A stretch of DNA of 64,000 nucleotides from a virus. Taxonomy: Duplodnaviria > Caudoviricetes. Under the pieces are notes generated by a model, which saw only the letters and a program-made list of their open reading frames with translations, did not search any database and was not told the origin of the DNA. Numbering within the stretch: position 1 is the stretch's first letter; every line of letters begins with the position of its first letter. The position numbers were made by a program, and so were the translations under genes. This document shows, in pieces, positions 1 through 64,000 of the stretch. The stretch covers positions 12,240 through 76,239 of IMG/VR virus record IMGVR_UViG_3300020463_000014; one strand, written 5' to 3'.

Positions 1-3000
1 AGTAGAAATTTTCCAATCTATCCAATTATTTGCATCATCTTTATTAAACAAAGAAACTTTTAATTGTAGACCTGGATTATAACCAATATCCCCAGATTCT
101 TTTACATCATACCAAGCAGGAAAATCAGTACTATCTCTATCAATTACCACTGCATTATTAGCATCTAAAGTAACAATACCAGATGCATTTAGATCTACAT
201 TATTTGTATTAACAATGCTAGTAGTAAACCAATTTACAGATGATACATTAGTGGTTTGATATGGTGTAAGAGCAAATGGTGTAACTGTTCCTAAAGAGCT
301 GCTAAAATTAGTTAAAGTTCTTCCGCCATCTAATGTTAAAGGCACAGATGAATCAGTTGGTAGTATTATAGTATTGCCAACTGCAGTAGTTTGATCTTGA
401 GTAGGTGGATTAAAACTATCTCCAGTAAATTGTAAACCTGTTTGAATTCTAAAATCTTTTAGCTTTCCATGATATGATTTAAATTCGTTTGCTGTTGATA
501 CATTTTTTAAACCTCCAAATGTTCTACCTTTTATTTGATTTCCAGCTCCAATATATAATTTAGCATTAAAAATAGAAAGATGAGGAGTTAAAAATGGACC
601 ATATGCGCTATCAAATTGTTTGCCATCTCTCCATATTCTAATTTTATCGGAATCAACAGTTATTGCATTGTGAATCCATCTTGGAGCAAGTATAGCTGCA
701 GAAGTAGAATCTTGAGCATGTATTGTAGCAATTTCTCTTTGATTAGCTGTATATTGATAATTTGAATTTTTTGCTACTACCATTTGCCCTAAAGTATCAA
801 GAGATAATAAAGTTCCGCCCTTAAATTCTCCACCACCTTGAGCTTGAATTCCGCCCATTATTTTAAACGATGAATCGATTGAAGCATATCCAGATAAATC
901 ATTATTCCAACTATTAATATGATATGTAGAATAACTATCGTTTGGTAATCCAAAATGTTGATGTAAATTTGGTGGATGTGTATATGAATATACTACATAC
1001 GAATCAGGTTGATTATGAAAATTGATTCCTGAATTGACTATATTCCAACCACCTGCTCTTTGAGAATCAGCTCCGGCACCAAAATCTGCAATTCTATTAT
1101 CAGCAATATCATCATAGATATGAAAATCTTTTAAATATCCTTTAAATGGAGAAGTTATAATATTAGAGTCTTTAATTGCACTAAAATCATTATTATTCCA
1201 CCAAGGATCTAAAGTAGTATATTTATAAATGTCATGAGAATATTTTCCGCCGGCAGTTCCAAATAAAATATCATCATTTATTCCGCTTCCCTTTGAAAAT
1301 ATAGGATCAATAACGTTAACATTAGATTTAAAATCTGTAAGAGTTCCACCTATTGTACTACTATTTTCATTTTCAGCGCTTACATAATTTGAAAATACAC
1401 ATTTATTAAATGTTGTTGTTGATCCTAAGATTGTGTCATTGCTAGTTGGTTTATTGAAGAAATTATGAGTCCATGTAAATTTTTCTGTGCCAGATAAATC
1501 AAAATGAACTTTATATGCAGTTGGACCAGTTGATAAAAATGATAATGCGGTATGACCAAGTAAAGGATTATTAGAATTATTATCAAATTTCTTAAACGTT
1601 AAAAATGCTAGTTCAGTATTACTAGTTTGATTTGGTCCAAATATTGGAGAAATAATATCGGTTGCTGTTCCAGTATAATTAATGTGAACAAGTTTAATGT
1701 CATTAGTGTTTCCACAAATCATAATATCTTTAATACCAAATGGTGTTTTAAGAGATGCTAAATGTGTTCCCATTGAAGTGGTAACACCCCATGATCCACC
1801 GTTTATTGCAGTTACTGAATAATTACCTGGTTCTAATAATAAACAATCTCCATCAGTCATACCAGCTATAGTAGATGTAATATCTCCAGGAGTTGAATAG
1901 TTTACAATTGATCCACCTGTTCTTAGAATGTAAGATCTAGCTTTATTAATACCATGATCGGAGCCTTTATATTTTGCTAATCTTCCACCCCAACTTACAT
2001 GAGAATTTTTGTATTCATCAGTTTCTCCTAAAACAGTTTTATTAACATTAGTTGTTATTGTAGGAGTATATGCTTCTTTATAATATAACAAATTGTTAGA
2101 TAAAGGCCATTCTCTACTACCCGATCCATATGAATCTCTGTTAAAATAATAATTTCTTACATTTTCGTTAGGCATAATACTAGTATCAATAAAGGGATTT
2201 ATATTATGTGGTTCTGATAAACCTGTGCTAGAATAATAAATACCATCATTTAAAAATAGATCTATACCTAAAGAAGCTCGAGCGTTATTTACTAATTTTA
2301 CTGGATCATACACCCAATCTTTTTTAATTAACGCAACTTTCAGTTCGAGCTGCTGTTTTACAGTTGCATCTTCAAGCCATCCTCTATACGATCCTACGTA
2401 ATCAGTTCCAGCTCCGTATGTCGCACCTAATTTTGTTAATGTCGTTGCAGCAACTGAATTAGTTAAAGGATCATTATCTATGCCTTCAGGGTGAAATGTA
2501 CCACTAAAATCTATATGAGCATGAACATAGTTAATCAGTTTAACATAATCCCACCTGTTATCAAATTGAAATCCAAGTTCAAGGCTAGTATCTGCTCCTA
2601 TATTTGAAGTAAAATTGACACTTGAAACATATACACCATCTTTATATGTATGCATTTGACCAGATTGTTCATCAATAATATAACTAGGTATAGCGTACTG
2701 TAGACTTTTTGTAGAACTTATTGTTGGAAATTTATATGAATTTGGATAACCAATATGATCTATAATTGTAGATCCAGCTCCGGCCATAATATTTTTAACG
2801 TTAAAAGTATCTGCAGAAGTATTTGCGGTCAACTGATGCACCATATTACTTGATGTTAAAAATGGCGTAATTTTTTCTAATCCAAACATGCTTGCAGGTA
2901 AGACATTGTCTAAATTACCAGCTGAACCTCGATGATGTATTTCAAAATATATTATTCTACCATTAAGGTTTAAATTTGAACTAGTTCCACAATTAGACAA

Positions 3001-4704
3001 TACTACATTATCGTTTAAACCACCATCAGCGCTTAAAACAGAATAGCCTTCTACTCTTTTTTCTCCTAATCTTAAAAACAGATTTCCTGCAGCGTCTGTT
3101 CTAAATGGATCTGGACCGGGCGGCCCCCATGCTAATGTTTGAGGTGGGAATGTGCTATATATTCTTCTATCACCTTCGTGTTTTGTTCCCATATTTGGCT
3201 GGTTTTTTAAAATTTTAAATTCTGAAACACCGCCTGGTCCGCCATTTGCCCATCTTAATAAACCACTTGTATTACTTGGCCTATGATTAGAAATTTTTAT
3301 ATCATCTTTTCCATTTGGAAAATATCTTTGATTTGAATTATAGTAACTTGGTAAATTTCCAATCTTTTTAGTCATTAATGTTATTTCAGCAGGCTGTAAT
3401 TTAACTGACATTCTTACTTCGTGCCATCTATTTCCTCTTCGCCTCGGAGTGCCAACATCGGCTTCAAGTTGGCTGTAAGGTATAGGTAAACTGCATGCTA
3501 AATAACCGTTGCCAGCTGAAAGATGTAAGTTACTGCCACTTACCTTTAATTCTAAAGCCTCATCATCAGCTCCAACTTTAAATACCGTTTTATTGTTAAC
3601 TGGTGCGCTGTCAAACCAAATATATCCAGCAAATGTAGCATCGTTATATGTGTCAAAATTAGCTGCAATTATATTTCTTTTTCCAGTAAGATAGCTACTA
3701 TTAATTACATCATTTGTTCTATACAGTCGATCTGAATCTGGATATAAAAAAGCGCCTTTTTTATAATCATATACACTAATCATATCATTGACACTAAGGT
3801 ATCCCATTTTTGGGGCAGTTAAATCAATATCAGTAGTAATATTTTCCCAATTTAAATTTTTTCCTATAGTATATTGACCTAATTCTGTACTATCATAATA
3901 AGACCAATCCAATCCTTTAATACGAATTCCATTAGTATGAACCATTGCTATATTATCTAGACCATCATCTATACTTTGATAAGAAAAATTTGAAGTGGCA
4001 TAGTCATGATTATTATATCCAGGATAAGTTTGTCCAGAAAGTCCATCATTTTTTCTATACCATCCACCCATAGATATATGAGTAGATTTTGAAGAATCTA
4101 AAACATCATTAGAAGTTAAAACATATGCACCAGAATCTGTTCCTAATGAAGAACTTCTTTCATTTACTGTTGAAGTACCAGAAACAAATGATGGAGAACT
4201 AACTGACCCAGAAGGATGTGATACTGAACTATGACTTGTTTCACCAAATAAATATGAACTACCACCGTGACCACTTCTATATGGATTAATTCCTCTAGAA
4301 ATTTGAATAGGGCCACCAGCACTAGTAAGAGAGTATGGTTGGTTTGGAATTAAATTTATTGCTTCAGGAGTACTTGAATCTTTTTCAACAATATCAAAAA
4401 GAACTTCTGCATCGTCTTGAGTTTTTGATAATGTATATTGTGAAAAATCTATACTAAACTTATCATCAATTGGATCATTATAACCAGTAATTGGAAACTT
4501 AAAAGCGCTATCCATAAATAAGTGCGGACCAAGAAAGTTACTTGATGTATGGCCAGCAAAAAATAAACTATTGCTTGAAGAAACATTTAAGTTAAGTTTA
4601 ATTACTGTAGAACCAGTTTCTTTTACAAATGCTTCTAGTCCTAAATCAACTGGATCAGAAGTAGGTGATAAATCACTTGTTAAATTTTTAATATAATCAA
4701 CCAA
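1..4704 (-). CDS. Large virion/fibre protein with LamG (ConA-like lectin) domain(s); partial, runs off the left edge (>1568 aa)
   Basis: Not in the ORF track, presumably because there is no stop inside the window. TTG start at 4704 with AAGGA RBS and TATAAATA upstream. Spot translations in this frame are open at both ends (VDYIKNLTSDLSP...; ...KVSLFNKDDANNWIDWKIST). LamG-like segment WIHNAITVDSDKIRIWRDGKQ...YHGKLKDFRIQTG near 450-700. Confidence 0.85.
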   Translation of the reverse strand, partial: MVDYIKNLTSDLSPTSDPVDLGLEAFVKETGSTVIKLNLNVSSSNSLFFAGHTSSNFLGPHLFMDSAFKFPITGYNDPIDDKFSIDFSQYTLSKTQDDAEVLFDIVEKDSSTPEAINLIPNQPYSLTSAGGPIQISRGINPYRSGHGGSSYLFGETSHSSVSHPSGSVSSPSFVSGTSTVNERSSSLGTDSGAYVLTSNDVLDSSKSTHISMGGWYRKNDGLSGQTYPGYNNHDYATSNFSYQSIDDGLDNIAMVHTNGIRIKGLDWSYYDSTELGQYTIGKNLNWENITTDIDLTAPKMGYLSVNDMISVYDYKKGAFLYPDSDRLYRTNDVINSSYLTGKRNIIAANFDTYNDATFAGYIWFDSAPVNNKTVFKVGADDEALELKVSGSNLHLSAGNGYLACSLPIPYSQLEADVGTPRRRGNRWHEVRMSVKLQPAEITLMTKKIGNLPSYYNSNQRYFPNGKDDIKISNHRPSNTSGLLRWANGGPGGVSEFKILKNQPNMGTKHEGDRRIYSTFPPQTLAWGPPGPDPFRTDAAGNLFLRLGEKRVEGYSVLSADGGLNDNVVLSNCGTSSNLNLNGRIIYFEIHHRGSAGNLDNVLPASMFGLEKITPFLTSSNMVHQLTANTSADTFNVKNIMAGAGSTIIDHIGYPNSYKFPTISSTKSLQYAIPSYIIDEQSGQMHTYKDGVYVSSVNFTSNIGADTSLELGFQFDNRWDYVKLINYVHAHIDFSGTFHPEGIDNDPLTNSVAATTLTKLGATYGAGTDYVGSYRGWLEDATVKQQLELKVALIKKDWVYDPVKLVNNARASLGIDLFLNDGIYYSSTGLSEPHNINPFIDTSIMPNENVRNYYFNRDSYGSGSREWPLSNNLLYYKEAYTPTITTNVNKTVLGETDEYKNSHVSWGGRLAKYKGSDHGINKARSYILRTGGSIVNYSTPGDITSTIAGMTDGDCLLLEPGNYSVTAINGGSWGVTTSMGTHLASLKTPFGIKDIMICGNTNDIKLVHINYTGTATDIISPIFGPNQTSNTELAFLTFKKFDNNSNNPLLGHTALSFLSTGPTAYKVHFDLSGTEKFTWTHNFFNKPTSNDTILGSTTTFNKCVFSNYVSAENENSSTIGGTLTDFKSNVNVIDPIFSKGSGINDDILFGTAGGKYSHDIYKYTTLDPWWNNNDFSAIKDSNIITSPFKGYLKDFHIYDDIADNRIADFGAGADSQRAGGWNIVNSGINFHNQPDSYVVYSYTHPPNLHQHFGLPNDSYSTYHINSWNNDLSGYASIDSSFKIMGGIQAQGGGEFKGGTLLSLDTLGQMVVAKNSNYQYTANQREIATIHAQDSTSAAILAPRWIHNAITVDSDKIRIWRDGKQFDSAYGPFLTPHLSIFNAKLYIGAGNQIKGRTFGGLKNVSTANEFKSYHGKLKDFRIQTGLQFTGDSFNPPTQDQTTAVGNTIILPTDSSVPLTLDGGRTLTNFSSSLGTVTPFALTPYQTTNVSSVNWFTTSIVNTNNVDLNASGIVTLDANNAVVIDRDSTDFPAWYDVKESGDIGYNPGLQLKVSLFNKDDANNWIDWKIST

Positions 4705-4732
4705 TAGGAATTTCCTTAATAGTATTTTCTAC

Positions 4733-4740
4733 TATTTATA
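4733..4740 (-). promoter_or_regulatory. T4-type late promoter TATAAATA
   Basis: Exact TATAAATA on the minus strand, about 30 nt upstream of the TTG at 4704. Confidence 0.8.
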
Positions 4741-4743
4741 TAC

Positions 4744-6117
4744 TTAATTCCAACCAAAAGATCCATTTCCAGTGAATGAATAATATGTATAAGTTCCAAC
4801 TGTTGTTATTGTAGGAGATCCAGTTACATTTTGTGGTTGCGTTTTTGCAGTTAATACTCTAAATCTTACTGTCCCATCAGCACCAGCTGCAGGCGATCCA
4901 CTACTATTAAACATACCTCCACCACCTGAACCCGTATTTGCCGCACCTGATGATGCTGTAGATGCTGGACCACTTGTACCACCAACTCCGGATGCACTTG
5001 TAGTTGTTCCATATTTCTGTGCTCCAGAGCCACCAGCAGCGTACCAGTTCCCATCTACCCATTGTTTACCAATACCACCGGCACCACCAGTATTATGAGA
5101 GCCATTACCTCCAGCCCCTCCAGCACCACCGCCACCGCCAGAACCTGGATCACCACTAGTAAAATTACCACCAGTATTTCTATAACCAGGCGGAGTCTGA
5201 AGGTCGGTTGGAGTTCTAAGATTTGCAGCTGGATTACTACTACCACCAGTAGAACCACCAGCACTTACTGCAGCTTGATAACCATAGCCAGGACCAGCAC
5301 CACCGCCACCAGATTGTATGTCTGTAGATGCATCAGATGCTAGTACACGACTTAATGTTCCTGGGTTTGCTGGACCTTGCGAACCACTCCATCCAGTAAC
5401 GGCAGCGCCTCCAGTCCCAACTGTGACAGCGTATGTAACACCTGCAACTGGAACTAATGTACTTTCTCTATATTCACCAGCACCACCGCCACCGCCGTGG
5501 CGCATAGCTCCAGAGCCGCCACCACCAACAATTAATAAATCAATTGTTGGTATGAATGCTAATGTAAATGCACTTACAGTACTAACTGATCCATTGATTC
5601 CATCATTAACATTAAATGTAATGCTAAAAGTTCCCGCATCTGATTCTGATGAAGATGGAGTTATTGTAAATACATTATCAGCCTGAGCCACTGTTGCTGT
5701 ACTACCAAGAGAACCTGTTGTAACTGCATAAGACCAAGTTAAAGCAAATCCTTCTGGATCAGTTGACACCGCAGTAATTACGGTTGGAGTTGCATCTTGT
5801 GTTAGTGCATACGTAGCATCAACTCCAGTAATTGCAGTTGGAGATGCATTTGTAACAGTAGCAATAATAAACCAACCAACTCCATTATAAACATATATTT
5901 TATTAGTGGCAGTAACTAACACTGTATCACCAGTATTCATTCCTGTTAATGTTGCAAGATCATTAAATGATGCTACCACAGATTGTCCACTTGCACCTGC
6001 ACCCATACCTGCTGAAGATATTTTTCTATTAGAAGCAGGTGTTGAAGCTTCAGCTACTGATGCTAAAGCTCCAGATTTTCCAAATGCTCTTGAGATAAGA
6101 GATGCTCTCGATACCAT
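4744..6117 (-). CDS. Glycine-rich virion protein with an Ig/cadherin-like domain
   Basis: 457 aa. Ig-like STDPEGFALTWSY segment, then a Gly-rich domain (LLIVGGGGSG...GGGGGAG...GSGGGG...GADGTVRFR) typical of phage fibre-associated proteins. Confidence 0.75.
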   Translation of the reverse strand: MVSRASLISRAFGKSGALASVAEASTPASNRKISSAGMGAGASGQSVVASFNDLATLTGMNTGDTVLVTATNKIYVYNGVGWFIIATVTNASPTAITGVDATYALTQDATPTVITAVSTDPEGFALTWSYAVTTGSLGSTATVAQADNVFTITPSSSESDAGTFSITFNVNDGINGSVSTVSAFTLAFIPTIDLLIVGGGGSGAMRHGGGGGAGEYRESTLVPVAGVTYAVTVGTGGAAVTGWSGSQGPANPGTLSRVLASDASTDIQSGGGGAGPGYGYQAAVSAGGSTGGSSNPAANLRTPTDLQTPPGYRNTGGNFTSGDPGSGGGGGAGGAGGNGSHNTGGAGGIGKQWVDGNWYAAGGSGAQKYGTTTSASGVGGTSGPASTASSGAANTGSGGGGMFNSSGSPAAGADGTVRFRVLTAKTQPQNVTGSPTITTVGTYTYYSFTGNGSFGWN

Positions 6118-6129
6118 TACTTTTGTCCT

Positions 6130-9100
6130 TTATTTTTCTGTAAATAACCAACCATTAGCCACATTATAATATACCAATCCAAACGCAGCTCTATTAACAT
6201 CAATTGTTAAATCTGAATCAGTACCTTCAATTTTATGACCATTTCTTCCAATTGTAATAGCGTTTGTAGAAGCTTGTCCTGTTCCATCAATAATTCTAAC
6301 TTCATCTCCAAGCGTTGCTGTTGCTGGAAGATTAACTGTTTTAGCAGTACTTGTATCAACAATTAATCTTTGACCAGCAGTTAATGTTAATGGTGTTGTA
6401 GTAACCTCTATCCAAGTATCAGGAGCAGTGGATGATGGTGTTCTTGCTATAACGTACGCACTATCAACTAAATTAAATAGAGCCTGGGCATCTACTGTAA
6501 CATTTGAAGCTTTATTTTCAATTGCAGTAATTACAATTTCATCAGATGTAGAAGCACCAGACGTTAGCGTAATAGTATTTGTTATTGGATTAGATGCAAA
6601 GTCATCTGAATCCATAAGTTTAATACCATTTTGGAATACATTAAAGTTACTTGAATCAATTCCTAATGTTTTAGAATTAGCATCAGCACCAGTAAACACT
6701 GTTTGACCGTTTGTAGCGATAAACTTAAAGGTGTTCATAAATGTATCGCCAACAACTATATGCGATTGTGTAACAGTTTGTGATAAAGTATTAATTACAA
6801 GATCATCACCTGAGTCAGCAGTAAATCCATTTAATGTTACTGAATTTGCTGCAGCATTAACTGTATAATCTACACCAGATACTAATCGAATACCATTATT
6901 AAATACTTGATAATTAGCAGTATCAATTGCAAGAGCTGCACCGTTAGCATCATTTCCAGAGAATACTGTTTGACCAGAATCTGCTACATAATAATAATTA
7001 GCAAAGTTAACAGCATTTGTAAATGTTCCACCCGATGTTCTAGCTTCAATGTATGCGCTATCAATCATTCCAGTTACAGCAGCTGAATCTGTACCTGCTG
7101 GTAACACACCTGGAGCCCAATAACTATTTGAGTTATCCCAAATTAATATCTGACCTTCAGTTGGCGCAGTTGTATGAACATCAGCTAATGAAGTAATTGA
7201 AGATGTATTATCTAATTTTGTTCCAAGAGCTGTTGCTGTAGTAGCAGCATAATTCGCATCATCGCCAAGAGCGGCAGCTAATTCATTTAAAGTATTTAAT
7301 GTAGCAGGAGCAGCATCTACTAGAGCGGCAACTGCCGAATCAACTGAAGATGAAACTGCAGCTCCAAGAACATTACCCGTTGGTGATGTAGTTAATGTTT
7401 GAATAATTACATCATCTGAATCAGCAGCAGCTAATGTTAAAGTAACAGTATTAGTACTAGCGTTAACATTATAATCTTCAACTCTATTTAAACGAATACC
7501 ATTTATGAATACTTGATGATTACTATCTGTTATTGATAGAGATTGTGAATTAAGATCATTGCCAGTAAATGCCGTTTGGCCAGCTGTTGCTCTAAACTTA
7601 TAGTCTTTAAAATTAGCTTGACCAGCTACAATGTAGTTAGCTTTAGCGCCAGTGCTAATATTAGTTATGACTAAATCATCTCCAACATTTGCTCCAGTAG
7701 TAAGAACAACTGCTGTTTTTCCAGATACTGTATAATCAATATCTTTAAGAAGGTGAATACCATTTAAATATACTTGAATTCCAGTAGCAGTTACTGCAAG
7801 AGTATTACCAGCAACATCTGCGCCACTATATGTTGTTTGGTTAGCAGTTGCAGTAAATCTAAAGTTAGAATATTCAGATGAAACTGCAGCACCACTAGAA
7901 GTTTGTCTTGCTTGAATATAATCGCTATCAATTAAAGCTATTATTGCTGCACTATCTGCAGAACCTCCACCACTTGCGACAGTACCTGGAATCCAGCTAC
8001 TTGTTCCAGCATCATATACTAATGCTTGACCATCTGTTGGAGATGAATAAGTAACATCTGTAAGCCCACCAAGTGTTGTTACACCAGCTGAAGATCTTGC
8101 AAGGATATAATCACTATCAATTAACTGAAGAACTTCAGCAGAATCAAATGATGATAATATTTGTCTTGCTTGAACATATGCTGAATCAACCATTCCACTT
8201 ACAGCTGAACTATCAATACCAGCCGGAACAACTCTTGCTTGGACATATGCTGAATCGATAAGAGTAATTGCTTTATCAGAATCTAATTTTGATCCAATAA
8301 GAGCAGTAATAGTAGTTGCAAAGTTTTCATCATTTCCAAGTGCAGTTGCAAACTCATTTAAAGTATCCATTGCAGCTGGAGCGCCATCAATTAAGTTATT
8401 AATAGCGGTTGTAATATCAGCACCAGAAGCAAGATCTATCCAGGCTCCGGCATGGGCAAAATATGCTTTGCCAGTTGCGTGTACATGAGCAAACATACCG
8501 TGATAAGATGAAGCACTTGGAAGATCACCTAATGTTGCATAAACATTAGAATATAGGATCTTATTTGCGCCCATGTCCAGATCTTTACCAGTAATATTGC
8601 TATCTACTCTAGCATCTGTGTAATAAAGATTTGAACCTTCAGCTAATTGACCAGTATTTGCTCCACTTAGATCAAGCGCAGTTGCAACTCCAAGAGAATC
8701 AGTAGTAAGGAATACTCCTCCACTATCTTTAAGTCTTAATCCACCAAGATGAATAGTTGAACCGCTTATATACAAATCTTTCCATGCAGCAGTTGGGCTA
8801 CCAAGATCATATAACTTATCTCCACCTGGAAGAATAGTATTGAACGTTACATTAGTATTTTCTAATGGAATAGCAGTCCAAGATCCACCTTTAGATATTC
8901 TTGCTTTATTATCACTTGTTGTTACTGCAGTCATACCAGGATATGTTACAGGATTTGGTAATGATCCAGCAGCAGCTCCTACAGACTTAAAGGTAATTTG
9001 ATGCGGGCCAAAATCAACTGGTCGGCTACCTATTCCAGTTATTAGATCAACATGAGCACTATCAACGATGCCTTTAATATAATCTGAATCTGCGATTGAC

Positions 9101-12100
9101 TTAACATAATCACTATCAGCAATTGACTTAATATAGTCAGAATCTGCGATCGACTTAACATAATCACTATCAGCAATTGATTTAATATAGTCACTATCAG
9201 CAATTGATTTAATATAGTCACTATCAGCAATAAACTTAATGTAATCTGAATCCGCAATTGATTTGATATAATCTGAATCAGCTATGCCTTTAATGTAATC
9301 TGAATCTGCGATACCTTTAATATAATCACTATCAGCTACAAATTTTATATAGTCTGAATCTGCGATACCTTTAATATAATCACTATCAGCTACAAACTTG
9401 ATATAGTCTGAATCTGCAATTAATTTGACATAATCACTATCAGCTACAAACTTGATATAGTCACTATCAGCTACAAACTTGATATAGTCTGAATCGATAA
9501 TAAATTTAAAATGATCTGAATCAAGTTTACCAGAAGCAGTTAAATCTTCTTTTTGAACTCTAATATTAACAAAATTAGAATCTAATACTGATGTAAAAAT
9601 ATCTTGACCATCAATATAATACGACATACCTGCAGCAACATTAATACCGTCTTTTAATCCACCACCAACAATATCTGTACCAACATTGATTGCATATAAA
9701 CTACCAGGAGAATTATGATCAATACCAATACCAGATCTGCTACCAGTTGCAGCTGGCAAATATACTGTACCACCAAAAGTTTGTACTAATGGAGATTCAG
9801 TTTCTAATTTAACAAAACTGCCACTTGGTTGCTTTATTTTAATATCGCCATCAACTTGAAGATCTCCATCAACAATATTGACAATACCTTTAATATTCAT
9901 GGTATATGCAGGATCAAAGTTAGTACGTACACCCATTCTAAATAAGTTAGATGGTTCTGATGCTTTTTGCGAGACATTTTTCTGGAAAGCATAATTTGAT
10001 GTTTCACTTGCAATTAAAGACACTGCTTCGGCAGAATCTAAGAATCTATCGTCGTCAATTAAAGCATTAATATAATTTGCATTAATTACACCCTGATATG
10101 TTTCATACTGATTAAATCCATAATTTTGTTGTCTTGCAAAAATATAATCAGAATCAAAGAAATGTGTCGCAGAATCAGGATCAATGAAGAATTGAGCAAC
10201 CTGGTGTGTAAGATAAACTTGATTGCCTTGATTTGAATCAAGAATTCTATCACCTTGCCAATATAGTGATTGTACATTAACACTACCATTAACATCTAAA
10301 TTATATCCAGGTGTAGCTGTGTTAATACCAACTCTTGGAGCAGTTGTATGAAGATAACCAGATCCAGCTGTATTATAAAAATACTGAGATGCTGGCATAC
10401 TTGCACGATAATGTGATGTATCAATATGTGACCGAACATAAGTAGCATTAGCATTTGCTCTAATCCATGCTTGGTTAGCAACATCCTGTTGAATATATTG
10501 ATATAACGGTTTGGTATTAATAGCAATATTACTTGTAAAGTTTGCTAAATCTTGAACATCTAATCCATATGTTGCTCCAGCAGCTACTTTACCAATTGCT
10601 ACTGCGCCACCCATGATAGACAGTGTATTATTAGCAGATACAGTATTAGTATTTGCATCCAAACCAATTCCAATGGAACCTTCGCCTGTAGCTTTAATTT
10701 TTCTACCAATAGCAACAGAACCTACGCCTGTGGCTTCTACTTCGGTACCTAATGTGATACCACCATTTGCAGCTACAGTAGTAATACCAATGCCAATGCC
10801 ACCTAAAGTTGCTTGGTTACCTTCACCAAATCCATATGCCTTTGTTGTAGTGCCATCGACAATATTAGCAAATCCATAAGCAAAAGCTTCATTATCAACT
10901 GTATTCGAATGCCCGAACGCATAACCAAAATCAGTTATTGTATTGTCTCTACCGTATGCATCTCCACCATCAGTAATTATATTATTTGATCCATAAATAT
11001 TACCGCCGCCGGTTTGCTGGTTTATCCCACCAAAGATATATCCACCATTTGCAGATGCAGCAGAACCAGCACCAGAACCAAAGTTTCCGCTGCCGTAGAT
11101 TTTAATATCATAGAAATCTTTATTATCATCACCAAAAATATTAGAAAGTTGTTTAAAGTTTTTATTATTATCACCATATGCTGCTGTATTGTCTATAAGG
11201 CTTTCATTACCATCACCCCAAACCTTTGACTGTTTGTTAATGCTTTTATTATTATCACCATGGACTGTGGCTTCATCAATAGAAGTATTATTTCTACCAG
11301 CTACAAAGTTGCTTCTAGAAACACTATTACTTCTACCGAAAACTGTAGCATTATTGCCATTTGTTGTATTTCCGTAACCAATTCCAACAGAGTTATTACC
11401 TCTTACTACATTAGATCGACCCATGGCCACGGCACTATTACCCATGCCTTCTGAACTAATACCAATTCCAATACCTGAAGCTCCAGATTTTACTGATGTA
11501 CCAAAAGAAACACCACCAGTTCCTGTTGTAGTATTAATACCAACACTAAATCCATTTGTTCCAGCATTAGCAGTATGTCCAATTGCAACTCCATTATTGC
11601 TAGCTGAGCTATTTACTCCAATTACCAAACTATTAGTACCAACAGTACCAGTATTATCTCTACCAATATTTAAAGCGCCCTGGCCACCTTTGAGGTTATA
11701 TCCTATTACAACAGAATTTCTTGCGGTGTTAGTAAGCTTATTACCAATAGCAGTATTTTTGAAACAATCATTATGATTACCAGGATCACCAGTAATTTCT
11801 TTACCAATTACAACACCAATACCAGTTTCTAGATCTTTACCGATAGCAATTCCGCCGTCAAGTGTAATTCCAGTCCCGGTTCGACCTGTATTTGTAATTT
11901 CAAGACCAATAGATACTGATTTTTGCTTATTGCTGTTTGTAATATCTTTACCAAGAGCAACGCTAAATTGACCTGGATTAGTAACAGTATGTCCTACTGA
12001 AACTGATGCAGTAGTATGAAGAGGACCTTTTGATATTCCAACATAAGATACATTACCAGCTTTTGCGTCATAACCAATAGCCGTTGAATAATCAGTAGCT

Positions 12101-15100
12101 AAAGTATTATAGCCAATGCCTTGTGATTGATAACCAACTTCATTACTATCCCATGTTACATTTGTTCCATCAACTTCACCAGCTCTGAAAGCGCCATATT
12201 CTGGGATCCACATAAGTCTTGAACCAGCACCAATTTGAGTACCAGTTTTACTTAATGGAACAACACCAGCTTTTGGATGTTGAGCAATAGTTGCAATATT
12301 TGAGCTAAGGAATAATACATTACCAGAATCCACTGCAAATCTTGTTGTTGGATCATTTGGATGAATAGTATTCTTTTGACCAACAATTACAGCACCTTCT
12401 TCATCATAATAAATTTGTTGATTACCACCTGCTGGACCTATTCTATTCCAAGGAGTAATTAATCTTTCGCCAATATAAGTTGAATCTATAACTCTCATAA
12501 GGTTAGAATCGAAAGATCTTCCAATATAAGGATTAACTAAATTAAAACCTAGCGCTGAATCATAAGAAGATGGATAATAAGGGCCAAAATAGAATTCAGC
12601 GCTATCTCCGGCCGTCATAGTTTGATTAGTATTATCCCAAAGTAGTCCGCCATTAATTACTCTATAATCAGAATCAGCTCTGCGAGTACCACCAAATAAT
12701 AACCCGCCGTTTTGTATTTTAGCAATTTTACCGTCTACAGTAAATCCAGTTTTAAATATTGCACTATCTTTAAATGTAAATTGAGTATTCGTCTGAGCGG
12801 AACCACTATCTTCACCAGTAGCACTTTTGCTACTTGTAATATTAAGATTACCACTTAAGGTAATAGGTGGATTTTCTAATTGAAACCCTGATGCTACTGT
12901 AAGAGGACCTCTAACTGTAAGTGACGCATCATTCTTTCTACTTCTTGCTTCAACTCTAATTACATCATTTAATTTTAATCTTGTATTTGCGGTAGAGTCA
13001 AAGATATGAATAAGACTATTAGATACTTCTTCCCATTTTTCTCCATCTGATTCAAGTTCAACACCATTAATATATACTTTTGTTAGACCATTTTTAACAT
13101 AGTTAAGAATTTTACTTGGGCTTGAGTTGTCACTATCTTGAAGTCTCAAAGCAGTAAGATTTGGAGTACCTTTAAGAGATGTTATTTGGTGATGCAGTCC
13201 TCTATTATCAATTCTAATATCTGTTATACTAGAAGTATTTAATCGAGGTGTGCCTGTACCCCATTGAGGAAGTGATGCTAGCCTTAATTCAATAGTATTG
13301 GTTCCAGTTACTACAAAATCTCCAGTTTGGACGCCGAGAGCTGCGCTTCCTGTACCATGCTGTAAACCTCCAGCTTGCAGTGGACCTACAGAATCGCCTA
13401 TAGCAGACCAAGTACCAGGTCTAAATGATACTACAATATGACTATCATCTAAAGCTGGACCAGGTATTCCAATTATAGTAATTGAAGAATCACCGAGTGG
13501 TAAATTGGTATCTGTTCCGGATGCGATTGCAAGAAATGATGCTAAAGTTCCATCAGTATTACTAATGGTTTTATGACCTCTTGAAACTACATAGCTATCA
13601 GCATGATCAATCGTAGGATCTTGATTATCAATAAAATTAAATATAAATGTATCGTCTGGTGTTATTGTATGTCCTTCAATAAGGCTATGTCCACCAGCAC
13701 TAAATCCAGAATCAACTCTTACATCACCTTTAACATATAATCTAGATCCTGGATGATCAATAGGAGCACTATCTGCACCAATTGCAACTTGAGTTTCAGC
13801 ATTAAATCCAACACCACCAAAATAAAGAGTATGACCATCAACAGATCTTCTCCAATGTGAACTATCATTAGCATTATGAAGAATATAGTTAGGACTAATA
13901 ACAGTTTTCAGATAACCAGAATCGATAACAGAAGCAATTACTGCTGAGTCAATGTTCATTCTATCTTTTACATAATCATTAGTAACAATTGTTGCAATAT
14001 AGTCTTGAGTTGGCCAAGCGACCTGAGTACCTTGAGCAGATGTAGTAATAATAGGAGATTTATGATCAATTGCGGCTTGTAAAGAAGCATTATCTTCTGC
14101 AGGCCTATTTCCTAAAGATGCGCCTGCTACCTGATAATTTGGAAGATCAATGCGAGCTTTACCAAGAACATCAAGCGAAAATTTCTTATACTGTATTCCA
14201 TCAACAATATCTTTATAAGCTATATCACCTACACTAACATCATTTCTAGCAATTGTAACAGCATTACCTTGTGGAATGTCTGCAGCAAGAGATGCATCTG
14301 GTTGAAAGTTAATAAGTTGATCGCCCTCTTTTAAGGCCCAGAAATTATCAATAGAAACTCTTGCTTGAACATATGCGGAATCTAGATGATTTTCTAGAAT
14401 TGGAATAAGTCCACCAGTTGGTCTTACAACAAAACTGTCAAATGACATTCTTTCGCCAGTACCAGGATTATCACCAATTGTAAATGTACTACCTGAAACA
14501 GATTGTCTAAAATGAATTGAGCCTTCTACAGTAGCGCTATCACCGACAGTTAATTTTCCAATTACATTTAAATCAGCGCTTGGTGTAGTAGCTACAGCTG
14601 GAACAACTTGAGCATAAAGTGCTGATGATGTATCAAATGTTCCGCTGTAATCTGTGGTAGTAACTGGTTGAGTTAATGCTTGATCGTGAAATAATTCAAA
14701 TACATTAGTATTAGTTATATTTCCAGTTCCATCATCTGGTCCAACAAAGAAAGTAATTGCATCAATAATACCAGCGGGTGATGTAATATTAACTCCTTGG
14801 AATCGAACAGCATCGCCTATTACTAAACCATGAGTGCCACCGCTTGGTAAAGTAACTTCTGTTTTTGTGGCAAATGCAGCAATAGTAAAATTTGATACTA
14901 AGGCTGCAACATTTATAACTTCATAGGTACCATTGACCGTATATATACTAGGTTCGCTTGACATATCAAGTGCTACTGTACATGCTCTATCAGTAAATAA
15001 ATTAAATGTATTCGCATCAACTGCCTGAACAAAATATATATTATCGGCTGTGCTATTATAATTAAAACTACTAGAAGTTCCAGAAGTACTATCAGTCTCA

Positions 15101-18100
15101 ACATTAACAAATTTAATAGCTAATCCGCTACCTGGGCCACCTGCAGTAGCCATCGAACTGGATGGTGCAAGTTTATGACCACCGAGTGGAGTTACTGTTA
15201 AATTATTGTAGGGAGTATTTGCTGTTACACTTCCATTTCCACTAGTGGCGTCAATATTAATAGTAAATCCATCGGGAAATGTAGAAACTGGTGTTGTAAC
15301 TTGTGTATGTGTAACAATAACAGTCGGGGCTGTGCCTTTAATAAAGTCTTTGATATTCACATCACCAATATAAAGTGTAGCACCACTATCAATATTTACA
15401 TCACCATGAATGTCAAGAGTATAATTTGGATTAAATCCAGAAGCATATTTTGCAGTATTATTATGAGGTCTCTTAGCAGTTTTACCAATCATAATATTGG
15501 TATTATTTAAACCTTTATTTACATAATTACTATCAATAATATTAGTACCAGAATCATTAAAGATCTCTGGCTTCATAATTACAATGCCATTAGTTAATCC
15601 AGTTGGAATGAATGTATTACCACCAATGAATATAGTCTTATTAGCAGTACCACCTACTACAGTTCCGCCATACTGCGCATTTGCTCCAGTTGTGTGTGAA
15701 TCTTTCCAACCTGTACCAATTACAATATTATTAGCACTAGTATTATTAAGAAGACTATTATCTTTACCAATTACATAATTATTATCTCCAGCGTTATCAA
15801 GTATATTACCTTCACCAATAATAATTGATTTATTAGCAGCCTTTGGAGCAGTATTAGATAATCCAAATTTATTATCAATACCAAATGCATAAAGTTGAGT
15901 TCCAGTGTTGTTTGAATCTTGTAAATTACCTTCACCTAGGAACATGTTTTGATCTGTTATGATTTCATTACTTTTACCAATCGCAATGGAATGATGACCC
16001 AAGTTGCCTGTTCGGCCAAGAGTCTGTTGACCTTTACTTACTCTTTGTCCAACTCTATTTTTATAACCAAGAGATACAGAAGCTCTTCCTTTGGCATAGG
16101 GTTGTTCACCCATTCCCATAGAAAAATAGCCTAAATCAGAATTTTGATGTTCACCTAAATCTATTTTACCAGCTCTTACTATAGCAGCTCTTGAGCTATA
16201 TAAGAACATATTATTATATGTAAGACTTGCTGGCCCACCATCAGAATCAAATACTGCCGAATCACCCGCATCATATAAAGTACTTTTTAGAATACCATCA
16301 ACTTGAAAATCACCACGAACATCAAACTCAGTATTAGGATCTGTTTTTTGTACACCTATATTTCTTGGCGCAGCTGTAAGAATAAATCTTCCATCATCTA
16401 CAAATGGATTGCCGGCAATTGGAGCGCCACCTTCCGGATTGTTCTGAAAAATATTTCCGCCATATATAATATTGCCGCCAACAAATAAGTTACCCGCACC
16501 GTCAATGGCATCAAACATATCAGATTCTCTACCAATTGATACGTTACCACCTTGAATAGCCATAAGGTTATCATCTACAACAACACCCGGTATTGTTCTA
16601 TTTGGATTACCTATGAGATCTGCACCAGCTCCATATATAGGAGTAGTAGTGACCATTTGAAAATTTATGCTTTTATTAGCAGTATTAGCAATGTGGCCAT
16701 TCATACCAAATGCGTAAGAACTTTGTCCTGAGACTATATTTTCTCTACCAAATGCAAACGCATCGCCGCCACCAACTTTATTATAAGAGCCAATTGCAAA
16801 CGATAAAGCACCACCAACAGAATCTTCCACACCGAAAGCAAAACCAGCATTACTTTGAGCTGTGTTGTTTTGTCCAAGTAGAAAATTAAAATTGCCACCG
16901 GCCGATTTATTGCCAAGACCAATAAATACTTGTTCTTTACCACCATTTGATACAATATTGCTTTTACCTAAAATAAATGTATCATCACCCTTTGCAGCGT
17001 TTTCTGCACCAAGTAAAACATTTCTATCACCACCATCAGAATTGTTTGATCCAATACCAACTGAATATATACCAGTTATTTTATTTTTGAAACCCATAGC
17101 AATAGAAGCAAGCCCGGCGGCTCGACTACTATCACCAGTTGCAAAGCTACTTTGACCAGAAGCTTTAACATTTAAACCAAAGGCTGCTGAAAAAAGACCT
17201 AACTCATCCCAAGCAAAATCCTTATGGTTTGTAAAGTATCCACCACGCGTTGATGCTTTTCCTGGAACAAACGAAAATCTAGATCCTTTAGCTGAATCAG
17301 CAAGAGCGCTTAGTGACGGATCGCCGTAATTAATTACAAGATCATGCGCCATAGAAATCTCGCCAGAGATAGCATCATTATAGTCTGCGCTTTGTGGAAT
17401 TGATCCAACTCCTTGAAAGCCACCTTTTACCTGAAATGGCCCTCCATGAACTTCGAACCTAGATTTAGGTTTATCTGTACCAACTGCAATTCTACCAAAT
17501 CCACCATATGGATAAGTTGCTTTAAAATCTCTTGGAACAAAAAATGCATCGTCTAGAGCGGTAGCAGTAAATAATCCACCACCTGTAAATGGTACACCAT
17601 TTTGTAAGAGCTCGCCAGTAAAGTTAATACTACCATCTTTATGAACTTCAAATAAAGAACTATCTTCAAGTGATATAGCTCTTATTAAAACTGAAACATC
17701 TGAATCGTTAGCGCTAACTCCATCACCTGGAAATCTTCTAAGATCTCTTCCACTATCTTTATGTAAATCACTTTTAAAATAGTTAATAGGTAGAGTAGAA
17801 GTTAATGAATATTTACGCCCTGCAAATTCGGTAGAGTCACCATCAGTAGTTACGGTTAAACCATAAAAGTCTCTGGCTTGAGAATCATTAGGATAAATTA
17901 TTGAGTTTGGATCAATTGTTAACAATCCAGGTTTTGATTTGTATGAACCTACTTTAACTCCTGCAGCATCAACTACACCTGTATTCTTATCAACAACAAA
18001 TCTATACCAGCCAGAATCTTGTATGATTTGTTCTGCAACCATAAGACCAAATCGAGTACCATTAGCTCTATCAGTTTTTTCACCGTAAAATAATTCTCCA

Positions 18101-19656
18101 CCTTCAATAGAGTCTAAATTGCCAGAAGTTAAAACAGAACCCGGAAGTAAATCTGTAACTCTTAAATTTTTAAACATTGCTGGAGAATATGATACTATTT
18201 CTCCAGTTGGCTTAATAGTTAAACCTTTAAAGCTACCTTGAGTATGCCCAATTTTTAAACCATTGGTCGAATCATACATGAAATCTGAATCGCCGCCAAG
18301 TGTTTTGTCAGTGTTAACAAATGGAACTGTACCAGGTGCAAGTGATGTGCCTGGCGCATCAAATTCTAATCTATTGACTCTAAGAAAATCAACATCGCCA
18401 GAATCCGCTCTAAAGTATTTAAAATATGCTGAGTCAGCTTGTAAATCTTTATTATAAAAAAGTCTATTTGTTGTCCAATAATTTTCGTATTGTGTTCCAG
18501 CAGCCCCGGCCTGCCAGGTAAAAGCTGCTCCAACTGGACCACCAACTGTAATACCTGCCCCAGATGCAAATGCAGAATCTGCCGCAGAATCTGCTAAAAG
18601 AATATTAGTATCTTTAATAACGACTTCTGTAGATCTAACAGATGTCATTTGACCAGCAACAAATAAGTCACCTTTAATATTTACCCGACCTTCGGGTGCT
18701 CCAAACGGAAATGGATCAATATTAATTACACCTGGTCCACGATATTCTGGGCTATGTGCAATATTGAAACTATGATATACGGAATGACCACTATCAACAT
18801 CAAGTTGACTAATATATGCATTTGTTATTTTTGCAGAATCAGCATCAAATTGGCCAATATAACCAGAATCAGCGCTTATTCTCGAAATATATGCGCTATC
18901 AACATCTAACTGGCTAATATATGCGCTATCACCTTTTAATCTTGAAATGAATGCGCTATCAACATCAAGTTGACTGATATAGGCACTATCACCTTTCAAT
19001 CTAGAAATAAATGCTGAGTCTACATCTAACTGGCTAATATAGGCACTATCACCTTTCAATCTAGAAATAAATGCTGAGTCTACATCTAACTGGCTAATAT
19101 AAGCCGAATCTGACATTAATCTTGAAATGAATGCGCTATCAACATCAAGTTGACTGATATATGCCGAGTCAACCATCAATCGACTAATATAACCACTATC
19201 AACATCAAGTTGTAAAATATGAGATGAGTCAGCAGTTAGTCTTGAAATGTATGCTGAATCTACGTCCAATTTCCATATAAATGCAGAATCTGCTGTTAAA
19301 CGTTTTAAATGTGCGCTATCAACATCTAAATCTTTAATATGAGCTGAGTCTGCAGTCAGTCCATGAACGTATAATAGATCAACTGCTCTTTCTGAATCAA
19401 GAAGAAGAAATTTATTTCCAACAGCAATACCAGGATTTCCTGCTGTCTCCAAGAGAGTCATGAATTTTTCACCACCAATAGCCGCTACTCGACTTGCTAT
19501 TTGAGGAACTGCAAGTGAATCAACAGCTGGCCCAATGCCGGCATATAAAACTCCACCATTAATACTATCATAATATGAATATGCAAGTTCACCTAGTGCT
19601 AAACTTGAAGGGGTAGCTTGTGTGCCTGATCTCTTAATCTGGATTATAGATGCCAT
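6130..19656 (-). CDS. Giant tail fibre/adhesin, 4508 aa, mosaic
   Basis: N-terminal IQIKRS...LALGELAY fibre-attachment motif. Several YadA-head-like G-rich beta-roll repeat tracts, two APxxLxTLNE(L/F)AxALG fibre motifs and four FxATxxQTxFxG...NGIxL...DY repeats. C-terminal VNLPATATLGDEVRIID...ITIGRNG domain. Confidence 0.85.
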   Translation of the reverse strand: MASIIQIKRSGTQATPSSLALGELAYSYYDSINGGVLYAGIGPAVDSLAVPQIASRVAAIGGEKFMTLLETAGNPGIAVGNKFLLLDSERAVDLLYVHGLTADSAHIKDLDVDSAHLKRLTADSAFIWKLDVDSAYISRLTADSSHILQLDVDSGYISRLMVDSAYISQLDVDSAFISRLMSDSAYISQLDVDSAFISRLKGDSAYISQLDVDSAFISRLKGDSAYISQLDVDSAFISRLKGDSAYISQLDVDSAYISRISADSGYIGQFDADSAKITNAYISQLDVDSGHSVYHSFNIAHSPEYRGPGVINIDPFPFGAPEGRVNIKGDLFVAGQMTSVRSTEVVIKDTNILLADSAADSAFASGAGITVGGPVGAAFTWQAGAAGTQYENYWTTNRLFYNKDLQADSAYFKYFRADSGDVDFLRVNRLEFDAPGTSLAPGTVPFVNTDKTLGGDSDFMYDSTNGLKIGHTQGSFKGLTIKPTGEIVSYSPAMFKNLRVTDLLPGSVLTSGNLDSIEGGELFYGEKTDRANGTRFGLMVAEQIIQDSGWYRFVVDKNTGVVDAAGVKVGSYKSKPGLLTIDPNSIIYPNDSQARDFYGLTVTTDGDSTEFAGRKYSLTSTLPINYFKSDLHKDSGRDLRRFPGDGVSANDSDVSVLIRAISLEDSSLFEVHKDGSINFTGELLQNGVPFTGGGLFTATALDDAFFVPRDFKATYPYGGFGRIAVGTDKPKSRFEVHGGPFQVKGGFQGVGSIPQSADYNDAISGEISMAHDLVINYGDPSLSALADSAKGSRFSFVPGKASTRGGYFTNHKDFAWDELGLFSAAFGLNVKASGQSSFATGDSSRAAGLASIAMGFKNKITGIYSVGIGSNNSDGGDRNVLLGAENAAKGDDTFILGKSNIVSNGGKEQVFIGLGNKSAGGNFNFLLGQNNTAQSNAGFAFGVEDSVGGALSFAIGSYNKVGGGDAFAFGRENIVSGQSSYAFGMNGHIANTANKSINFQMVTTTPIYGAGADLIGNPNRTIPGVVVDDNLMAIQGGNVSIGRESDMFDAIDGAGNLFVGGNIIYGGNIFQNNPEGGAPIAGNPFVDDGRFILTAAPRNIGVQKTDPNTEFDVRGDFQVDGILKSTLYDAGDSAVFDSDGGPASLTYNNMFLYSSRAAIVRAGKIDLGEHQNSDLGYFSMGMGEQPYAKGRASVSLGYKNRVGQRVSKGQQTLGRTGNLGHHSIAIGKSNEIITDQNMFLGEGNLQDSNNTGTQLYAFGIDNKFGLSNTAPKAANKSIIIGEGNILDNAGDNNYVIGKDNSLLNNTSANNIVIGTGWKDSHTTGANAQYGGTVVGGTANKTIFIGGNTFIPTGLTNGIVIMKPEIFNDSGTNIIDSNYVNKGLNNTNIMIGKTAKRPHNNTAKYASGFNPNYTLDIHGDVNIDSGATLYIGDVNIKDFIKGTAPTVIVTHTQVTTPVSTFPDGFTINIDATSGNGSVTANTPYNNLTVTPLGGHKLAPSSSMATAGGPGSGLAIKFVNVETDSTSGTSSSFNYNSTADNIYFVQAVDANTFNLFTDRACTVALDMSSEPSIYTVNGTYEVINVAALVSNFTIAAFATKTEVTLPSGGTHGLVIGDAVRFQGVNITSPAGIIDAITFFVGPDDGTGNITNTNVFELFHDQALTQPVTTTDYSGTFDTSSALYAQVVPAVATTPSADLNVIGKLTVGDSATVEGSIHFRQSVSGSTFTIGDNPGTGERMSFDSFVVRPTGGLIPILENHLDSAYVQARVSIDNFWALKEGDQLINFQPDASLAADIPQGNAVTIARNDVSVGDIAYKDIVDGIQYKKFSLDVLGKARIDLPNYQVAGASLGNRPAEDNASLQAAIDHKSPIITTSAQGTQVAWPTQDYIATIVTNDYVKDRMNIDSAVIASVIDSGYLKTVISPNYILHNANDSSHWRRSVDGHTLYFGGVGFNAETQVAIGADSAPIDHPGSRLYVKGDVRVDSGFSAGGHSLIEGHTITPDDTFIFNFIDNQDPTIDHADSYVVSRGHKTISNTDGTLASFLAIASGTDTNLPLGDSSITIIGIPGPALDDSHIVVSFRPGTWSAIGDSVGPLQAGGLQHGTGSAALGVQTGDFVVTGTNTIELRLASLPQWGTGTPRLNTSSITDIRIDNRGLHHQITSLKGTPNLTALRLQDSDNSSPSKILNYVKNGLTKVYINGVELESDGEKWEEVSNSLIHIFDSTANTRLKLNDVIRVEARSRKNDASLTVRGPLTVASGFQLENPPITLSGNLNITSSKSATGEDSGSAQTNTQFTFKDSAIFKTGFTVDGKIAKIQNGGLLFGGTRRADSDYRVINGGLLWDNTNQTMTAGDSAEFYFGPYYPSSYDSALGFNLVNPYIGRSFDSNLMRVIDSTYIGERLITPWNRIGPAGGNQQIYYDEEGAVIVGQKNTIHPNDPTTRFAVDSGNVLFLSSNIATIAQHPKAGVVPLSKTGTQIGAGSRLMWIPEYGAFRAGEVDGTNVTWDSNEVGYQSQGIGYNTLATDYSTAIGYDAKAGNVSYVGISKGPLHTTASVSVGHTVTNPGQFSVALGKDITNSNKQKSVSIGLEITNTGRTGTGITLDGGIAIGKDLETGIGVVIGKEITGDPGNHNDCFKNTAIGNKLTNTARNSVVIGYNLKGGQGALNIGRDNTGTVGTNSLVIGVNSSASNNGVAIGHTANAGTNGFSVGINTTTGTGGVSFGTSVKSGASGIGIGISSEGMGNSAVAMGRSNVVRGNNSVGIGYGNTTNGNNATVFGRSNSVSRSNFVAGRNNTSIDEATVHGDNNKSINKQSKVWGDGNESLIDNTAAYGDNNKNFKQLSNIFGDDNKDFYDIKIYGSGNFGSGAGSAASANGGYIFGGINQQTGGGNIYGSNNIITDGGDAYGRDNTITDFGYAFGHSNTVDNEAFAYGFANIVDGTTTKAYGFGEGNQATLGGIGIGITTVAANGGITLGTEVEATGVGSVAIGRKIKATGEGSIGIGLDANTNTVSANNTLSIMGGAVAIGKVAAGATYGLDVQDLANFTSNIAINTKPLYQYIQQDVANQAWIRANANATYVRSHIDTSHYRASMPASQYFYNTAGSGYLHTTAPRVGINTATPGYNLDVNGSVNVQSLYWQGDRILDSNQGNQVYLTHQVAQFFIDPDSATHFFDSDYIFARQQNYGFNQYETYQGVINANYINALIDDDRFLDSAEAVSLIASETSNYAFQKNVSQKASEPSNLFRMGVRTNFDPAYTMNIKGIVNIVDGDLQVDGDIKIKQPSGSFVKLETESPLVQTFGGTVYLPAATGSRSGIGIDHNSPGSLYAINVGTDIVGGGLKDGINVAAGMSYYIDGQDIFTSVLDSNFVNIRVQKEDLTASGKLDSDHFKFIIDSDYIKFVADSDYIKFVADSDYVKLIADSDYIKFVADSDYIKGIADSDYIKFVADSDYIKGIADSDYIKGIADSDYIKSIADSDYIKFIADSDYIKSIADSDYIKSIADSDYVKSIADSDYIKSIADSDYVKSIADSDYIKGIVDSAHVDLITGIGSRPVDFGPHQITFKSVGAAAGSLPNPVTYPGMTAVTTSDNKARISKGGSWTAIPLENTNVTFNTILPGGDKLYDLGSPTAAWKDLYISGSTIHLGGLRLKDSGGVFLTTDSLGVATALDLSGANTGQLAEGSNLYYTDARVDSNITGKDLDMGANKILYSNVYATLGDLPSASSYHGMFAHVHATGKAYFAHAGAWIDLASGADITTAINNLIDGAPAAMDTLNEFATALGNDENFATTITALIGSKLDSDKAITLIDSAYVQARVVPAGIDSSAVSGMVDSAYVQARQILSSFDSAEVLQLIDSDYILARSSAGVTTLGGLTDVTYSSPTDGQALVYDAGTSSWIPGTVASGGGSADSAAIIALIDSDYIQARQTSSGAAVSSEYSNFRFTATANQTTYSGADVAGNTLAVTATGIQVYLNGIHLLKDIDYTVSGKTAVVLTTGANVGDDLVITNISTGAKANYIVAGQANFKDYKFRATAGQTAFTGNDLNSQSLSITDSNHQVFINGIRLNRVEDYNVNASTNTVTLTLAAADSDDVIIQTLTTSPTGNVLGAAVSSSVDSAVAALVDAAPATLNTLNELAAALGDDANYAATTATALGTKLDNTSSITSLADVHTTAPTEGQILIWDNSNSYWAPGVLPAGTDSAAVTGMIDSAYIEARTSGGTFTNAVNFANYYYVADSGQTVFSGNDANGAALAIDTANYQVFNNGIRLVSGVDYTVNAAANSVTLNGFTADSGDDLVINTLSQTVTQSHIVVGDTFMNTFKFIATNGQTVFTGADANSKTLGIDSSNFNVFQNGIKLMDSDDFASNPITNTITLTSGASTSDEIVITAIENKASNVTVDAQALFNLVDSAYVIARTPSSTAPDTWIEVTTTPLTLTAGQRLIVDTSTAKTVNLPATATLGDEVRIIDGTGQASTNAITIGRNGHKIEGTDSDLTIDVNRAAFGLVYYNVANGWLFTEK
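9052..9525 (-). repeat. Coding tandem repeat, 27-nt / 9-aa unit (ADSDYIKxI/V), about 16-18 copies
   Basis: Visible in the translation (ADSDYIKFV, ADSDYIKGI, ADSDYIKSI...) and as 27-nt periodicity in the DNA. Confidence 0.95.
18787..19359 (-). repeat. Coding tandem repeat, 30-nt / 10-aa unit (DSA(Y/F)IS(Q/R)Lxx), about 19 copies with a 20-aa higher-order period
   Basis: Alternating DSAYISQLDV / DSAFISRLKG; near-identical 60-nt DNA blocks around 18960-19100. Confidence 0.95.
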
Positions 19657-19696
19657 GAAATAAACAACCTATCTAAATGCTTTTATTATTTAATCT

Positions 19697-19704
19697 TATT
19701 TATA
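19697..19704 (-). promoter_or_regulatory. T4-type late promoter TATAAATA
   Basis: Exact motif about 40 nt upstream of the giant fibre ATG (19656). Confidence 0.8.
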
Positions 19705-19709
19705 TGATT

Positions 19710-19949
19710 TTAGAAGGTATCTCCACCATCTACTATTTGCCCTTGATTTAAATGTTTTGTAGCTGTCCATTTTTCGGTTACACCATTAAATGCAATCATT
19801 GTTCCTTCTGGAATTTGCCCTGCGCCAATAGCAGTATCACTTACATCTCTAAGACTATTTCTAATTCTAATTTCTTTAATAGCTGGAAGAGGAGTTCCAA
19901 CTTTAATATTTTTAACGATTGTACGATTTGATGTTATTTTAATTGCCAT
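19710..19949 (-). CDS. Small virion-associated hypothetical protein
   Basis: 79 aa with AGGA RBS. LxDV...GxxIxFNxxxxKW and a terminal DGG motif, both seen in phage fibre-associated proteins. Confidence 0.7.
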   Translation of the reverse strand: MAIKITSNRTIVKNIKVGTPLPAIKEIRIRNSLRDVSDTAIGAGQIPEGTMIAFNGVTEKWTATKHLNQGQIVDGGDTF

Positions 19950-19958
19950 ATCGTTATC

Positions 19959-20348
19959 CTATGTTGTTACTTGAGGAGAAAGTGTTAATTTTCCTTCTAG
20001 TATTCTTTCAACTACACCTAATCCTGTATTACTATCTGTTCCTTCTAACTCAACATCATACACATATCTACCAGCTTTCATACGGGTTGTTTGTGCATTT
20101 GTTAATGATAGTTGTAAAATATTTTCTTGATTAAGTGGGTTAAATGCTGTAACGTTAAATAATTCAGCTGAATCTGTAGAATTATAGCTTTTTTTAATCT
20201 TACCTCTCATGAGATAATATGATCCAAACGTACCAGCATCTGAATCCCAATTGATTAAAAGTTTTCTACTTCCATCAGGATTAAATAATTCAAGTTGGAT
20301 AGTAACGTCTGATCCTTGGTCGATTGTTAAGTCTTCGTAGTGTGCCAT
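19959..20348 (-). CDS. Conserved T4-like virion structural protein (Ig/BppU-N-like fold)
   Basis: DLTIDQGSD...LSLTNAQT...GRYVYDVEL...RILEGKLTLSPQVT. The ATG at 20348 follows a GAGG RBS and is preferred over the track start at 20354. Confidence 0.7.
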   Translation of the reverse strand: MAHYEDLTIDQGSDVTIQLELFNPDGSRKLLINWDSDAGTFGSYYLMRGKIKKSYNSTDSAELFNVTAFNPLNQENILQLSLTNAQTTRMKAGRYVYDVELEGTDSNTGLGVVERILEGKLTLSPQVTT

Positions 20349-20372
20349 ACCCACCTCTTATCTATTTTACTG

Positions 20373-20380
20373 TATTTATA
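20373..20380 (-). promoter_or_regulatory. T4-type late promoter TATAAATA (second copy at 20426-20433)
   Basis: Exact motif upstream of the 20348 ATG. The second exact copy abuts an 8-bp hairpin, GCAGAATA-N6-TATTCTGC (20404-20425). Confidence 0.75.
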
Positions 20381-20465
20381 ATGCTTTACACATGTAGGTG
20401 TAGGCAGAATAATGATCTATTCTGCTATTTATATATTTTTATTTTCAAAAAGTTGAAAATAGTCC

Positions 20466-20494
20466 TTTACAATCGCTCAAAAATGTGTTATAAA
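20466..20494 (+). promoter_or_regulatory. Sigma70-like early promoter
   Basis: TTTACA-17 nt-TATAAA with a TG extension, A-rich upstream sequence, then an AAAGGAG RBS and the ATG at 20519. Confidence 0.75.
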
Positions 20495-20518
20495 GGTATT
20501 AACAAAGGAGAACACTAA

Positions 20519-21049
20519 ATGGAACAGATCATTTCAAACTTAGAAAATGTCTTTACCGATCTCGATAAAAAATTCATCAAAGGGCAAATTGAATGGGCCT
20601 TAGGACGGAAAGTAGCTCTTAAAGAATGGCGGATGGATAACATCCTCGGACATCCTTATGGCGCAAAAGTAAACGAAGGTTACAAAAATTGGGGTAGAGA
20701 TAGCTGGGGTTTCTACGAAGAAATGTTTCGGATTTGCGGTGGTAAAGGTCACTATAACACAATCACTCAAAATAACAATGCAGGAATTACTCAGATATTT
20801 GAAAAGAACTGCAAAAAAACAATTGAAGCAAGAAATGCTAAAGTAGCTAAAAAGCTGGAAAAATTTGGCATTACAGAAGTTAAAGACTCAAATATTTCTA
20901 AAACCTCAGATGGTTTTCACGGAGTCTTTAATGTAGAAACAGACAAAGGAAACAAGCGGATTGAAATCGATACAATCTTAGCTGGTGGATATAACATCCA
21001 ATGTCTCCACCTTCGTACTTTAGTAAAAATGAAAAAAGGAGTTTTATAA
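20519..21049 (+). CDS. Hypothetical early protein (C-terminal IxAGGYNIQCLHxR motif)
   Basis: 176 aa with a strong RBS. I recall this C-terminal motif from other phage hypothetical proteins; function unknown. Confidence 0.8.
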   Translation: MEQIISNLENVFTDLDKKFIKGQIEWALGRKVALKEWRMDNILGHPYGAKVNEGYKNWGRDSWGFYEEMFRICGGKGHYNTITQNNNAGITQIFEKNCKKTIEARNAKVAKKLEKFGITEVKDSNISKTSDGFHGVFNVETDKGNKRIEIDTILAGGYNIQCLHLRTLVKMKKGVL

Positions 21050-21294
21050 TGCAAGTCGTAACAGTTAGATTTACAGGATCGATGGTTGAACCATCACATC
21101 ACGATTGTCAAATCGTAGAAGGTTCTATGAATATGAGATATGATGTACGGAAAGATTCTTCCGCACTCGTATTATATGATGTACGAAAAGATGATATTAA
21201 TCCGCCAGTATGTAAAATTATCTCTCCATTTGGTAAAGATAATACATTAGAAGCATTTTATATGAATGAACAATGGAATTGTAACTTAGATTAA
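21049..21294 (+). CDS. Hypothetical protein (81 aa)
   Basis: The ATG overlaps the upstream stop (TAATG) and has an AAGGAG RBS, so this start is preferred over the track start at 21001. Confidence 0.65.
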   Translation: MQVVTVRFTGSMVEPSHHDCQIVEGSMNMRYDVRKDSSALVLYDVRKDDINPPVCKIISPFGKDNTLEAFYMNEQWNCNLD

Positions 21295-21307
21295 AAAAGA
21301 TAGTAAT

Positions 21308-21333
21308 AAAGAGCTCTTAGGAGCTCTTTTTTT
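21308..21333 (+). terminator. Rho-independent terminator, possibly bidirectional
   Basis: AAAGAGCTC-TTAG-GAGCTCTTT followed by a T run, at the point where the + operon and the - cluster converge. Confidence 0.7.
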
Positions 21334-21892
21334 GTTTAATAAAAATATCGACTGGAACAGCCAGTCTGAGATTAGAATGATATGTTTTTACTAGATGATA
21401 AACATATCCTGGCATAATTATTACATCACCAGTTTTAGGTGCGTACTCAATAGGTTTAAACATTTCGGCGGTTTTACCAAAATAACCTCTATTGGCATTT
21501 GCTCTTGGATCATATGACACTAGTTCTCCACCTTTATCAATATCATCAGAAAGAACATAAAATACTGCAGCAAATTGAGCTCCAGAATGATTATGAATAT
21601 TCATTGAATATCCCTTTTGAGATCCTGTTAACCAAGAACTAAATTCGTAAGACATATCATTTAGGTCGATACTAAATACTTCTTTAAAAAATTCTGAATA
21701 TTTTTCTATAGCCAAATCTTTTAACAATGGAATTTTATCTGTAAGTGAACCACTATCGTATTCAGCCTGTGGTTTCATAATATTAGTACTAAGTAAAATT
21801 TCTTGAACTAATTCTTCACATTGGTCTAAAGTAATTTGAGTTTTGTATATTGGTGTGGACCAACACTGATTAATACCCGATTTCAACATCAT
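21317..21892 (-). CDS. 2OG-Fe(II) oxygenase (TIGR02466 / 2OG-FeII_Oxy_5-like)
   Basis: HNHSGA...AVFYV...GGEL..YDPR...PGYVYHLV...R motif pattern. Confidence 0.85.
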   Translation of the reverse strand: MMLKSGINQCWSTPIYKTQITLDQCEELVQEILLSTNIMKPQAEYDSGSLTDKIPLLKDLAIEKYSEFFKEVFSIDLNDMSYEFSSWLTGSQKGYSMNIHNHSGAQFAAVFYVLSDDIDKGGELVSYDPRANANRGYFGKTAEMFKPIEYAPKTGDVIIMPGYVYHLVKTYHSNLRLAVPVDIFIKQKKSS

Positions 21893-22274
21893 AATATCCT
21901 TTTATGTCACGAACCATACCATGAATTACCATCAATGGCCAATCTATATTGTTAAGTATACTATCGTATATTTCCTTACTATTTTCGTATGTTTTAAAAT
22001 ATGGATCATTACCGGCTAAAAGCATTGGTTCATTTAACAAATCATAAAAATCTTCGTTAAAATCTCTACTAATCCAATAAGCATAACATATTGCTACAAC
22101 ATAACTCTTGGCTGGATATAACCACTCATCTACTTTCTCATTAAAGTGTCGAATAGCATTTTTAATAATGACCTCTTGATTATCGTCAAAAACTATTTCT
22201 ACTTTATTCAAATCATCTGTATGATTTTTATTTAATCTATGATAAACTTCTTGTTTAACTTGCCATTCTTTCAT
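21870..22274 (-). CDS. Hypothetical protein of the radical SAM cluster
   Basis: 134 aa, overlaps both neighbours, no recognisable motif. Confidence 0.75.
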   Translation of the reverse strand: MKEWQVKQEVYHRLNKNHTDDLNKVEIVFDDNQEVIIKNAIRHFNEKVDEWLYPAKSYVVAICYAYWISRDFNEDFYDLLNEPMLLAGNDPYFKTYENSKEIYDSILNNIDWPLMVIHGMVRDIKGYYDVEIGY

Positions 22275-23163
22275 GATACCAATCCAATAATCCTCTATAT
22301 CCGTTACAGCTATTATTTAAATCTTTGACATATCGATAATGCTCTGTTAAGCAGTTTCCAAAATACTTACATGAGGCGCATATAGGACTTATCATTTCTT
22401 CTTTTTCTTTGTTTGTCCAATCAATGTATTGTTTCCAAGAATCCAATTCAAGAAAGAATTCTTTATCCTCTTCATCAAATTCCAAGACACCAAATTTGCC
22501 AGAAGGAGTGATGTATATATGATCATCCGAAAATGCATTGTATCTTCCTTTCACTGATTCTATAATTCTATCTTCATTTACAAATTCAAACTTCATAGTG
22601 TCTTTTAACTTAAGCCACTTTATAACAAAATCTTCAAAGTCTTTGTGGGTCACGTTATGTGCATTTGCTTGATTTATTGAATATGGTTTAATCTCAACAG
22701 ATGTAATTGACGAGCACATATTCAACATATTAATCATTTCAGATACATCTTTTTCTAGCACCTTTGGAGAAGCTAAAATCAAAACTGCAATAGGTACTGT
22801 ACTCATTAACATATTATTAAATACAAGTTCAGACTTTTCTCTTGCTTCAAAATCATATGAGACAGAAAGATATACATCATCATCAAAAAAGCCTGGATGC
22901 ATCATAGAATAATTAGTATTGATGCTAATTTCACCTGAATAATATTTTCTTATAACATCTTTAATACCATAAAAATATGACTTTTTCATTGCACCAACTT
23001 CACCACCATATAAGTCAATATGTTCTATATCTGGCACTTGAGATAGCAACTCATCTAGTTTATCAAATGAAATTTGTTTCTGATCACCAAGTTGCTTAGT
23101 AGATAGGTAGCAAAAATCACATCTAAAATTACAAAAATATGAAGGATTGATCGATACAATCAT
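22255..23163 (-). CDS. Radical SAM protein with a truncated SPASM-like C-terminus
   Basis: CNFRCDFC (CxxxCxxC), YGGE motif, C-terminal CASCKYFGNC...C. Confidence 0.9.
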   Translation of the reverse strand: MIVSINPSYFCNFRCDFCYLSTKQLGDQKQISFDKLDELLSQVPDIEHIDLYGGEVGAMKKSYFYGIKDVIRKYYSGEISINTNYSMMHPGFFDDDVYLSVSYDFEAREKSELVFNNMLMSTVPIAVLILASPKVLEKDVSEMINMLNMCSSITSVEIKPYSINQANAHNVTHKDFEDFVIKWLKLKDTMKFEFVNEDRIIESVKGRYNAFSDDHIYITPSGKFGVLEFDEEDKEFFLELDSWKQYIDWTNKEKEEMISPICASCKYFGNCLTEHYRYVKDLNNSCNGYRGLLDWYHERMAS

Positions 23164-23774
23164 TACCTAGATGGAAAGGAAATATTCATTACTACTGCAA
23201 GTCTATCTTCTTCACCATAATAAGGAGTTACTTCATGCCATACATGTGCCGGAACAATAATAATTGTATTTTTTTCAGTCTCAATAGACATTTTAGATTT
23301 AGGTCTTGTTTTTATAACCTGGTTAAATGCTGGGTCATGAAAAATTAATTTGCCTCCATCTTTATCATTATCTACACAGTCTAAATAATAAACTGCAACC
23401 ATCGAAGCACCACTATGACAATGCAAACCTTTATAATCACCATTTCTCATAAAGGGTAATCTTCCGGTGGTCTGTTCCATACGTTCTAAAATTTCAGCAT
23501 GTGTAATTGATTCATCATATTCATTAGCTAGTTTTAAAAATGATTTCGCAAAAAAATCATATAAATTTTTTATTTCATTATAATTTTTAATATTATCATC
23601 GGTAAAAAGCGGAATGTGTACTCCATCATCTCCACCATCTTGATATGAAAGACCGGCCATAGCTAAATGATTTCTAAATATTGCTTGGCATACTGAATTA
23701 AGAGTACTACTTTCTTCTTCATTAATATTATGTAACTCATGTAACATTTTTATTGGAAAAATAGTTTTTATCAT
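23163..23774 (-). CDS. 2OG-Fe(II) oxygenase (TIGR02466 / 2OG-FeII_Oxy_5-like)
   Basis: HCHSGA..VAVYYL...GGKLIFHDP...PAHVWHEV...RLAVVMN. Confidence 0.85.
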   Translation of the reverse strand: MIKTIFPIKMLHELHNINEEESSTLNSVCQAIFRNHLAMAGLSYQDGGDDGVHIPLFTDDNIKNYNEIKNLYDFFAKSFLKLANEYDESITHAEILERMEQTTGRLPFMRNGDYKGLHCHSGASMVAVYYLDCVDNDKDGGKLIFHDPAFNQVIKTRPKSKMSIETEKNTIIIVPAHVWHEVTPYYGEEDRLAVVMNISFPSR

Positions 23775-24805
23775 GCGTATTCCCTCTCATACGGCGTCAA
23801 TTGTCTATCGATGCTATTTATACTGATTATATCAGTTGCTAAAGTCTTCATATGTTTACAATGATCTTCTACCATATTATGCTGTTTTAAATCTTTAATA
23901 GTTTTTTTACATCCATTACAAATTTCAAACATTGGACAAGTATAACACGCATTTTTTAAACTCATTAAACTTAAATCTGTTGCAAGAGGTGTTGAAAACC
24001 CACCACTCATTTCATAATCAAAATCAATAGCCTTATCTAAATCATCACCAAATGCACCACATGAATAGTAGTCACCTTCAGGTTGAAGTGTTCGAATGCC
24101 AGAATCACATGTTCTTGTCTGTGGACATATAGTAGATTCTCCTCTTAATCGTACCATCATCTGTTGAGTGTTATGTTCCCAATCGCTTAATCCAGCTTTC
24201 CATATTTCAACATAACGTTCATATATTTTTGATAATTGATATGGAGCAGACTGAGAACCTGATGCCATGGCATAATTTACTTTACAGACTACATCCATTT
24301 TTTTTGCAAGTTCAACTGTCTTAATATGAGTATCTTCATTCTCTTCAACAATCACTGCTATGAATGATGGTCTATATCCAACATGTTCTAGCATCGCATC
24401 TGAACACTTCCAAAAATCTTCTTCTGTAAACTCACTATAATCACCTTTTAATCTTCCTCCACCATATTGAAATGATGTAGCTACACCAATTCGAGGATGG
24501 TTAAAAAGTTCTTTCCATTTCATTGGTTTCATAAGAAATGGATATAAATTTGTTGTAAGTGATATTGTTGCCGGCAGATCATACTTATCAAGATACTCTA
24601 TAATTTTCCAATAGTAATTTGGTTTCATCATTAATGGATCGCCACCATTAACAATAATTGTTTGAGTATCTGGAAAACGTTTTAAAAACTTAAATATCTT
24701 ATTTAAATCAAGAGTAGCAGTATTATCTTCAAACGTAATTTTAGATGATGAACAAAATGAACATTTAAAATTACACAATTCTGTTGGTTTGACAATTAGG
24801 TCCAT
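23771..24805 (-). CDS. Radical SAM/SPASM protein (anSME/peptide-maturase-like)
   Basis: IVKPTELCNFKCSFC, NGGDPL, and a SPASM-type C...C...GDYYSC...CYTCPMFEICNGC...C. Confidence 0.92.
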   Translation of the reverse strand: MDLIVKPTELCNFKCSFCSSSKITFEDNTATLDLNKIFKFLKRFPDTQTIIVNGGDPLMMKPNYYWKIIEYLDKYDLPATISLTTNLYPFLMKPMKWKELFNHPRIGVATSFQYGGGRLKGDYSEFTEEDFWKCSDAMLEHVGYRPSFIAVIVEENEDTHIKTVELAKKMDVVCKVNYAMASGSQSAPYQLSKIYERYVEIWKAGLSDWEHNTQQMMVRLRGESTICPQTRTCDSGIRTLQPEGDYYSCGAFGDDLDKAIDFDYEMSGGFSTPLATDLSLMSLKNACYTCPMFEICNGCKKTIKDLKQHNMVEDHCKHMKTLATDIISINSIDRQLTPYEREYA

Positions 24806-25341
24806 GGCGAATTATTAACTTTAAACCCAAAATTCATAGTGATTCTATGCATATCTGGATCTCTGAAATGTTCAACTCTATGTTCAAACTGTTTATCTTG
24901 GCTTCCTACTACTACATCGTATTTTTGAGGTAAATGAAAGGCTGTGATTCTATTATTCTGTGATATATTTCTAAACATAATTTCACCACCAGCGTCTTTA
25001 TTCATATCAGTAAAATATAAAAGAAACATTATATTTGCACCTTCACAAAAATCATTATGCCAATTACACGAAGTTTGTTCAGTGCCATTCCAACAGTGAT
25101 AATAAATCAAATCTTTTTTTTCTGAATATGGTCTTAAATACTGATTAAAAAGATAATCAGCAGTCATTAGCATTTTCTTTCGCATACCCAATATATAATA
25201 ATTTAAAGGGAATCGATAATCTTTTCTATTACCAATACCTCTAAGCCATTTTATATTAGGAATAGTATCTTCTAAATATTGAAACGCTTGAACGTTATTT
25301 TCTGTGTAAAATCCATCATCCATTTTCCAACCATTTTTCAC
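24796..25341 (-). CDS. 2OG-Fe(II) oxygenase (prolyl-hydroxylase-like)
   Basis: WHND (HxD), LLYF...GGEI, HRVE and a distal Arg (RITMNF). Confidence 0.85.
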   Translation of the reverse strand: MKNGWKMDDGFYTENNVQAFQYLEDTIPNIKWLRGIGNRKDYRFPLNYYILGMRKKMLMTADYLFNQYLRPYSEKKDLIYYHCWNGTEQTSCNWHNDFCEGANIMFLLYFTDMNKDAGGEIMFRNISQNNRITAFHLPQKYDVVVGSQDKQFEHRVEHFRDPDMHRITMNFGFKVNNSPWT

Positions 25342-26483
25342 AGCATTTTTACCTTTTGTCTAAATCCATATGATAGATCATCTTCACCATCGCGTTTTGG
25401 TTTAAATCCTTTTGTTTTTTTAACGTAGTTAAACGTTTCTTTAAAAACACATTCTTCCATATCGTTATGATCACCTGGCATATCAGCTTTTACAAAGCAT
25501 GTGAATGGACAGTTTTCATAATATTCACACTCAAAACAATTATATTTTTTTAAAAACTTTTCTACCATCTCTCCTGTTTCAAAGGGTGTTTCACCAGTTT
25601 TTTTATCTCGCTGATATGCTACACCACAACATCCACCGGGTGATGAACCATCAGGCTGAATAGTTATTGAATTACCTCTTGTACACATCATTGCACCAGT
25701 TTGATTCAATGGATCATGAAACGCATCCATGTTTTCACAATCAGGATAGTTATCCACTAAGTATTTGTTAAACGCTAATAGCTCACTATCTTTAGGAATT
25801 AATTTTGCATCTGCTTTAATTAATGGTGATGGCATATAAGCATCAAAATCAACTGGAAAGTTTTTATACAAATAATCAAAAGTGCTTTTATCGTTACTCT
25901 TTATAATTGTTTGTATATTTTGGCTAGTAGTAACAATTGAAACGTTTCTAATATAATCTTTAAAAGTCTCAACATTTTCTAAGAATATTTCTAGTTGACC
26001 TTTATTAAATCTACCTCTTGGATCATAAGAAGTTGAAAGCTTTATATCATGCTTATTACAAAAGTCCATAACTTTATCTGAATTTTTTTTATCAAACATA
26101 AAATTAGTAAGATAATTAAAATAAATTCTTTTGTTGCCGATGTTAATCTTGGATCTAACTAAATTCATAAATTCTTCATATACATCTAAAAAGCCTTTTT
26201 CAATCCATAGATCTTCAAATAATTCTCCACCTAATAGATGTAATTTATAGTCTTTTGATCTTGGCGAATTGTTAATAAATTTAGCAACAGTATCGCTTTT
26301 TGCTAAAATTTCTTCTCGAGTAGCTCCAACCATTGAGTTATGATCTTGCGGACAGAACACACATTTTAAATTACAATGTTCAAAAAATATTATAACAAGC
26401 TCACTTGATCGAGTAATCTTGCTTCCTAAAATTTTGTATATATCAAAATCAAGTGGAGCTGGATTAATAGGTGCTACAGACAT
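25338..26483 (-). CDS. Radical SAM protein with a SPASM-like Cys-rich C-terminus
   Basis: CNLKCVFC, LGGE, C-terminal C...CC...CFECEYYENCPFTC...C. Confidence 0.9.
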   Translation of the reverse strand: MSVAPINPAPLDFDIYKILGSKITRSSELVIIFFEHCNLKCVFCPQDHNSMVGATREEILAKSDTVAKFINNSPRSKDYKLHLLGGELFEDLWIEKGFLDVYEEFMNLVRSKINIGNKRIYFNYLTNFMFDKKNSDKVMDFCNKHDIKLSTSYDPRGRFNKGQLEIFLENVETFKDYIRNVSIVTTSQNIQTIIKSNDKSTFDYLYKNFPVDFDAYMPSPLIKADAKLIPKDSELLAFNKYLVDNYPDCENMDAFHDPLNQTGAMMCTRGNSITIQPDGSSPGGCCGVAYQRDKKTGETPFETGEMVEKFLKKYNCFECEYYENCPFTCFVKADMPGDHNDMEECVFKETFNYVKKTKGFKPKRDGEDDLSYGFRQKVKML

Positions 26484-28144
26484 TCTTTACTTACCTCTGA
26501 CATAATTATATGTCTATTTTTTTCTATAAATTTATTTATAGTATTTGCTCTAAACTCTTGATTTAAAACTTTAATGCTTTTTGGTTGAGAATTTGGATTA
26601 AATATATCTCTTATTTCAGAATGTATATCATCCCATCTATCTAATTTACTTATAACTTCATATGCTTTTTTAGTAAAGACTGACGGTGATAGACTATTTT
26701 CAAGCATAGGATAAAAGTGCTGCAGTAAATAATTTCCAGCACTATTCATAAACCACATTTCATGCATTTCTTCAGTTGTAAACGAAAAGCATGATGATAT
26801 TGTTTTAAAATACGATTTTTTATTTTTATACAAATTATTCCAACTATCTATCCCTTGTTCATCTGCAATATCAGTGTAAACTTCAACGGTTCGAATATCA
26901 TATTTAATTTTATATTCCTGAGAATTAAGCGCTGAATCTGGAAGAAACATATAATCATGTCTGTAAGAACCAAACGATTTAAAATTCCAGATATATTCCA
27001 TTTCATTATAAAAGTCATCTATTGTAGAACCTGGCATTGCAAGGATCATTTCTAAATTAGGTATTGGAAACCCGTGCTTTGAACATTGCTCATTAATGTG
27101 TTTACTTAATTCTAATTTATCTTCTGTATTTAAATCAACTCTTTCAGCTATTTTCATTGCAATGTCAGAACTGCTTTGAATAGACACTGATGGAACTATC
27201 GATATATTGGCCATCTCACTCCACATATCTTTTCCATTTTTCATATTTGGAGAAGTATAATTTGTTCCAACGATTTCAAAATACTTATCAATTAATTTTT
27301 TTCTTCTATTTAAATCCTTAGATTTCATGGTAGAAATATCAGTTAAATTAAAACCATTTGTCCAAGCGTATTCGAATATTTCAAAGTCTCTTTCAAAAAA
27401 GGCTCCAAAGTTTGCATCATTTAAATAAGCAGATCTATAACCGGCTTTTAGCATAGCATTGATATCACGTTTCACTATGCCCAAGGATTTCTTATAAATC
27501 TTTGTATTAATACCTCCACCCCATTCGCAGAACACACACTTATAAGGACAACCTCTTGTCGTCTCTAAAACAATAAACGGTTCCATTTTATTATTACGAG
27601 CGTATTTAAGTAATTTTGTAAGATATTCTAAATGATCTTCGTATACTGAATAATCTTCTTTTGACAAATCATGTATTAATTTTACATCAGATCTTAATTC
27701 CCATGGAATACTTGTTGGATCTATTCTGTTTTCAATAAACTGATCGATAAGCTCAGCCATAAATGGCTCACCTGGTTTAGTAGGTCTACAAATTAAATCG
27801 TACTGAGGACGTGATGTTAATAGTTCTGGTTCATTGGTTCCAATATGTGGACCACCTAAAACTAGTATTTTTTCTGGATATTTATTTTTAATTTTATTAG
27901 AAATTTCATCACATATCATATAGTTCCAAGTATAAGAAGAAAACATAATTATATCTGCTTCGATTATATCATCTATTACTTCATCATAAGATTTATAGCT
28001 ATTCCATTTATATGGTGATTCTAACCACTTTACTTTTTTACTATATTTGCCAAAACGAGAATAGTAACTTTGCATTAATAAAAATGTAAAGTTATTTGCT
28101 AGTGACCAGTCAGCGTGAGGAGGATTAATAAATGCTATAATCAT
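26474..28144 (-). CDS. Radical SAM protein with an N-terminal cobalamin-binding-like domain (class B type)
   Basis: FSSYTWN...ILVLGGPH (B12-binding-like Rossmann segment), ETTRGCPYKCVFCEWG, DANFG, ILAMPGST. Confidence 0.85.
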   Translation of the reverse strand: MIIAFINPPHADWSLANNFTFLLMQSYYSRFGKYSKKVKWLESPYKWNSYKSYDEVIDDIIEADIIMFSSYTWNYMICDEISNKIKNKYPEKILVLGGPHIGTNEPELLTSRPQYDLICRPTKPGEPFMAELIDQFIENRIDPTSIPWELRSDVKLIHDLSKEDYSVYEDHLEYLTKLLKYARNNKMEPFIVLETTRGCPYKCVFCEWGGGINTKIYKKSLGIVKRDINAMLKAGYRSAYLNDANFGAFFERDFEIFEYAWTNGFNLTDISTMKSKDLNRRKKLIDKYFEIVGTNYTSPNMKNGKDMWSEMANISIVPSVSIQSSSDIAMKIAERVDLNTEDKLELSKHINEQCSKHGFPIPNLEMILAMPGSTIDDFYNEMEYIWNFKSFGSYRHDYMFLPDSALNSQEYKIKYDIRTVEVYTDIADEQGIDSWNNLYKNKKSYFKTISSCFSFTTEEMHEMWFMNSAGNYLLQHFYPMLENSLSPSVFTKKAYEVISKLDRWDDIHSEIRDIFNPNSQPKSIKVLNQEFRANTINKFIEKNRHIIMSEVSKECL

Positions 28145-28177
28145 ATTTCATTCTATACATTACAAATTAAAAAATAT

Positions 28178-29308
28178 TTAAACTGTTACATATTTAGCAA
28201 TAGTTGTTTTATCAGAAACAGAATTAGCATCCAGCAGTGAATGAATTAAATAATGATTTACAGTTTCAAGTTCTAATGCAAAGAATTTTTCAGGTTCTTT
28301 ATCATCTGATGATTCAATTAAAATAAGCTTATCTAATAGTTCATCTGTTAATTCAGTATTAATTGCTGGTAAGAATTCTAATATGCTATCATCTCTTAAA
28401 GTAAAATCAGACCATTGACTTTCTATAATAGCTACAAACTCTTTAATAGTATTAAGATCTGAATCAGAAATATTTTCGAATATTACATTATCACTACTAG
28501 AAGCGCCACTTAGATATTTTATAGACCACATATCGTCTTTAATAAACAGTTGAGCAAATTTAGAAGTATCTGTAAAAATGTCATTAATATTATTTAATGT
28601 GTAAGTTTTGTCTAAATTTAATTTATCAGCAAAAGATTTAGTTAAGAAATGTTGGAAAAATATTTCCTTTAATTCGTAAAGATATTGTTCAAACACTTTT
28701 TTCAGCAAAGGTCTGACTACGCCTTTTAACTCTGCTTTTGAAGATTTGTCATTAAGATAATTTGCTAGTAGATGTTCAACACTTATTGTGCTTTTATATT
28801 TTGCCATAAATGCTTTTTTCTTGGCAGCAGAAGGAGCTTTAACACTATCATAAATGGTATTGAAATTTTCTACTTTTAAAATTTCACCAGATCCTAATTT
28901 TGCATTATTACTTGAAAACCTGCCTCTAAAAAATGTATTAAATTTAAAAGCATGGGCTTTTACTAATGATTCTACTGAATCAACTTTCGGAGTTTTTAAA
29001 ATAAATTTATACCAAGTAGACATAATAAATTGAAATGCTGCACTATCACAATAAACAACGATTCTTTTATTTGTAGAATCACATTTGGCAGCTAATTCAT
29101 CAAAAAGAGTTGTAGCATCTTTAAACGTTTTATCTTTTCCTAGAATATCATTCCATTCAAGTCCATATGCAATGAGTTGACCAGATAATATTTTTTGAAG
29201 ATCTTCTAAAAGATTAAAACCGTTACTTTGCGATACAACAATACGATCAAAATTTGGATCGATGATATTATCTGTTGTTACATAAATCTTTTTAAACAGA
29301 TGTATCAT
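28178..29308 (-). CDS. Hypothetical protein of the radical SAM cluster
   Basis: 376 aa, ATGA-coupled to the upstream gene, no confident motif. Confidence 0.8.
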   Translation of the reverse strand: MIHLFKKIYVTTDNIIDPNFDRIVVSQSNGFNLLEDLQKILSGQLIAYGLEWNDILGKDKTFKDATTLFDELAAKCDSTNKRIVVYCDSAAFQFIMSTWYKFILKTPKVDSVESLVKAHAFKFNTFFRGRFSSNNAKLGSGEILKVENFNTIYDSVKAPSAAKKKAFMAKYKSTISVEHLLANYLNDKSSKAELKGVVRPLLKKVFEQYLYELKEIFFQHFLTKSFADKLNLDKTYTLNNINDIFTDTSKFAQLFIKDDMWSIKYLSGASSSDNVIFENISDSDLNTIKEFVAIIESQWSDFTLRDDSILEFLPAINTELTDELLDKLILIESSDDKEPEKFFALELETVNHYLIHSLLDANSVSDKTTIAKYVTV

Positions 29309-29952
29309 AACTGTTCTCCTGTGGCGATAGCGCTTGTTATTAAAAACATTGGGTTATTAACATTCGCCCAATAACTAAATAGATTATTTCCTTTAAACAT
29401 ATACTCATTAAAGTATGATTTATAATATGTTTTATGATGTTCAATTACATTGGCATAAAATAGATAAAAGCTTTCATATTTAAGTAAATTTACAAAATTT
29501 ATTCCAGTTAGATCTTTTGTGTCATCTTCTGGAAATGATTTAACATAGTCTTTTAATTCATCGCATTCAACTGTGTACAAATTATAAAGCGAAAGTGAAT
29601 CTAATTTCTTAGCCCAAGTAGTAAGTATTTCAACGTTATCATCAATAAAATCTTTTTCTATTAATTCACTAATACCTTTCATCTGTAATAATAAACTAAT
29701 TACTCTTTCTTCAAGGATAGGAATACTTATAATAAAATTAGCTAAAAGATATTCTCTAGTAAGATCATCAAAATCTTTTTGATCAGTAAAACCAATATTA
29801 CATGGCAATTCCAGATTACTGAGATATGTTAATAGCTTTGTTCCCTGCAATTGTGAATTTTCATAATCAACTATATAAAAAGTTTGATCATCTTCAAAAT
29901 ACAATTTCAAATCTTCAATACTAAATGGTGCAGTAACATCAATAACTTTCAT
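29305..29952 (-). CDS. Hypothetical acidic protein of the radical SAM cluster
   Basis: The ATG at 29952 overlaps the TGA of the 187-aa gene (ATGA), so it is preferred over the track start at 29976. Begins MKVIDVTAPF. Confidence 0.8.
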   Translation of the reverse strand: MKVIDVTAPFSIEDLKLYFEDDQTFYIVDYENSQLQGTKLLTYLSNLELPCNIGFTDQKDFDDLTREYLLANFIISIPILEERVISLLLQMKGISELIEKDFIDDNVEILTTWAKKLDSLSLYNLYTVECDELKDYVKSFPEDDTKDLTGINFVNLLKYESFYLFYANVIEHHKTYYKSYFNEYMFKGNNLFSYWANVNNPMFLITSAIATGEQL

Positions 29953-30512
29953 CTTCTTCCTCTCGAGCCATGGCAACTGCTATGACAACTTGCATGACAA
30001 ATATTAATATTTACAGTAACGGTATTGGAAACTAAATTATTAAAACGTGTCTGTAAGTCTGTAAATTTAGCTTCAAGACCAGAAGCACTAATTTGAGTAC
30101 CAGCAGTTAAAGTAACTCCAGCTGCAGATAACGTTTGTGCATAACTACTGTTTAAATAAGCTTTTGCTGTTTGATTAAAAATTTGTCCAGGATTAGGATA
30201 TGTTCCTGTATTACCACCAGGACCTGTTACTGTTCGAATTGCATTTAAATTTCTAATTTGACTATACGCAGCGGTTTCATTTTCAATTGCAGTATTGATA
30301 ACAGAAGCAGTGATTGGATTTTGATTTATATCAGCTCCAGTAATTCCAATGCTTCTACCAGCAGTTGTTCCACCAAAATATGATGTAGCAAATCCACTAA
30401 ACGGAACTGAATTGGTACCCCAAACAATACCAGAGTTTGCACTTGCCGGCGCAAAATCCGCAAATCTATCTATTATATTCTGTGCGTTAATTGGACTTGT
30501 TAATGTAGCCAT
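29949..30512 (-). CDS. Virion-like protein with a C-terminal (CHxS)3-RGRR motif; putative substrate/precursor of the cluster
   Basis: T/G/N/A/S-rich body. All Cys and His lie in the last 16 residues (CHASCHSSCHGSRGRR). Has a GAGGA RBS and its own TATAAATA promoter. The CDS is secure; the substrate role is inference. Confidence 0.75.
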   Translation of the reverse strand: MATLTSPINAQNIIDRFADFAPASANSGIVWGTNSVPFSGFATSYFGGTTAGRSIGITGADINQNPITASVINTAIENETAAYSQIRNLNAIRTVTGPGGNTGTYPNPGQIFNQTAKAYLNSSYAQTLSAAGVTLTAGTQISASGLEAKFTDLQTRFNNLVSNTVTVNINICHASCHSSCHGSRGRR

Positions 30513-30538
30513 TTCATTCCTCTTTTGTTATATACGTG

Positions 30539-30546
30539 TATTTATA
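30539..30546 (-). promoter_or_regulatory. T4-type late promoter TATAAATA internal to the cluster
   Basis: Exact motif overlapping the upstream rSAM stop codon, about 27 nt before the ATG at 30512. Confidence 0.7.
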
Positions 30547-31561
30547 CATGTTTTGCGAGTTCCATCATTAAACTTTTTGGTGCACCACAAATATCTCCAT
30601 CCCATCCTAATTGATGACAATCACCTCCACAAAATCTAGATACAGGGCAAGATAAACAATTAGGATTACGCATTTTTTCTTCTAATATAGTACGAATTCT
30701 TTTTGGACTTTTTAACAATGTATCAATTGAATCATCTAAACTTCCAAAAGCTTGTTCAGGCGCACTATTTGGGCAGCCTGCAATAGTTCCATCTCCATTT
30801 ATGGTAAATAGTTTTTGTTCACAATCTCTACAAAATGTTCCACACGTAGTCATAGTCTTTTCAAATTTGGCATATACATTTTCTAAAAAGTCATTTTCAA
30901 ACCAATCCCTTGCTCCGTGCTTTTCACTTTGCATGTGCATTTTTAAAAAATATTCATCAAGTTCTTTATTGCTTGGAAATATTTCTGATGCTTCTCGGGC
31001 ACTACCATTATTAGTTAGTCTTTCCAGTGAAACTTCTTGTACACCAAGTCGCCGGCACCATCTTAATAATACTATAGGATCTTTTGCAAGTGTATCTTTT
31101 GTAAGACTAATAAACAAACGAATAGTAACACCGTTTGCTAAAAGTGTTTTAACATTTTTATGCCAAAGATTATATTGGTTTTTATTTTCAAATCGAATCT
31201 TACGATCCCACGATGTGCCAAGTCTATTTCCAAGAGGACCTTTAATAAAATCCATATGTTGATCTTTTAATTTGAAAACTAAATTAGTTGTAGCACCCCA
31301 CGACATTTGATTCCATAAACCATCACATGCATCATATACCTTTCGCATTTGGCCAACCGGTACAAGAAACGGTTCACCACCATGAAATTCCATATGTATA
31401 GAATCTTGTGTTGCAGGTTTTTCTTTTCTAAATCTATGAATCCAGTCAACTAGCTTATCAGTATTCCAATAAATCTTTTGACCGCTTCTTCCACTGGTAA
31501 AACAGTGTGCACAATTAAGCTGACATGTTTCTGTTGTTTTGAGATACATCAGCCAGTTCAT
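30542..31561 (-). CDS. Radical SAM/SPASM protein (anSME/peptide-maturase-like)
   Basis: YLKTTETCQLNCAHC, FHGGEP, SPASM CRDC...GTIAGCPN...CLSCPVSRFCGGDC...C. Confidence 0.93.
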   Translation of the reverse strand: MNWLMYLKTTETCQLNCAHCFTSGRSGQKIYWNTDKLVDWIHRFRKEKPATQDSIHMEFHGGEPFLVPVGQMRKVYDACDGLWNQMSWGATTNLVFKLKDQHMDFIKGPLGNRLGTSWDRKIRFENKNQYNLWHKNVKTLLANGVTIRLFISLTKDTLAKDPIVLLRWCRRLGVQEVSLERLTNNGSAREASEIFPSNKELDEYFLKMHMQSEKHGARDWFENDFLENVYAKFEKTMTTCGTFCRDCEQKLFTINGDGTIAGCPNSAPEQAFGSLDDSIDTLLKSPKRIRTILEEKMRNPNCLSCPVSRFCGGDCHQLGWDGDICGAPKSLMMELAKHV

Positions 31562-32042
31562 TATTAATTTTATCCTCTGTATAATTTTCTAAACCAAAGC
31601 TTAACGTCAATGCTTCATCTTTATTTAATGCTTGATGAGGTGTATAAGCTGGTATATGTATATATTCTCCTTGGATAATAGTCACTGGCTTATTATCAAT
31701 TATTAAAGATTTAGATCCTTCACAGCAATATATAACAACATCATCTGGATCAGTATGCATATCGAAAGAATAAGATCCAGCCGCTGCAAAAAATAAATGA
31801 CATGTTACATGCTGTTCATGTTTCCAATCAGTTTTTATTTTCCAACAATATTCATATATTGTTGAATTAAAGTTTTCCATACGTTCGATTTTTATAGAAT
31901 GGTTTTGTTTTTGCACTTTGCAAAAATCACTGAAACTAGTAATTAGCTGTTCACGACCCTGTTCATCTATAGCATAAACCATATTTTGTTCATACATATG
32001 ACTCGCAGTAAGTGCAGATATGAGTTGAGATTTATTAATCAT
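31515..32042 (-). CDS. JmjC/cupin-4-like oxygenase
   Basis: SFDMHTDPDDV (HxD), EGSK, YIHIPAYTPHQA and LSFG, the pattern of ROX/YcfD-type JmjC cupins. Confidence 0.8.
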   Translation of the reverse strand: MINKSQLISALTASHMYEQNMVYAIDEQGREQLITSFSDFCKVQKQNHSIKIERMENFNSTIYEYCWKIKTDWKHEQHVTCHLFFAAAGSYSFDMHTDPDDVVIYCCEGSKSLIIDNKPVTIIQGEYIHIPAYTPHQALNKDEALTLSFGLENYTEDKINNELADVSQNNRNMSA

Positions 32043-32048
32043 TATTTA

Positions 32049-32077
32049 ATTATATACTATTTTTAATCAAATGTAAA
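32049..32077 (-). promoter_or_regulatory. Sigma70-like promoter at the head of the cluster; probably gives a leaderless transcript
   Basis: TTTACA-17 nt-TATAAT on the minus strand. Only 6 nt separate the -10 from the ATG at 32042, and there is no RBS. Confidence 0.7.
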
Positions 32078-32084
32078 TAGTTAT

Positions 32085-33644
32085 TTACACTTTAAGGATA
32101 CATTCTATCAATTTTTCTTCATCTACAGTAGACGATTCTAAAGCTACACCTACCATCATAGCTCCATTAAATTCTTTACTTGCTCGGCCATTATGGTGTG
32201 TATATACTGGATCACCTTTATGAACTCCACCAATAACCCTTACTGGAACTCTTCCCTTAAGACCTAAAGCTTGACCAGGAGCGTCTGCATTCATTAAATA
32301 AGCAGGTTGAGCTGAAATTACGCCGACTGGAATTCCGCTTGATGTGCAAGGAGTAGTTTCTTCAGTTTTATTAAATGACGCCATCATTACTGTTCCAACT
32401 GGATGCTCTTCACTTGTAGTATATTTTTCTGCAAGGTCAGCATAATTTGCAGTTTGAGCATTACCAGCAACTGTACCGGCAGATAATGTTTGTGTTGATG
32501 GATTATACATTAAATGCCCATTATCAGTATCAATATAAGGTCTTTGATAACCTGTACCATTATTATCGCTAAATAATACTTGGTAATTTACATCGTCATT
32601 TTTTTCATCAACTTTTACAAAATCGGCCTCGCCTCCAGAAACTGTACAAGCACCAGTATTTGCCATTGTAACATGACCAGATAATGCTGCAGTAGTAAAA
32701 CCTGAGCCATTACCAATTAGAATTTGAGTGTCTGCTACTATAATATCTGAAGGATCTGATGCTGAAGAACTATTTCCAACTTTTACTGAATTTGCTGGCA
32801 TATTAGCAAGCTTATCATTAGTCACAGCATCATCAGTTATTTGACCTGTTATTACTTGTCCTGCCTGAATACCTCCAGATGCTTGGCGACCAATTACAGT
32901 ATTAGTTCCTGCTTGTACAGAGCCAATATCACCAGCAGCTGATCTACCAATAACTGAATGATCTGGTATTGCTAAATCTCCTGGATCACCACTAGTACCT
33001 GCCTGGCGAGTTTTTATTGTATATCCTGCCATATTAGCAAGCTTAGCATTAGTTACTTGATCATCTGATATCATATCAGTTTGAATTTGCACTTCTTCAA
33101 CTGTGCCCGCTGTTGTTTTGCCAAGAACTCTATTTGCAGTTACAATGTCTTGCATTTTATCATAGGTCACAACATCAGGCTGAATTGTGACCACGCCGGC
33201 GTTTGTCATAAGAACATCTTGAGATAAAGCGGTAGATGTAAAACCAGTTCCATTACCAATTAAAATTTGTTCGTTAGTAACTGCCTTATTTGATGATGCT
33301 CCAGTAGTTCCTGCATCTCTTACTTTAACAGTGTTTGCTGGCATATCTTCTAATTTAAGACCAGATGCTTCTTGAGTTAAACCGTGACCACCTGCTACTG
33401 AAAATGTTCCACTTGAATCTCCAGTAAGGTTTCCACCAACGCTAGTCTTTAAAATTCCATTTCCTGCATTATAGTTTCTTCGCACTGCTTTACTAAAATT
33501 TAAGGCTGTTACTATACTTGAATCATGGCCAGCATAGTCACTACTAAGATTATCTAGATCACCGATCTGAGCAGCAATAGTATTAGATTTTACTCTAAAA
33601 GTGTTAATTGTATCACTTAAATTTATAACTGTCTGTCTAGCCAT
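32085..33644 (-). CDS. Tail fibre-like protein with a C-terminal intramolecular-chaperone/peptidase G2-like domain
   Basis: Internal repeats (VTNxKLANM; ILIGNGxGFTxxALS) and C-terminal YADLAEKY...GVISAQPAYLMN...LKGRVPVRVIGGVHKGD. Confidence 0.75.
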   Translation of the reverse strand: MARQTVINLSDTINTFRVKSNTIAAQIGDLDNLSSDYAGHDSSIVTALNFSKAVRRNYNAGNGILKTSVGGNLTGDSSGTFSVAGGHGLTQEASGLKLEDMPANTVKVRDAGTTGASSNKAVTNEQILIGNGTGFTSTALSQDVLMTNAGVVTIQPDVVTYDKMQDIVTANRVLGKTTAGTVEEVQIQTDMISDDQVTNAKLANMAGYTIKTRQAGTSGDPGDLAIPDHSVIGRSAAGDIGSVQAGTNTVIGRQASGGIQAGQVITGQITDDAVTNDKLANMPANSVKVGNSSSASDPSDIIVADTQILIGNGSGFTTAALSGHVTMANTGACTVSGGEADFVKVDEKNDDVNYQVLFSDNNGTGYQRPYIDTDNGHLMYNPSTQTLSAGTVAGNAQTANYADLAEKYTTSEEHPVGTVMMASFNKTEETTPCTSSGIPVGVISAQPAYLMNADAPGQALGLKGRVPVRVIGGVHKGDPVYTHHNGRASKEFNGAMMVGVALESSTVDEEKLIECILKV

Positions 33645-33876
33645 TTGATTCTACCATTTTCTTTGTTATTTGCGCCAGCATTTGTTTTATTTCGCTTACA
33701 TCATTTTTCAACTCGGCAAGTTCTTTTTCTTTTTCAGCATCTAATTTTTTCTTCATTCTAGCTCTATTAATAGCATCACTATTAATATTTAATATAGCAC
33801 CACTATTTAAATCTTTAACTAAATTGGGATGGCCCTGAATTTTTATACTGTTTATTTTACTTTTCAATTTAAACAC
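33637..33876 (-). CDS. Small conserved T4-like hypothetical protein (coiled-coil C-terminus)
   Basis: GHPNLVKDLNSGAILN...ELKNDVSEIKQML, in the position typical downstream of VrlC-like genes. Confidence 0.75.
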   Translation of the reverse strand: MFKLKSKINSIKIQGHPNLVKDLNSGAILNINSDAINRARMKKKLDAEKEKELAELKNDVSEIKQMLAQITKKMVESNG

Positions 33877-36800
33877 CTAATGCTATAACTCTTAAATCTT
33901 TAATTGTCGGAACTTTTGAACTATTATTAGCAAAAAGTACTATTTTTACTTGGAACGTAGTAAATGCTGGTATAGTTCCATCAGTTCCACCAATTAAATA
34001 ATTGTATTCTTTATATGAATATGGATCATCTGATATTGAAACTGGCGCTTCAAGTGTGGCAAGTGTCCAATTAATATCTGTCAATATAGTATCTTCTGTA
34101 CCTGTTTTAAAATATACATCAAATAAAGCACCAGTTGGTCTATTTGCTGCTAACATTACTTTTAAACCAACTGCAGTGTTTGTTAATGTTACAGGTTTTG
34201 TAATATGTTTAGCAAGAGCACTTCCACTAAATGGTGTTGTTTCTGCAGCATAATCAAAGACCACATTTTGGCCAGAAGTAGCTACATCAATAGGTCTATC
34301 AATTTCATTTTTTGTAAGTACTAATGAAGCTCTTTGTAAATCTATTACTGGAGAAACAAATGAGCTTGTTGTACTTAATGATATTCTTAAAGATCCAGTA
34401 TTAACTCCACCTAATCCACCAATACCTGTTGCAGTATCTTCTTTTACAGCATTCGCCACCATTATTGAATTTTCAAAATGATTTTTCTGATTAAGCGCAA
34501 TATCAGTATATCCTCCAGCCGGTGCAATATATGGCGTTTCTAATGCAACATTAGAATATCCACTATAAATGCTGGCTTTTGGAATTACACTTGTTAAAGG
34601 TGGATTAAGCATTTGAACAATAGGATATAAAGTATTTCCTTGAATATTTTTAGTTGCAAATACTGCACTACCGCCACCTTGAGCAGCTGAAGTAGCTGAT
34701 CCAGCTGCTAATGTAATTTTATATCCTGTTGGATCTATATGCGTTATTGTATGAGTAACATTAAGTTGAACGGCTGTAACACCACCAACTGCTGTTGCTC
34801 CAGTAATAGCAACTTTATCTCCAACAAATAAATTATGATTCTTATGGAAAACTCTTATTGAAGTTGGAGCTGAAGTATTTGTTAAAATTGGACTAGGACC
34901 TAATAGTGCAAGAGGTAAATCTGCTGTATTAAGTTGAGCAACTGCTTGTATATTAGTAGCAAAATCAGCTCTATATAATGTAAATTTCATATCTTGTTCT
35001 TGACAAGCTTCCCAGGTCGTACTGTTTTGTGATTTAAAGAAAGATCCTAAGAATGGTTGTTTTGTAATTCTTCTTGCAGTAGAACCTAATTCAAAATCAC
35101 CCATAAATGATGTCCACAATAAATAATCAGTATTGTCGGTTATGCATACAATTGCATATTCAGTTCTACCAGAAAGATATATCGGCTCATCAAATTCAAA
35201 TGTTGTAGGAAGAGATGCATCATCAGAAATACTAACATTTCCAGGTGATAAGTATTTTCTAGATCCTGGTACAATTGTATTAGACGCTGGATAGCCATTT
35301 ATAAGAGGTCTTAATTCAATCCATACTGGTAATGTAGCATGTTTTGTTTTAAAGTATAAGTCAACTTTACAAGTAAATATACCTTCATCTTGAGGAACAT
35401 AAAACGATTGCGCTAAAGGATCACGTTGATCATTCCTATTTGAATCATTGTCCCCTATAAAATCCTCTCTTGGCTGCAATCTAGATCCAGTAACTACTCT
35501 ACTACTACTTGAAACTCTAGAGCCAACTACAGTAAGATGTCGAGTGGACAATATTTCTTCTTGAAAAGTTTCTAGAGCACCAGAAGCATTATATGATGTT
35601 ACTGCAGATGATCCTGGAACACCTCCATTTTTAGGAGTTTCTGTAACATCAAGTAACATAAAATCAGCTTGACCAGTTCTAAATTTAGTTGTACTATTAT
35701 TAGGAATAAAAAATGATCCTGAGATTCCTCCTAGTGCATCACTAAGTAAAGCACCAGACCCATCTGGGTGAGTTGTAAGATTATTTGGTGATTCAAATTC
35801 AACTCTTGCTGAATTAATTCTATCAAAGTTTCCAGTACTTCTAACAAAATCATTCATTTTAAAGTCATTAAAATATGCAAAATGATATGCGTTTGGTCTT
35901 AATCCAATAGCTTCAAAACTAACTTTTCTACTTCTCATAAATGGTATAACTGCTACATCAATAATTCTATCGCCTAATGATGTTCTAATAGTTTCAGAAG
36001 CTACTACTCTATTTACAATTGAACTTGTGGTTTGATCAAATCCCCAAACTGTTAACCTTCCACTGGTCTGAGAGAATGCTCGACTAGATGATGTTGTAGT
36101 TCCTGCTACTGTATTTTCATCACCTACTTCTAATCCTTCAATATCATTACCTAACCAACCCCATTCGGATTGATCAAAGAGAAGTGCTTGGTCAAGATTT
36201 AATCTTGTTCCACCATCTATTACTTTTGCTGCTGCTCTTTGATCCACTTTCCATTCATCTGATTGAGGAGATAGATTTATTGACCCACTATAAGTAGAAA
36301 TCATATATGGATTAACATTTTCTGTACGAGATACAACTGTTTGACTAATATATTCAGCATGTCCATATTTAATATAAACGTTATCGCCCATTAAAACAGT
36401 ATCTGGAGTATCTACACCACTAACAGTCCTTGAAGAAGAAGTTGCAGCATCATAAATAAGTCCTACATTGTATTCAGTAAATGGTGGATGTAAAGTCATA
36501 GTTTTTGGATTAACTGAAGCTCTATATTCTACTGAATTAGTATTTGAATGAAATAAATCTTTAAAGTTGTCTACAAGAAATCCAGATTTAGTTCTATTAT
36601 TTCCACTACCGTCAACTACTTCAAAAGCGTTTGTATCAAGTTCTAATAAACTAAGTGATACTGTTTCTTCAAGTAGATCTACTCGCTTATCGATTTTACC
36701 AATATCTTTCATGGTATAACCTTTATTTTCAATAAACTTAACAACCATGTCGGAAGCAGAAATTGTACCACCGTTAAGTGATGATCTATATAGTTCTAAA

Positions 36801-39142
36801 GATTTGGGTGGCTGAGATGGTAATACTGGATTATCGGCTGGAGTTCCTTCTAAATTTTCTAAAATGCCCTCAGCATTTATAATAATTCTATCTTGTCTTG
36901 GTAGATAGTGCTCGATTCTAACATTTATGAGTGTATCATTTTGAGGCAATTCGTTAACTACACCACCAGTTGCTCCACCAGTGTCGTTAAATACTGTTCC
37001 ACCTGGTGCAATTGCTGATCTAAAATCTACTACATCTCTTAATTGAACTACTGTTCCATCTCTCATAATATATTCTGGAATATCACCATATGCTGCTGGA
37101 AGACCAGGATAAGATCCTACAGCAAAACACACACCAGCTCCATGTTGATAATATGTAAATTCAACATAAACATTACCTGTAAGACCACTTGTAGATTTTC
37201 TTATTAATTTCCCAAGACCATAAAAGCCATCTCGCTGACCATTATCGACTACAAATTGATCGCTTACATCAGCGCCACTTGAAGATCCAGCTTTAATCAT
37301 TGTTACTGCAATAATATCATTTTGATCTAAATCGACTGTACCAATACCACCACTTACAGAAATAGCAATTGTTTTTTGCTGATTAGTAGAGATTGTTTTT
37401 GATCTAACAGAGATATTACTTGATTTTTTAACATAAGCTAAAACTTCTACGTCATTTGTAGCATGTGGTAACCCAGTAATTTGAATTGTTTGACTACCTG
37501 GCGATCCTATTGTTGCTGCTGTTGTAACTGTTCCACCTTGCATTACAATCCAATCACCAGTATTATCAAATACTTCTCCAGAAAGTGCTGTAAGTGTTAT
37601 GGAATTACTTGAAGGTGTTCCAGTAAATTTTCTCATTACTGTTAAATCAACAATTGCAATATCTTTAGGTCTTTTATAAGGGACTTCAAAGAATAAATTA
37701 TTATCATTTGCTTCTTTAAGAACTGCTCCAGCAGGGCTTCCTTCTAATACTAATGTTGAACGAGCACTTGTACTAGGACCAATTTTAACTGCATCTCTAA
37801 AGCTATTTGTACCTGTCATTACTACATCAAATATAAAGACTCTAAAGTTTGAACCAAATGCTGCTGGTGCATCTACATGACGTACTCTACAAGTTCCTAA
37901 TACTGAATCATCAGCTTTGTAAATATTGACTGCTGGAAATGTAGTTTTTTGATTACCACTTGGTGAATCCATAGGTAATGCGCCAACAAATTCTGATACA
38001 ATTACATAACTTCCATATTCTGCAGGAATAGAACTAATATCGCCAGTTGAAGTATTTCCAGCAAATGAAGTTGCTTTATTAACAGACAATGTTGTTTGAG
38101 TAGGACGATTAATTCTATGTCCATTCACATATGCTTTACCTGAACTTAATACTGCATTAAGTGTTGAAGCTGATCCAGAATCATATGTTAAATAAAATGG
38201 ATCTACAACATAATTACCAGATTCTTCAGAAGTTCTTTGAGCAATTAAATCATTAATTTTATTGTATTGATTAAAGCCAGTTGCTTGTTCGACTATTACG
38301 GAATTAATTATATTTGCAATATACATAAACGTTTCTAAACCTGGAGTAGATGGTTTAGTTGCAAGTGCTAACGTTATTCTATAACGATCAGCTCCAGGAG
38401 CAGAAATATTTGGAAATTGTCCTTGATTATCAAATAACGAAACGTCGTCAGATGCTGTAACAATATCTTGAACTACATTAAATCCTACAATTCCTGTAAA
38501 ATCATTACTATATTTAGAAATAATTTTTGATTGTGATTTAGCATGGACAAAATGTCCTTGAGCAAAATAATCACCAGCCGCAACCGATAGTCTTACACCT
38601 TGACCATATGATGGATCAGCATCTGTATGGTTAGCTTTAATTTTATATGACTCACTACCATTGTCTATTTGAATAGTTTCATCTGGTAAAAATCTTAATG
38701 TAGATGTTCCAGCAGTTTGCGATCCTCCACTTCGATACATAATATAAAGTGTAGGTGGACAACTTGCAGTGCCATCGCCATTTTCAGCAGAAATAATTTC
38801 AGCACTAATACCAGATGTTAATCCATTAAATATGGCGCCTGGTACAGCTAATGTATTTGCCGGCCATTCAATTGCAGGAGCTTGTAAAACACTAGGTTGT
38901 AATTTAACAAATTCAATACGAGAATTAATACTAATGCCGCCGGGATTAACCATTGCTCCTTCTTTAAATATATTTCTACCAAACCGCTCCAGATCTTTTT
39001 GAATAATAGTTTGAGACTGAGTTAGTTCTCTAGCCTGTAGAGCTCGCCGAGGATTAAAAAGAATTCTTTTAAAACCGTCACTATCGGAAAAATCATCCTT
39101 ATAGGTAGCCCTCATTAAGTTTTCTGAAAAAGTTACTGTCAT
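33869..39142 (-). CDS. Large baseplate/virion structural protein (VrlC / DUF4815-like)
   Basis: YKDDF...KRILFNPRRALQARELTQSQT, APGADRY, RTSEESGNY, GFLVDNF, DPLAQSF and C-terminal PTIKDLRVIAL. Confidence 0.85.
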   Translation of the reverse strand: MTVTFSENLMRATYKDDFSDSDGFKRILFNPRRALQARELTQSQTIIQKDLERFGRNIFKEGAMVNPGGISINSRIEFVKLQPSVLQAPAIEWPANTLAVPGAIFNGLTSGISAEIISAENGDGTASCPPTLYIMYRSGGSQTAGTSTLRFLPDETIQIDNGSESYKIKANHTDADPSYGQGVRLSVAAGDYFAQGHFVHAKSQSKIISKYSNDFTGIVGFNVVQDIVTASDDVSLFDNQGQFPNISAPGADRYRITLALATKPSTPGLETFMYIANIINSVIVEQATGFNQYNKINDLIAQRTSEESGNYVVDPFYLTYDSGSASTLNAVLSSGKAYVNGHRINRPTQTTLSVNKATSFAGNTSTGDISSIPAEYGSYVIVSEFVGALPMDSPSGNQKTTFPAVNIYKADDSVLGTCRVRHVDAPAAFGSNFRVFIFDVVMTGTNSFRDAVKIGPSTSARSTLVLEGSPAGAVLKEANDNNLFFEVPYKRPKDIAIVDLTVMRKFTGTPSSNSITLTALSGEVFDNTGDWIVMQGGTVTTAATIGSPGSQTIQITGLPHATNDVEVLAYVKKSSNISVRSKTISTNQQKTIAISVSGGIGTVDLDQNDIIAVTMIKAGSSSGADVSDQFVVDNGQRDGFYGLGKLIRKSTSGLTGNVYVEFTYYQHGAGVCFAVGSYPGLPAAYGDIPEYIMRDGTVVQLRDVVDFRSAIAPGGTVFNDTGGATGGVVNELPQNDTLINVRIEHYLPRQDRIIINAEGILENLEGTPADNPVLPSQPPKSLELYRSSLNGGTISASDMVVKFIENKGYTMKDIGKIDKRVDLLEETVSLSLLELDTNAFEVVDGSGNNRTKSGFLVDNFKDLFHSNTNSVEYRASVNPKTMTLHPPFTEYNVGLIYDAATSSSRTVSGVDTPDTVLMGDNVYIKYGHAEYISQTVVSRTENVNPYMISTYSGSINLSPQSDEWKVDQRAAAKVIDGGTRLNLDQALLFDQSEWGWLGNDIEGLEVGDENTVAGTTTSSSRAFSQTSGRLTVWGFDQTTSSIVNRVVASETIRTSLGDRIIDVAVIPFMRSRKVSFEAIGLRPNAYHFAYFNDFKMNDFVRSTGNFDRINSARVEFESPNNLTTHPDGSGALLSDALGGISGSFFIPNNSTTKFRTGQADFMLLDVTETPKNGGVPGSSAVTSYNASGALETFQEEILSTRHLTVVGSRVSSSSRVVTGSRLQPREDFIGDNDSNRNDQRDPLAQSFYVPQDEGIFTCKVDLYFKTKHATLPVWIELRPLINGYPASNTIVPGSRKYLSPGNVSISDDASLPTTFEFDEPIYLSGRTEYAIVCITDNTDYLLWTSFMGDFELGSTARRITKQPFLGSFFKSQNSTTWEACQEQDMKFTLYRADFATNIQAVAQLNTADLPLALLGPSPILTNTSAPTSIRVFHKNHNLFVGDKVAITGATAVGGVTAVQLNVTHTITHIDPTGYKITLAAGSATSAAQGGGSAVFATKNIQGNTLYPIVQMLNPPLTSVIPKASIYSGYSNVALETPYIAPAGGYTDIALNQKNHFENSIMVANAVKEDTATGIGGLGGVNTGSLRISLSTTSSFVSPVIDLQRASLVLTKNEIDRPIDVATSGQNVVFDYAAETTPFSGSALAKHITKPVTLTNTAVGLKVMLAANRPTGALFDVYFKTGTEDTILTDINWTLATLEAPVSISDDPYSYKEYNYLIGGTDGTIPAFTTFQVKIVLFANNSSKVPTIKDLRVIALGV

Positions 39143-39157
39143 ATTATTACTCTACTT

Positions 39158-40567
39158 TTATAGTTGGATGATGACTTTAATGTCTTCGGATTGGTTTGCA
39201 GTTCGTTGAACTGATGCTCTATTATCTAGATATAATACATCTCCAGTTAATCTATCAACTTCAGCGTTATTATCAAATGATTCCATTACACCTTCACCAT
39301 TTCCATCTACTTCTTGAATAGTTTCACCTACATTAAATAATTTAAATCCTGTATCAGGAGATTGATGATAGTGAATTCTTGTTCCACCTGAAACACTTGA
39401 ATCTACATTATCTATATACGCTTGTGCACTTGAGCTTATACCTTTAATTTTACGATCTTTACTAAATGCAACAGTATAAGACGATAATTTCATATTTCTT
39501 GTAGCTATGCCAGTAAGCTCTGTAAAAAGGCCTGTAGAATCAGGTTGAAGTGGATTTTTAATAAGACCAACTTGTCTAAAATCCTGAGATAAAATAAAAT
39601 CTTCATCATTATCTAAAATTTTAGATCTAAACATTACTGCATCAGCTTTTAAATCTTTTCTAGCGTCAAATCCAAATCCTGGAGTTGGACCTACGACTGC
39701 CCTTGCTCGTGCACTATCACCACCAGAGCCATCTGGTAAAATAATAAGTTCAGCATAATCATAACTATCTAAATAATTTAAAGTAGCACCAGATGTTTTA
39801 GTTTGAATTGCTGTAATTGTTCCATTATCTGAGTCAATTATAGGTTTTAAAAAGTTTGCAGCAGAATCACCGAATGTTAGTGTACCGTTACCTCTAAGAA
39901 CAAGATTAGGAAATGCACCAGCAGTGCCATATCCACTGCCGCCATTTGTCATCACAAATGAAGTAATTCTACCTGGTATAGCATTTTGTTGAATTTCATG
40001 TTGTTTAATTTCAATACCAGTAGAGTTAGAATCAGGCGCGGTTTCCTGAATATGAACAGGCATATATTGAGAAGATAAAAAGAAATTTGCTTTCAAGGCA
40101 CTAATTGTATAAAGAAATTTCCACACATAACCATCAGATGTAGAAAACGGAGCAACATTTTCATTGCCACTGGGTTTAACAAGAGATGGTTGAGGAACTC
40201 CTTGTTTATTTACACCTGTTCTTAAACAAATATATACTCCAAAATTATCTGTTAAAACATAATATCTTTTACCGACACTTAAAGTTCCTGCTCGTTGGTC
40301 ATCCCATTGTGGATAAATTGTTCCATATACCCAATCTTGTCTTGGTACAATAAAACTGGCTGCTTCTACTTTTTTAACAGCTTGAAGTTTTTCTTTAAAT
40401 TCAATTACATCAAATTTTGAGTTTAATGGGGTGGTAGCGGCGTCATTACTATCCCATTGTTCAGATCTTCCAATTCCAATATAATACTCACTACCAGCTG
40501 AATTATAATCAGCTAATAACTCTTTTAAAATATTGTGTTTTAAATCATCAGTGACGATAGCTACCAT
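39158..40567 (-). CDS. gp8: Baseplate wedge subunit gp8
   Basis: YYIGIGRSEQW, VPRQDW, YYVLT...VYICL, DGYVWKFLYTI, DFRQVGLIKNP, EDIKVIIQL. Confidence 0.9.
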   Translation of the reverse strand: MVAIVTDDLKHNILKELLADYNSAGSEYYIGIGRSEQWDSNDAATTPLNSKFDVIEFKEKLQAVKKVEAASFIVPRQDWVYGTIYPQWDDQRAGTLSVGKRYYVLTDNFGVYICLRTGVNKQGVPQPSLVKPSGNENVAPFSTSDGYVWKFLYTISALKANFFLSSQYMPVHIQETAPDSNSTGIEIKQHEIQQNAIPGRITSFVMTNGGSGYGTAGAFPNLVLRGNGTLTFGDSAANFLKPIIDSDNGTITAIQTKTSGATLNYLDSYDYAELIILPDGSGGDSARARAVVGPTPGFGFDARKDLKADAVMFRSKILDNDEDFILSQDFRQVGLIKNPLQPDSTGLFTELTGIATRNMKLSSYTVAFSKDRKIKGISSSAQAYIDNVDSSVSGGTRIHYHQSPDTGFKLFNVGETIQEVDGNGEGVMESFDNNAEVDRLTGDVLYLDNRASVQRTANQSEDIKVIIQL

Positions 40568-40632
40568 AGTTTATTTCCTATCTTAATATGTTCAAATTGT
40601 AATACTAAAAATATTAATTCTATTGTTGGTTA

Positions 40633-40640
40633 TATTTATA
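40633..40640 (-). promoter_or_regulatory. T4-type late promoter TATAAATA
   Basis: Exact motif in the intergenic region upstream of gp8. Confidence 0.75.
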
Positions 40641-40653
40641 TAGTTTTTTGCCT

Positions 40654-41832
40654 TTATGGTCTTAAATCTGAATCATAAAGTGGATAAGCTTGTGTCATAT
40701 CAGAATCTGCAGCAAAGTGAGATGCACCAAGTTCAGCATATGCAAGCGATGTAGTAATAATAGATGGATACGGAGTTTTCATATAGCTTGGATTATCTCC
40801 AGTGCCAACATAGAATGATGGATATGTTCCATAGTAACCATAAGAATCTATACCGTTTCCAAGATGAAGCGATGGATTACTATCAACTCTAATTAAAGTA
40901 GCACTATCAGTTGTTGTATTCCAACTTTTTCGTGTTTGTGCTGCCCAAGCATATGTAGTAGGGTATGCTGCATTTAATTCAGCTATAGTTCTATTTAAAT
41001 AAATATCTTCGCTTAATGGTCTAACATGTAATCGATAGTTATAAGAAATTCCATTATATACTTCTGATACAAGAGCAGTAATGTCAACTAATTGTAAAGT
41101 ATCTTCAACTGGTCTTGTTCCAATCGAATCATATAGAAAATTATCTGATAAATTTGCACTACCAGTTACAGAAAATGGAAAAATATCTGCGAATGGTACA
41201 GGTGCAGCTGAGATTGCAGTATTAATTGCCGGCTCTTGAATTACTATTTCAGCCGCTAAATGAAAACCTGCAGGATGCACAAATTTCTTATATAACTCTT
41301 CCCAATCTGGCATACCTCTATCTGTTCTGATAAGGTGTGATAATAACTGATATATTCCGCCGTCTTGTAAAACTTTTTGTTGGTCCACACCAATTTCAGA
41401 ACTACTATCATTAAGATAAAACAAATCATTTTTTGGATAATGTATTTCGGCATCGGTTAAAAAGAAAGCTCTAAAAAATCCTTCAGATGAATATTTAGAA
41501 CCTTTTACTCGATAAAATTTTGCAAAATTACGAATAATTTCTCTTGGGTTAACTGGAAATTTTTTAATGCCTACACCTAAAGCAACTTCATTTAATAATA
41601 AATCTAATTGCTGTAAAGAATTATCTTCAATATCTCTACATGTGTAAATATCTTTTATTAAACTGCCAAATCCTTCAGCATCCATAAAGTCATAATAATA
41701 TTCTAAAAATAAAATAATATTTGGATATTCTGTAATAAAATATTCTGGTAAGATTTCTTTTACAGAACTCCTATGTAATTCTAATGGAAGTCTATTAAAA
41801 TCTTTTAATGTTCTTTCGCGGCCATTTGACAT
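40654..41832 (-). CDS. gp7: Baseplate wedge subunit, short gp7-like
   Basis: LPEY...FLEYYY, FYRVKGS...FFR.F, LQD...YQ, FVHPAGF; lies between gp6 and gp8. Confidence 0.75.
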   Translation of the reverse strand: MSNGRERTLKDFNRLPLELHRSSVKEILPEYFITEYPNIILFLEYYYDFMDAEGFGSLIKDIYTCRDIEDNSLQQLDLLLNEVALGVGIKKFPVNPREIIRNFAKFYRVKGSKYSSEGFFRAFFLTDAEIHYPKNDLFYLNDSSSEIGVDQQKVLQDGGIYQLLSHLIRTDRGMPDWEELYKKFVHPAGFHLAAEIVIQEPAINTAISAAPVPFADIFPFSVTGSANLSDNFLYDSIGTRPVEDTLQLVDITALVSEVYNGISYNYRLHVRPLSEDIYLNRTIAELNAAYPTTYAWAAQTRKSWNTTTDSATLIRVDSNPSLHLGNGIDSYGYYGTYPSFYVGTGDNPSYMKTPYPSIITTSLAYAELGASHFAADSDMTQAYPLYDSDLRP

Positions 41833-41834
41833 TA

Positions 41835-43766
41835 TTAATACCCGCCTCCACCAGAACCACTAGAACTAGATGATGTGCTGGAACTGCCAGTTGATGATGT
41901 ACCTACCACAGTTCTACCACTTGAACTATTTAATACTATATTTGTATTTTGATAATCAATATTAACACCAACAACTAAATTTGTTTCAGCAACTTTTAAA
42001 ATATAATTTCTAAGAGGTTTAACCGATGTTTGATCTTGAGGAGTAGCTGAAATTTTAATGGTTGTTGAACCATCAATAATTGCTCTTGGTTCAAATCCAT
42101 TTAATTGAACCAATCCACTTTGTGGAAAGTAAGATCCAATATTATCAACTAACACTGAACTATTTGCATCAATAATTTGAAGTATTGTAGTATTTAATTT
42201 ATTTCTCATTCTTGCAATAGTATTATTTTCACCATATGTAAAAGATGTAGATGTAATACTATAAGAATCTAAACCAGGCTGTTCTAATCTTATTGGAAAA
42301 TATATGCTATAAGTATCTTGTAAATTTAATGTCGGTTTAAATTCAATTTGAAGCCTAACATCCATGCTTGAAGAAAGAATTGATTGGTCATATGCATCAA
42401 TCTGAGTTAGTAATGTTGATCTTCTAAAGGTTTTACCAAATCCTCTTAATACTGTATTAAAATGAGTAGTAATAAGTTCTTTTACTCTGCCTTCAATATT
42501 ACCAGATTTTAGACCAGTAAGATTAGGATCCCATTGAACTCTTGTATCTAGTTCAAAATTTAAAACTACTGGATCTACAAATTTTGTTCCAATAGCCATA
42601 ATTCCAAGATTGTTTGCATATGTATTAACTATATTTGCTTTAATATCTGTTTGTTCTGCTGCAGTAGTAGTATCAGCAAATTGAGTGCTAATATAAACAC
42701 ATCCATAATCAACCGGAATATTATCTTGACTACCCCAACAAGCTACTGCTTCTATTTGCGGAAAATTAGCTTTGATCATTGATTCATAATCTAATGCAGT
42801 GACTAATCTTTGTTGAGTAGCAAATGCTGCTGGAGCTAACTGTTTAATAGTATCAATAGACTGTAATTCTGAACCACTAATAGATTTTGTAATTCCAATA
42901 ACATTTACGGGGTAACTTTGACCAAGTACACCAATGGTATCATTAGCTGTAAATGTAACTCCACCATTACCAGCAGATCCTGCTGTACTAAGATAATTAA
43001 TAATAATTTTATTACCAGCAACTGGTGCTCGACCAAATGATACACCATCACCAAAATTTAACTCATAATATCCATTAGGCATTTCTCTTAATGTATAATA
43101 AGCTGAAGTAGAATCTACTGTTACTGCTCTACTTAATTCAGTATAAGTGTCAAAATCTTCTGATGTTGTAGAATTATATACACTTACAACTGCAGTTTTA
43201 ATATCCATATTTGGATCTGGTATTATATAAACTTGTCTATCAGATGTCTCACCAACATAAAAAGTTTTTGTAGTTACTTTACCCTCAAATGCTGTAATTT
43301 CTTGAACACCAGTATCTGTTGTAAATGTATATACGCCATTTGCTTCTGTACCAGTATATTTTTGCCTAGTATGAAATTGATATGTGTTGCCATCAATATT
43401 TGTATTAAAGGTAAAACCAGAAGGAAGAAGAATTGAAGTAGGTCTTCCTACAACTAAACCAGTATTGATACTTACTCTTAATGTAACTTTTGAAGATGTT
43501 TTTGATGCAACATCTAAACCAAGCATTTCTGCGTGTGATACTACCGAAGGTCTTAATTGTGCTGTATCAAGAAATGATTCGTTTAATGCAAAATTAGCTA
43601 TAAGTCCATTGTAGTGTGTATTATATGCTAATACATCTAAGATATTATTTAAACCCGATGCTTCAAAATCATAATCCGCAAACTCAGATTTTGCTTCAAA
43701 AAAAGTTTTTAATGAAGACTTAATATTTTCAAAGTCAAGCTGTGTTGATGTAATATTAGTTGCCAT
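41835..43766 (-). CDS. gp6: Baseplate wedge subunit gp6
   Basis: LDFENIKSSL...DYDFEASGLNNILDVLAYNTHY...NESFLDTAQLR, FGDG, QQRLVTALDY. Confidence 0.95.
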   Translation of the reverse strand: MATNITSTQLDFENIKSSLKTFFEAKSEFADYDFEASGLNNILDVLAYNTHYNGLIANFALNESFLDTAQLRPSVVSHAEMLGLDVASKTSSKVTLRVSINTGLVVGRPTSILLPSGFTFNTNIDGNTYQFHTRQKYTGTEANGVYTFTTDTGVQEITAFEGKVTTKTFYVGETSDRQVYIIPDPNMDIKTAVVSVYNSTTSEDFDTYTELSRAVTVDSTSAYYTLREMPNGYYELNFGDGVSFGRAPVAGNKIIINYLSTAGSAGNGGVTFTANDTIGVLGQSYPVNVIGITKSISGSELQSIDTIKQLAPAAFATQQRLVTALDYESMIKANFPQIEAVACWGSQDNIPVDYGCVYISTQFADTTTAAEQTDIKANIVNTYANNLGIMAIGTKFVDPVVLNFELDTRVQWDPNLTGLKSGNIEGRVKELITTHFNTVLRGFGKTFRRSTLLTQIDAYDQSILSSSMDVRLQIEFKPTLNLQDTYSIYFPIRLEQPGLDSYSITSTSFTYGENNTIARMRNKLNTTILQIIDANSSVLVDNIGSYFPQSGLVQLNGFEPRAIIDGSTTIKISATPQDQTSVKPLRNYILKVAETNLVVGVNIDYQNTNIVLNSSSGRTVVGTSSTGSSSTSSSSSGSGGGGY

Positions 43767-44210
43767 TTATCTTAGCCTCGCTACTGATGTTTCAATGACT
43801 TCTATTGAGCCTGTTGAAATTACTTGAAACTCTATTCTACAAAAAATATTGTTTAAGTCTGGTTGAATTACTGATTGAACATTTATAAGCCTAGCTCTTG
43901 GTTCCCAATTTTTTATTGCCATTGCAATTTCTTGATTTACATCATCTTCTATCAAATCATCATTTAATTCAAATAATAAACCTGATAAATCAGCACCAAA
44001 ATTATGTGAAAACGGTTTTTCAAATTTATTGGTCATTAATAAATTCTTTACAGCTTGTTTAACTGCTGCAGCATCTTCTTTTTTAAAAATATCGCCATTA
44101 GTTTTTTTATTAAATGATAAATTAACATCCTTGCTCAGCCGCGTTCCCGAAGTAATAATACTCGGAGTAGATAAAATGCCATCTTCTGTTGCAAAAGCTC
44201 TTGTTACCAT
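43767..44210 (-). CDS. gp25: Baseplate wedge subunit gp25
   Basis: AVKQAVKNLLMTNKFEKPF...FGADL...LFE...IKNWEPR. Confidence 0.92.
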   Translation of the reverse strand: MVTRAFATEDGILSTPSIITSGTRLSKDVNLSFNKKTNGDIFKKEDAAAVKQAVKNLLMTNKFEKPFSHNFGADLSGLLFELNDDLIEDDVNQEIAMAIKNWEPRARLINVQSVIQPDLNNIFCRIEFQVISTGSIEVIETSVARLR

Positions 44211-44235
44211 TTTGTTTATCTTCTATTGTTTATTC

Positions 44236-44243
44236 TATTTATA
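44236..44243 (-). promoter_or_regulatory. T4-type late promoter TATAAATA
   Basis: Exact motif upstream of gp25. Confidence 0.75.
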
Positions 44244-44253
44244 CATTTATTTG

Positions 44254-47200
44254 TTAACTTAAACTCCAATTAAGACTTGTTTGTCCCAGCATAAACTCTT
44301 CCTGGCCAGATCCTATTTCAGCAGCCATGTATAGATGATTAGATGGAATAGCTCTGCTTATATAAACTCTATATTCAGTAGGACCAAAGTCATAGCCGTA
44401 GTTTCCATATTTTTTAAACCATTCCTGTTCACCATCAACATCATGATATATGAGAATACTTCCTGGAGCGTGTTTACCCGCTTTTGCTGCTGCTGTTAAT
44501 TCTTCTACACTGCCATATGTGCCAAATGGTAATTTTGTTTCTATTCTATCTTTCTTTGGTTTAGGTTCTGGTACTTGTTTTTTCTCTTCAACTGGTTTTG
44601 CTGCTTCAGCTTTTGTTTCAGCAGTTTGATAAATTTTATTTGTCCTCGGGGCTGGAATAGATCCACCTTCTTCATCTCTCATAGAAAACAAACTAGCATC
44701 TTTATATACAGAAAAATCACCGCCCCAGCCAAGACCATGTGCTCGAGCAATAAATGATATTGCATTAGGAAAATCATGAACTAATGTAGTACCTTTTAAA
44801 TTTTGAGAAATATTTATGTTTATTCCTAATCCAGATGCATTTGATGTCCATAAATCTTCACCAGTAAATTCATCTGGAAGATTTGAATATCTTTGAGTAG
44901 TAGTTGCATATCCATCAAGAGTTTTAATTTCATAATTATAATCTGGTCCTTCAAGCTTATTAATAAATGCTTGAAAGTTATTCCATACAGCAGCAGAAAC
45001 AAATGTATAAAAGCCATTTTTTGTTTTAATTTTCTTTAAACCTTCATCAGTAATTGCTGGCGTTGTTGGTTCTTCAAGTTCAATTGATCCAGTTTCACTT
45101 AAAGCGATTTCAATTAAATCTTTAGTTGATTGAACTTCATTATTAAAGTGAGTTTCTATTTCTTGCTTAAAAGTAACATTATAATTTTGAGGTATTTCTG
45201 GCATTACTACAATAATACTAGCGTACAATATTTTTTCACCAGAAGATAATTCATCAACTTCATAAGTGTCATAAGACATTATTAATTTATCGTATTCAGC
45301 ATTATCTTTTAAGTATGCTGCTAAATCAAATGTAACACCTGGAGATAGATCTCCACTTCTTGAGTTACGTACTTCAAAACCAACTACTCTTCCCGTTGCA
45401 GATAATTTTGTTATAGAATCACTTGGTGCAGAAACATCTGTTGTTCCTAATTTTTGTACACCTTCAACTATTTTTATGTTAAAGCCTTCCATAAACTTTG
45501 GTACTTTTACTAATTTTAATAATTTAACAGTTGCAACTAAATTTCTTGCCATTCTATGTCTTTCGACTTGACTCATATCATTCATTGTTTCAGAGTTCGG
45601 AAAGAATTTGGCTACTGGTATTCCAGGTGAAAGAAGCGTACCCATTTTAATGTCTTTTATATTATTTGGATTATATTGCGCTTCAGGAACAATAAATTTA
45701 ATTTGCTTTTTAGATGTGTCTGTTGGTTTATATCTAATAGTTTTAGCTCCTGGATCAGCAGCTCCAATAGTATTAGAACCCATTCGTGATTGAGTTTTCT
45801 TTCCTAATATTCTATTGACATGTTCCGGAACTTTTTCTGAATACGAAGAAGATAATGTGTCATTTGCAATGCACTCATTAACAAATGCTAAGTTAGATTT
45901 ATTTGCAGGGTTGCGCAATTTAATTCTTATTTCAGATGTGGTAAGTGGTTTATCAGTAACTCCAGCGGTTGTAACTGTTTTATCCATATAATTGTATATG
46001 CCATCATCGTCATCTACAAAAACTGATTGTACCATATAAGCAGATTTATCTAAAAATACTGATGTTGTCGTTTCAGTTGGTAATGGTTTTAAATTATCTA
46101 ATCCACTTGGACCATAATCACTTGCAGCATCAGTTGGCCATTTCTTTGGTCCTTTTGTAGTATTTGCTGCAGTCACAGCTATAGCATCTTGTGTGCTACT
46201 TGTATAAGGATAAGGAGTACCAGTTGTTCCTCCCCCTGGATCCGGGTCAGCATAATTTTGAGCGGCTGTAATATTAGCTTGTAATGCAGTTCCATTTAAA
46301 CTACCATGAAATGTAGTTGCATGCATAGATGTTGAATTTACTCGAGTTGAATTAATTGTTTGAGTATCTAATGTATCAGTTGCATACACACTTTTTGTAG
46401 TAACAGTGTCAATTGCATTTATTGAATGACCAGTAAACATATTATAGTTATACATTACAATATTCTCACCACCAATAGTTCCAGTATTACCTGTAGCAGT
46501 TAAATCTTGTGCAACAACATTAATGTTAGGTGATGTTAAACTAATTTCGGTTTGTGATGTAAGAGTTGTAGATCCTTTGTGATTATAATCTGATTCACCT
46601 CTTACAATAAATTCATAATCTTCTTTTACTGAAGTGCTTAGTTTTCCAAGAAATGTATTTGTAACATCTTTCAATACTGTAGTGCTTTTTACTTTTTGAA
46701 TAGTTTCAGCCATCATACCAATAATTCGTTTAGTATAAGACCCAAAAACATTTACAATCCAATGACCTCCAACTTTTAAATTATAATTACCACCAACATC
46801 AAGATTAAAATCTCCACCAATATTCATAGTCAAATCACCTGAATATGTAAGATTTCCATTACCTTCTGTAAATAAATGATGATTGCCAGTTATTAAATCA
46901 ACTCTATTGCCTCTTGCATTAACAATAACAGAACCATCTGGTTTTATTTCAACACCTGCACCACATAAATGTTTTAAAAGAATTCTTTCACTTCCAATTG
47001 TATCATCATATAATGCTACATGACCTTTTGGCGTTGTTTTAATTGAAACCTGCGCGGCGTCAGATGGTGTTGAATGTGTCAATGATATATCTTCACGGCC
47101 AATTACAGTACTTACATCAGTTTCTAAATTATGAATCGAAACACCACGTGTGCTTTTTTCAGTACCCTGTTCAAAGAAATAATCAGCTGTTGGATTTTCA

Positions 47201-47301
47201 CCTGATGCATCTTCAAAACCAGTTCCTCGAACAGTTCCTAATAGAAGAGCTCTTCTATCTCGTGCAGCTACATTTTCAAGTTCTTTATTATTTAAACTCA
47301 T
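44254..47301 (-). CDS. gp5 C-terminal-like spike protein (beta-helix) with degenerate peptidase M15-like domain(s)
   Basis: GH...YDDTIGSERI...H..G..VEI.PDG followed by V/I-x-G beta-helix repeats. C-terminal HGLGWGGDF M15-like segment in which the Zn ligands appear replaced. Confidence 0.7.
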   Translation of the reverse strand: MSLNNKELENVAARDRRALLLGTVRGTGFEDASGENPTADYFFEQGTEKSTRGVSIHNLETDVSTVIGREDISLTHSTPSDAAQVSIKTTPKGHVALYDDTIGSERILLKHLCGAGVEIKPDGSVIVNARGNRVDLITGNHHLFTEGNGNLTYSGDLTMNIGGDFNLDVGGNYNLKVGGHWIVNVFGSYTKRIIGMMAETIQKVKSTTVLKDVTNTFLGKLSTSVKEDYEFIVRGESDYNHKGSTTLTSQTEISLTSPNINVVAQDLTATGNTGTIGGENIVMYNYNMFTGHSINAIDTVTTKSVYATDTLDTQTINSTRVNSTSMHATTFHGSLNGTALQANITAAQNYADPDPGGGTTGTPYPYTSSTQDAIAVTAANTTKGPKKWPTDAASDYGPSGLDNLKPLPTETTTSVFLDKSAYMVQSVFVDDDDGIYNYMDKTVTTAGVTDKPLTTSEIRIKLRNPANKSNLAFVNECIANDTLSSSYSEKVPEHVNRILGKKTQSRMGSNTIGAADPGAKTIRYKPTDTSKKQIKFIVPEAQYNPNNIKDIKMGTLLSPGIPVAKFFPNSETMNDMSQVERHRMARNLVATVKLLKLVKVPKFMEGFNIKIVEGVQKLGTTDVSAPSDSITKLSATGRVVGFEVRNSRSGDLSPGVTFDLAAYLKDNAEYDKLIMSYDTYEVDELSSGEKILYASIIVVMPEIPQNYNVTFKQEIETHFNNEVQSTKDLIEIALSETGSIELEEPTTPAITDEGLKKIKTKNGFYTFVSAAVWNNFQAFINKLEGPDYNYEIKTLDGYATTTQRYSNLPDEFTGEDLWTSNASGLGININISQNLKGTTLVHDFPNAISFIARAHGLGWGGDFSVYKDASLFSMRDEEGGSIPAPRTNKIYQTAETKAEAAKPVEEKKQVPEPKPKKDRIETKLPFGTYGSVEELTAAAKAGKHAPGSILIYHDVDGEQEWFKKYGNYGYDFGPTEYRVYISRAIPSNHLYMAAEIGSGQEEFMLGQTSLNWSLS

Positions 47302-49532
47302 TTTTTACCTACACTTTCATTATACGATTTAAGGCTATTAATAGGAATCCCTAACATATTTTTTATACCAAGCGCGCCTCGAGTAGCTTCAATTATAGAT
47401 TTTCCTTCAGCTATAAATTCAGCTTGTTTTTCTCTATCTAGCACAACATTTACAACTTCATCTGTAATTAATTCTTTTGGTTTTATTATATCACCTTCTT
47501 TTAATATATCATTATTAAGAAGTTGTACAATTTCATCATATCCATGAGCTAAAATAGGTATAGCTCCAGGTAATGGCGCTGCAGTTTTTACTTGCTCTTT
47601 ATCTGGTACAGGAGGAATTACAGCTGGAGCTGGAGAAGGTGTGACAAATGGAGCATTATTTTCTGTAATAGCATCAGATAACATAACTTGCTCTGCAACT
47701 AATGCATCTTGGTCTATATTTTCTAATTCTGGATCTGTTTGATTAGTAGTTTTAAATCTATTTTTTAAATATCCTCCAACATCAAATCCAGGATCTTGAG
47801 CCCAATGTTCAACATCATTATGTCCAAAAACACTACAGCCCGGCCATATTGCATAATAAGATTTTACTATTATATCAAGAGTTTTCATTTGAGCAGTCGT
47901 TAAAGATTCTTTACCTTGTTTCCAATATTCTTTCTTTTCAGTTGAATAAGAATTCAATCCGCCTATAAAGACTACACCAATACTATATTTGTCATGATTA
48001 TCAGCATGACGGCCTTCAATATAAACTGGCCGGCCTCTTTCTATTTGTCCATTTTTCTTTACAACATAATGATAACCAATACCATCTTGATTCAGCGCTA
48101 TAGCTCTTTCATGTACTTCTTCAGCACCTGCATGAGATTGATCTAGAAAATGTTCACTCCAGTGCAATATGAGTTCTGTAACTTCTCTTTTAACACTATT
48201 AAATTCTGCAACTAATTCTTCAGGTGAATTAACTCGAGTAAATGCGTATTCACCTGGATTTTTAACTTTTCTTTTACTTTCAGAAATTACCGTTTGCGCA
48301 CCTGACCAATTAGATGCAGCTTGACCTATTTCAATTCTTTCAGATGAAAGAGGAGGACTATCTGCATCATCTGGCACAATATTGGTAGAAAGATCTGTTG
48401 TAAGACTATTAACCTTTGTTTCAATATCAGTAGTAAGTTTACCCATTTGATTTTCAATAATAGCTCTGGCCTGTTCGGCTGGCATTCCTGGTATTGTTAT
48501 TTTACCTGTGTCTGGATCTAAGTATGGAACAATCTCTGCGCCAAATGTTGTTAACTTACCTGTGTCTGGATCTAAGTATGGAACAATTTTTCCTAAGTTA
48601 GCACTTTGTGCTATTGCAGCTGAATTAATGTCATTAATCACTGATGTAAATTTTTCATTTTTTAAATTTTTTACAGCTTGTGCAACTTGGCTAACAGACA
48701 AAACACCGCCAGCTAAATCTTTTATTCCTCTTGTCAAATGATCATCTGCCGCTAATTTAGCATTTTGAATTAATCCTAGTGCATTATTAATTCCAAAATC
48801 AACATTTGTTACTGTGTCTAAAATGTTATCTACATCTCTAATTGATACATTTAAATCCACATTCAATGCGTTTTGCAAACCACCTAAGCCATTAGTTAAT
48901 TTTTTTAGCTGATTAGGAAAAGCAGTTACATTATTTAATGCACCAGTTAGATTTGTGCCAAGAGCATTAGCAGCAGACTCTAATATAGCAACTTTTGCTA
49001 AACCATCTTTTGCAAAATCTGATAATTCTGCAGGAACAATTCCCTTCATAATTTTATCAAAATCAGGAAGTTCACCTGTAACTTTATTAATAGCAGATTG
49101 AATTGATTGTGGCGTTCCAACTAATTTATTAGCTTTTTTTATTCCAGCTCTAAGTGTTGTATATTCAGTTTTTGGTGTAAACACTTCTCCATCAGGATTT
49201 GTCCATGGTCGAGCACTCATTTGTTGAACAATTTCTTCTTCTGCAGTAGTTAAAGCCTTATTCATTTTATCTTCAAGACCAGGCATTTCATTAGTTAAAG
49301 TTGCAATAGGTGCTACTGCTACTAAATTTGCTATGCTTTCTTTTGCTACTGGCAAAGATTCGGTAAGTGATTTAATACCATTGATAGAATTACCAACTTT
49401 ATTTAAAGCCAATTTAGTTTCATTTAAAGCTTTTATTCCATTACTAACTTTATCTATTTTAGAAGTCAAGTTTTGAAAGTCTAATGTACCTCGTACATTA
49501 TTTAATTTATCGTTTAATCCTCTAATATCCAT
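47298..49532 (-). CDS. Baseplate-hub-associated protein with an N-acetylmuramoyl-L-alanine amidase (Amidase_2, T7-lysozyme-like) domain
   Basis: LILHWS...IGYHYVV...GQIERGRP...GRHA...SIGVVFIGG...GHND, preceded by a long helical N-terminus. Confidence 0.8.
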   Translation of the reverse strand: MDIRGLNDKLNNVRGTLDFQNLTSKIDKVSNGIKALNETKLALNKVGNSINGIKSLTESLPVAKESIANLVAVAPIATLTNEMPGLEDKMNKALTTAEEEIVQQMSARPWTNPDGEVFTPKTEYTTLRAGIKKANKLVGTPQSIQSAINKVTGELPDFDKIMKGIVPAELSDFAKDGLAKVAILESAANALGTNLTGALNNVTAFPNQLKKLTNGLGGLQNALNVDLNVSIRDVDNILDTVTNVDFGINNALGLIQNAKLAADDHLTRGIKDLAGGVLSVSQVAQAVKNLKNEKFTSVINDINSAAIAQSANLGKIVPYLDPDTGKLTTFGAEIVPYLDPDTGKITIPGMPAEQARAIIENQMGKLTTDIETKVNSLTTDLSTNIVPDDADSPPLSSERIEIGQAASNWSGAQTVISESKRKVKNPGEYAFTRVNSPEELVAEFNSVKREVTELILHWSEHFLDQSHAGAEEVHERAIALNQDGIGYHYVVKKNGQIERGRPVYIEGRHADNHDKYSIGVVFIGGLNSYSTEKKEYWKQGKESLTTAQMKTLDIIVKSYYAIWPGCSVFGHNDVEHWAQDPGFDVGGYLKNRFKTTNQTDPELENIDQDALVAEQVMLSDAITENNAPFVTPSPAPAVIPPVPDKEQVKTAAPLPGAIPILAHGYDEIVQLLNNDILKEGDIIKPKELITDEVVNVVLDREKQAEFIAEGKSIIEATRGALGIKNMLGIPINSLKSYNESVGKK
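48502..48587. repeat. 32-bp direct repeat, 54-nt period (IVPYLDPDTGK twice)
   Basis: TTACCTGTGTCTGGATCTAAGTATGGAACAAT at 48502 and 48556. Confidence 0.9.
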
Positions 49533-49542
49533 AACTTATCTC

Positions 49543-50649
49543 CTATGTGCCACTAACAAATTTACGATGATACACTAAAGCATGTGTAATTCGAGTTCTT
49601 AAAGTTGGTGACCAATATCTTCTGCCAGCAGAATTTTTATGAGTTCCTTGTGCTGTGTAAGGACACGCCCCAAATGATCCACCATACCTTACAAATTTAC
49701 TTGATGGTCTTTCATAAAATCTACATACACTATAAGTAGCATTTGGAACATCAGCGCCACATGCATTAACATATCCCCATGCTTTCTTTTCATTATGTGG
49801 CCCAGAATCTGTGCATTCGTGCCAAATAAATCTGCATTGAGCATCTAAACTTTGCCATGGTAATCCAACATTTTCTGAAAATTTTATTAAATTTTCCCAA
49901 CGCTGACCTCTCCATTGGCATAAACCAAAAGCTGGCAAACCAACATCATCTGGATTAACTATTTCACTCCATGGGCCGCTTTTAATAAATAGATTTTGGC
50001 CTTCGTATATGCTATCATAATCTTGCGATTCACTTACTTTACTTGTTGTATAGATTGCATTAAAATCTTTTCCTTGTCCAGGTCCGGATTCGGCTTTTAT
50101 ATTTCCCATGAATCCACAAACTTGCGCCGGTTCCATAAAGTTACTAAGTGAAGTAAATATTTTTTCTTCTACACCATTTCCTGGCATTGCCTTTGCAATT
50201 GCTTCAATTTCGGCAGCATTTGGCTGAACTGACGGAGCTTCTCCTGCTGAATACGTATTATTTGTTCTTGAAGATGTAACACCACCTGCATCTACTAATG
50301 GTGATATAAGAGTGGGATCAGAGGCTTGTATATAAGAAGGTTCTTGTATAGTAACATAGCTTCCAAGAATTAGTGGTATTTGAGATAATTCTCCATCTAA
50401 AAACATGCCATGAACCATTGCACCTTTAGCCAATACTGAATTCTCTCCTTGGCCTGAAATTCCTGGAGAAGTTGTAGGAATTAAACATTGTGCCCAAGGC
50501 AGATCATTATCTTCTATTTCAAGATTATCATGAATGCCAAATATTCTAACTTGCACTCTTCCCATGCCTTTTGGATCGTCATTTCTTCTGACTTTTCCTA
50601 TAAAAAATCTTGGATTATCACCCCAATATTCATTAGATATACTTTTCAT
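49543..50649 (-). CDS. gp5: gp5 N-terminal OB-fold fused to a phage tail lysozyme (Phage_lysozyme2-like) domain
   Basis: FIGKV...DDPKGMGRVQVRIFGIH...LPWA...GMFLDG...QIPLILG, then GNIKAESG...GLCQWRG.R...LDAQ..FI..E...YERP. Confidence 0.85.
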   Translation of the reverse strand: MKSISNEYWGDNPRFFIGKVRRNDDPKGMGRVQVRIFGIHDNLEIEDNDLPWAQCLIPTTSPGISGQGENSVLAKGAMVHGMFLDGELSQIPLILGSYVTIQEPSYIQASDPTLISPLVDAGGVTSSRTNNTYSAGEAPSVQPNAAEIEAIAKAMPGNGVEEKIFTSLSNFMEPAQVCGFMGNIKAESGPGQGKDFNAIYTTSKVSESQDYDSIYEGQNLFIKSGPWSEIVNPDDVGLPAFGLCQWRGQRWENLIKFSENVGLPWQSLDAQCRFIWHECTDSGPHNEKKAWGYVNACGADVPNATYSVCRFYERPSSKFVRYGGSFGACPYTAQGTHKNSAGRRYWSPTLRTRITHALVYHRKFVSGT

Positions 50650-50659
50650 TTATAAGCCT

Positions 50660-52138
50660 TTATCTTTTCTGATGTGATAATTTACATAATCCTAAAGTGG
50701 TAGAAAAAGCACCATCACCTGCAGGACTAAATGTATGTTTAGCTGTGTATATTAAATAATTGCCAGACTTTTTTATATCTAATTCTTGACTATTTTCAAT
50801 GTTATCATGCATTGCATTTTTTTTAATTTCTACACTTATTCTATTACTTATAGTCATATTTGCATCTTTTGCTAAAAAGTTTCTACCTGGTACTTCGATA
50901 GTTAAACTTGATTTATGCAAATACCCTCTCAATCCACGGGCCGTTACTTTTAAGTTATGTAAATCACCTGTATGATATTCGTTATACCCTCTAATAAGAT
51001 CAGGTGAACCATTTGAAACTCCACTTTGTGAGCGAGTTGTAGTAATGTTAGTTATTGTTGATGCATTATATTGACTCATATTTTTACCACCTAACATTGC
51101 TTTATCGTCATAAACTGGTATATCATCTTCAGGCATAATTCCTAACATTTTTGCTCGGGCAAATGTTTCTCCAGGATTATGTTTTCGTACATGTATTGTT
51201 CCACGATACGTATCGATAAAATTATATGTTGAAGGGCCTAAACCAATATTATTATATGTATTCTGGCTTTCAGAGTTTTTCATTGAATAGCTTTTTATTA
51301 TGAAAAGTTTTTCTATTGGTTTTAATGTATGAGCTTTAGCTGCAATCGATTCAGAATAAGTGTATGGTAATAATCCACTTCCAGGATTATTTACTGTTGG
51401 TAATTTAAGCATTGTTTCTAAATCTAAAAATCTAATTCTATCATCGCCCATACTAGCAAAAACATAAAATGGATACCCATTGCCGCTTATACATCTATCA
51501 CATAACCACAAAAGTGCATCTAAAGGGCCAATATTTGGTATCAATATTTTTAAAGTTCCATCTATTAATGGTTCAATATCATCATTAAATAATAATTCAT
51601 TATTTAAAAAATAATCTGATCCACTAAATGTGTATCTATTTAATTCATTTAATAAGCTTTGCATTATTTCAACTGGGTTACTTACAAACCCTCCGTCGTT
51701 AAATCCGCCGCGACTTTCAACTGCTTTAAATACTTTATTGATTGCCATTAAATTAGATTGGAAAGCTCTTTCTTCTATTAAATGCAATAAGACAATTTCA
51801 TTGTTATCATTACTTTTTCCAGAATTAGTTACTTTATTTACAATAAAATGTTTAGTGATAGTGTTTATTTTACTGTCTTCAAGTTCTTCACCTGACATAA
51901 GTGTTATTGAAACTCTTTCTGTTCCAAAGAAAGGAAATCTATCTCCTAAATTTTCATTGTCTAAAAATGCTAAATTCGCTGTCAAAAATGGTTTTTCTAT
52001 TGATTCAAAAAAGCTTATTTCATTTATAACATTCTTAATATCATAACCTTCAGGCGCAAAGGTCCAGCGGTGAGCTGTTATAATCACTGATTGAATTACA
52101 AATTCATAAGGATTTGAATACTTACTAACTTCAGCCAT
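50660..52138 (-). CDS. Baseplate hub protein (gp27-like position and fold)
   Basis: FESIEKPFLTA...D at the N-terminus, IEVPG...SGNYLI...KHTF at the C-terminus; lies between gp53 and gp5. Confidence 0.65.
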   Translation of the reverse strand: MAEVSKYSNPYEFVIQSVIITAHRWTFAPEGYDIKNVINEISFFESIEKPFLTANLAFLDNENLGDRFPFFGTERVSITLMSGEELEDSKINTITKHFIVNKVTNSGKSNDNNEIVLLHLIEERAFQSNLMAINKVFKAVESRGGFNDGGFVSNPVEIMQSLLNELNRYTFSGSDYFLNNELLFNDDIEPLIDGTLKILIPNIGPLDALLWLCDRCISGNGYPFYVFASMGDDRIRFLDLETMLKLPTVNNPGSGLLPYTYSESIAAKAHTLKPIEKLFIIKSYSMKNSESQNTYNNIGLGPSTYNFIDTYRGTIHVRKHNPGETFARAKMLGIMPEDDIPVYDDKAMLGGKNMSQYNASTITNITTTRSQSGVSNGSPDLIRGYNEYHTGDLHNLKVTARGLRGYLHKSSLTIEVPGRNFLAKDANMTISNRISVEIKKNAMHDNIENSQELDIKKSGNYLIYTAKHTFSPAGDGAFSTTLGLCKLSHQKR

Positions 52139-52146
52139 TAAAAAAA

Positions 52147-52980
52147 TTACCCACTTATGGTTTCTATGAAAGCGCGATGAACAGTTCTTATTACGCTTGG
52201 CTTTAATACTTTAATTTTTCTTAATTTATTATTTTCATTTTGAAGATGCTGAGAGTAAGTAACTTCTGTTATAAATGCACTTTGATTTTCAGATAGTGGA
52301 TCAATATCAACCCAATTACCATCTGCATCTTCATGATGATGGGGTGCATTTATTTCAAGAGATGCCGAATGCAATCGAGCATTCTCAAATAAAGTAACAT
52401 CTGGATAAGGTATAATTGCGCCTGGATCTAATAACGCTAAAGGATTAGCAATTATTCTATCGAATTTAACTGTTTCACCTGGTATCCAAGAACCAACAGA
52501 CCCACTAATAATTATTTGACCAAGATCTAATTTTTTTCTAATAACTGTCCCTTTTGCACCAGATTGTGTACCCTCTACTAAAGACCCTACTTTAAATATA
52601 TTAACTAGATTTGAAGTACTAGTTGGATTACCGATATGTGGAACACCATTATCATCTGTCCGAAAATTAAGCACTGTGTTGGGATAAGATTCATCTAACT
52701 GAGATTTTATGTTTCTATAAGTTAATGGCCAGCCTTGTCTTCGAAGATGATCATTCATTAAATAGAATGTCCAATAATATTTATGATCACCGTACATTTT
52801 TGCAGATAATACGTCTGGTCTATCTCCTTCTAAGATTTCATAATTTAAATAATGTTGAAACGAATCTTTAAACTTATCTACTATATCAGCATAAGAAGAT
52901 ATGTTTTGAAAGATAGAAAATGCGTTATCTTCTTCACCAAATTTATATCTTACATTATCAAAACCTGCAAAGTATCCCAT
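52147..52980 (-). CDS. gp53: Baseplate wedge subunit gp53
   Basis: YF..F..V.Y...YEILEGDRPDVLSAKMYG...YYWTFYLMN...WP...ENNKLRKIKVLKP. Confidence 0.9.
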   Translation of the reverse strand: MGYFAGFDNVRYKFGEEDNAFSIFQNISSYADIVDKFKDSFQHYLNYEILEGDRPDVLSAKMYGDHKYYWTFYLMNDHLRRQGWPLTYRNIKSQLDESYPNTVLNFRTDDNGVPHIGNPTSTSNLVNIFKVGSLVEGTQSGAKGTVIRKKLDLGQIIISGSVGSWIPGETVKFDRIIANPLALLDPGAIIPYPDVTLFENARLHSASLEINAPHHHEDADGNWVDIDPLSENQSAFITEVTYSQHLQNENNKLRKIKVLKPSVIRTVHRAFIETISG

Positions 52981-52981
52981 A

Positions 52982-54070
52982 TTAGAATCCGTCCTGTATA
53001 TCTTTTTTATTTAACAATTCATTTTCTCTTAAGGTCATCGATATAGTGGTTTCTTGAAAATGACCACCTTTGAAAAAAGCCGCAGAAGGAGCATTAAATG
53101 TAGCTTGAAAATTAGTTAAATAACATGGTTTAAATCTTATAAAGTTTTTTCCATTATTATCACCCTTTCCATAATGTAAACTAATTTTAATTTCATTTGG
53201 AAATCTATAGCCAAATGGAACACTAATTCCACCAAGTGTGTCTGTATTAAATGCATCTGGATATAATTCAGTTCTAAAAAATTTAACAATACTTGCTACC
53301 ATCCTTGCTTCTCTTTCAGATACAGGTTGCATTTTAAAACTAAAAGAAAATGTTCTTAGTTGAGGTTTATCAAATAGCATAGTCATATTAGCCACAGGTG
53401 AAGTTCTTAATGTTCCTCGTACTGCTCCATCTATTACTCCATTTTTACCAGCCATGCCTGCAAGTCGTGTAGCACTAAGTCTTGCAGCATCTTGACTAAC
53501 CGAACCTTTTAATGCATCATAAAGATTTCCTAATGATGCAAAGCCACCAGCTGCTAAAGATTCTATCATTCCTTCACCCCTAGCCATTCCTGCAGCTGCT
53601 GCCCCGCCAGCTAAACCAAGATCAGCAGTTGAATAGCTAACACCATCTTGAAAAACAATACTAGAAGGCATATACATTTTACAACTTGTTAAAGAATTTG
53701 TTTTCTTTTCATTTGTAAGTATAGATTTAGCTTTAAATTCTGCCGCGGCTTGGACAGGAGCTGGGTCGTCGGACTGTTGGGCTGGCTCGCCAGCTGGCTG
53801 GCCAGTAGCAGCTGTATAAGTCGTATCACTTATAAATTTTATCATTTCTCCAATTGCACCTGAAGCTCCACCTCCTAAAGCTGGTGGTGTTGTAATTACT
53901 GGTTGAAATAAAATATATGCTGGATATTCATTTTCGTTATGAACAGGAAATTTCAATCTAATTTTTGAATCAGGTGCTGTTTCTGATTCAAAATCTAAAC
54001 CCGAATTGCGCGCTCTTGCAGCTCTAAGTTCATCGCCTCTTAAGTGTGTTCTCGGATTTGCAAATACCAT
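52982..54070 (-). CDS. gp48: Baseplate tail-tube cap gp48
   Basis: MYMP...D.VSY...LG, LFDKPQLRTFSFSFKMQP.S..EA..V..IVKFFR...P, CYLT. Confidence 0.85.
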   Translation of the reverse strand: MVFANPRTHLRGDELRAARARNSGLDFESETAPDSKIRLKFPVHNENEYPAYILFQPVITTPPALGGGASGAIGEMIKFISDTTYTAATGQPAGEPAQQSDDPAPVQAAAEFKAKSILTNEKKTNSLTSCKMYMPSSIVFQDGVSYSTADLGLAGGAAAAGMARGEGMIESLAAGGFASLGNLYDALKGSVSQDAARLSATRLAGMAGKNGVIDGAVRGTLRTSPVANMTMLFDKPQLRTFSFSFKMQPVSEREARMVASIVKFFRTELYPDAFNTDTLGGISVPFGYRFPNEIKISLHYGKGDNNGKNFIRFKPCYLTNFQATFNAPSAAFFKGGHFQETTISMTLRENELLNKKDIQDGF

Positions 54071-54082
54071 ATTAGAATTTCC

Positions 54083-54090
54083 TATAAATA
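54083..54090 (+). promoter_or_regulatory. T4-type late promoter TATAAATA for the gp4 operon
   Basis: Exact motif upstream of the ATG at 54128. Confidence 0.8.
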
Positions 54091-54110
54091 AGTCTAAATT
54101 ATCTTAATTA

Positions 54111-54118
54111 TATTTATA
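54111..54118 (-). promoter_or_regulatory. T4-type late promoter TATAAATA for the gp48 operon
   Basis: Exact motif on the minus strand upstream of the ATG at 54070. Confidence 0.8.
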
Positions 54119-54127
54119 TAGGAAACT

Positions 54128-54622
54128 ATGAAAACATACTCAGGCAAATTTAAACCAAAGAATCCAAAAAAATATAAAGGAGATTATACCAATATAGTGT
54201 ATAGATCAATGTGGGAGCGTCATTGTTTTAAATGGTGTGATGAGCAAAGTGATGTTATATCATGGTCAAGCGAAGAAGTTGTAGTACCATATTTGTATGA
54301 AGTTGATAAAAAATATCATAGATATTTTGTTGATCTTAAAATTACATTTAAGAATAAAAAAACTATATTAGTTGAAATCAAACCAGATAAAGAAACACGA
54401 CCTCCGAAAAATCCAGGTAAAAAAACAAAACGTTATATTACCGAAGGATTGACTTATGTAAAGAATATGAATAAATGGAAAGCTGCAAAAAATTATGCAG
54501 ATGATCGCAATTGGGAATTTCAAATATGGACTGAAAATACTCTTGATAAAATGGGAATAAGACCAAAGGGCAAAAGTTTAAAACCTCTGCCGACAATGAA
54601 GAAACCTAAGAAAAAAGTATAA
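54128..54622 (+). CDS. gp4: Head completion nuclease gp4 (TnsA-like)
   Basis: YSGKFKPKNPKKYKGD...YRSMWE...WSSEE..VPY...HRYFVD...EIKP...KWKAA. Confidence 0.95.
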   Translation: MKTYSGKFKPKNPKKYKGDYTNIVYRSMWERHCFKWCDEQSDVISWSSEEVVVPYLYEVDKKYHRYFVDLKITFKNKKTILVEIKPDKETRPPKNPGKKTKRYITEGLTYVKNMNKWKAAKNYADDRNWEFQIWTENTLDKMGIRPKGKSLKPLPTMKKPKKKV

Positions 54623-54625
54623 ATA
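54618..54625 (+). promoter_or_regulatory. T4-type late promoter TATAAATA for gp2; near-leaderless
   Basis: Exact motif overlapping the gp4 stop, 5 nt before the gp2 ATG, with no RBS. Confidence 0.65.
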
Positions 54626-54630
54626 GATTC

Positions 54631-55218
54631 ATGACAGAGATATTTAAAACACTAGAACTAGAAGCTTTTCGTGCAGGGATTACTCCTCGCACTAAGGAGT
54701 CACGTGAATGGTTTCGACGTAAGATAAACACGATGCGTGGAAGAGAATATCGTAGAATTAAACGTGGTCAATTGATGCAAGAAGATGAATTGACTCTTAA
54801 TAATAACACTGATATTGGTAAAATGTGTATGTTCTTTTATGATCCAAAGCATAAAGATACCTTACCTTTCTATGATAGTTTTCCTCTTGTTATTATTATT
54901 GGCAAAGCAAAAGGTGGTTTTCTTGGTATGAATTTACATTACTTACCTCCAATATTAAGAGCTAAGTTTCTCGATGCTTTAATGGAAAATGCAAAAGAAG
55001 ATGATTTCAATGTTACATATCGAACAGTAAAAGCTGCAAGTAATATGCAATATTACAAGCCAACTATTAAACACTATCTTAAAAAACACTTAAGAAGTAG
55101 ATTAGCAACTGTACATGCTCCGGAGTGGGAAATTGCAACTTTTCTACCGACAGCTTCTTGGCAAAAAGCATCTGGTCGTGAAGTATATAGAAATTCAAGG
55201 AGTGTACTAAATGGGTAA
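54631..55218 (+). CDS. gp2: DNA end protector gp2
   Basis: FFYDPKHKDTLPFYDSFPLV...GMNLHYLPP..R..FL...KHYL...W..A.FLP. Confidence 0.93.
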   Translation: MTEIFKTLELEAFRAGITPRTKESREWFRRKINTMRGREYRRIKRGQLMQEDELTLNNNTDIGKMCMFFYDPKHKDTLPFYDSFPLVIIIGKAKGGFLGMNLHYLPPILRAKFLDALMENAKEDDFNVTYRTVKAASNMQYYKPTIKHYLKKHLRSRLATVHAPEWEIATFLPTASWQKASGREVYRNSRSVLNG

Positions 55219-55954
55219 TAATTCAATTTTTAATATTGATGCAATGAAGGGTGCTATGAAAGATGGTTTAGCAAGACCAAATAAATTTTTAGTATCTTTG
55301 CCTGCCGGTAATACAATTGGAAATGATAATAAAACATTTAAAGGTAGAGAAAGTAAAGTAGCAAATGATCTACCCAATAGACCTAATTTAACTTGGCTAT
55401 GTAGATCATGTAGTCTACCTATAAATCAAATGTTGACGTCTGAAAGACTAATTGGCATAAAACAGGAAAAAATAACATATGGATATGCTCAATCAGATGT
55501 AATCCTTTCTTTTTACGAACCAAACTCTTGGCCTATAAGAAAATATTTTCAATTATGGCAGGACACTCAAGTAAATCAAGATACTCAAGAATTGAATTTT
55601 AAATATGGATCATATACTAATCCAGGATACGCAAAAGACGTAAGAATATTTGCAATGGATACAACTGGCAAAGCGACATATGGTGTTCTTTTAATAGATG
55701 CATTTCCTACAACTTTAAATGCTCAAGAGTTTTCAAATGAGAATAATGGTATTGTTGATACCACAGTAACTTTAGCTTATACTAGGTACCAAACTTTAGC
55801 AGTAGGATATAAACCAACCACATCAAAAGCTAATCTAGACTTTGAAAATGGATTAGATGCATTTGTTGCTAGTAAGGCAGATACACGAACAGACGCACAA
55901 GTACTTGGAGACGTAAATAGAGCAACTGGATTAAGTACTAGTACATTTATTTAG
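55211..55954 (+). CDS. Tail-tube-fold protein (gp54 tube initiator / gp19-like)
   Basis: GLARPNKFLV...C.S.SLP...F..WQ...L.DAFPT...VTLAY. Confidence 0.75.
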   Translation: MGNNSIFNIDAMKGAMKDGLARPNKFLVSLPAGNTIGNDNKTFKGRESKVANDLPNRPNLTWLCRSCSLPINQMLTSERLIGIKQEKITYGYAQSDVILSFYEPNSWPIRKYFQLWQDTQVNQDTQELNFKYGSYTNPGYAKDVRIFAMDTTGKATYGVLLIDAFPTTLNAQEFSNENNGIVDTTVTLAYTRYQTLAVGYKPTTSKANLDFENGLDAFVASKADTRTDAQVLGDVNRATGLSTSTFI

Positions 55955-55992
55955 CATAATTTTTTATAATTTTTAAACCATGAGGTAATATA

Positions 55993-56706
55993 ATGGCACT
56001 ACCAATTTTAAATGATACACCAAAATATGAAATGACAATTCCATCTACTAATCAAACACTTAAGTTTAGACCATATTTGGTTAGAGAAGAAAAAGTTTTA
56101 ATGATTGCAATGGAATCTGAAGATACAAACGAAATGTTTTCAGCCATTATTGATACTATTAAAGCATGTGTTTATGATCCTAAAAATTCTGTTGTTTGGG
56201 ATTCATTAGCAATTTTTGATATTGAATATATGTTTGTTACAATTAGATCTAAATCTGTTGGTGAAACAAGTAAACTTAGTTTAAAATGTATTGAATGTGA
56301 GACGGCAAATGAACTTCAAGTTGATTTATCAGATATTGCTCCGGCGATGCCTGATATAAGTAACATAATTGTTCTTACTGATGATATTAGTTTAGAAATG
56401 CAATGGCCGGCATATGCTGATTTATATGAATCTAATATGGAAAAAATGAATTCAACAGATATGACAATGATGATGATTGGTAAATGTATTAAATATGTGA
56501 ATACTGCTGATGATCAAATTATATTAAAAGACGAACCCCAAGCATCTATTGATGCATTTGTAGAATCTTTAAGTACTACTCAATTTGAAATGATTAAAAA
56601 CTATACTGAACAAATGCCACAAATAGTAAAGGATATTAGTTTTACCTGCGTTAATTGTGGACACCATAATAATATTAAATTACAAGGAATGTCTGATTTT
56701 TTTTAG
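55993..56706 (+). CDS. gp26: Baseplate hub assembly protein gp26
   Basis: MALP...PKYEMTIPS...KFRPYLVREEKVL, FDIEY.F..IRSKSVGE, two CxxC motifs, ends G..DFF. Confidence 0.9.
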   Translation: MALPILNDTPKYEMTIPSTNQTLKFRPYLVREEKVLMIAMESEDTNEMFSAIIDTIKACVYDPKNSVVWDSLAIFDIEYMFVTIRSKSVGETSKLSLKCIECETANELQVDLSDIAPAMPDISNIIVLTDDISLEMQWPAYADLYESNMEKMNSTDMTMMMIGKCIKYVNTADDQIILKDEPQASIDAFVESLSTTQFEMIKNYTEQMPQIVKDISFTCVNCGHHNNIKLQGMSDFF

Positions 56707-56897
56707 TTTGCCTCTCTCATGAAAGTCTCATAAACTTTTACAAGAGTAATTTCAGGATGATGCAAGATCATAATTATTCATTAAGTGAACTAGAAAACAT
56801 GATACCTTGGGAACGAGAAATTTATGTGATGCTTCTTGCTGATCATATAAAAGAAGAAAACGATAAAGCAAGAGATCGTAAAAACGGTCTTACGTAA
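56703..56897 (+). CDS. gp51: gp51-like hub assembly protein, probably reached by a -1 frameshift from gp26
   Basis: Not in the track. The -1 frame reads LVCLSHESLINFYKSNFRMMQDHNYSLSELENMIPWEREIYVMLL...*; YSLSELENMIPWERE is gp51-like. Confidence 0.8.
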   Translation, partial: LVCLSHESLINFYKSNFRMMQDHNYSLSELENMIPWEREIYVMLLADHIKEENDKARDRKNGLT

Positions 56898-56911
56898 TAG
56901 AAAGAATAGAT

Positions 56912-59389
56912 ATGGCGACTATAGAACAATTAACTAAACAGCTTATTGATGTAAATAAGGATCAAGTTGTAGTCAATGAAGAAAATGTTGATGCAATTGA
57001 TAACCTTACAAAATCAGTTAATAAACTTCTTAGGTTCCATGAAAAAGCTGCTCGAATGACTGGAAGACAATTAGAAGCAGAAAGAGAAGGACCACGAAGA
57101 GGTGTTCGTGGTGCTGGTGCACCAGCTACAAGTAGTTCATCAAGTAGTTCTGGCATGTCACCTATAATTCCTCCAATGGGATCATTTGCTATTCCAGCTC
57201 TTATCGCTCTTGGAGCATCTTTAACAGGACTTGACGCAGTAATAAGAGCTCTTGCTCTTCCAAAAACGTTTAGTCTTTTTGGAAAAACTATTACTACATT
57301 TAAAAATACCATAACTGGTATTGGCACCACAATGTCGACATTTGCTGACAGTGTCAAAAATTTTAAAATCAAACTGCCAGATTTACCAAAAATACGATTT
57401 GTAGATCTTGCGGGCGAGCCATATGATTTTAGTAAATGGACTAAAAAAATACCAACAGTTGATGTCACAGCAATAAGATCTAACGTTGTAACATTCTTTG
57501 ATGATATTGCAACTAAAATTAAAACATTCGTAACAGTTGATGTGACAGCAATAAGATCTAACGTTGTAACATTCTTTGATGATATTGCAACTAAAATTAA
57601 TACAGATCTTGTAGATAAAATGGATGATTTTAATGTTGGTATGAGTTCTATTAAAACTAGAGTAAACCTATTTCTTGGTGGCATATATTTAGAATTTGAT
57701 AAAGCATGGGCTGGCGCATCAGACGAATTTATTAAACATATGACAAACATTAAAACTAGAAGCCTAAGTTTTTTTACAGACATAATAGCTAAATTAAAAT
57801 TATTACTTCCCGGAGCCGGAACTGAAGGATTTAAAACTATTACTGATAAAATTACAAGCATTAAAACTGGTGTTGGTGGATTTTTTGATAGCGCAAAAGA
57901 AATGGTAACGCAAAAGTTAACATTACCTGACGCTTTTACAAATAGAATTACAGCCATTAAAACTGGTGTTGGTGGATTTTTTGATAGCACTAAGACATTT
58001 GTAGGAGATAATCTAAAATTTGATATGGGTAGTAAAATTACAAGCATTAAAACATCTGTTGGTACATTTTTTGATAACATTCCACGTATTCAATTTGAAA
58101 TGCCAGCAGGCGCAGATAAAATAGGTGAAAAATTAAGAAGTGTAATAGGAACATTAAGTGCAGGAGCAGGTGGAGCAGAAGCTGGAACTGGTATACTAGG
58201 ATTTTTAAATCGTGTATTCACATTTATGAGTCCTTTGCTTACGCCCTTTAAATTTGTATTAAGAACAGTAATGAGACCTCTTACTCAAATATTCATAACT
58301 TTAATAGATTTTGTAACAGGATTTTACGAAGGATTTACAAAATCTGATGAAGAAGGATTTCTTAAGAAATTAAAAGATGGTATTGAAGGCGGAGTAATTG
58401 GTGTCATTAAAGGATTTACAGACGCAATAAATGCTGTATTCGTCGAACTTCCAGCATGGCTACTTAAAAAATTAGGATTTACTGGTGTTGCTGAAAAATT
58501 AAAAGAATTTAATTTAACAGCTCTTGTTGATCCGGCATGGGAAGCAGTTAAAGACTTCTTTACTACAACAATTCCAGATAAGATGGAAGAATGGAAAAAA
58601 GCATATGCTGATTTTGATCCAATGGAATTTATTACTGAAAAATTTGAAATGGTTAAATGTTTCTTTACTGATACTATTCCAAATGAAATTGCTAAATTTA
58701 ATCCGCTTAAAGATTTTGATCTAATAGGGTCACTTACAACCTCAATATCTGGATTATTAGATTCAATTGTAAGTATTATTCCAAGTGGTGAAGCAATCAA
58801 GAAAATGATAATAAATGCTGCTAAGCTAATTCCAAGTGGTGAAAAAATATTAAAACTAGCAGGATTAATACCAGATCCTGAAGCAGAAGCGAGAGCTGCG
58901 TTAACTGATCCAATGAAATTGCCAGCTGAACTTACTGGTGGGCCTATGGATGGGACTGTACGTACTTATAGAGCCGTAGGGGCGGAGGGCAAACAAAATC
59001 TTACTTTAGGCCAATTAGAAGATAGAGCAACCGATCGAAAAAATAAAGAATTGGCTAAAAAAATTGCTCTACGAAATGAAACATTGGCTAAAACAATGGG
59101 TATATCTGTAGAGGCTCTAGCTGAAGCTAGAGACGGAGGACCTAATCCTGATCTTGTTCGAAGACTTGCAAAAGAGTTAAATCCAGTGGTAGGCAAACGT
59201 GAAGATGAGATTGTACAAGAGCGCAGACATCAAGAAAATCAGGCAAACTTACGAGCATTAAGAGAAGCTCTCATGATGAGGGACGCAGTGCGAGAAGGAT
59301 CAGCGTATACCACAAATAATTATGTTGCTGCATCTCAAGGTTCAACTGATACTGAATTAAGTTGGGTAGAGCGATTTTTCCTGAAATGA
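56912..59389 (+). CDS. Tape-measure/hub-like helical protein
   Basis: 825 aa, amphipathic helical, with periodic IKT.V..FFD repeats; directly follows gp26/gp51. Confidence 0.55.
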   Translation: MATIEQLTKQLIDVNKDQVVVNEENVDAIDNLTKSVNKLLRFHEKAARMTGRQLEAEREGPRRGVRGAGAPATSSSSSSSGMSPIIPPMGSFAIPALIALGASLTGLDAVIRALALPKTFSLFGKTITTFKNTITGIGTTMSTFADSVKNFKIKLPDLPKIRFVDLAGEPYDFSKWTKKIPTVDVTAIRSNVVTFFDDIATKIKTFVTVDVTAIRSNVVTFFDDIATKINTDLVDKMDDFNVGMSSIKTRVNLFLGGIYLEFDKAWAGASDEFIKHMTNIKTRSLSFFTDIIAKLKLLLPGAGTEGFKTITDKITSIKTGVGGFFDSAKEMVTQKLTLPDAFTNRITAIKTGVGGFFDSTKTFVGDNLKFDMGSKITSIKTSVGTFFDNIPRIQFEMPAGADKIGEKLRSVIGTLSAGAGGAEAGTGILGFLNRVFTFMSPLLTPFKFVLRTVMRPLTQIFITLIDFVTGFYEGFTKSDEEGFLKKLKDGIEGGVIGVIKGFTDAINAVFVELPAWLLKKLGFTGVAEKLKEFNLTALVDPAWEAVKDFFTTTIPDKMEEWKKAYADFDPMEFITEKFEMVKCFFTDTIPNEIAKFNPLKDFDLIGSLTTSISGLLDSIVSIIPSGEAIKKMIINAAKLIPSGEKILKLAGLIPDPEAEARAALTDPMKLPAELTGGPMDGTVRTYRAVGAEGKQNLTLGQLEDRATDRKNKELAKKIALRNETLAKTMGISVEALAEARDGGPNPDLVRRLAKELNPVVGKREDEIVQERRHQENQANLRALREALMMRDAVREGSAYTTNNYVAASQGSTDTELSWVERFFLK
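57454..57600 (+). repeat. Near-exact tandem duplication, 78-nt period (TVDVTAIRSNVVTFFDDIATKI twice)
   Basis: Two near-identical blocks of about 69 nt starting at 57454 and 57532. Confidence 0.9.
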
Positions 59390-59397
59390 CCTAAATG

Positions 59398-59435
59398 AAA
59401 AAATTAAAAAAATGCCGACAATTAAGCCGGCATTT
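59398..59435 (-). terminator. Rho-independent terminator downstream of gp32
   Basis: Minus strand AAATGCCGGC-TTAATT-GTCGGCATTT followed by T runs, at a convergence point. Confidence 0.75.
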
Positions 59436-59454
59436 CTCAGTTATATAGTTATAT

Positions 59455-60351
59455 TTAATCGTTAACTAAATTAGCAAAATGCGACATGATATCGTCCTCA
59501 TCATCTGAACTAGCTACAGCACTCATTGCAGGTTCAGGAGCTGATTTAATAGGTGGCGCTACTTTTTCTTCTCCAAGGCTACGCTCTTGGGCCACAGTGG
59601 GAGCTCCAGCAACTGCTGATTCTCCAAGCACACTCATCAATTTAGTTTTTAGCTCTGTATAAGACTTATACTTAGTAGGGTCAGTATACTCAGCCAAATC
59701 GTGCATTGAATTGTAAATACCTTCAAGTTTTGCATCATCATCAGAAAGTACTTCTTGAGAAGCAAATTCTGATTTATCGTAGTTGCGATAACCTTCAACA
59801 TCCCGAATTTTTAGTTTGAAGTTAGCACCAGTCCAAAAATCAAATGGATTGATTGGTTCTTCATCTGCAAATTCTGGTTGCATTGCATCCATTAGTTTAT
59901 CAAAGATTTTCTTACCATATTGATAGAGAAATACCTTACCTTCATTAGCAGGGTTGCCTGGATCAGATACGATAAGAACGTTTGATACATAATGCAAACG
60001 ACGTTTTTGGTTACGAGCGATTGTCTTATCAGACTCAACACCACTATTCCAAAGACGGCTATTGACTTCACCAACTGGATCATCTTGTCCAATAGATGTA
60101 AGTGATCGTTCAATGTACCATTTACCAGTTGGGCCTTTAAAGCCATGATCCCAATAACGAACCCATGGCAACTCAGAACCTTCTGTAGCTGGGAGAAAGC
60201 GAAGAACAGCATAACCATTATTCTGTTTATCGACTGTAGGTTTCCAAATACGATCATCTGTGTATTTGTTTGTAGAACCGCCAGCAGATTCTGCTGCTGC
60301 TACAAGTTTATCAATTTGACCACGGTTCCGTTTTAGATTTGCAAAAGACAT
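59455..60351 (-). CDS. gp32: Single-stranded DNA-binding protein gp32
   Basis: DDRIWKP..DK..NGYAVLRFLP...W...HGF.GP.G.WYIE, GKKIFDK, GANFKLKIR.V.GY.NYDKSEF and an acidic tail. Confidence 0.97.
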   Translation of the reverse strand: MSFANLKRNRGQIDKLVAAAESAGGSTNKYTDDRIWKPTVDKQNNGYAVLRFLPATEGSELPWVRYWDHGFKGPTGKWYIERSLTSIGQDDPVGEVNSRLWNSGVESDKTIARNQKRRLHYVSNVLIVSDPGNPANEGKVFLYQYGKKIFDKLMDAMQPEFADEEPINPFDFWTGANFKLKIRDVEGYRNYDKSEFASQEVLSDDDAKLEGIYNSMHDLAEYTDPTKYKSYTELKTKLMSVLGESAVAGAPTVAQERSLGEEKVAPPIKSAPEPAMSAVASSDDEDDIMSHFANLVND

Positions 60352-60431
60352 ATTATATTCCTTATATTTGCTGAATTATGTTTTGTATTAACTGAATTAT
60401 TATACCACATTTTTGACATGAAGTATACCTT

Positions 60432-60439
60432 TATTTATA
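60432..60439 (-). promoter_or_regulatory. Late promoter TATAAATA upstream of gp32, plus an extended -10 TGGTATAAT at 60399-60407
   Basis: Both motifs read directly on the minus strand in the gp32 upstream region. Confidence 0.65.
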
Positions 60440-60634
60440 TTATTTTCTGACAAAAATAACTGTCTCTTTACCAGTGTCAGGATTGATTGATGGAATTGCA
60501 ACATGACCTTCAGGAACAGATTGAGTTCCAACATATTGCCATGTATTTCCAGCTGCTTTGTTTGCTGCTCCGACAGCAAAAAACTCTTCATTATCATTCA
60601 AAAAGAGCATTGTAATCATAATTAGTTCAAACAT
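60440..60634 (-). CDS. Small hypothetical protein with a hydrophobic N-terminus
   Basis: MFELIMITMLF... start with an AAGGA RBS, preferred over the track start at 60679. Confidence 0.6.
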   Translation of the reverse strand: MFELIMITMLFLNDNEEFFAVGAANKAAGNTWQYVGTQSVPEGHVAIPSINPDTGKETVIFVRK

Positions 60635-60758
60635 TCTTGTTTTCCTTTGTGTGTTTATATAGTTGATAATAGTAGTCAAAAGTTACTGGATAGTTGTCTG
60701 GATCGGGCATTACTCCTTTAAACATTTTAATAAATTCATTTATTTCTTCATTGCTCAT
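60627..60758 (-). CDS. Small hypothetical protein (43 aa)
   Basis: Hand translation MSNEEINEFIKMFKGVMPDPDNYPVTFDYYYQLYKHTKENKNV; overlaps its neighbours in operon fashion. Confidence 0.55.
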   Translation of the reverse strand: MSNEEINEFIKMFKGVMPDPDNYPVTFDYYYQLYKHTKENKNV

Positions 60759-60912
60759 GATTACACCTAAAAGCACAATACCATTCCCAAAAATAATAAG
60801 CATTTATAAGCATTGCTACTACGATTATAGGGTTACTAGAAAGATTAATTGCGATATACGAAAGTATATCTGCAAATATGTATATTACTACATAATCCCA
60901 CCATCTTATCAT
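60748..60912 (-). CDS. Small membrane protein (54 aa)
   Basis: ATGA-coupled to gp33; MIRWWDYVVIYIFADILSYIAINLSSNPIIVVAMLINAYYFWEWY... Confidence 0.55.
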   Translation of the reverse strand: MIRWWDYVVIYIFADILSYIAINLSSNPIIVVAMLINAYYFWEWYCAFRCNHEQ

Positions 60913-61148
60913 TCGAATAGCAATTCATTTTGTTTTGGTAAAAAATTAAGACTCATTGCTTCAGCTTCAATTTTTTCTCGAATCACATTTGATATAAACT
61001 TTTTTACATCTTGCGGATCAATATTGGTGATCTCACATGTCTCAATAACAGCATCCATATATGATAATTTTTTATCAATGACTTGCTCTTCAATTAACTT
61101 ACCAAACTTGGCTCTGTTCATAAACTTAACTTCTTCTTGCATAATCAT
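60909..61148 (-). CDS. gp33: Late transcription co-activator gp33
   Basis: F...IE..V....SYMDAV...CE...ID...V.K.IS...REKIEAEA..LNFLP. Confidence 0.88.
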   Translation of the reverse strand: MIMQEEVKFMNRAKFGKLIEEQVIDKKLSYMDAVIETCEITNIDPQDVKKFISNVIREKIEAEAMSLNFLPKQNELLFE

Positions 61149-61153
61149 CCTTC

Positions 61154-62296
61154 CTATTTAGCCATAACTCTAACAAGGATAGTATCCTTATTGATGCGAC
61201 CATTTACTTTATCTTTAGTTTTAGTCGTGAGCTCAGACCATTCTTTTCTAATTTGATTTGCTGATTTTGTCAAAACCGCTTTTATAAAATCATCCGGTTT
61301 GCGAAGTTTAGTACTACGTGAAAGATCAGCATCAAGGCCTAAAATAGTAGTACCCTTTACTTCAAAACCAATAGATTTTTGGCATACATATTCTGTTAGC
61401 TCTTTGTATTTTACATTAAAGGTATATAAACGCATTGCACCAATTATAGAAGTTGGATGGATTGAAGTGAGTTTATACTCTTTTGACTCTTTTGCATAAT
61501 TAAGTTTTTCGACTTGCTTATCTGCAGTTTTAACTTTTGGCTTACGAGTAGTACGCAATGCCTTTTTTGACGCTATGAATTTATCAGTATCGTTTACAAG
61601 TTGATTAAGAAATTCAAGATATTTTTTACGTTCTGGAACAGAAAGATATGAAAATGCTTCAACCAAATCTTCGGTTTTATTTTCAACTAATTCTTTTGCT
61701 TCATTACGAATTGGTGTATAGTAATCCAAAACAGCTTTGGCTGTATTATTTGCAGCATCAACTTTTTTTAATTCATCATAGAGTGAATACTTCATGCATT
61801 CCTTATGATTTTTAGGATCATATTGATCAAGAACATGTTCAACTTGGCCAATAAATTCTGATGTTTTTTCTTTTAAAATTTCTTGTATAGTTTTTCTTTG
61901 AGGCGATGGATCATCAGCAAGGTCAGCTTTTCTAGCAATGTTTTTCTTTCCACGGCCAAGAATTTCTTTCATATGGCGATTTAAACATTCTTCGGCTTTC
62001 CACCATATTGGAAATTCTTTATCCATTTCTTTCCAAGCAATAGTAGCAGCTACAAAAGGTAAACCAGTAAAAGCCCATTCAGGTGCTTCAAGAGCAATCT
62101 TAGCCTGATCCTTTGGCATAGTTGTTTTAATATAAGACTTAATCTTTGATGCAATATCTTTTTTATCAAGATCAGTACGGCAATAATCGTTAAATTCACG
62201 AAAGTTTCCCATTGGCCCAGCAGTAAATCCAGTTGACTTGCGTCTAGAAAATGTTTGCTTGACTTTAGCTTTCTTTGTAAGCTTACGAGTTACCAT
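61154..62296 (-). CDS. Conserved T4-like hypothetical protein
   Basis: 380 aa. C-terminal IIGA..LYTFN.K...GFEVKGTT...KLRKP...NGRIN.DT recalled from other T4-like phages. Confidence 0.75.
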   Translation of the reverse strand: MVTRKLTKKAKVKQTFSRRKSTGFTAGPMGNFREFNDYCRTDLDKKDIASKIKSYIKTTMPKDQAKIALEAPEWAFTGLPFVAATIAWKEMDKEFPIWWKAEECLNRHMKEILGRGKKNIARKADLADDPSPQRKTIQEILKEKTSEFIGQVEHVLDQYDPKNHKECMKYSLYDELKKVDAANNTAKAVLDYYTPIRNEAKELVENKTEDLVEAFSYLSVPERKKYLEFLNQLVNDTDKFIASKKALRTTRKPKVKTADKQVEKLNYAKESKEYKLTSIHPTSIIGAMRLYTFNVKYKELTEYVCQKSIGFEVKGTTILGLDADLSRSTKLRKPDDFIKAVLTKSANQIRKEWSELTTKTKDKVNGRINKDTILVRVMAK

Positions 62297-62489
62297 TATT
62301 AAAGTCCTCTATTTTGATTAAATCATAATCTCCATCATCCATTTCTTCGTAATGAATATAGCCATCATGACATAGTTTAGTGATTACAAGATCAATTATG
62401 CCTTCAACGTTTTCTTCTTTTGCGCTTCTACGACCAATAATATAAGAAGTAATAATAATCCCACTTACAAGTAAACTAAGTTCAAGCAT
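62283..62489 (-). CDS. Small protein with an N-terminal transmembrane segment
   Basis: 68 aa, GGAG RBS, directly downstream of an early promoter. Confidence 0.7.
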   Translation of the reverse strand: MLELSLLVSGIIITSYIIGRRSAKEENVEGIIDLVITKLCHDGYIHYEEMDDGDYDLIKIEDFNNGNS

Positions 62490-62512
62490 AGTTGTCTCCT
62501 TAACATATGATT

Positions 62513-62541
62513 ATAGTAACACAAATAAGAGCTATTGTAAA
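62513..62541 (-). promoter_or_regulatory. Sigma70-like early promoter
   Basis: TTTACA-ATAGCTCTTATTTGTGT(17)-TACTAT, similar to the promoters at 20466 and 63578. Confidence 0.7.
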
Positions 62542-62567
62542 CCCTTAAATGCATTTTTTTTATTTTT

Positions 62568-62795
62568 TTATGATTTACCTGCAGTAACATATGAGCCTTC
62601 AGCCATATCATATGCTGCTACTAATTCTTTTAACATATATGGTGATATTACCACAATATTAAAATCATCGTCGTCAGTATATTGACGAATGTAGCAGAGT
62701 TCTTCATCAACAATAATTTCCACGTCGTCAGTTTTTCCATTATTATCTAAAATAGTAATAATACTATGATCATATTTATGTTCAACTGTAATCAT
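62568..62795 (-). CDS. Hypothetical protein
   Basis: 75 aa, acidic, ATGA-coupled to the upstream ORF. Confidence 0.7.
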   Translation of the reverse strand: MITVEHKYDHSIITILDNNGKTDDVEIIVDEELCYIRQYTDDDDFNIVVISPYMLKELVAAYDMAEGSYVTAGKS

Positions 62796-62911
62796 AATTT
62801 TCTAAGTAAACCTTTTAATTTAACAATTTCAGCATTAGTAAGAGTTGCGTAAGGGACTTTTAGAAGTCGATTTACTGCATTAATGATAAAGTCCCTATCA
62901 TCTTGTTTCAT
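62792..62911 (-). CDS. Small hypothetical protein (39 aa)
   Basis: Hand translation MKQDDRDFIINAVNRLLKVPYATLTNAEIVKLKGLLRKL, with ATGA overlaps at both ends. Confidence 0.55.
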   Translation of the reverse strand: MKQDDRDFIINAVNRLLKVPYATLTNAEIVKLKGLLRKL

Positions 62912-63195
62912 TTCTTGAAAGCCTTTCTTAAGCTTTTAAGGGCCTCTGAGATGATAGTCGGATATTTTCCGATATAACTGCCTGCTTCTAAAACATCCTT
63001 GCTTAGTAGGTGTTTATGATAGTGTTCAATATTGTCCCATTGCTTAAGAATATTTTTTGCTAATTTATCATAAAAATCATCAGATAATATTGGATCATCT
63101 TTTTCATAGTAAGCATACGATGCCATAAGGTAATATGGCACCGTCATATTTACATTATTACTAATTACTTTAGTAACGTGTTTATCTAAAATCAT
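62908..63195 (-). CDS. Stand-alone NAD-dependent DNA ligase domain-Ia-like protein
   Basis: YAYYEKDDPILSDDFYDKL resembles the LigA N-terminal YY..D.P..SD..YD motif. Confidence 0.65.
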   Translation of the reverse strand: MILDKHVTKVISNNVNMTVPYYLMASYAYYEKDDPILSDDFYDKLAKNILKQWDNIEHYHKHLLSKDVLEAGSYIGKYPTIISEALKSLRKAFKK

Positions 63196-63524
63196 CTGCG
63201 CATACTCGCCGCATCAACTGCTGCCTGTTTGTTATCTTTACGAATTGGCATAAGATTACTTTTGTGTGTTACAACAATCCCGGCAATCTCATTACCTGTA
63301 TATTTATTAGTTTCTTTTAGTGTACCATTATCAATACTATTTGATAATTGATCTCTTGAAACTTTAAATTTTGGCCGCTCATGACGATAGTCTTGTTTAG
63401 TACCTTTCACACCCATACGATCAAGAAAAGCCTGATGTTCAGCTTCTCTTTCTTTCCATCCAGGCTTCTTTTTAATTTTAGATTTTCCGTGTACTTGCAC
63501 GCCTCTAATCATATGCATAGACAT
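63192..63524 (-). CDS. Conserved T4-like hypothetical early protein
   Basis: C-terminal YTG...GI...HKSNLMPI...A.D.ASMRR. The start is probably the ATG after the AAGGAG RBS (MSMHM...), not the track start at 63542. Confidence 0.7.
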   Translation of the reverse strand: MSMHMIRGVQVHGKSKIKKKPGWKEREAEHQAFLDRMGVKGTKQDYRHERPKFKVSRDQLSNSIDNGTLKETNKYTGNEIAGIVVTHKSNLMPIRKDNKQAAVDAASMRR

Positions 63525-63549
63525 TGTATACTCCTTTATCATTAGATCT

Positions 63550-63578
63550 AATCTATCACACTTTTAAGCAATTGTAAA
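63550..63578 (-). promoter_or_regulatory. Sigma70-like early promoter
   Basis: TTTACA-ATTGCTTAAAAGTGTGA(17)-TAGATT followed by an AAGGAG RBS. Confidence 0.65.
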
Positions 63579-63591
63579 GGATTATTTTGAT

Positions 63592-63852
63592 TTATACATA
63601 TTTACATTCTTGTACACTATCAACACGAAAAGAACGCCAGCCTTCTGCCTTTGTATCCCAGCATGGAATGACTTCAGGATTTACAGCACGAACTTTCTTT
63701 TGAGTAATAGGTTCATCTTTTTCAGCAGATGGAATCATACCTTCTAGCAAAGTGCAAGTCATAACTCGCTTATCGCCATTTACTTTTGTAAAGGTTACCT
63801 CGCATACTCCTGATGTAAGCATATTCATATAGTTATCACGATCTTCAGTCAT
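63592..63852 (-). CDS. WYL_2/DUF2693-like SH3-barrel protein
   Basis: VTFTKVNGDKRVMTCTL...WD....GWRSFR; probable start MTEDRD at 63852. Confidence 0.75.
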   Translation of the reverse strand: MTEDRDNYMNMLTSGVCEVTFTKVNGDKRVMTCTLLEGMIPSAEKDEPITQKKVRAVNPEVIPCWDTKAEGWRSFRVDSVQECKYV

Positions 63853-64000
63853 TAATATTACCCTTTCCGGTAAATGCATCATTTTCTAAATGATACTTAT
63901 TGATAAGCTTTTTTAAAAACTTGTTTTCTTCTTCTAATTGAATAATATGTTCAGCCGCTTTCCAAGCATAATGCTCAGTACATCTGGACTTCCATTCTTC
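63845..64000 (-). CDS. Partial hypothetical protein entering from the right edge
   Basis: Open frame EEWKSRCTEHYAWKAAEHIIQLEEENKFLKK...*. Confidence 0.45.
   Translation of the reverse strand, partial: EEWKSRCTEHYAWKAAEHIIQLEEENKFLKKLINKYHLENDAFTGKGNIND

What the first reader, a model, noticed from the sequence alone, without database searches (positions are those of the whole stretch)
21317..32042. Phage-encoded RiPP-like protein modification cluster: 5 radical SAM enzymes and 4 Fe(II) oxygenases around one virion-like gene
Seen: 13 co-oriented genes, most overlapping their neighbours (ATGA/TAATG), inserted among tail-fibre genes. Four encode CxxxCxxC radical SAM proteins with SPASM-like Cys tails (22255, 23771, 25338, 30542). 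One encodes a B12-domain-type radical SAM (26474), three encode 2OG-Fe(II) oxygenases, one a JmjC cupin and three unknowns. Established: SPASM radical SAMs are mostly peptide/protein maturases (sactipeptide and ranthipeptide thioethers, triceptide cyclophanes, anSME), and JmjC/2OG enzymes hydroxylate protein residues. Inference: this is a dedicated pathway that chemically modifies a structural protein of the virion. No protease or transporter is visible, which fits a modified protein retained on the particle better than a secreted RiPP. I know of no characterised phage system like it.
Basis: partly seen in the sequence, partly recalled or inferred. Interest (0 to 1): 0.95.

Follow-up and report, generated by a model that had tools for sequence, protein, structure and literature searches.

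The report
Phage radical-SAM kit for Cys-His tail
A marine T4-like phage carries, among its baseplate and tail-fibre genes, a conserved set of radical-SAM and iron oxygenase enzymes that always travels with a small late protein ending in an invariant Cys-His repeat, so the enzymes very probably modify that protein chemically in a way nobody has yet described.

Summary
Window 21317-32042 (minus strand) carries 13 co-oriented genes, and 10 of 12 junctions overlap. They encode four paralogous SPASM-type radical SAM enzymes, one B12-type radical SAM, a JmjC-like cupin, three 2OG/Fe(II)-type oxygenases (the third shown by motif only), three unknowns and a 187-aa protein.

That protein ends in (C-H-x-[S/N/A])x3-R-x-R-R. 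In 41 homologues with 25% mean column identity, only these 9 residues are invariant.

The tail gene follows the rSAM339 orthologue in 76 of 80 viral loci; the other 4 are cut by contig ends. It does the same in 5 of 5 jumbo phages examined. In the reverse test, 45 of 46 evaluable long-form tail genes have that enzyme nearby. The kit also sits in Bdellovibrionota chromosomes without fibre genes in view.

My reading is a self-contained radical-SAM/oxygenase system that modifies this C-terminal tail. The chemistry is unknown, and virion residence is only indirectly supported.

It belongs to no characterised family. The nearest analogues are the HXS defence system, CrpA/CrpC, His-cyclophane synthases and anSME. 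Papers I found list these genes only as accessory. This scan has noted the same kit before on other DNA.

The parts
32085..33644 (-). 519-aa fibre-like protein directly upstream of the cassette; a linked neighbour, not an enzyme
   Evidence: Pfam DUF5907 scores 28.1 vs 27. The C-terminus matches phrog_22593 and tail-fibre phrog_19602. A homologue lies in 51 of 52 fully covered loci and in 17 of 18 short-form tail loci.
31515..32042 (-). 175-aa cupin / JmjC-like Fe(II) oxygenase
   Evidence: Cupin_2 scores 32.4 (cutoff 27.2) and JmjC_2 scores 30.5 (cutoff 22). H96, D98 and H136 are kept in 68 of 68 sequences. Present in 50 of 52 loci.
30542..31561 (-). 339-aa radical SAM/SPASM enzyme (rSAM339), the fixed upstream partner of the tail gene
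   Evidence: TIGR04085 SPASM scores 35.7 vs 27. The best family matches are DynA 45.7, anSME 42.6 and PapB 41.3, all far under their cutoffs. C13, C17 and C20 plus 8 further Cys are kept in 72 of 72 sequences. The best solved relative is CteB at E 7.5e-7.
30539..30546 (-). TATAAATA, the T4-type late promoter motif, 26 nt before the tail gene's ATG and overlapping the rSAM339 stop codon; AGAGGA follows
   Evidence: Sequence read. 11 of 14 such motifs in the window lie 10-90 nt before a same-strand gene start, against 0.5 expected under random placement. The motif precedes the tail gene in 16 of 59 distinct upstream regions, against 0 of 63 for rSAM339.
29949..30512 (-). 187-aa tail protein, the proposed substrate; residues 172-187 (nt 29952-29999) are the (CHxS)x3-RGRR tail
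   Evidence: No Pfam or NCBIfam family. Only C172, H173, C176, H177, C180, H181, R184, R186 and R187 are invariant in 41 sequences. The model has pLDDT 83.4 with a folded body and a disordered tail. No solved-structure relative was found.
29305..29952 (-). g04, 215-223 aa, unknown function; its ATG overlaps the tail gene's TGA (ATGA)
   Evidence: Matches phrog_20767 at 4e-54. The start at residue 9 follows, and the overlap was read. Present in 52 of 52 loci and in both long bacterial loci. The model has pLDDT 93.1. The best fold match is Z 4.8 over 53 residues.
28178..29308 (-). g05, 376 aa, unknown function
   Evidence: No family in Pfam, NCBIfam or PHROGs. Present in 46 of 52 loci. Counterparts I read from a similar N-terminus and length, not detected by BLAST, are RSL2 ORF069 and a 364-aa ORF in L090.
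26474..28144 (-). 556-aa B12-binding-type radical SAM, a likely C-methyltransferase; optional part of the kit
   Evidence: KedN5 family match at E 1e-22, 80 bits vs cutoff 700. C199, C203 and C206 are kept in 32 of 32 sequences. Present in 30 of 52 loci.
25338..26483 (-). 381-aa radical SAM/SPASM-like enzyme (rSAM381)
   Evidence: Fer4_12 scores 22.6 vs 22. Matches phrog_1802. C37, C41 and C44 plus 6 further Cys are kept in 58 of 58 sequences. Present in 52 of 52 loci.
24796..25341 (-). 181-aa probable 2OG/Fe(II) oxygenase, identified by motif only
   Evidence: No Pfam or NCBIfam hit. H95-x-D97 and R166 are invariant and H154 is kept in at least 90% of 28 sequences. The best PDB profile match is the prolyl hydroxylase PHD2 at E 0.33, which is not significant.
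23771..24805 (-). 344-aa radical SAM/SPASM-like enzyme (rSAM344)
   Evidence: Radical_SAM scores 36.6 vs 29.5. DynA scores 52.1 and the SPASM model 21.7, below its cutoff of 27. C11, C15 and C18 plus 9 further Cys are conserved. Present in 50 of 52 loci.
23163..23774 (-). 203-aa 2OG/Fe(II) oxygenase
   Evidence: 2OG-FeII_Oxy_5 scores 40.0 vs 27. Matches phrog_81.
22255..23163 (-). 302-aa radical SAM with a short Cys tail (rSAM302)
   Evidence: Radical_SAM scores 29.8 vs 29.5. C11, C15 and C18 plus 4 further Cys are conserved. Matches phrog_1802. Present in 49 of 52 loci.
21870..22274 (-). g12, 134 aa, unknown function
   Evidence: Matches phrog_20737 at 5e-37. Present in 43 of 52 loci. A homologue lies in the Bdellovibrionota locus L090.
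21317..21892 (-). 191-aa 2OG/Fe(II) oxygenase
   Evidence: 2OG-FeII_Oxy_5 scores 40.9 vs 27. Matches phrog_81.

Best explanation
The 13 genes form a self-contained post-translational maturation system. Its substrate is the 187-aa late protein, specifically its disordered C-terminal tail (C-H-x-[S/N/A])x3-R-x-R-R.

Inferred mechanism:
- The four conserved SPASM-type radical SAM paralogues (339, 381, 344 and 302 aa) abstract hydrogen atoms in or next to the tail.
- They install covalent changes on the Cys and/or His residues. Candidates are thioether (ranthionine- or sactionine-type) links, His-to-C-beta links across the three-residue H-x-S unit, or Cys oxidation.
- The JmjC-like cupin and the variable 2OG oxygenases hydroxylate residues. 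The invariant His and Arg are candidates.
- The optional B12 enzyme C-methylates.
- g04, g05 and g12 are kit-specific helpers of unknown fold.

The product stays on the folded protein. In phages it most likely works with the fibre/baseplate apparatus, probably as a particle component.

What is shown: gene content, conserved catalytic residues, and strict two-way co-occurrence of tail and enzymes. What is inferred: that the tail is the substrate, the type of chemistry, and the virion location.
For: Linkage of tail and enzyme:
- The tail gene lies directly after the rSAM339 orthologue in 76 of 80 viral loci. The other 4 have under 300 nt downstream.
- The same holds in 5 of 5 cultured jumbo phages that I opened, out of 12 phages (15 records) hit: Atu_ph07, RSL2, RSF1, pPa_SNUABM_DT01 and Phosso.
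- Reverse test: among 80 loci found by the tail's DNA pattern alone, 45 of 46 long-form tail genes with at least 1200 nt upstream have the rSAM339 orthologue, and 60 of 61 have some kit radical SAM.

Selection sits on the tail:
- Only 9 tail residues are invariant in 41 sequences with 25% mean column identity.
- The bodies vary from 116 to 364 aa.
- The repeat codons differ, so this is not a DNA repeat.
- The tail is disordered on a confident fold.

The enzymes look active and of the protein-maturase kind:
- All cluster Cys and the HxD...H ligands are conserved.
- The best family matches are DynA, anSME, PapB and HxsB. The best solved relative is the thioether maturase CteB.

The core is fixed in 52 fully covered loci: tail 52, g04 52, rSAM381 52, cupin 50, rSAM344 50, rSAM302 49.

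Late and structural hints:
- The tail gene has its own TATAAATA.
- The fibre-like gene is present in 51 of 52 loci.
- The Atu_ph07 paper (passages read) says most of its 131 virion proteins lie in clusters that include 'CDS 170-215'. gp170 is the tail protein in RefSeq numbering.
- Contigs from RNA libraries of two studies cover the cassette, and one spans the rSAM339-tail junction. This shows presence only.
Against: - No modification has been observed. All links are genomic.
- Every named-family score is far below its cutoff, for example DynA 45.7 vs 450, anSME 42.6 vs 349 and HxsB 34.8 vs 370. The chemistry therefore cannot be read from homology.
- Three Cys and three His could simply bind metal.
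- The kit occurs in Oligoflexia and Bdellovibrionota contigs next to AhpC, AhpF, an ABC-2 transporter or an RRM protein, with no fibre-like gene in the fetched flanks. A virion role is therefore not universal.
- In 11 of 18 short-form tail loci, no radical SAM lay within the short stretch held.
- Exact TATAAATA precedes the tail gene in only 16 of 59 distinct upstream regions, and the motif is not enriched in the window overall (14 observed vs 15.6 expected).
- The Atu_ph07 virion table was not seen. Neither record I opened labels gp170 as structural.
Confidence: 0.62

Rival explanations
1. The matured tail protein is a free effector, not a particle part. It would be a phage- and bacterium-borne counterpart of the HXS defence, or another envelope- or DNA-directed effector, for example for superinfection exclusion or host takeover. 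It would work through its basic, His-rich modified tail.
For: - HXS is a protein effector with HxS repeats, matured by two radical SAM enzymes, that binds DNA electrostatically (PMC13128918; abstract and sections 9-10 read).
- The tail is basic and carries H-x-S units.
- The kit stands alone in Bdellovibrionota and Oligoflexia chromosomes.
- The pelagimyophage paper suspects coinfection-avoidance genes in this region (passages read).
Against: - The tail protein matches no HxsA model, and none of the unknowns matches HxsD. HxsB and HxsC score 34.8 vs 370 and 27.7 vs 267.9.
- PADLOC gives only generic radical-SAM-core hits.
- The position beside a fibre-like gene is fixed in 51 of 52 loci.
- Late-promoter placement is an odd fit for exclusion, which by my recollection is usually an early function.
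- By eye, the tail protein's N-terminus shows no signal-peptide-like stretch.
Confidence: 0.15
2. The tail is a core peptide, and the folded body is a large leader. The enzymes would build a small excised product, such as a cofactor, metallophore or antibiotic-like peptide, in the manner of PQQ or mycofactocin (recalled analogies).
For: - The core sits at the C-terminus beside SPASM radical SAM enzymes and several oxygenases.
- The Oligoflexia version is a 104-aa protein with a variant tail, and an ABC-2 transporter gene lies about 3.3 kb upstream of the rSAM339 gene, about 4.5 kb from the tail gene.
Against: - No protease or exporter appears among the 13 genes.
- The body folds confidently (pLDDT 83.4) and is kept in at least 524 protein clusters.
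- Bodies reach 364 aa.
- The kit is linked to a fibre-like gene.
Confidence: 0.08
3. The Cys/His tail binds a metal or an iron-sulfur cluster, and the protein is a helper for the radical SAM enzymes (electron donor, cluster carrier or scaffold). Their real substrate would be something else, such as the neighbouring fibre protein.
For: - Invariant residues are Cys, His and Arg only.
- Radical SAM enzymes need reductants (established knowledge).
- Short-form tail genes sit right after fibre-like genes in 17 of 18 loci.
Against: - The body is poorly conserved and of no known redox fold.
- Copy number varies from one to two per locus.
- The tail gene has its own late promoter while the enzymes do not.
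- By my recollection, the period-4 C-H-x-S motif is not a known cluster-binding motif.
Confidence: 0.08
4. The enzymes modify phage DNA or make a nucleotide or cofactor. The tail protein would be an unrelated neighbour.
For: - Phage thymidine hypermodification uses a radical SAM enzyme (PMC8989533, passages read).
- Jumbo-phage papers guess at DNA repair or metabolism for these genes.
- Weak N-terminal matches to MoaA, NrdG and viperin.
Against: - Those matches cover only the shared CX3CX2C core.
- The hypermodification enzyme is photolyase-like and travels with 5-HMUDK, aGPT-Pplase and PLP enzymes. No family named as a kinase, DNA glycosylase or PLP enzyme matched any of the 13 proteins.
- The two-way linkage with the tail gene would be unexplained.
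Confidence: 0.04

Closest known systems
HXS antiphage system (HxsA effector with HxsB, HxsC and HxsD; Li et al., Nat Commun 2026, PMC13128918; abstract and sections 9-10 read)
   Same: A folded protein, not a short peptide, carries His-x-Ser repeats rich in basic residues. It is matured by more than one radical SAM enzyme plus small partner proteins, and a site-specific mass change sits in an HxS unit.
   Different: - Here each unit starts with an invariant Cys, there are exactly three units, and they lie at the extreme C-terminus followed by R-x-R-R.
- The kit has four to five radical SAM enzymes plus oxygenases.
- No HxsA or HxsD model matches. HxsB and HxsC score 34.8 and 27.7 against cutoffs of 370 and 267.9.
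- It is found in lytic phages beside fibre genes, not as a bacterial defence island.
CrpA/CrpC of Methanococcus voltae (ACS Bio Med Chem Au 2026, PMC13692751; abstract read)
   Same: A SPASM radical SAM enzyme installs thioether (ranthionine) cross-links on a Cys-rich protein substrate encoded next to it.
   Different: - That system has a single enzyme with a recognition domain, while the phage enzymes start directly at the CX3CX2C motif.
- The hosts are archaeal.
- There is no His/Arg motif, no oxygenases and no link to a virus.
- I made no sequence comparison with CrpC.
Radical SAM cyclophane synthases acting on three-residue motifs: triceptide enzymes HtkB and HaaB (PMC11499958, abstract start seen) and dynobactin DynA (function recalled)
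   Same: These are SPASM enzymes that link an aromatic or His side chain to the C-beta of the residue two positions on. H-x-S/N/A fits that spacing. DynA is the top NCBIfam match for rSAM339 and rSAM344.
   Different: - Scores are far below cutoffs: DynA 45.7 and 52.1 vs 450, and YhhB 28.4 vs 445.
- Those substrates are short secreted peptides with leaders and proteases.
- No Cys is required there.
Anaerobic sulfatase-maturating enzyme (anSME, TIGR03942)
   Same: A minimal SPASM enzyme without a recognition domain acts on a full-size protein. The last tail unit, C-H-x-S-R, has the Cys-to-Arg spacing of the sulfatase motif C-x-P/A-x-R (motif recalled). anSME gives the second-best full-length match for rSAM339 (42.6 bits).
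   Different: The score is far under the 349 cutoff. The Pro/Ala position is mostly Gly or Ser here. There are three repeats and four paralogous enzymes, and no sulfatase.

Membership tests
HXS (His-Xaa-Ser) system | HxsB and HxsC equivalog models (TIGR03978, TIGR03977) reach their cutoffs | tested here: not met
   The best HxsB score is 34.8 vs 370 (rSAM339). The best HxsC score is 27.7 vs 267.9 (rSAM344).
HXS (His-Xaa-Ser) system | [quoted passage not shown] | tested here: not met
   The tail protein and the three unknowns match no NCBIfam model at E <= 0.1, apart from one chance-level hit for g05. The tail protein has no Pfam domain.
Radical SAM/SPASM enzymes | CX3CX2C motif plus a C-terminal Cys-rich domain for auxiliary clusters (TIGR04085) | tested here: met
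   rSAM339 scores 35.7 vs 27 on TIGR04085 and has 8 extra invariant Cys. rSAM344 (21.7, below cutoff) and rSAM381 meet the feature by conserved Cys only (9 and 6). rSAM302 has 4, so it is partial.
Anaerobic sulfatase maturase (TIGR03942) | Equivalog score of at least 349.45 | tested here: not met
   42.6 for rSAM339 and 38.7 for rSAM344.
Cyclophane-forming (triceptide, dynobactin or darobactin) maturases | Equivalog or subfamily models DynA, YhhB, AmcB, FxsB, GrrM/OscB or DarE reach their cutoffs | tested here: not met
   DynA 45.7 and 52.1 vs 450; YhhB 28.4 vs 445; FxsB 22.6 vs 370; GrrM/OscB 20.3 vs 310; DarE 32.3 vs 650.
Cyclophane-forming (triceptide) systems | The substrate carries repeated three-residue aromatic/His-x-x motifs | tested here: inconclusive
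   H-x-[S/N/A] occurs three times in 76 of 76 evaluable tails. Whether it is cross-linked is unknown.
Thioether (ranthipeptide or sactipeptide) maturases | PapB or related equivalog cutoffs, and a Cys-rich core | tested here: not met
   PapB scores 41.3 vs 340. The solved thioether maturase CteB is the best PDB relative, at only E 7.5e-7 over residues 6-118. Three invariant Cys are present.
Class B (B12-binding) radical SAM methyltransferases | An N-terminal B12-binding domain followed by a radical SAM core | tested here: inconclusive
   Both Pfam domains fall just under their cutoffs (28.6 vs 32.1 and 26.1 vs 29.5). The KedN5 family match is E 1e-22 but 80 bits vs 700. CX3CX2C is invariant in 32 of 32 sequences.
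2OG/Fe(II) oxygenases (PF13759) | Pfam gathering score and the HxD...H triad | tested here: met
   The 191-aa and 203-aa proteins score 40.9 and 40.0 vs 27. The 181-aa protein meets the motif only, not the model.
JmjC/cupin oxygenases | Pfam JmjC_2 or Cupin_2 gathering score and the HxD...H metal ligands | tested here: met
   30.5 vs 22 and 32.4 vs 27.2. H96, D98 and H136 are kept in 68 of 68 sequences.
RiPP biosynthetic gene cluster in the strict sense | A short precursor with a leader, a protease that removes the leader, and an exporter | tested here: not met
   The substrate is a 116-364 aa protein with a folded body. No protease or transporter family appears among the 13 genes.
Virion structural protein | Detected in purified particles | not testable with these tools
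   I have only the Atu_ph07 text, 'CDS 170-215'.

The most novel reading that the evidence does not exclude
A virus-particle protein carries RiPP-type chemistry. Radical SAM enzymes would turn the invariant Cys/His tail into a rigid, cross-linked, basic 'warhead' on the fibre/baseplate apparatus, which takes part in gripping or breaching the Gram-negative envelope. Predatory Bdellovibrionota would hold the same device for attacking prey. This would be the first enzyme-installed radical cross-link known on a virion.
Probability: 0.3. Interest if true: 0.9.

Novelty: new variant of a known kind. Interest (0 to 1): 0.8.

Why it matters
Lytic phages with tight genomes spend about 10 kb on four or five oxygen-sensitive radical SAM enzymes and several oxygenases for one small protein. 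They have kept that arrangement across marine T4-like phages, phiKZ-like and Rak2-like jumbo phages, and predatory bacteria. The product must therefore matter.

If the reading is right, this is a new substrate motif and probably new radical chemistry on a full-size protein. It may also be a new kind of virion or host-recognition component.

The question is directly testable, because several kit-bearing phages are in culture and the tail is a short, defined peptide. It would also explain the 'radical SAM cassettes' noted without interpretation in the host-recognition region of pelagimyophages (PMC7029224, passages read).

Tried and rejected
DNA and protein searches that found nothing:
- Megablast of the whole cluster against cultured phages: no match.
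- tblastn of the tail protein: no match. tblastn of the B12 enzyme: one chance-level hit.
- ESM Atlas for g05 and g04: no usable hit.
- Word-index search for longer, fused forms of the tail protein: none. The tool calls this weak evidence.

Fold searches:
- Tail protein: Foldseek against the PDB gave a best E of 0.72. BFVD returned only uncharacterised homologues. VIA-align wide gave a best Z of 3.5.
- g04: Foldseek best E 0.33 and VIA best Z 4.8 over 53 residues.
- These results do not show that the folds are new.

Other tests:
- Complex prediction of g04 with the tail protein gave no answer (score 0.00, controls not run). It is not evidence either way.
- PADLOC gave only generic core hits to pVip and PDC-M51A.
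- The fibre-like 519-aa protein has no sequence relative in the PDB.
- RNA-library contigs cannot rank genes or prove transcription. Bins without cover mean nothing.
- By eye, I looked for a link between B12-enzyme presence and tail sequence and saw none. I ran no formal test.

Tree of rSAM339 orthologues:
- It had 41 rows. I hand-picked 28 of the 80 viral loci.
- The three window paralogues used as outgroups have branch lengths of 10.
- The three Bdellovibrionota rows form one clade (98/92) next to Atu_ph07 and Phosso (100/98).
- The root and the direction of transfer are not resolved.

Sources I could not see:
- The RSL2/RSF1 description paper is not held.
- Supplementary tables are closed: Atu_ph07 Table S5 and RP31 Table S3. 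They may settle virion presence.

Literature searches that found no description of the kit.

Correction: my running tally of 60 + 16 loci was wrong. The recount gives 63 strict + 13 variant + 4 truncated.

Full report
**What is there**

One search shows 13 co-oriented ORFs on the minus strand between 32042 and 21317. Ten of the 12 junctions overlap. The two gaps are 29 nt before the tail gene and 33 nt before the B12 gene.

The window is a baseplate and tail-fibre region of a T4-like myovirus. It holds baseplate wedge, gp5-like hub, tube cap and tape-measure families. A 4508-aa protein matches tail-fibre PHROGs, and a 519-aa fibre-like protein lies directly upstream of the cluster. The record is a 76,239-base viral contig, estimated 37% complete, and it holds only this one tail gene.

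**The enzymes**

All four small radical SAM proteins (339, 381, 344 and 302 aa) fall in one phage family, phrog_1802. They are therefore paralogues. CX3CX2C is invariant in each. The number of further invariant Cys is 8, 6, 9 and 4 respectively.

Only rSAM339 passes the SPASM model (35.7 vs 27). The best named matches are peptide or protein maturases:
- DynA: 45.7 and 52.1
- anSME: 42.6
- PapB: 41.3
- HxsB: 34.8

All of these are far below their cutoffs of 340-450. The best solved relative is the thioether maturase CteB (E 7.5e-7).

The 556-aa protein is of the B12-binding radical SAM type (KedN5 family, E 1e-22; both Pfam domains just under their cutoffs). Two proteins pass 2OG-FeII_Oxy_5. 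The 181-aa protein has only the H-x-D...H...R motif and an insignificant PHD2 match. The cupin passes JmjC_2 and Cupin_2, with its three metal ligands in 68 of 68 sequences.

**The tail protein and its linkage**

The 187-aa protein has no family. It ends in C-H-x-S three times, then R-G-R-R.

Its partner rSAM339 has 41-51% identical orthologues in 15 records, which represent 12 phages. All are jumbo phages of Agrobacterium, Sinorhizobium, Ralstonia, Burkholderia or Pseudomonas. I opened five of them, and in all five the next gene ends in the same tail.

A scan of viral contigs with the rSAM339 alignment confirmed 163 relatives and kept 80. Among these 80 loci:
- 63 have a strict (CHxS) tail gene just downstream.
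- 13 more have variants with Asn or Ala at the fourth position.
- The last 4 end within 300 nt of the enzyme gene.

So 76 of 76 evaluable loci carry the tail gene.

Among 61 long-form tail genes, 45 of the 46 with at least 1200 nt upstream have the rSAM339 orthologue. Eighteen short-form tail genes (116-140 aa, mostly twins) instead sit with a fibre-like gene (17 of 18), and a radical SAM was in view in 7 of 18.

In 41 tail proteins with 25% mean column identity, the only invariant positions are the three Cys, the three His and the three Arg. The repeat codons differ. A profile search found at least 524 protein clusters, all called hypothetical.

**The kit as a unit**

Counts in the 52 loci with full flanks:

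| Gene | Present in |
|---|---|
| Tail protein | 52 |
| g04 | 52 |
| rSAM381 | 52 |
| Fibre-like gene | 51 |
| Cupin | 50 |
| rSAM344 | 50 |
| rSAM302 | 49 |
| g05 | 46 |
| g12 | 43 |
| B12 enzyme | 30 |

There are 1-4 oxygenases of the 2OG type per locus.

The genome collection gave 41 loci, of which five hold true orthologues. The Rickettsiales, Vicingus and Bdellovibrionota contigs carry tails; the Bdellovibrionota contig has two in tandem. An Oligoflexia contig has a 104-aa protein with a variant tail, and a Bacteriovoracia contig is too short to judge. The other 36 loci hold only distant radical SAM enzymes, and none has a tail.

The Oligoflexia and Bdellovibrionota loci have bacterial neighbours: AhpC, AhpF, an ABC-2 transporter and an RRM protein. 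They show no fibre-like gene in the fetched flanks. They do keep homologues of several helpers: g04 in both, and g12 and a g05-like gene in the Bdellovibrionota locus. The kit is therefore self-contained.

In a tree, the three Bdellovibrionota enzymes form one clade beside Atu_ph07 and Phosso. The root is unreliable.

**Structure**

The tail protein folds confidently (pLDDT 83.4, pTM 0.76) into an alpha/beta body, with the last 16 residues disordered. I found no solved relative. BFVD returned only uncharacterised phage homologues, including Atu_ph07 gp170. g04 folds very confidently (pLDDT 93.1) and also has no clear relative.

**Timing and location**

A TATAAATA motif overlaps the rSAM339 stop codon 26 nt before the tail gene's ATG.
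- The motif is not enriched in the window overall (14 observed vs 15.6 expected).
- However, 11 of the 14 sites lie 10-90 nt before a same-strand gene start, against 0.5 expected under random placement, and 0 of 20,000 trials reached 11. That control ignores local base composition.
- Across related loci, the motif precedes the tail gene in 16 of 59 distinct upstream regions. The figures are 0 of 63 for rSAM339 and 0 of 62 for g04.

Contigs from RNA libraries of two studies cover 25-28 of 30 bins at roughly 96-97% identity. This shows presence only.

The Atu_ph07 paper (passages read) reports 131 virion proteins, most of them in clusters that include 'CDS 170-215'. In RefSeq numbering gp170 is the tail protein, and the protein accession numbers of the GenBank record run in the same order. 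I could not see the table.

**How it most likely works**

I commit to maturation of the tail by the kit, for three reasons:
- Selection falls on a disordered C-terminal motif.
- That motif is locked to one SPASM enzyme in both directions.
- Four orthologous radical SAM groups, a cupin and three unknowns travel with it across unrelated phage lineages and bacteria.

The chemistry is open. The candidates are Cys thioethers (CteB, PapB and CrpC analogy), His-to-C-beta links over H-x-S (DynA, HtkB and HaaB analogy), and Cys oxidation in the C-H-x-S-R unit (anSME analogy). On top of these would come hydroxylation by the cupin and 2OG enzymes and optional methylation.

Particle residence is plausible but unproven. 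The bacterial loci show that it is not a requirement of the kit.

**Comparison and novelty**

The kit is a member of none of the named systems (see the membership tests). It works most like HXS and CrpA/CrpC, in which radical SAM enzymes finish a full-size protein.

The papers that I found list these genes as accessory, or as 'radical SAM cassettes', without a substrate: FLC6, S13, pPa_SNUABM_DT01, RP12/RP31 and the pelagimyophage study (passages read). My other literature searches found no description.

This scan has reported the same kit on other DNA many times. One note says that part of the claim fell on a later check. I therefore keep the virion part at under even odds.

Noticed in passing
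L127, L152, L160, L165, L179, L184, L188, L198, L200, L202, L203 (viral contigs): A second architecture exists. Twin small tail proteins (124-140 aa each) lie directly after a fibre-like gene, with no radical SAM in the short stretch held. One contig holds both this pair (L203) and the long form beside rSAM339 (L022).
   Followed up: partly
L088:11075-11389: The Oligoflexia version of the substrate is only 104 aa and ends in a variant tail: three Cys but only one His, a Pro-rich spacer, then S-R-S-R-R. Its neighbours are AhpC, AhpF, an ABC-2 transporter and an extra radical SAM on the other strand.
   Followed up: partly
window 6130-19656 (-): The 4508-aa fibre protein holds two long arrays of short repeats, of the 'DSAYISQLDVDSAFISRL' and 'DSDYIKSIA' kinds, near its N- and C-terminal thirds.
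   Followed up: no
window 20519-21294 (+): Two plus-strand ORFs (176 and 97 aa) have no family in Pfam or PHROGs for the first (the second was not searched). They sit in opposite orientation between the giant fibre gene block and the cassette.
   Followed up: no
L002:15042-16191 (RSL2) and L083:2498-3415 (RSF1): In RSL2, a dihydrofolate reductase gene and a second ORF that I read as DHFR-like from its sequence (not tested) are inserted between kit radical SAM genes. In RSF1, a GIY-YIG nuclease gene sits between the virion structural gene and the cupin.
   Followed up: no
window 23815-23822 and 26533-26540 (-): Two more TATAAATA motifs lie inside the 3' ends of rSAM344 and the B12 gene. They are 40 and 49 nt before the starts of the 203-aa oxygenase and rSAM381, so they may be internal late promoters.
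   Followed up: partly
window 44254-47301, 47298-49532 and 49543-50649 (-): Two separate proteins match gp5-type baseplate hub/lysozyme families, and a 744-aa protein with an amidase domain lies between them.
   Followed up: no

What the first reader, a model, noticed from the sequence alone, without database searches (positions are those of the whole stretch)
29949..30512. Candidate substrate: fibre-like protein ending in CHAS-CHSS-CHGS-RGRR
Seen: the only small-residue-rich, non-enzyme-like protein in the cluster. All three Cys and all three His lie in the last 16 aa (29952-29999) as a perfect 4-residue period, C-H-x-S three times, followed by RGRR. The body has two I(T/S)AS-helix segments reminiscent of phage fibre/collar proteins. 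Established: His-Xaa-Ser repeats are the motif of the HxsA/B/C radical SAM system, aromatic-x-x triplets are triceptide cyclophane sites, and regularly spaced Cys are thioether donors in ranthipeptides. Inference: a RiPP-like core fused to a roughly 170-aa structural carrier, which could display a cross-linked and possibly metal-binding tip on the virion. Alternative: an unmodified Cys/His metal site.
Basis: partly seen in the sequence, partly recalled or inferred. Interest (0 to 1): 0.9.

Follow-up and report, generated by a model that had tools for sequence, protein, structure and literature searches.

The report
Enzyme-modified Cys/His tail on phage protein
A small late protein of a marine T4-like phage ends in a nearly invariant 16-residue Cys-His-x-Ser/Arg tail that is always encoded beside radical-SAM enzymes, in hundreds of phages and in predatory bacteria, so it is probably an unstudied enzyme-finished part of the machinery that attacks the prey cell surface.

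Summary
ORF 29949-30512 (-) encodes 187 aa ending CHAS-CHSS-CHGS-RGRR, and all Cys and His lie there.

The tail is far from chance:
- 138 of the 150 best family representatives end in it.
- Over 65 distant homologues the tail is 95% identical and the body 51%.

The "fibre-like" reading is not supported. The body folds as a compact alpha/beta domain with no known fold.

The "radical SAM substrate" reading is strongly supported by context. A motif-only DNA scan and a maturase-only scan find each other almost every time: 74 of 80 maturase loci have the tail gene, and the other 6 are cut by contig ends.

The same roughly 12-gene cassette occurs in three settings:
- marine T4-like phages;
- cultured jumbo phages (Atu_ph07, Phosso, RSL2, DT01);
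- Bdellovibrionota chromosomes without phage genes, often near pilin-headed S74 fibre genes.

The cassette holds 4-5 radical SAMs, cupin/2OG oxygenases and three proteins of no known family.

No curated family cut-off is met. The closest analogues are the HXS system and anSME.

The chemistry and the presence in virions remain untested. This scan met the same family before on other genomes. I call it a new variant of a known kind.

The parts
29949..30512 (-). CH-tail protein gene, 187 aa: alpha/beta body of unknown fold (residues 1-171) plus C-terminal tail
   Evidence: ORF; fold; family of 603 clusters at 50% identity with E<=1e-3.
29952..29999 (-). Tail coding stretch: (Cys-His-x-Ser)x3-Arg-Gly-Arg-Arg, the proposed modified core
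   Evidence: Low pLDDT extension after the last beta-strand.
30539..30546 (-). TATAAATA box (T4-type late-promoter consensus, as recalled), followed by a GAGGA ribosome-binding site before the ATG
   Evidence: The same box lies within 80 nt upstream of CH-tail genes in 27 of 121 distinct viral upstream regions, against 1 of 121 in an in-gene control. Window-wide the box is at chance level: 14 found, 15.6 expected.
30542..31561 (-). SPASM radical SAM enzyme, 339 aa, the proposed primary maturase
   Evidence: CxxxCxxC and a full SPASM Cys pattern read in the translation. TIGR04085 SPASM domain 35.7 bits against cut-off 27. phrog_1802. Profile aligns full length with anSME 4k37 at 38 bits. A CH-tail gene lies downstream in 74 of 80 homologue loci.
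31515..32042 (-). Cupin/JmjC-like protein, 175 aa, first gene of the cupin-rSAM-CH-tail trio
   Evidence: Cupin_2 32.4 bits and JmjC_2 30.5 bits. Same gene order in Atu_ph07, RSL2, DT01 and Phosso.
29305..29952 (-). Conserved partner of no known family, 215 aa from the ATG that overlaps the CH-tail stop codon (ATGA)
   Evidence: (overlap), phrog_20767. A homologue lies within 2.5 kb in 85 of 119 viral motif loci. AF2 pLDDT 89.5 with no fold match.
28178..29308 (-). Conserved unknown protein, 376 aa
   Evidence: No family. Syntenic in phage loci. Proteins of about 364 aa with a similar N-terminal start occupy the same place in Bdellovibrionota.
26474..28144 (-). B12-binding-domain radical SAM enzyme, 556 aa, an optional cassette member
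   Evidence: KedN5-like, 80 bits against cut-off 700. No match to it in the stretches read of Atu_ph07 and RSL2. Present in 1 of 5 Bdellovibrionota regions.
25338..26483 (-). Radical SAM enzyme, 381 aa
   Evidence: Homologue in 5 of 5 Bdellovibrionota regions.
24796..25341 (-). Probable 2OG-oxygenase-like protein, 181 aa (weak)
   Evidence: PADLOC 2OG model 22.2 bits; Pfam 2OG-FeII_Oxy_4 E 0.074.
23771..24805 (-). SPASM radical SAM enzyme, 344 aa
   Evidence: Homologue in 4 of 5 Bdellovibrionota regions.
23163..23774 (-). 2OG-Fe(II) oxygenase, 203 aa
   Evidence: PF13759, 40 bits.
22255..23163 (-). Radical SAM enzyme, 302 aa
   Evidence: PF04055, 29.8 bits. Homologue in 4 of 5 Bdellovibrionota regions.
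21870..22274 (-). Conserved unknown protein, 134 aa
   Evidence: No family. Homologue in 4 of 5 Bdellovibrionota regions.
21317..21892 (-). 2OG-Fe(II) oxygenase, 191 aa
   Evidence: PF13759, 40.9 bits.
32085..33644 (-). Tail-fibre-like protein, 519 aa, directly upstream of the cassette (context, not shown to be part of it)
   Evidence: DUF5907 repeat. phrog_19602 tail fiber and phrog_22593. A relative lies in 60 of 119 viral motif loci.

Best explanation
The 187-aa protein is the dedicated protein substrate of a mobile maturation cassette of about 12 genes.

Its folded alpha/beta body has a conserved N-terminal helix and never occurs without the tail. I take the body to be a built-in carrier and recognition domain. 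Its exposed C-terminal tail, (Cys-His-x-Ser)x3-Arg-Gly-Arg-Arg, is chemically rewritten in the cytoplasm.

The SPASM radical SAM enzyme encoded immediately upstream abstracts hydrogen at or next to the Cys residues. That would give thioether cross-links or oxidised Cys. The other three or four radical SAM enzymes and the cupin/2OG oxygenases add further changes.

The protein is not cut into a free peptide, because the cassette has no protease or exporter. It acts whole and late in infection, together with the receptor-binding fibre apparatus of the phage. In predatory bacteria it acts with pilin-headed S74 fibres. Its likely role there is a metal-binding or reactive tip or adaptor.

Shown: the motif, its conservation, the body fold prediction, the enzyme classes and the co-occurrence.

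Inferred: that the tail is modified, which residues are modified and how, that the protein stays whole, and that it sits on the virion or fibre.
For: 1. Tail invariance against a diverging body. The tail is 95% identical and the body 51% over 65 homologues. 138 of the 150 best representatives of 603 clusters end in the strict tail.

2. Motif-first scan, blind to the body.
- Of 119 viral stretches, 97 hold a radical SAM gene in the fetched DNA and 83 hold the rSAM339 type within 1.5 kb.
- Of the 22 without one, 15 are the tandem ~127-aa type.
- 4 of 5 such contigs tested hold an rSAM339 homologue elsewhere.

3. Enzyme-first scan. 74 of the 80 best rSAM339-homologue loci carry a strict CH-tail ORF downstream on the same strand. 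The 6 others end about 300 nt or less after the enzyme.

4. The same trio cupin-rSAM-CH-tail occurs in 4 of 4 cultured jumbo-phage lineages inspected. The enzymes are only 41-51% identical and the bodies were not found by BLAST.

5. The cassette is present in Bdellovibrionota.
- 27 of the 39 confirmed genome loci bear titles naming Bdellovibrionota lineages.
- Some sit on contigs of 1.3-2.8 Mb.
- Five 20-kb regions showed no match to this window's phage genes other than the cassette itself.
- The substrate must therefore lie inside the cassette.

6. Precursor-like behaviour. There are tandem duplicated CH-tail genes and tails with four or many repeats.

7. The adjacent enzyme has the full SPASM signature. 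Its profile aligns end to end only with anSME, a maturase of whole proteins.

8. Precedent. The HXS system matures a 214-aa HxS-repeat protein with two rSAMs and a small partner (PMC13128918, abstract and sections 9-10 read).

9. Fibre context.
- The cassette lies between baseplate and fibre genes here.
- A fibre-like gene lies in 60 of 119 viral loci.
- Pilin-like/S74 fibre genes lie near the cassette in at least 8 Bdellovibrionota loci.
- A late-promoter box is enriched upstream, 27 of 121 against 1 of 121.
Against: - No chemistry was observed. Nothing here shows that the tail is modified.
- Every characterised rSAM family is missed by a wide margin (28-52 bits against cut-offs of 268-450), so the reaction type is a guess.
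- 4-5 rSAMs plus 3-4 oxygenases is a lot of enzymology for 16 residues. Other substrates cannot be excluded, for instance a small molecule or the unknown 215-, 376- and 134-aa proteins.
- 22 of 119 motif loci showed no rSAM in the DNA fetched, and 1 of 5 tandem-type contigs showed none at all, though it is a fragment with CheckV completeness 22%.
- The late-promoter box is absent upstream in 94 of 121 regions, and window-wide it is at chance frequency.
- Virion presence rests on one sentence of the Atu_ph07 paper. The table that would show it is closed.
- Much of the co-occurrence comes from related phages, so the counts overstate the number of independent events. The independent lineages are few: marine T4-like, Atu_ph07/Phosso, RSL2 group, DT01, Bdellovibrionota, and single contigs assigned to Firmicutes and Bacteroidota.
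Confidence: 0.6

Rival explanations
1. The tail is an unmodified Cys/His metal site (Zn, Fe or Cu) on a small structural or adaptor protein. The neighbouring enzymes act on something else, such as fibre proteins, a glycan or a small molecule.
For: Three Cys and three His in 12 residues make a plausible metal ligand set. Phage fibre and spike tips are known to bind Fe or Zn through His/Cys (recalled: T4 gp37 HxH sites, PAAR tips; not tested here). A weak ZrgA-like zinc-uptake hit lies beside one Bdellovibrionota cassette (24.5 bits, below cut-off 27.4). No modification was observed.
Against: - A plain metal site does not explain the invariant Ser, Gly and Arg positions.
- It does not explain the near-obligate pairing with a SPASM maturase in both directions.
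- Tandem duplicate genes and variable repeat numbers are typical of enzyme substrates.
- In Bdellovibrionota the cassette travels without any large fibre gene inside it, so another protein substrate is not obvious.
Confidence: 0.15
2. The protein is an accessory of the enzymes and not their substrate. It would be an Fe-S cluster carrier, an electron donor or a scaffold that serves the 4-5 radical SAM enzymes. The tail would bind a cluster through Cys/His.
For: Each rSAM needs one to three [4Fe-4S] clusters and a reductant. Marine T4-like viral genomes with many rSAM genes also carry Fe-S assembly genes (PMC5332604, passages read). Cys3/His ligation of Fe-S clusters is known (recalled).
Against: - CxxxCxxxC on a disordered C-terminal tail ending in RGRR is not a known cluster-carrier motif (recalled).
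- No Fe-S assembly family matched.
- Duplicated genes with diverged bodies and 4-to-many repeats fit substrates better than cofactor carriers.
- The gene sits behind a late-promoter box, apart from the enzymes.
Confidence: 0.07
3. It is a true RiPP. The body is a giant leader, and the modified 16-residue tail is cut off and released as a free peptide (metallophore, toxin or signal).
For: The core lies C-terminal to a recognition domain, as in RiPP precursors. Long protein-like leaders exist (proteusins, PMC10858898, abstract seen in the listing). The conserved N-terminal helix could be a leader element.
Against: - I found no protease, exporter or immunity gene inside the cassette, in the window or in five Bdellovibrionota regions compared with the window's proteins. 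An M10-like peptidase lies outside one cassette.
- The body is a well-folded, conserved domain that never occurs without the tail.
- The gene lies in a virion fibre module behind a late-promoter box.
Confidence: 0.08

Closest known systems
HXS antiphage system (HxsA matured by rSAM enzymes HxsB/HxsC with HxsD; PMC13128918, abstract and sections 9-10 read)
   Same: A whole protein of about 200 aa, not a short peptide, carries short His-x-Ser repeats rich in basic residues. It is matured by more than one radical SAM enzyme plus a small partner of unknown fold. The modification maps to a Ser/His motif in the last repeat. The tail here contains H-x-S three times.
   Different: - No NCBIfam model matches the CH-tail protein even at E<=10.
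- HxsB and HxsC models score 34.8 and 27.7 bits against cut-offs of 370 and 267.9.
- Here each repeat begins with an invariant Cys and sits at the extreme C-terminus.
- There is no peptidoglycan-binding domain.
- The cassette has 4-5 rSAMs plus oxygenases.
- The hosts are phages and Bdellovibrionota. The paper reports HXS as 99.7% Pseudomonadota and as a defence against phages.
Anaerobic sulfatase-maturating enzyme (anSME/AtsB) acting on sulfatases
   Same: It is a small SPASM rSAM without a separate recognition domain that modifies a Cys in a whole protein. It is the only solved enzyme that aligns with the maturase profile over its full length (4k37, residues 11-318 against 12-333). The last repeat, C-H-x-S-R, recalls the sulfatase motif C-x-[PA]-x-R (motif recalled).
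   Different: - The score is low (38 bits; TIGR03942 42.6 against cut-off 349).
- The +2 position is never Pro among the six commonest residues, and is Ala in 5 of 175.
- There are three repeats, not one site.
- There is no sulfatase domain.
Ranthipeptide/sactipeptide maturases (PapB, CteB/SCIFF)
   Same: They are SPASM rSAMs that link regularly spaced Cys thiols to nearby residues. PapB and CteB appear among the weak matches.
   Different: PapB scores 41.3 bits against cut-off 340. CteB matches only the N-terminal core. As recalled, those precursors are short peptides with leader and RRE recognition. Here the bodies are 82-364 aa, and I found no RRE-type family: u223, u376 and u134 match nothing.
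CXXX-repeat rSAM target systems (NCBIfam TIGR04115 maturase; Pfam 38.1 PF27846 'tSAM_targ_Cxxx_rpt')
   Same: The concept is the same: Cys every fourth residue as the target of a SPASM maturase. An Atlas cluster near this protein (score 0.79, a lead only) has PF27846 on 25% of its members and is 67% viral.
   Different: TIGR04115 matches only residues 8-66 of the maturase, at 37.8 bits against cut-off 350. PF27846 is not in the Pfam copy at hand, so membership could not be tested. No paper on such a system was found.
Bdellovibrio MAT fibres and phage S74-chaperone fibres (PMC10769870, passages read)
   Same: Trimeric S74-terminated fibres are the prey- or host-recognition adhesins of both predators and phages. 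S74-domain genes lie near the cassette in Bdellovibrionota, and a fibre gene lies beside it in the phage.
   Different: The CH-tail protein itself is not a fibre. The neighbouring S74 proteins are short (320-413 aa) with pilin-like N-termini. The paper describes MATs as about 1000 aa with a signal peptide, and it mentions neither radical SAM nor pilin.

Membership tests
HXS system (HxsA/B/C/D) | Effector matches the HxsA family model and carries a peptidoglycan-binding domain | tested here: not met
   No NCBIfam family for P0001 at E<=0.01. None but noise at E<=10 for 7 diverse CH-tail proteins. No Pfam domain. No PADLOC hit.
HXS system (HxsA/B/C/D) | Maturases are HxsB and HxsC equivalogs | tested here: not met
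   TIGR03978 scores 34.8 bits (cut-off 370). TIGR03977 scores 27.7 bits (cut-off 267.9).
HXS system (HxsA/B/C/D) | Tandem His-x-Ser repeats in the matured protein | tested here: met
   H-A-S, H-S-S and H-G-S in the tail. Ser is conserved in 140-155 of 175 proteins.
anSME-sulfatase pair | Maturase reaches the anSME equivalog score | tested here: not met
   TIGR03942 scores 42.6 bits against cut-off 349.45. PDB 4k37 scores 38 bits, though full length.
anSME-sulfatase pair | Substrate motif C/S-x-P/A-x-R in a sulfatase domain (motif recalled) | tested here: not met
   The last repeat is C-H-[G/S/T/N/C/A]-S-R. Ala occurs in 5 of 175, and Pro is not among the six commonest residues. No sulfatase domain.
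Ranthipeptides / SCIFF | PapB/CteB-type maturase and a short precursor with leader | tested here: not met
   PapB scores 41.3 bits against cut-off 340. Complete CH-tail ORFs are 82-364 aa, median 187.
CXXX-repeat rSAM target system | Maturase reaches the TIGR04115 score | tested here: not met
   37.8 bits against cut-off 350, over residues 8-66 only.
CXXX-repeat rSAM target system | Target matches Pfam PF27846 | not testable with these tools
   The family is absent from the local Pfam library. The only lead is a neighbouring Atlas cluster with 25% of members carrying it.
Phage tail fibre / collar protein | Elongated trimeric beta-helix, coiled coil or known fibre domain | tested here: inconclusive
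   The monomer model is a compact alpha/beta domain. No fibre family in Pfam or PHROGs. No fold match. The oligomeric state was not tested.
SPASM radical SAM enzymes (the adjacent maturase) | CxxxCxxC plus the C-terminal SPASM Cys pattern | tested here: met
   Both patterns are read in the translation. TIGR04085 scores 35.7 bits against cut-off 27. The Cys columns are invariant in 33 homologues.

The most novel reading that the evidence does not exclude
Viruses and predatory bacteria share one cassette. It builds a new Cys/His-derived cross-linked, metal-binding or reactive group on the end of a small adaptor protein. This group would arm their receptor-binding fibres (phage tail fibres, pilin-headed S74 fibres). 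It would be a post-translational 'warhead' for attacking the Gram-negative envelope, and the first radical-SAM-matured virion protein.
Probability: 0.25. Interest if true: 0.9.

Novelty: new variant of a known kind. Interest (0 to 1): 0.78.

Why it matters
Radical SAM gene clusters in large phages have been noted for 15 years, in Campylobacter phages, marine T4-like genomes and pelagimyophage host-recognition clusters. They have been read as 'metabolic' genes (PMC2853527, PMC5332604, PMC7029224; passages read).

This analysis gives them a concrete, testable substrate. It is a small protein family of 603 clusters at 50% identity, whose invariant tail travels with the enzymes through unrelated phages and into predatory bacteria.

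If the tail is modified, three things follow:
- It would be an enzyme-finished component of the host-attack apparatus.
- It would be a new radical SAM chemistry on Cys-His-x-Ser repeats.
- It would be a molecular link between phage adsorption and bacterial predation.

Cultured phages that carry it make the test practical, for example Agrobacterium phage Atu_ph07.

Tried and rejected
- tblastn of the protein and megablast of the 9.9-kb cluster against the phage collection found nothing. Relatives were reached through the maturase instead.
- Complex prediction of the CH-tail protein with the 215-aa partner gave no verdict (scores 0.01 and 0.00, mark 0.32, controls not run). It is no evidence either way.
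- Fold searches found no solved relative for either model. For the CH-tail body: Foldseek PDB best E 1.3 and VIA wide best Z 3.5. For the partner: best E 0.25 and best Z 4.8 over 54 residues. This does not show that the folds are new.
- The Atlas search gave no usable hit for the partner.
- PADLOC gave only generic viperin-type rSAM similarity.
- Relaxed Pfam and NCBIfam scans gave noise only.
- PF27846 is not in the local library.
- RNA-library contigs of two marine studies cover nearly all of 21000-34000 at 90-99% identity. Contigs cannot rank genes or prove transcription, so I draw no conclusion on expression.
- Literature searches found no paper that describes this protein or treats the cassette as an enzyme-substrate system. 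Subscription journals and supplements are not covered. In particular, Table S5 of PMC6102473 (virion proteome) could show whether gp170 is in particles.
- I considered a heme c site (CxxxCH) and rejected it. I found no signal peptide or cytochrome family, and the context is rSAM; this rests on recall.
- I considered that the Bdellovibrionota hits are mis-binned phage contigs. I rejected this for contigs of 1.3-2.8 Mb whose flanks match none of this window's phage genes. It is likely true for the contigs labelled Marinovum, Rickettsiales, Methanobacteriota and Rhodobacteraceae, which show phage synteny.
Full report
**What is there.** The ORF at 29949-30512 on the minus strand encodes 187 residues ending ...NINICHASCHSSCHGSRGRR. 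Pfam and NCBIfam give no family. One PHROG (35144) matches only residues 162-187, end to end with the C-terminus of its profile. This was the first sign that the tail is conserved more widely than the body.

**Setting.** The window is a 32% G+C fragment of a T4-like marine myovirus: baseplate wedge and hub proteins, gp32, and giant fibre-like ORFs. The gene lies in a run of minus-strand genes between a 519-aa fibre-like protein and a 4508-aa ORF. In order, the run holds:
- a cupin/JmjC-like protein;
- a SPASM radical SAM enzyme (339 aa);
- the CH-tail protein;
- two unknown proteins (215 and 376 aa);
- a B12-domain radical SAM enzyme;
- three more radical SAM enzymes (381, 344 and 302 aa);
- two clear and one weak 2OG-type oxygenases;
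- an unknown 134-aa protein.

A TATAAATA box and a GAGGA site precede the CH-tail gene. Its stop codon overlaps the ATG of the 215-aa gene. Window-wide the box is no commoner than chance (14 found, 15.6 expected). Yet it lies within 80 nt upstream of CH-tail genes in 27 of 121 distinct viral upstream regions, against 1 of 121 in an in-gene control.

**The family.**
- A word-indexed search gave 405 proteins at E<=1e-3 among 646 candidates, and 120 were listed. All are 186-195 aa, and 118 of 120 end in CHxxCHxxCHxxRxRR.
- A profile search of 1.84 billion cluster representatives gave 603 at E<=1e-3.
- Of the best 150, 138 end in the strict tail. Ten carry a near-variant, a cut tail or a read-through tail. 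Two have none, and one of those is a 91-aa fragment. So the body practically never occurs without the tail.
- Over 65 homologues that are 51-63% identical overall, the body is 51% identical to the query and the tail 95%.

**The body is not a fibre.** AlphaFold2 on a 71-sequence alignment gives a compact alpha/beta domain (pLDDT 85.7, pTM 0.80). The tail is a low-confidence extension after the last strand. Foldseek against the PDB finds nothing (best E 1.3). The wider aligner's best Z is 3.5. In the viral model library the only matches at E<=0.001 are uncharacterised phage proteins. One is a 296-aa Atu_ph07 protein (E 3.8e-7), the length of gp170. So bodies that BLAST cannot connect appear to share a fold. 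Across phage and bacterial classes the N-terminus keeps a helix motif, roughly I/V-x-R-F-x-x-V followed by W-[GH]-x-[GN]-N-x-P. The ~127-aa tandem class looks different.

**Co-occurrence, from the tail side.**
- I scanned for the back-translated tail plus stop codon, with no information about the body. My own estimate, an inference, is that far less than one match is expected by chance in 596 Gb. The reversed pattern gave 0 matches in five genomes.
- The genome collection gave 47. I dropped four as low-complexity CH or CR runs (L134, L136, L139, L164). I dropped four more because no ORF ending in the motif was confirmed (L135, L138, L156, L167). That leaves 39.
- The 175 distinct proteins span 82-364 aa with a median of 187. 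There are classes of about 127 aa (usually tandem pairs), 187, 257 and 296 aa, and a few tails with four or many repeats.
- Of the 119 viral loci, 97 hold a radical SAM gene in the DNA fetched. 83 hold the rSAM339 type within 1.5 kb, and 85 hold the 215-aa partner within 2.5 kb.
- Of the 22 without a radical SAM gene, 15 are tandem ~127-aa loci and 7 are single. For five tandem-type contigs I searched the whole record, and four hold an rSAM339 homologue elsewhere. The fifth is a fragment.
- Of the 39 genome loci, 34 hold a radical SAM gene.

**Co-occurrence, from the enzyme side.** A profile of 33 rSAM339 homologues found at least 366 relatives in viral contigs. Of the best 80 loci (61-99% identical), 74 carry a strict CH-tail ORF downstream on the same strand. 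The other six all end about 300 nt or less after the enzyme. In the annotated phage collection the enzyme has 15 matching records. All are jumbo phages of Agrobacterium, Sinorhizobium, Ralstonia, Burkholderia and Pseudomonas, at 41-51% identity. I read four lineages: Atu_ph07, RSL2, DT01 and Phosso. All four have the order cupin, rSAM, then a gene of 178-306 aa ending in the same tail.

**Cellular version.**
- 27 of the 39 genome loci are labelled as Bdellovibrionota lineages, some on contigs of 1.3, 2.4 and 2.8 Mb.
- In five 20-kb regions, homologues of rSAM339 and rSAM381 are present in 5 of 5. Homologues of rSAM344, rSAM302, the 134-aa protein and the 215-aa partner are present in 4 of 5. 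The 2OG oxygenase is present in 3 of 5, the cupin in 2 of 5 and the B12 enzyme in 1 of 5.
- CH-tail genes are single or doubled.
- Outside the cassette, nothing matched this window's phage genes.
- The cassette is therefore self-contained, and its substrate should be one of its own products.
- In two of these regions, genes 2-3 kb from the cassette edge encode 320-413-aa proteins with a pilin-like N-terminus and a C-terminal Peptidase_S74 chaperone domain (E about 1e-13 for two of them and 6e-9 for the third). One of them has a weak N_methyl match below Pfam's cut-off.
- Similar genes lie in six more of the 8-kb Bdellovibrionota loci.
- S74-terminated trimeric fibres are the prey-recognition adhesins of Bdellovibrio (PMC10769870, passages read). 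That paper mentions neither radical SAM nor pilin.

**What the enzymes say.** The adjacent enzyme has CxxxCxxC and the full SPASM cysteine pattern (translation; TIGR04085 above its cut-off; Cys columns invariant). All named families are missed by a wide margin: DynA 45.7 bits against cut-off 450, anSME 42.6 against 349, PapB 41.3 against 340, CXXX-repeat 37.8 against 350, HxsB 34.8 against 370. Against solved structures, only anSME aligns over the full length, at 38 bits. The 215-aa partner folds confidently (pLDDT 89.5) but matches no known fold. It is not recognisably an RRE-type domain.

**Reading.** The invariant tail, the obligate pairing with a SPASM maturase in both directions, the duplications and repeat-number variation, and the self-contained cellular cassette together make the protein the likely substrate (about 0.75). 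I found no protease or exporter in the cassette, and the folded body is always present. These points favour a matured whole protein over a released peptide. The fibre-module position, the late-promoter box, the S74 fibre neighbours in predators and the Atu_ph07 virion cluster 'CDS 170-215' (PMC6102473, passages read) point to a role with the host- or prey-recognition apparatus (about 0.5). For the combined statement I give 0.6. The chemistry is open: thioether rings, formylglycine, or something like the +8 Da change in HxsA.

**Comparison with what is known.**
- The closest characterised analogue in logic is the HXS defence system. There, two rSAMs and a small partner mature a 214-aa HxS-repeat protein (PMC13128918, abstract and sections 9-10 read).
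- The closest enzyme is anSME.
- Membership fails for both, and for ranthipeptide and CXXX-repeat maturases.
- A Pfam 38.1 family named for rSAM targets with Cxxx repeats (PF27846) appears on a quarter of a neighbouring Atlas cluster. It could not be tested. If it covers this tail, curators have already flagged the idea in a database.
- Papers on Campylobacter phages, marine viral genomes, pelagimyophages and the Burkholderia/Ralstonia jumbo phages list the radical SAM, cupin and 2OG genes. They do not propose a substrate.
- Nine literature searches found no description of the protein.

**Earlier notes of this scan.** After I had formed this reading, a look-up showed that the same family had been followed up on five other genomes, with similar conclusions. 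A first-reader note on the promoter led me to check the TATAAATA box. A note on pilus genes, together with my own view of pilin-like N-termini, led.

Noticed in passing
L187:2165-3406, L189:16493-17563, L189:18008-18970 (Bdellovibrionota): Short proteins (320-413 aa) combine a type-IV-pilin-like N-terminus with a C-terminal Peptidase_S74 fibre-chaperone domain. They lie 2-3 kb from the cassette. Similar genes occur in L137, L143, L146, L159, L165 and L178. This is an unusual pilin-fibre chimera.
   Followed up: partly
L014, L039, L047, L048, L052, L066 and other viral loci: Tandem pairs of ~127-aa CH-tail genes with diverged bodies lie next to a fibre-like gene. One 151-kb contig (G010) holds two rSAM339 paralogues (84% and 45% identical to the window's). 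This suggests two cassettes or substrate classes in one phage.
   Followed up: partly
L161 (Dysosmobacter contig), L046, L162, L170: Expanded tails. L046, L162 and L170 have four CHxS repeats. The Firmicute-assigned contig has a run of about a dozen CHxS units broken by short NV(P)V linkers.
   Followed up: no
L141, L142, L179, L150/L160/L177 (genome contigs): Contigs binned as Marinovum, Rickettsiales, Methanobacteriota archaeon and Rhodobacteraceae carry the phage-type synteny (fibre and giant structural genes). They are probably phage contigs mis-binned into MAGs.
   Followed up: partly
window 30542-31561 compared with 32085-39142, in L001-L010: Among close relatives the maturase stays 94-99% identical while the neighbouring fibre-like genes fall to 48-88%. 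The enzymes are conserved inside a fast-evolving host-recognition region.
   Followed up: no
L189:13594-14871: A 425-aa protein beside a Bdellovibrionota cassette has a weak ZrgA (zinc uptake) match (24.5 bits, below cut-off 27.4). This is a possible metal link.
   Followed up: no
window 6130-19656 and 1-4704: Giant minus-strand ORFs of 4508 aa and more than 1568 aa flank the cassette. A Gly_rich_2-domain protein lies at 4744-6117.
   Followed up: no
window 44254-50649: The gp5-like hub functions appear spread over three genes: an N-terminal hub domain (368 aa), an amidase (744 aa), and a hub/lysozyme-like 1015-aa protein.
   Followed up: no
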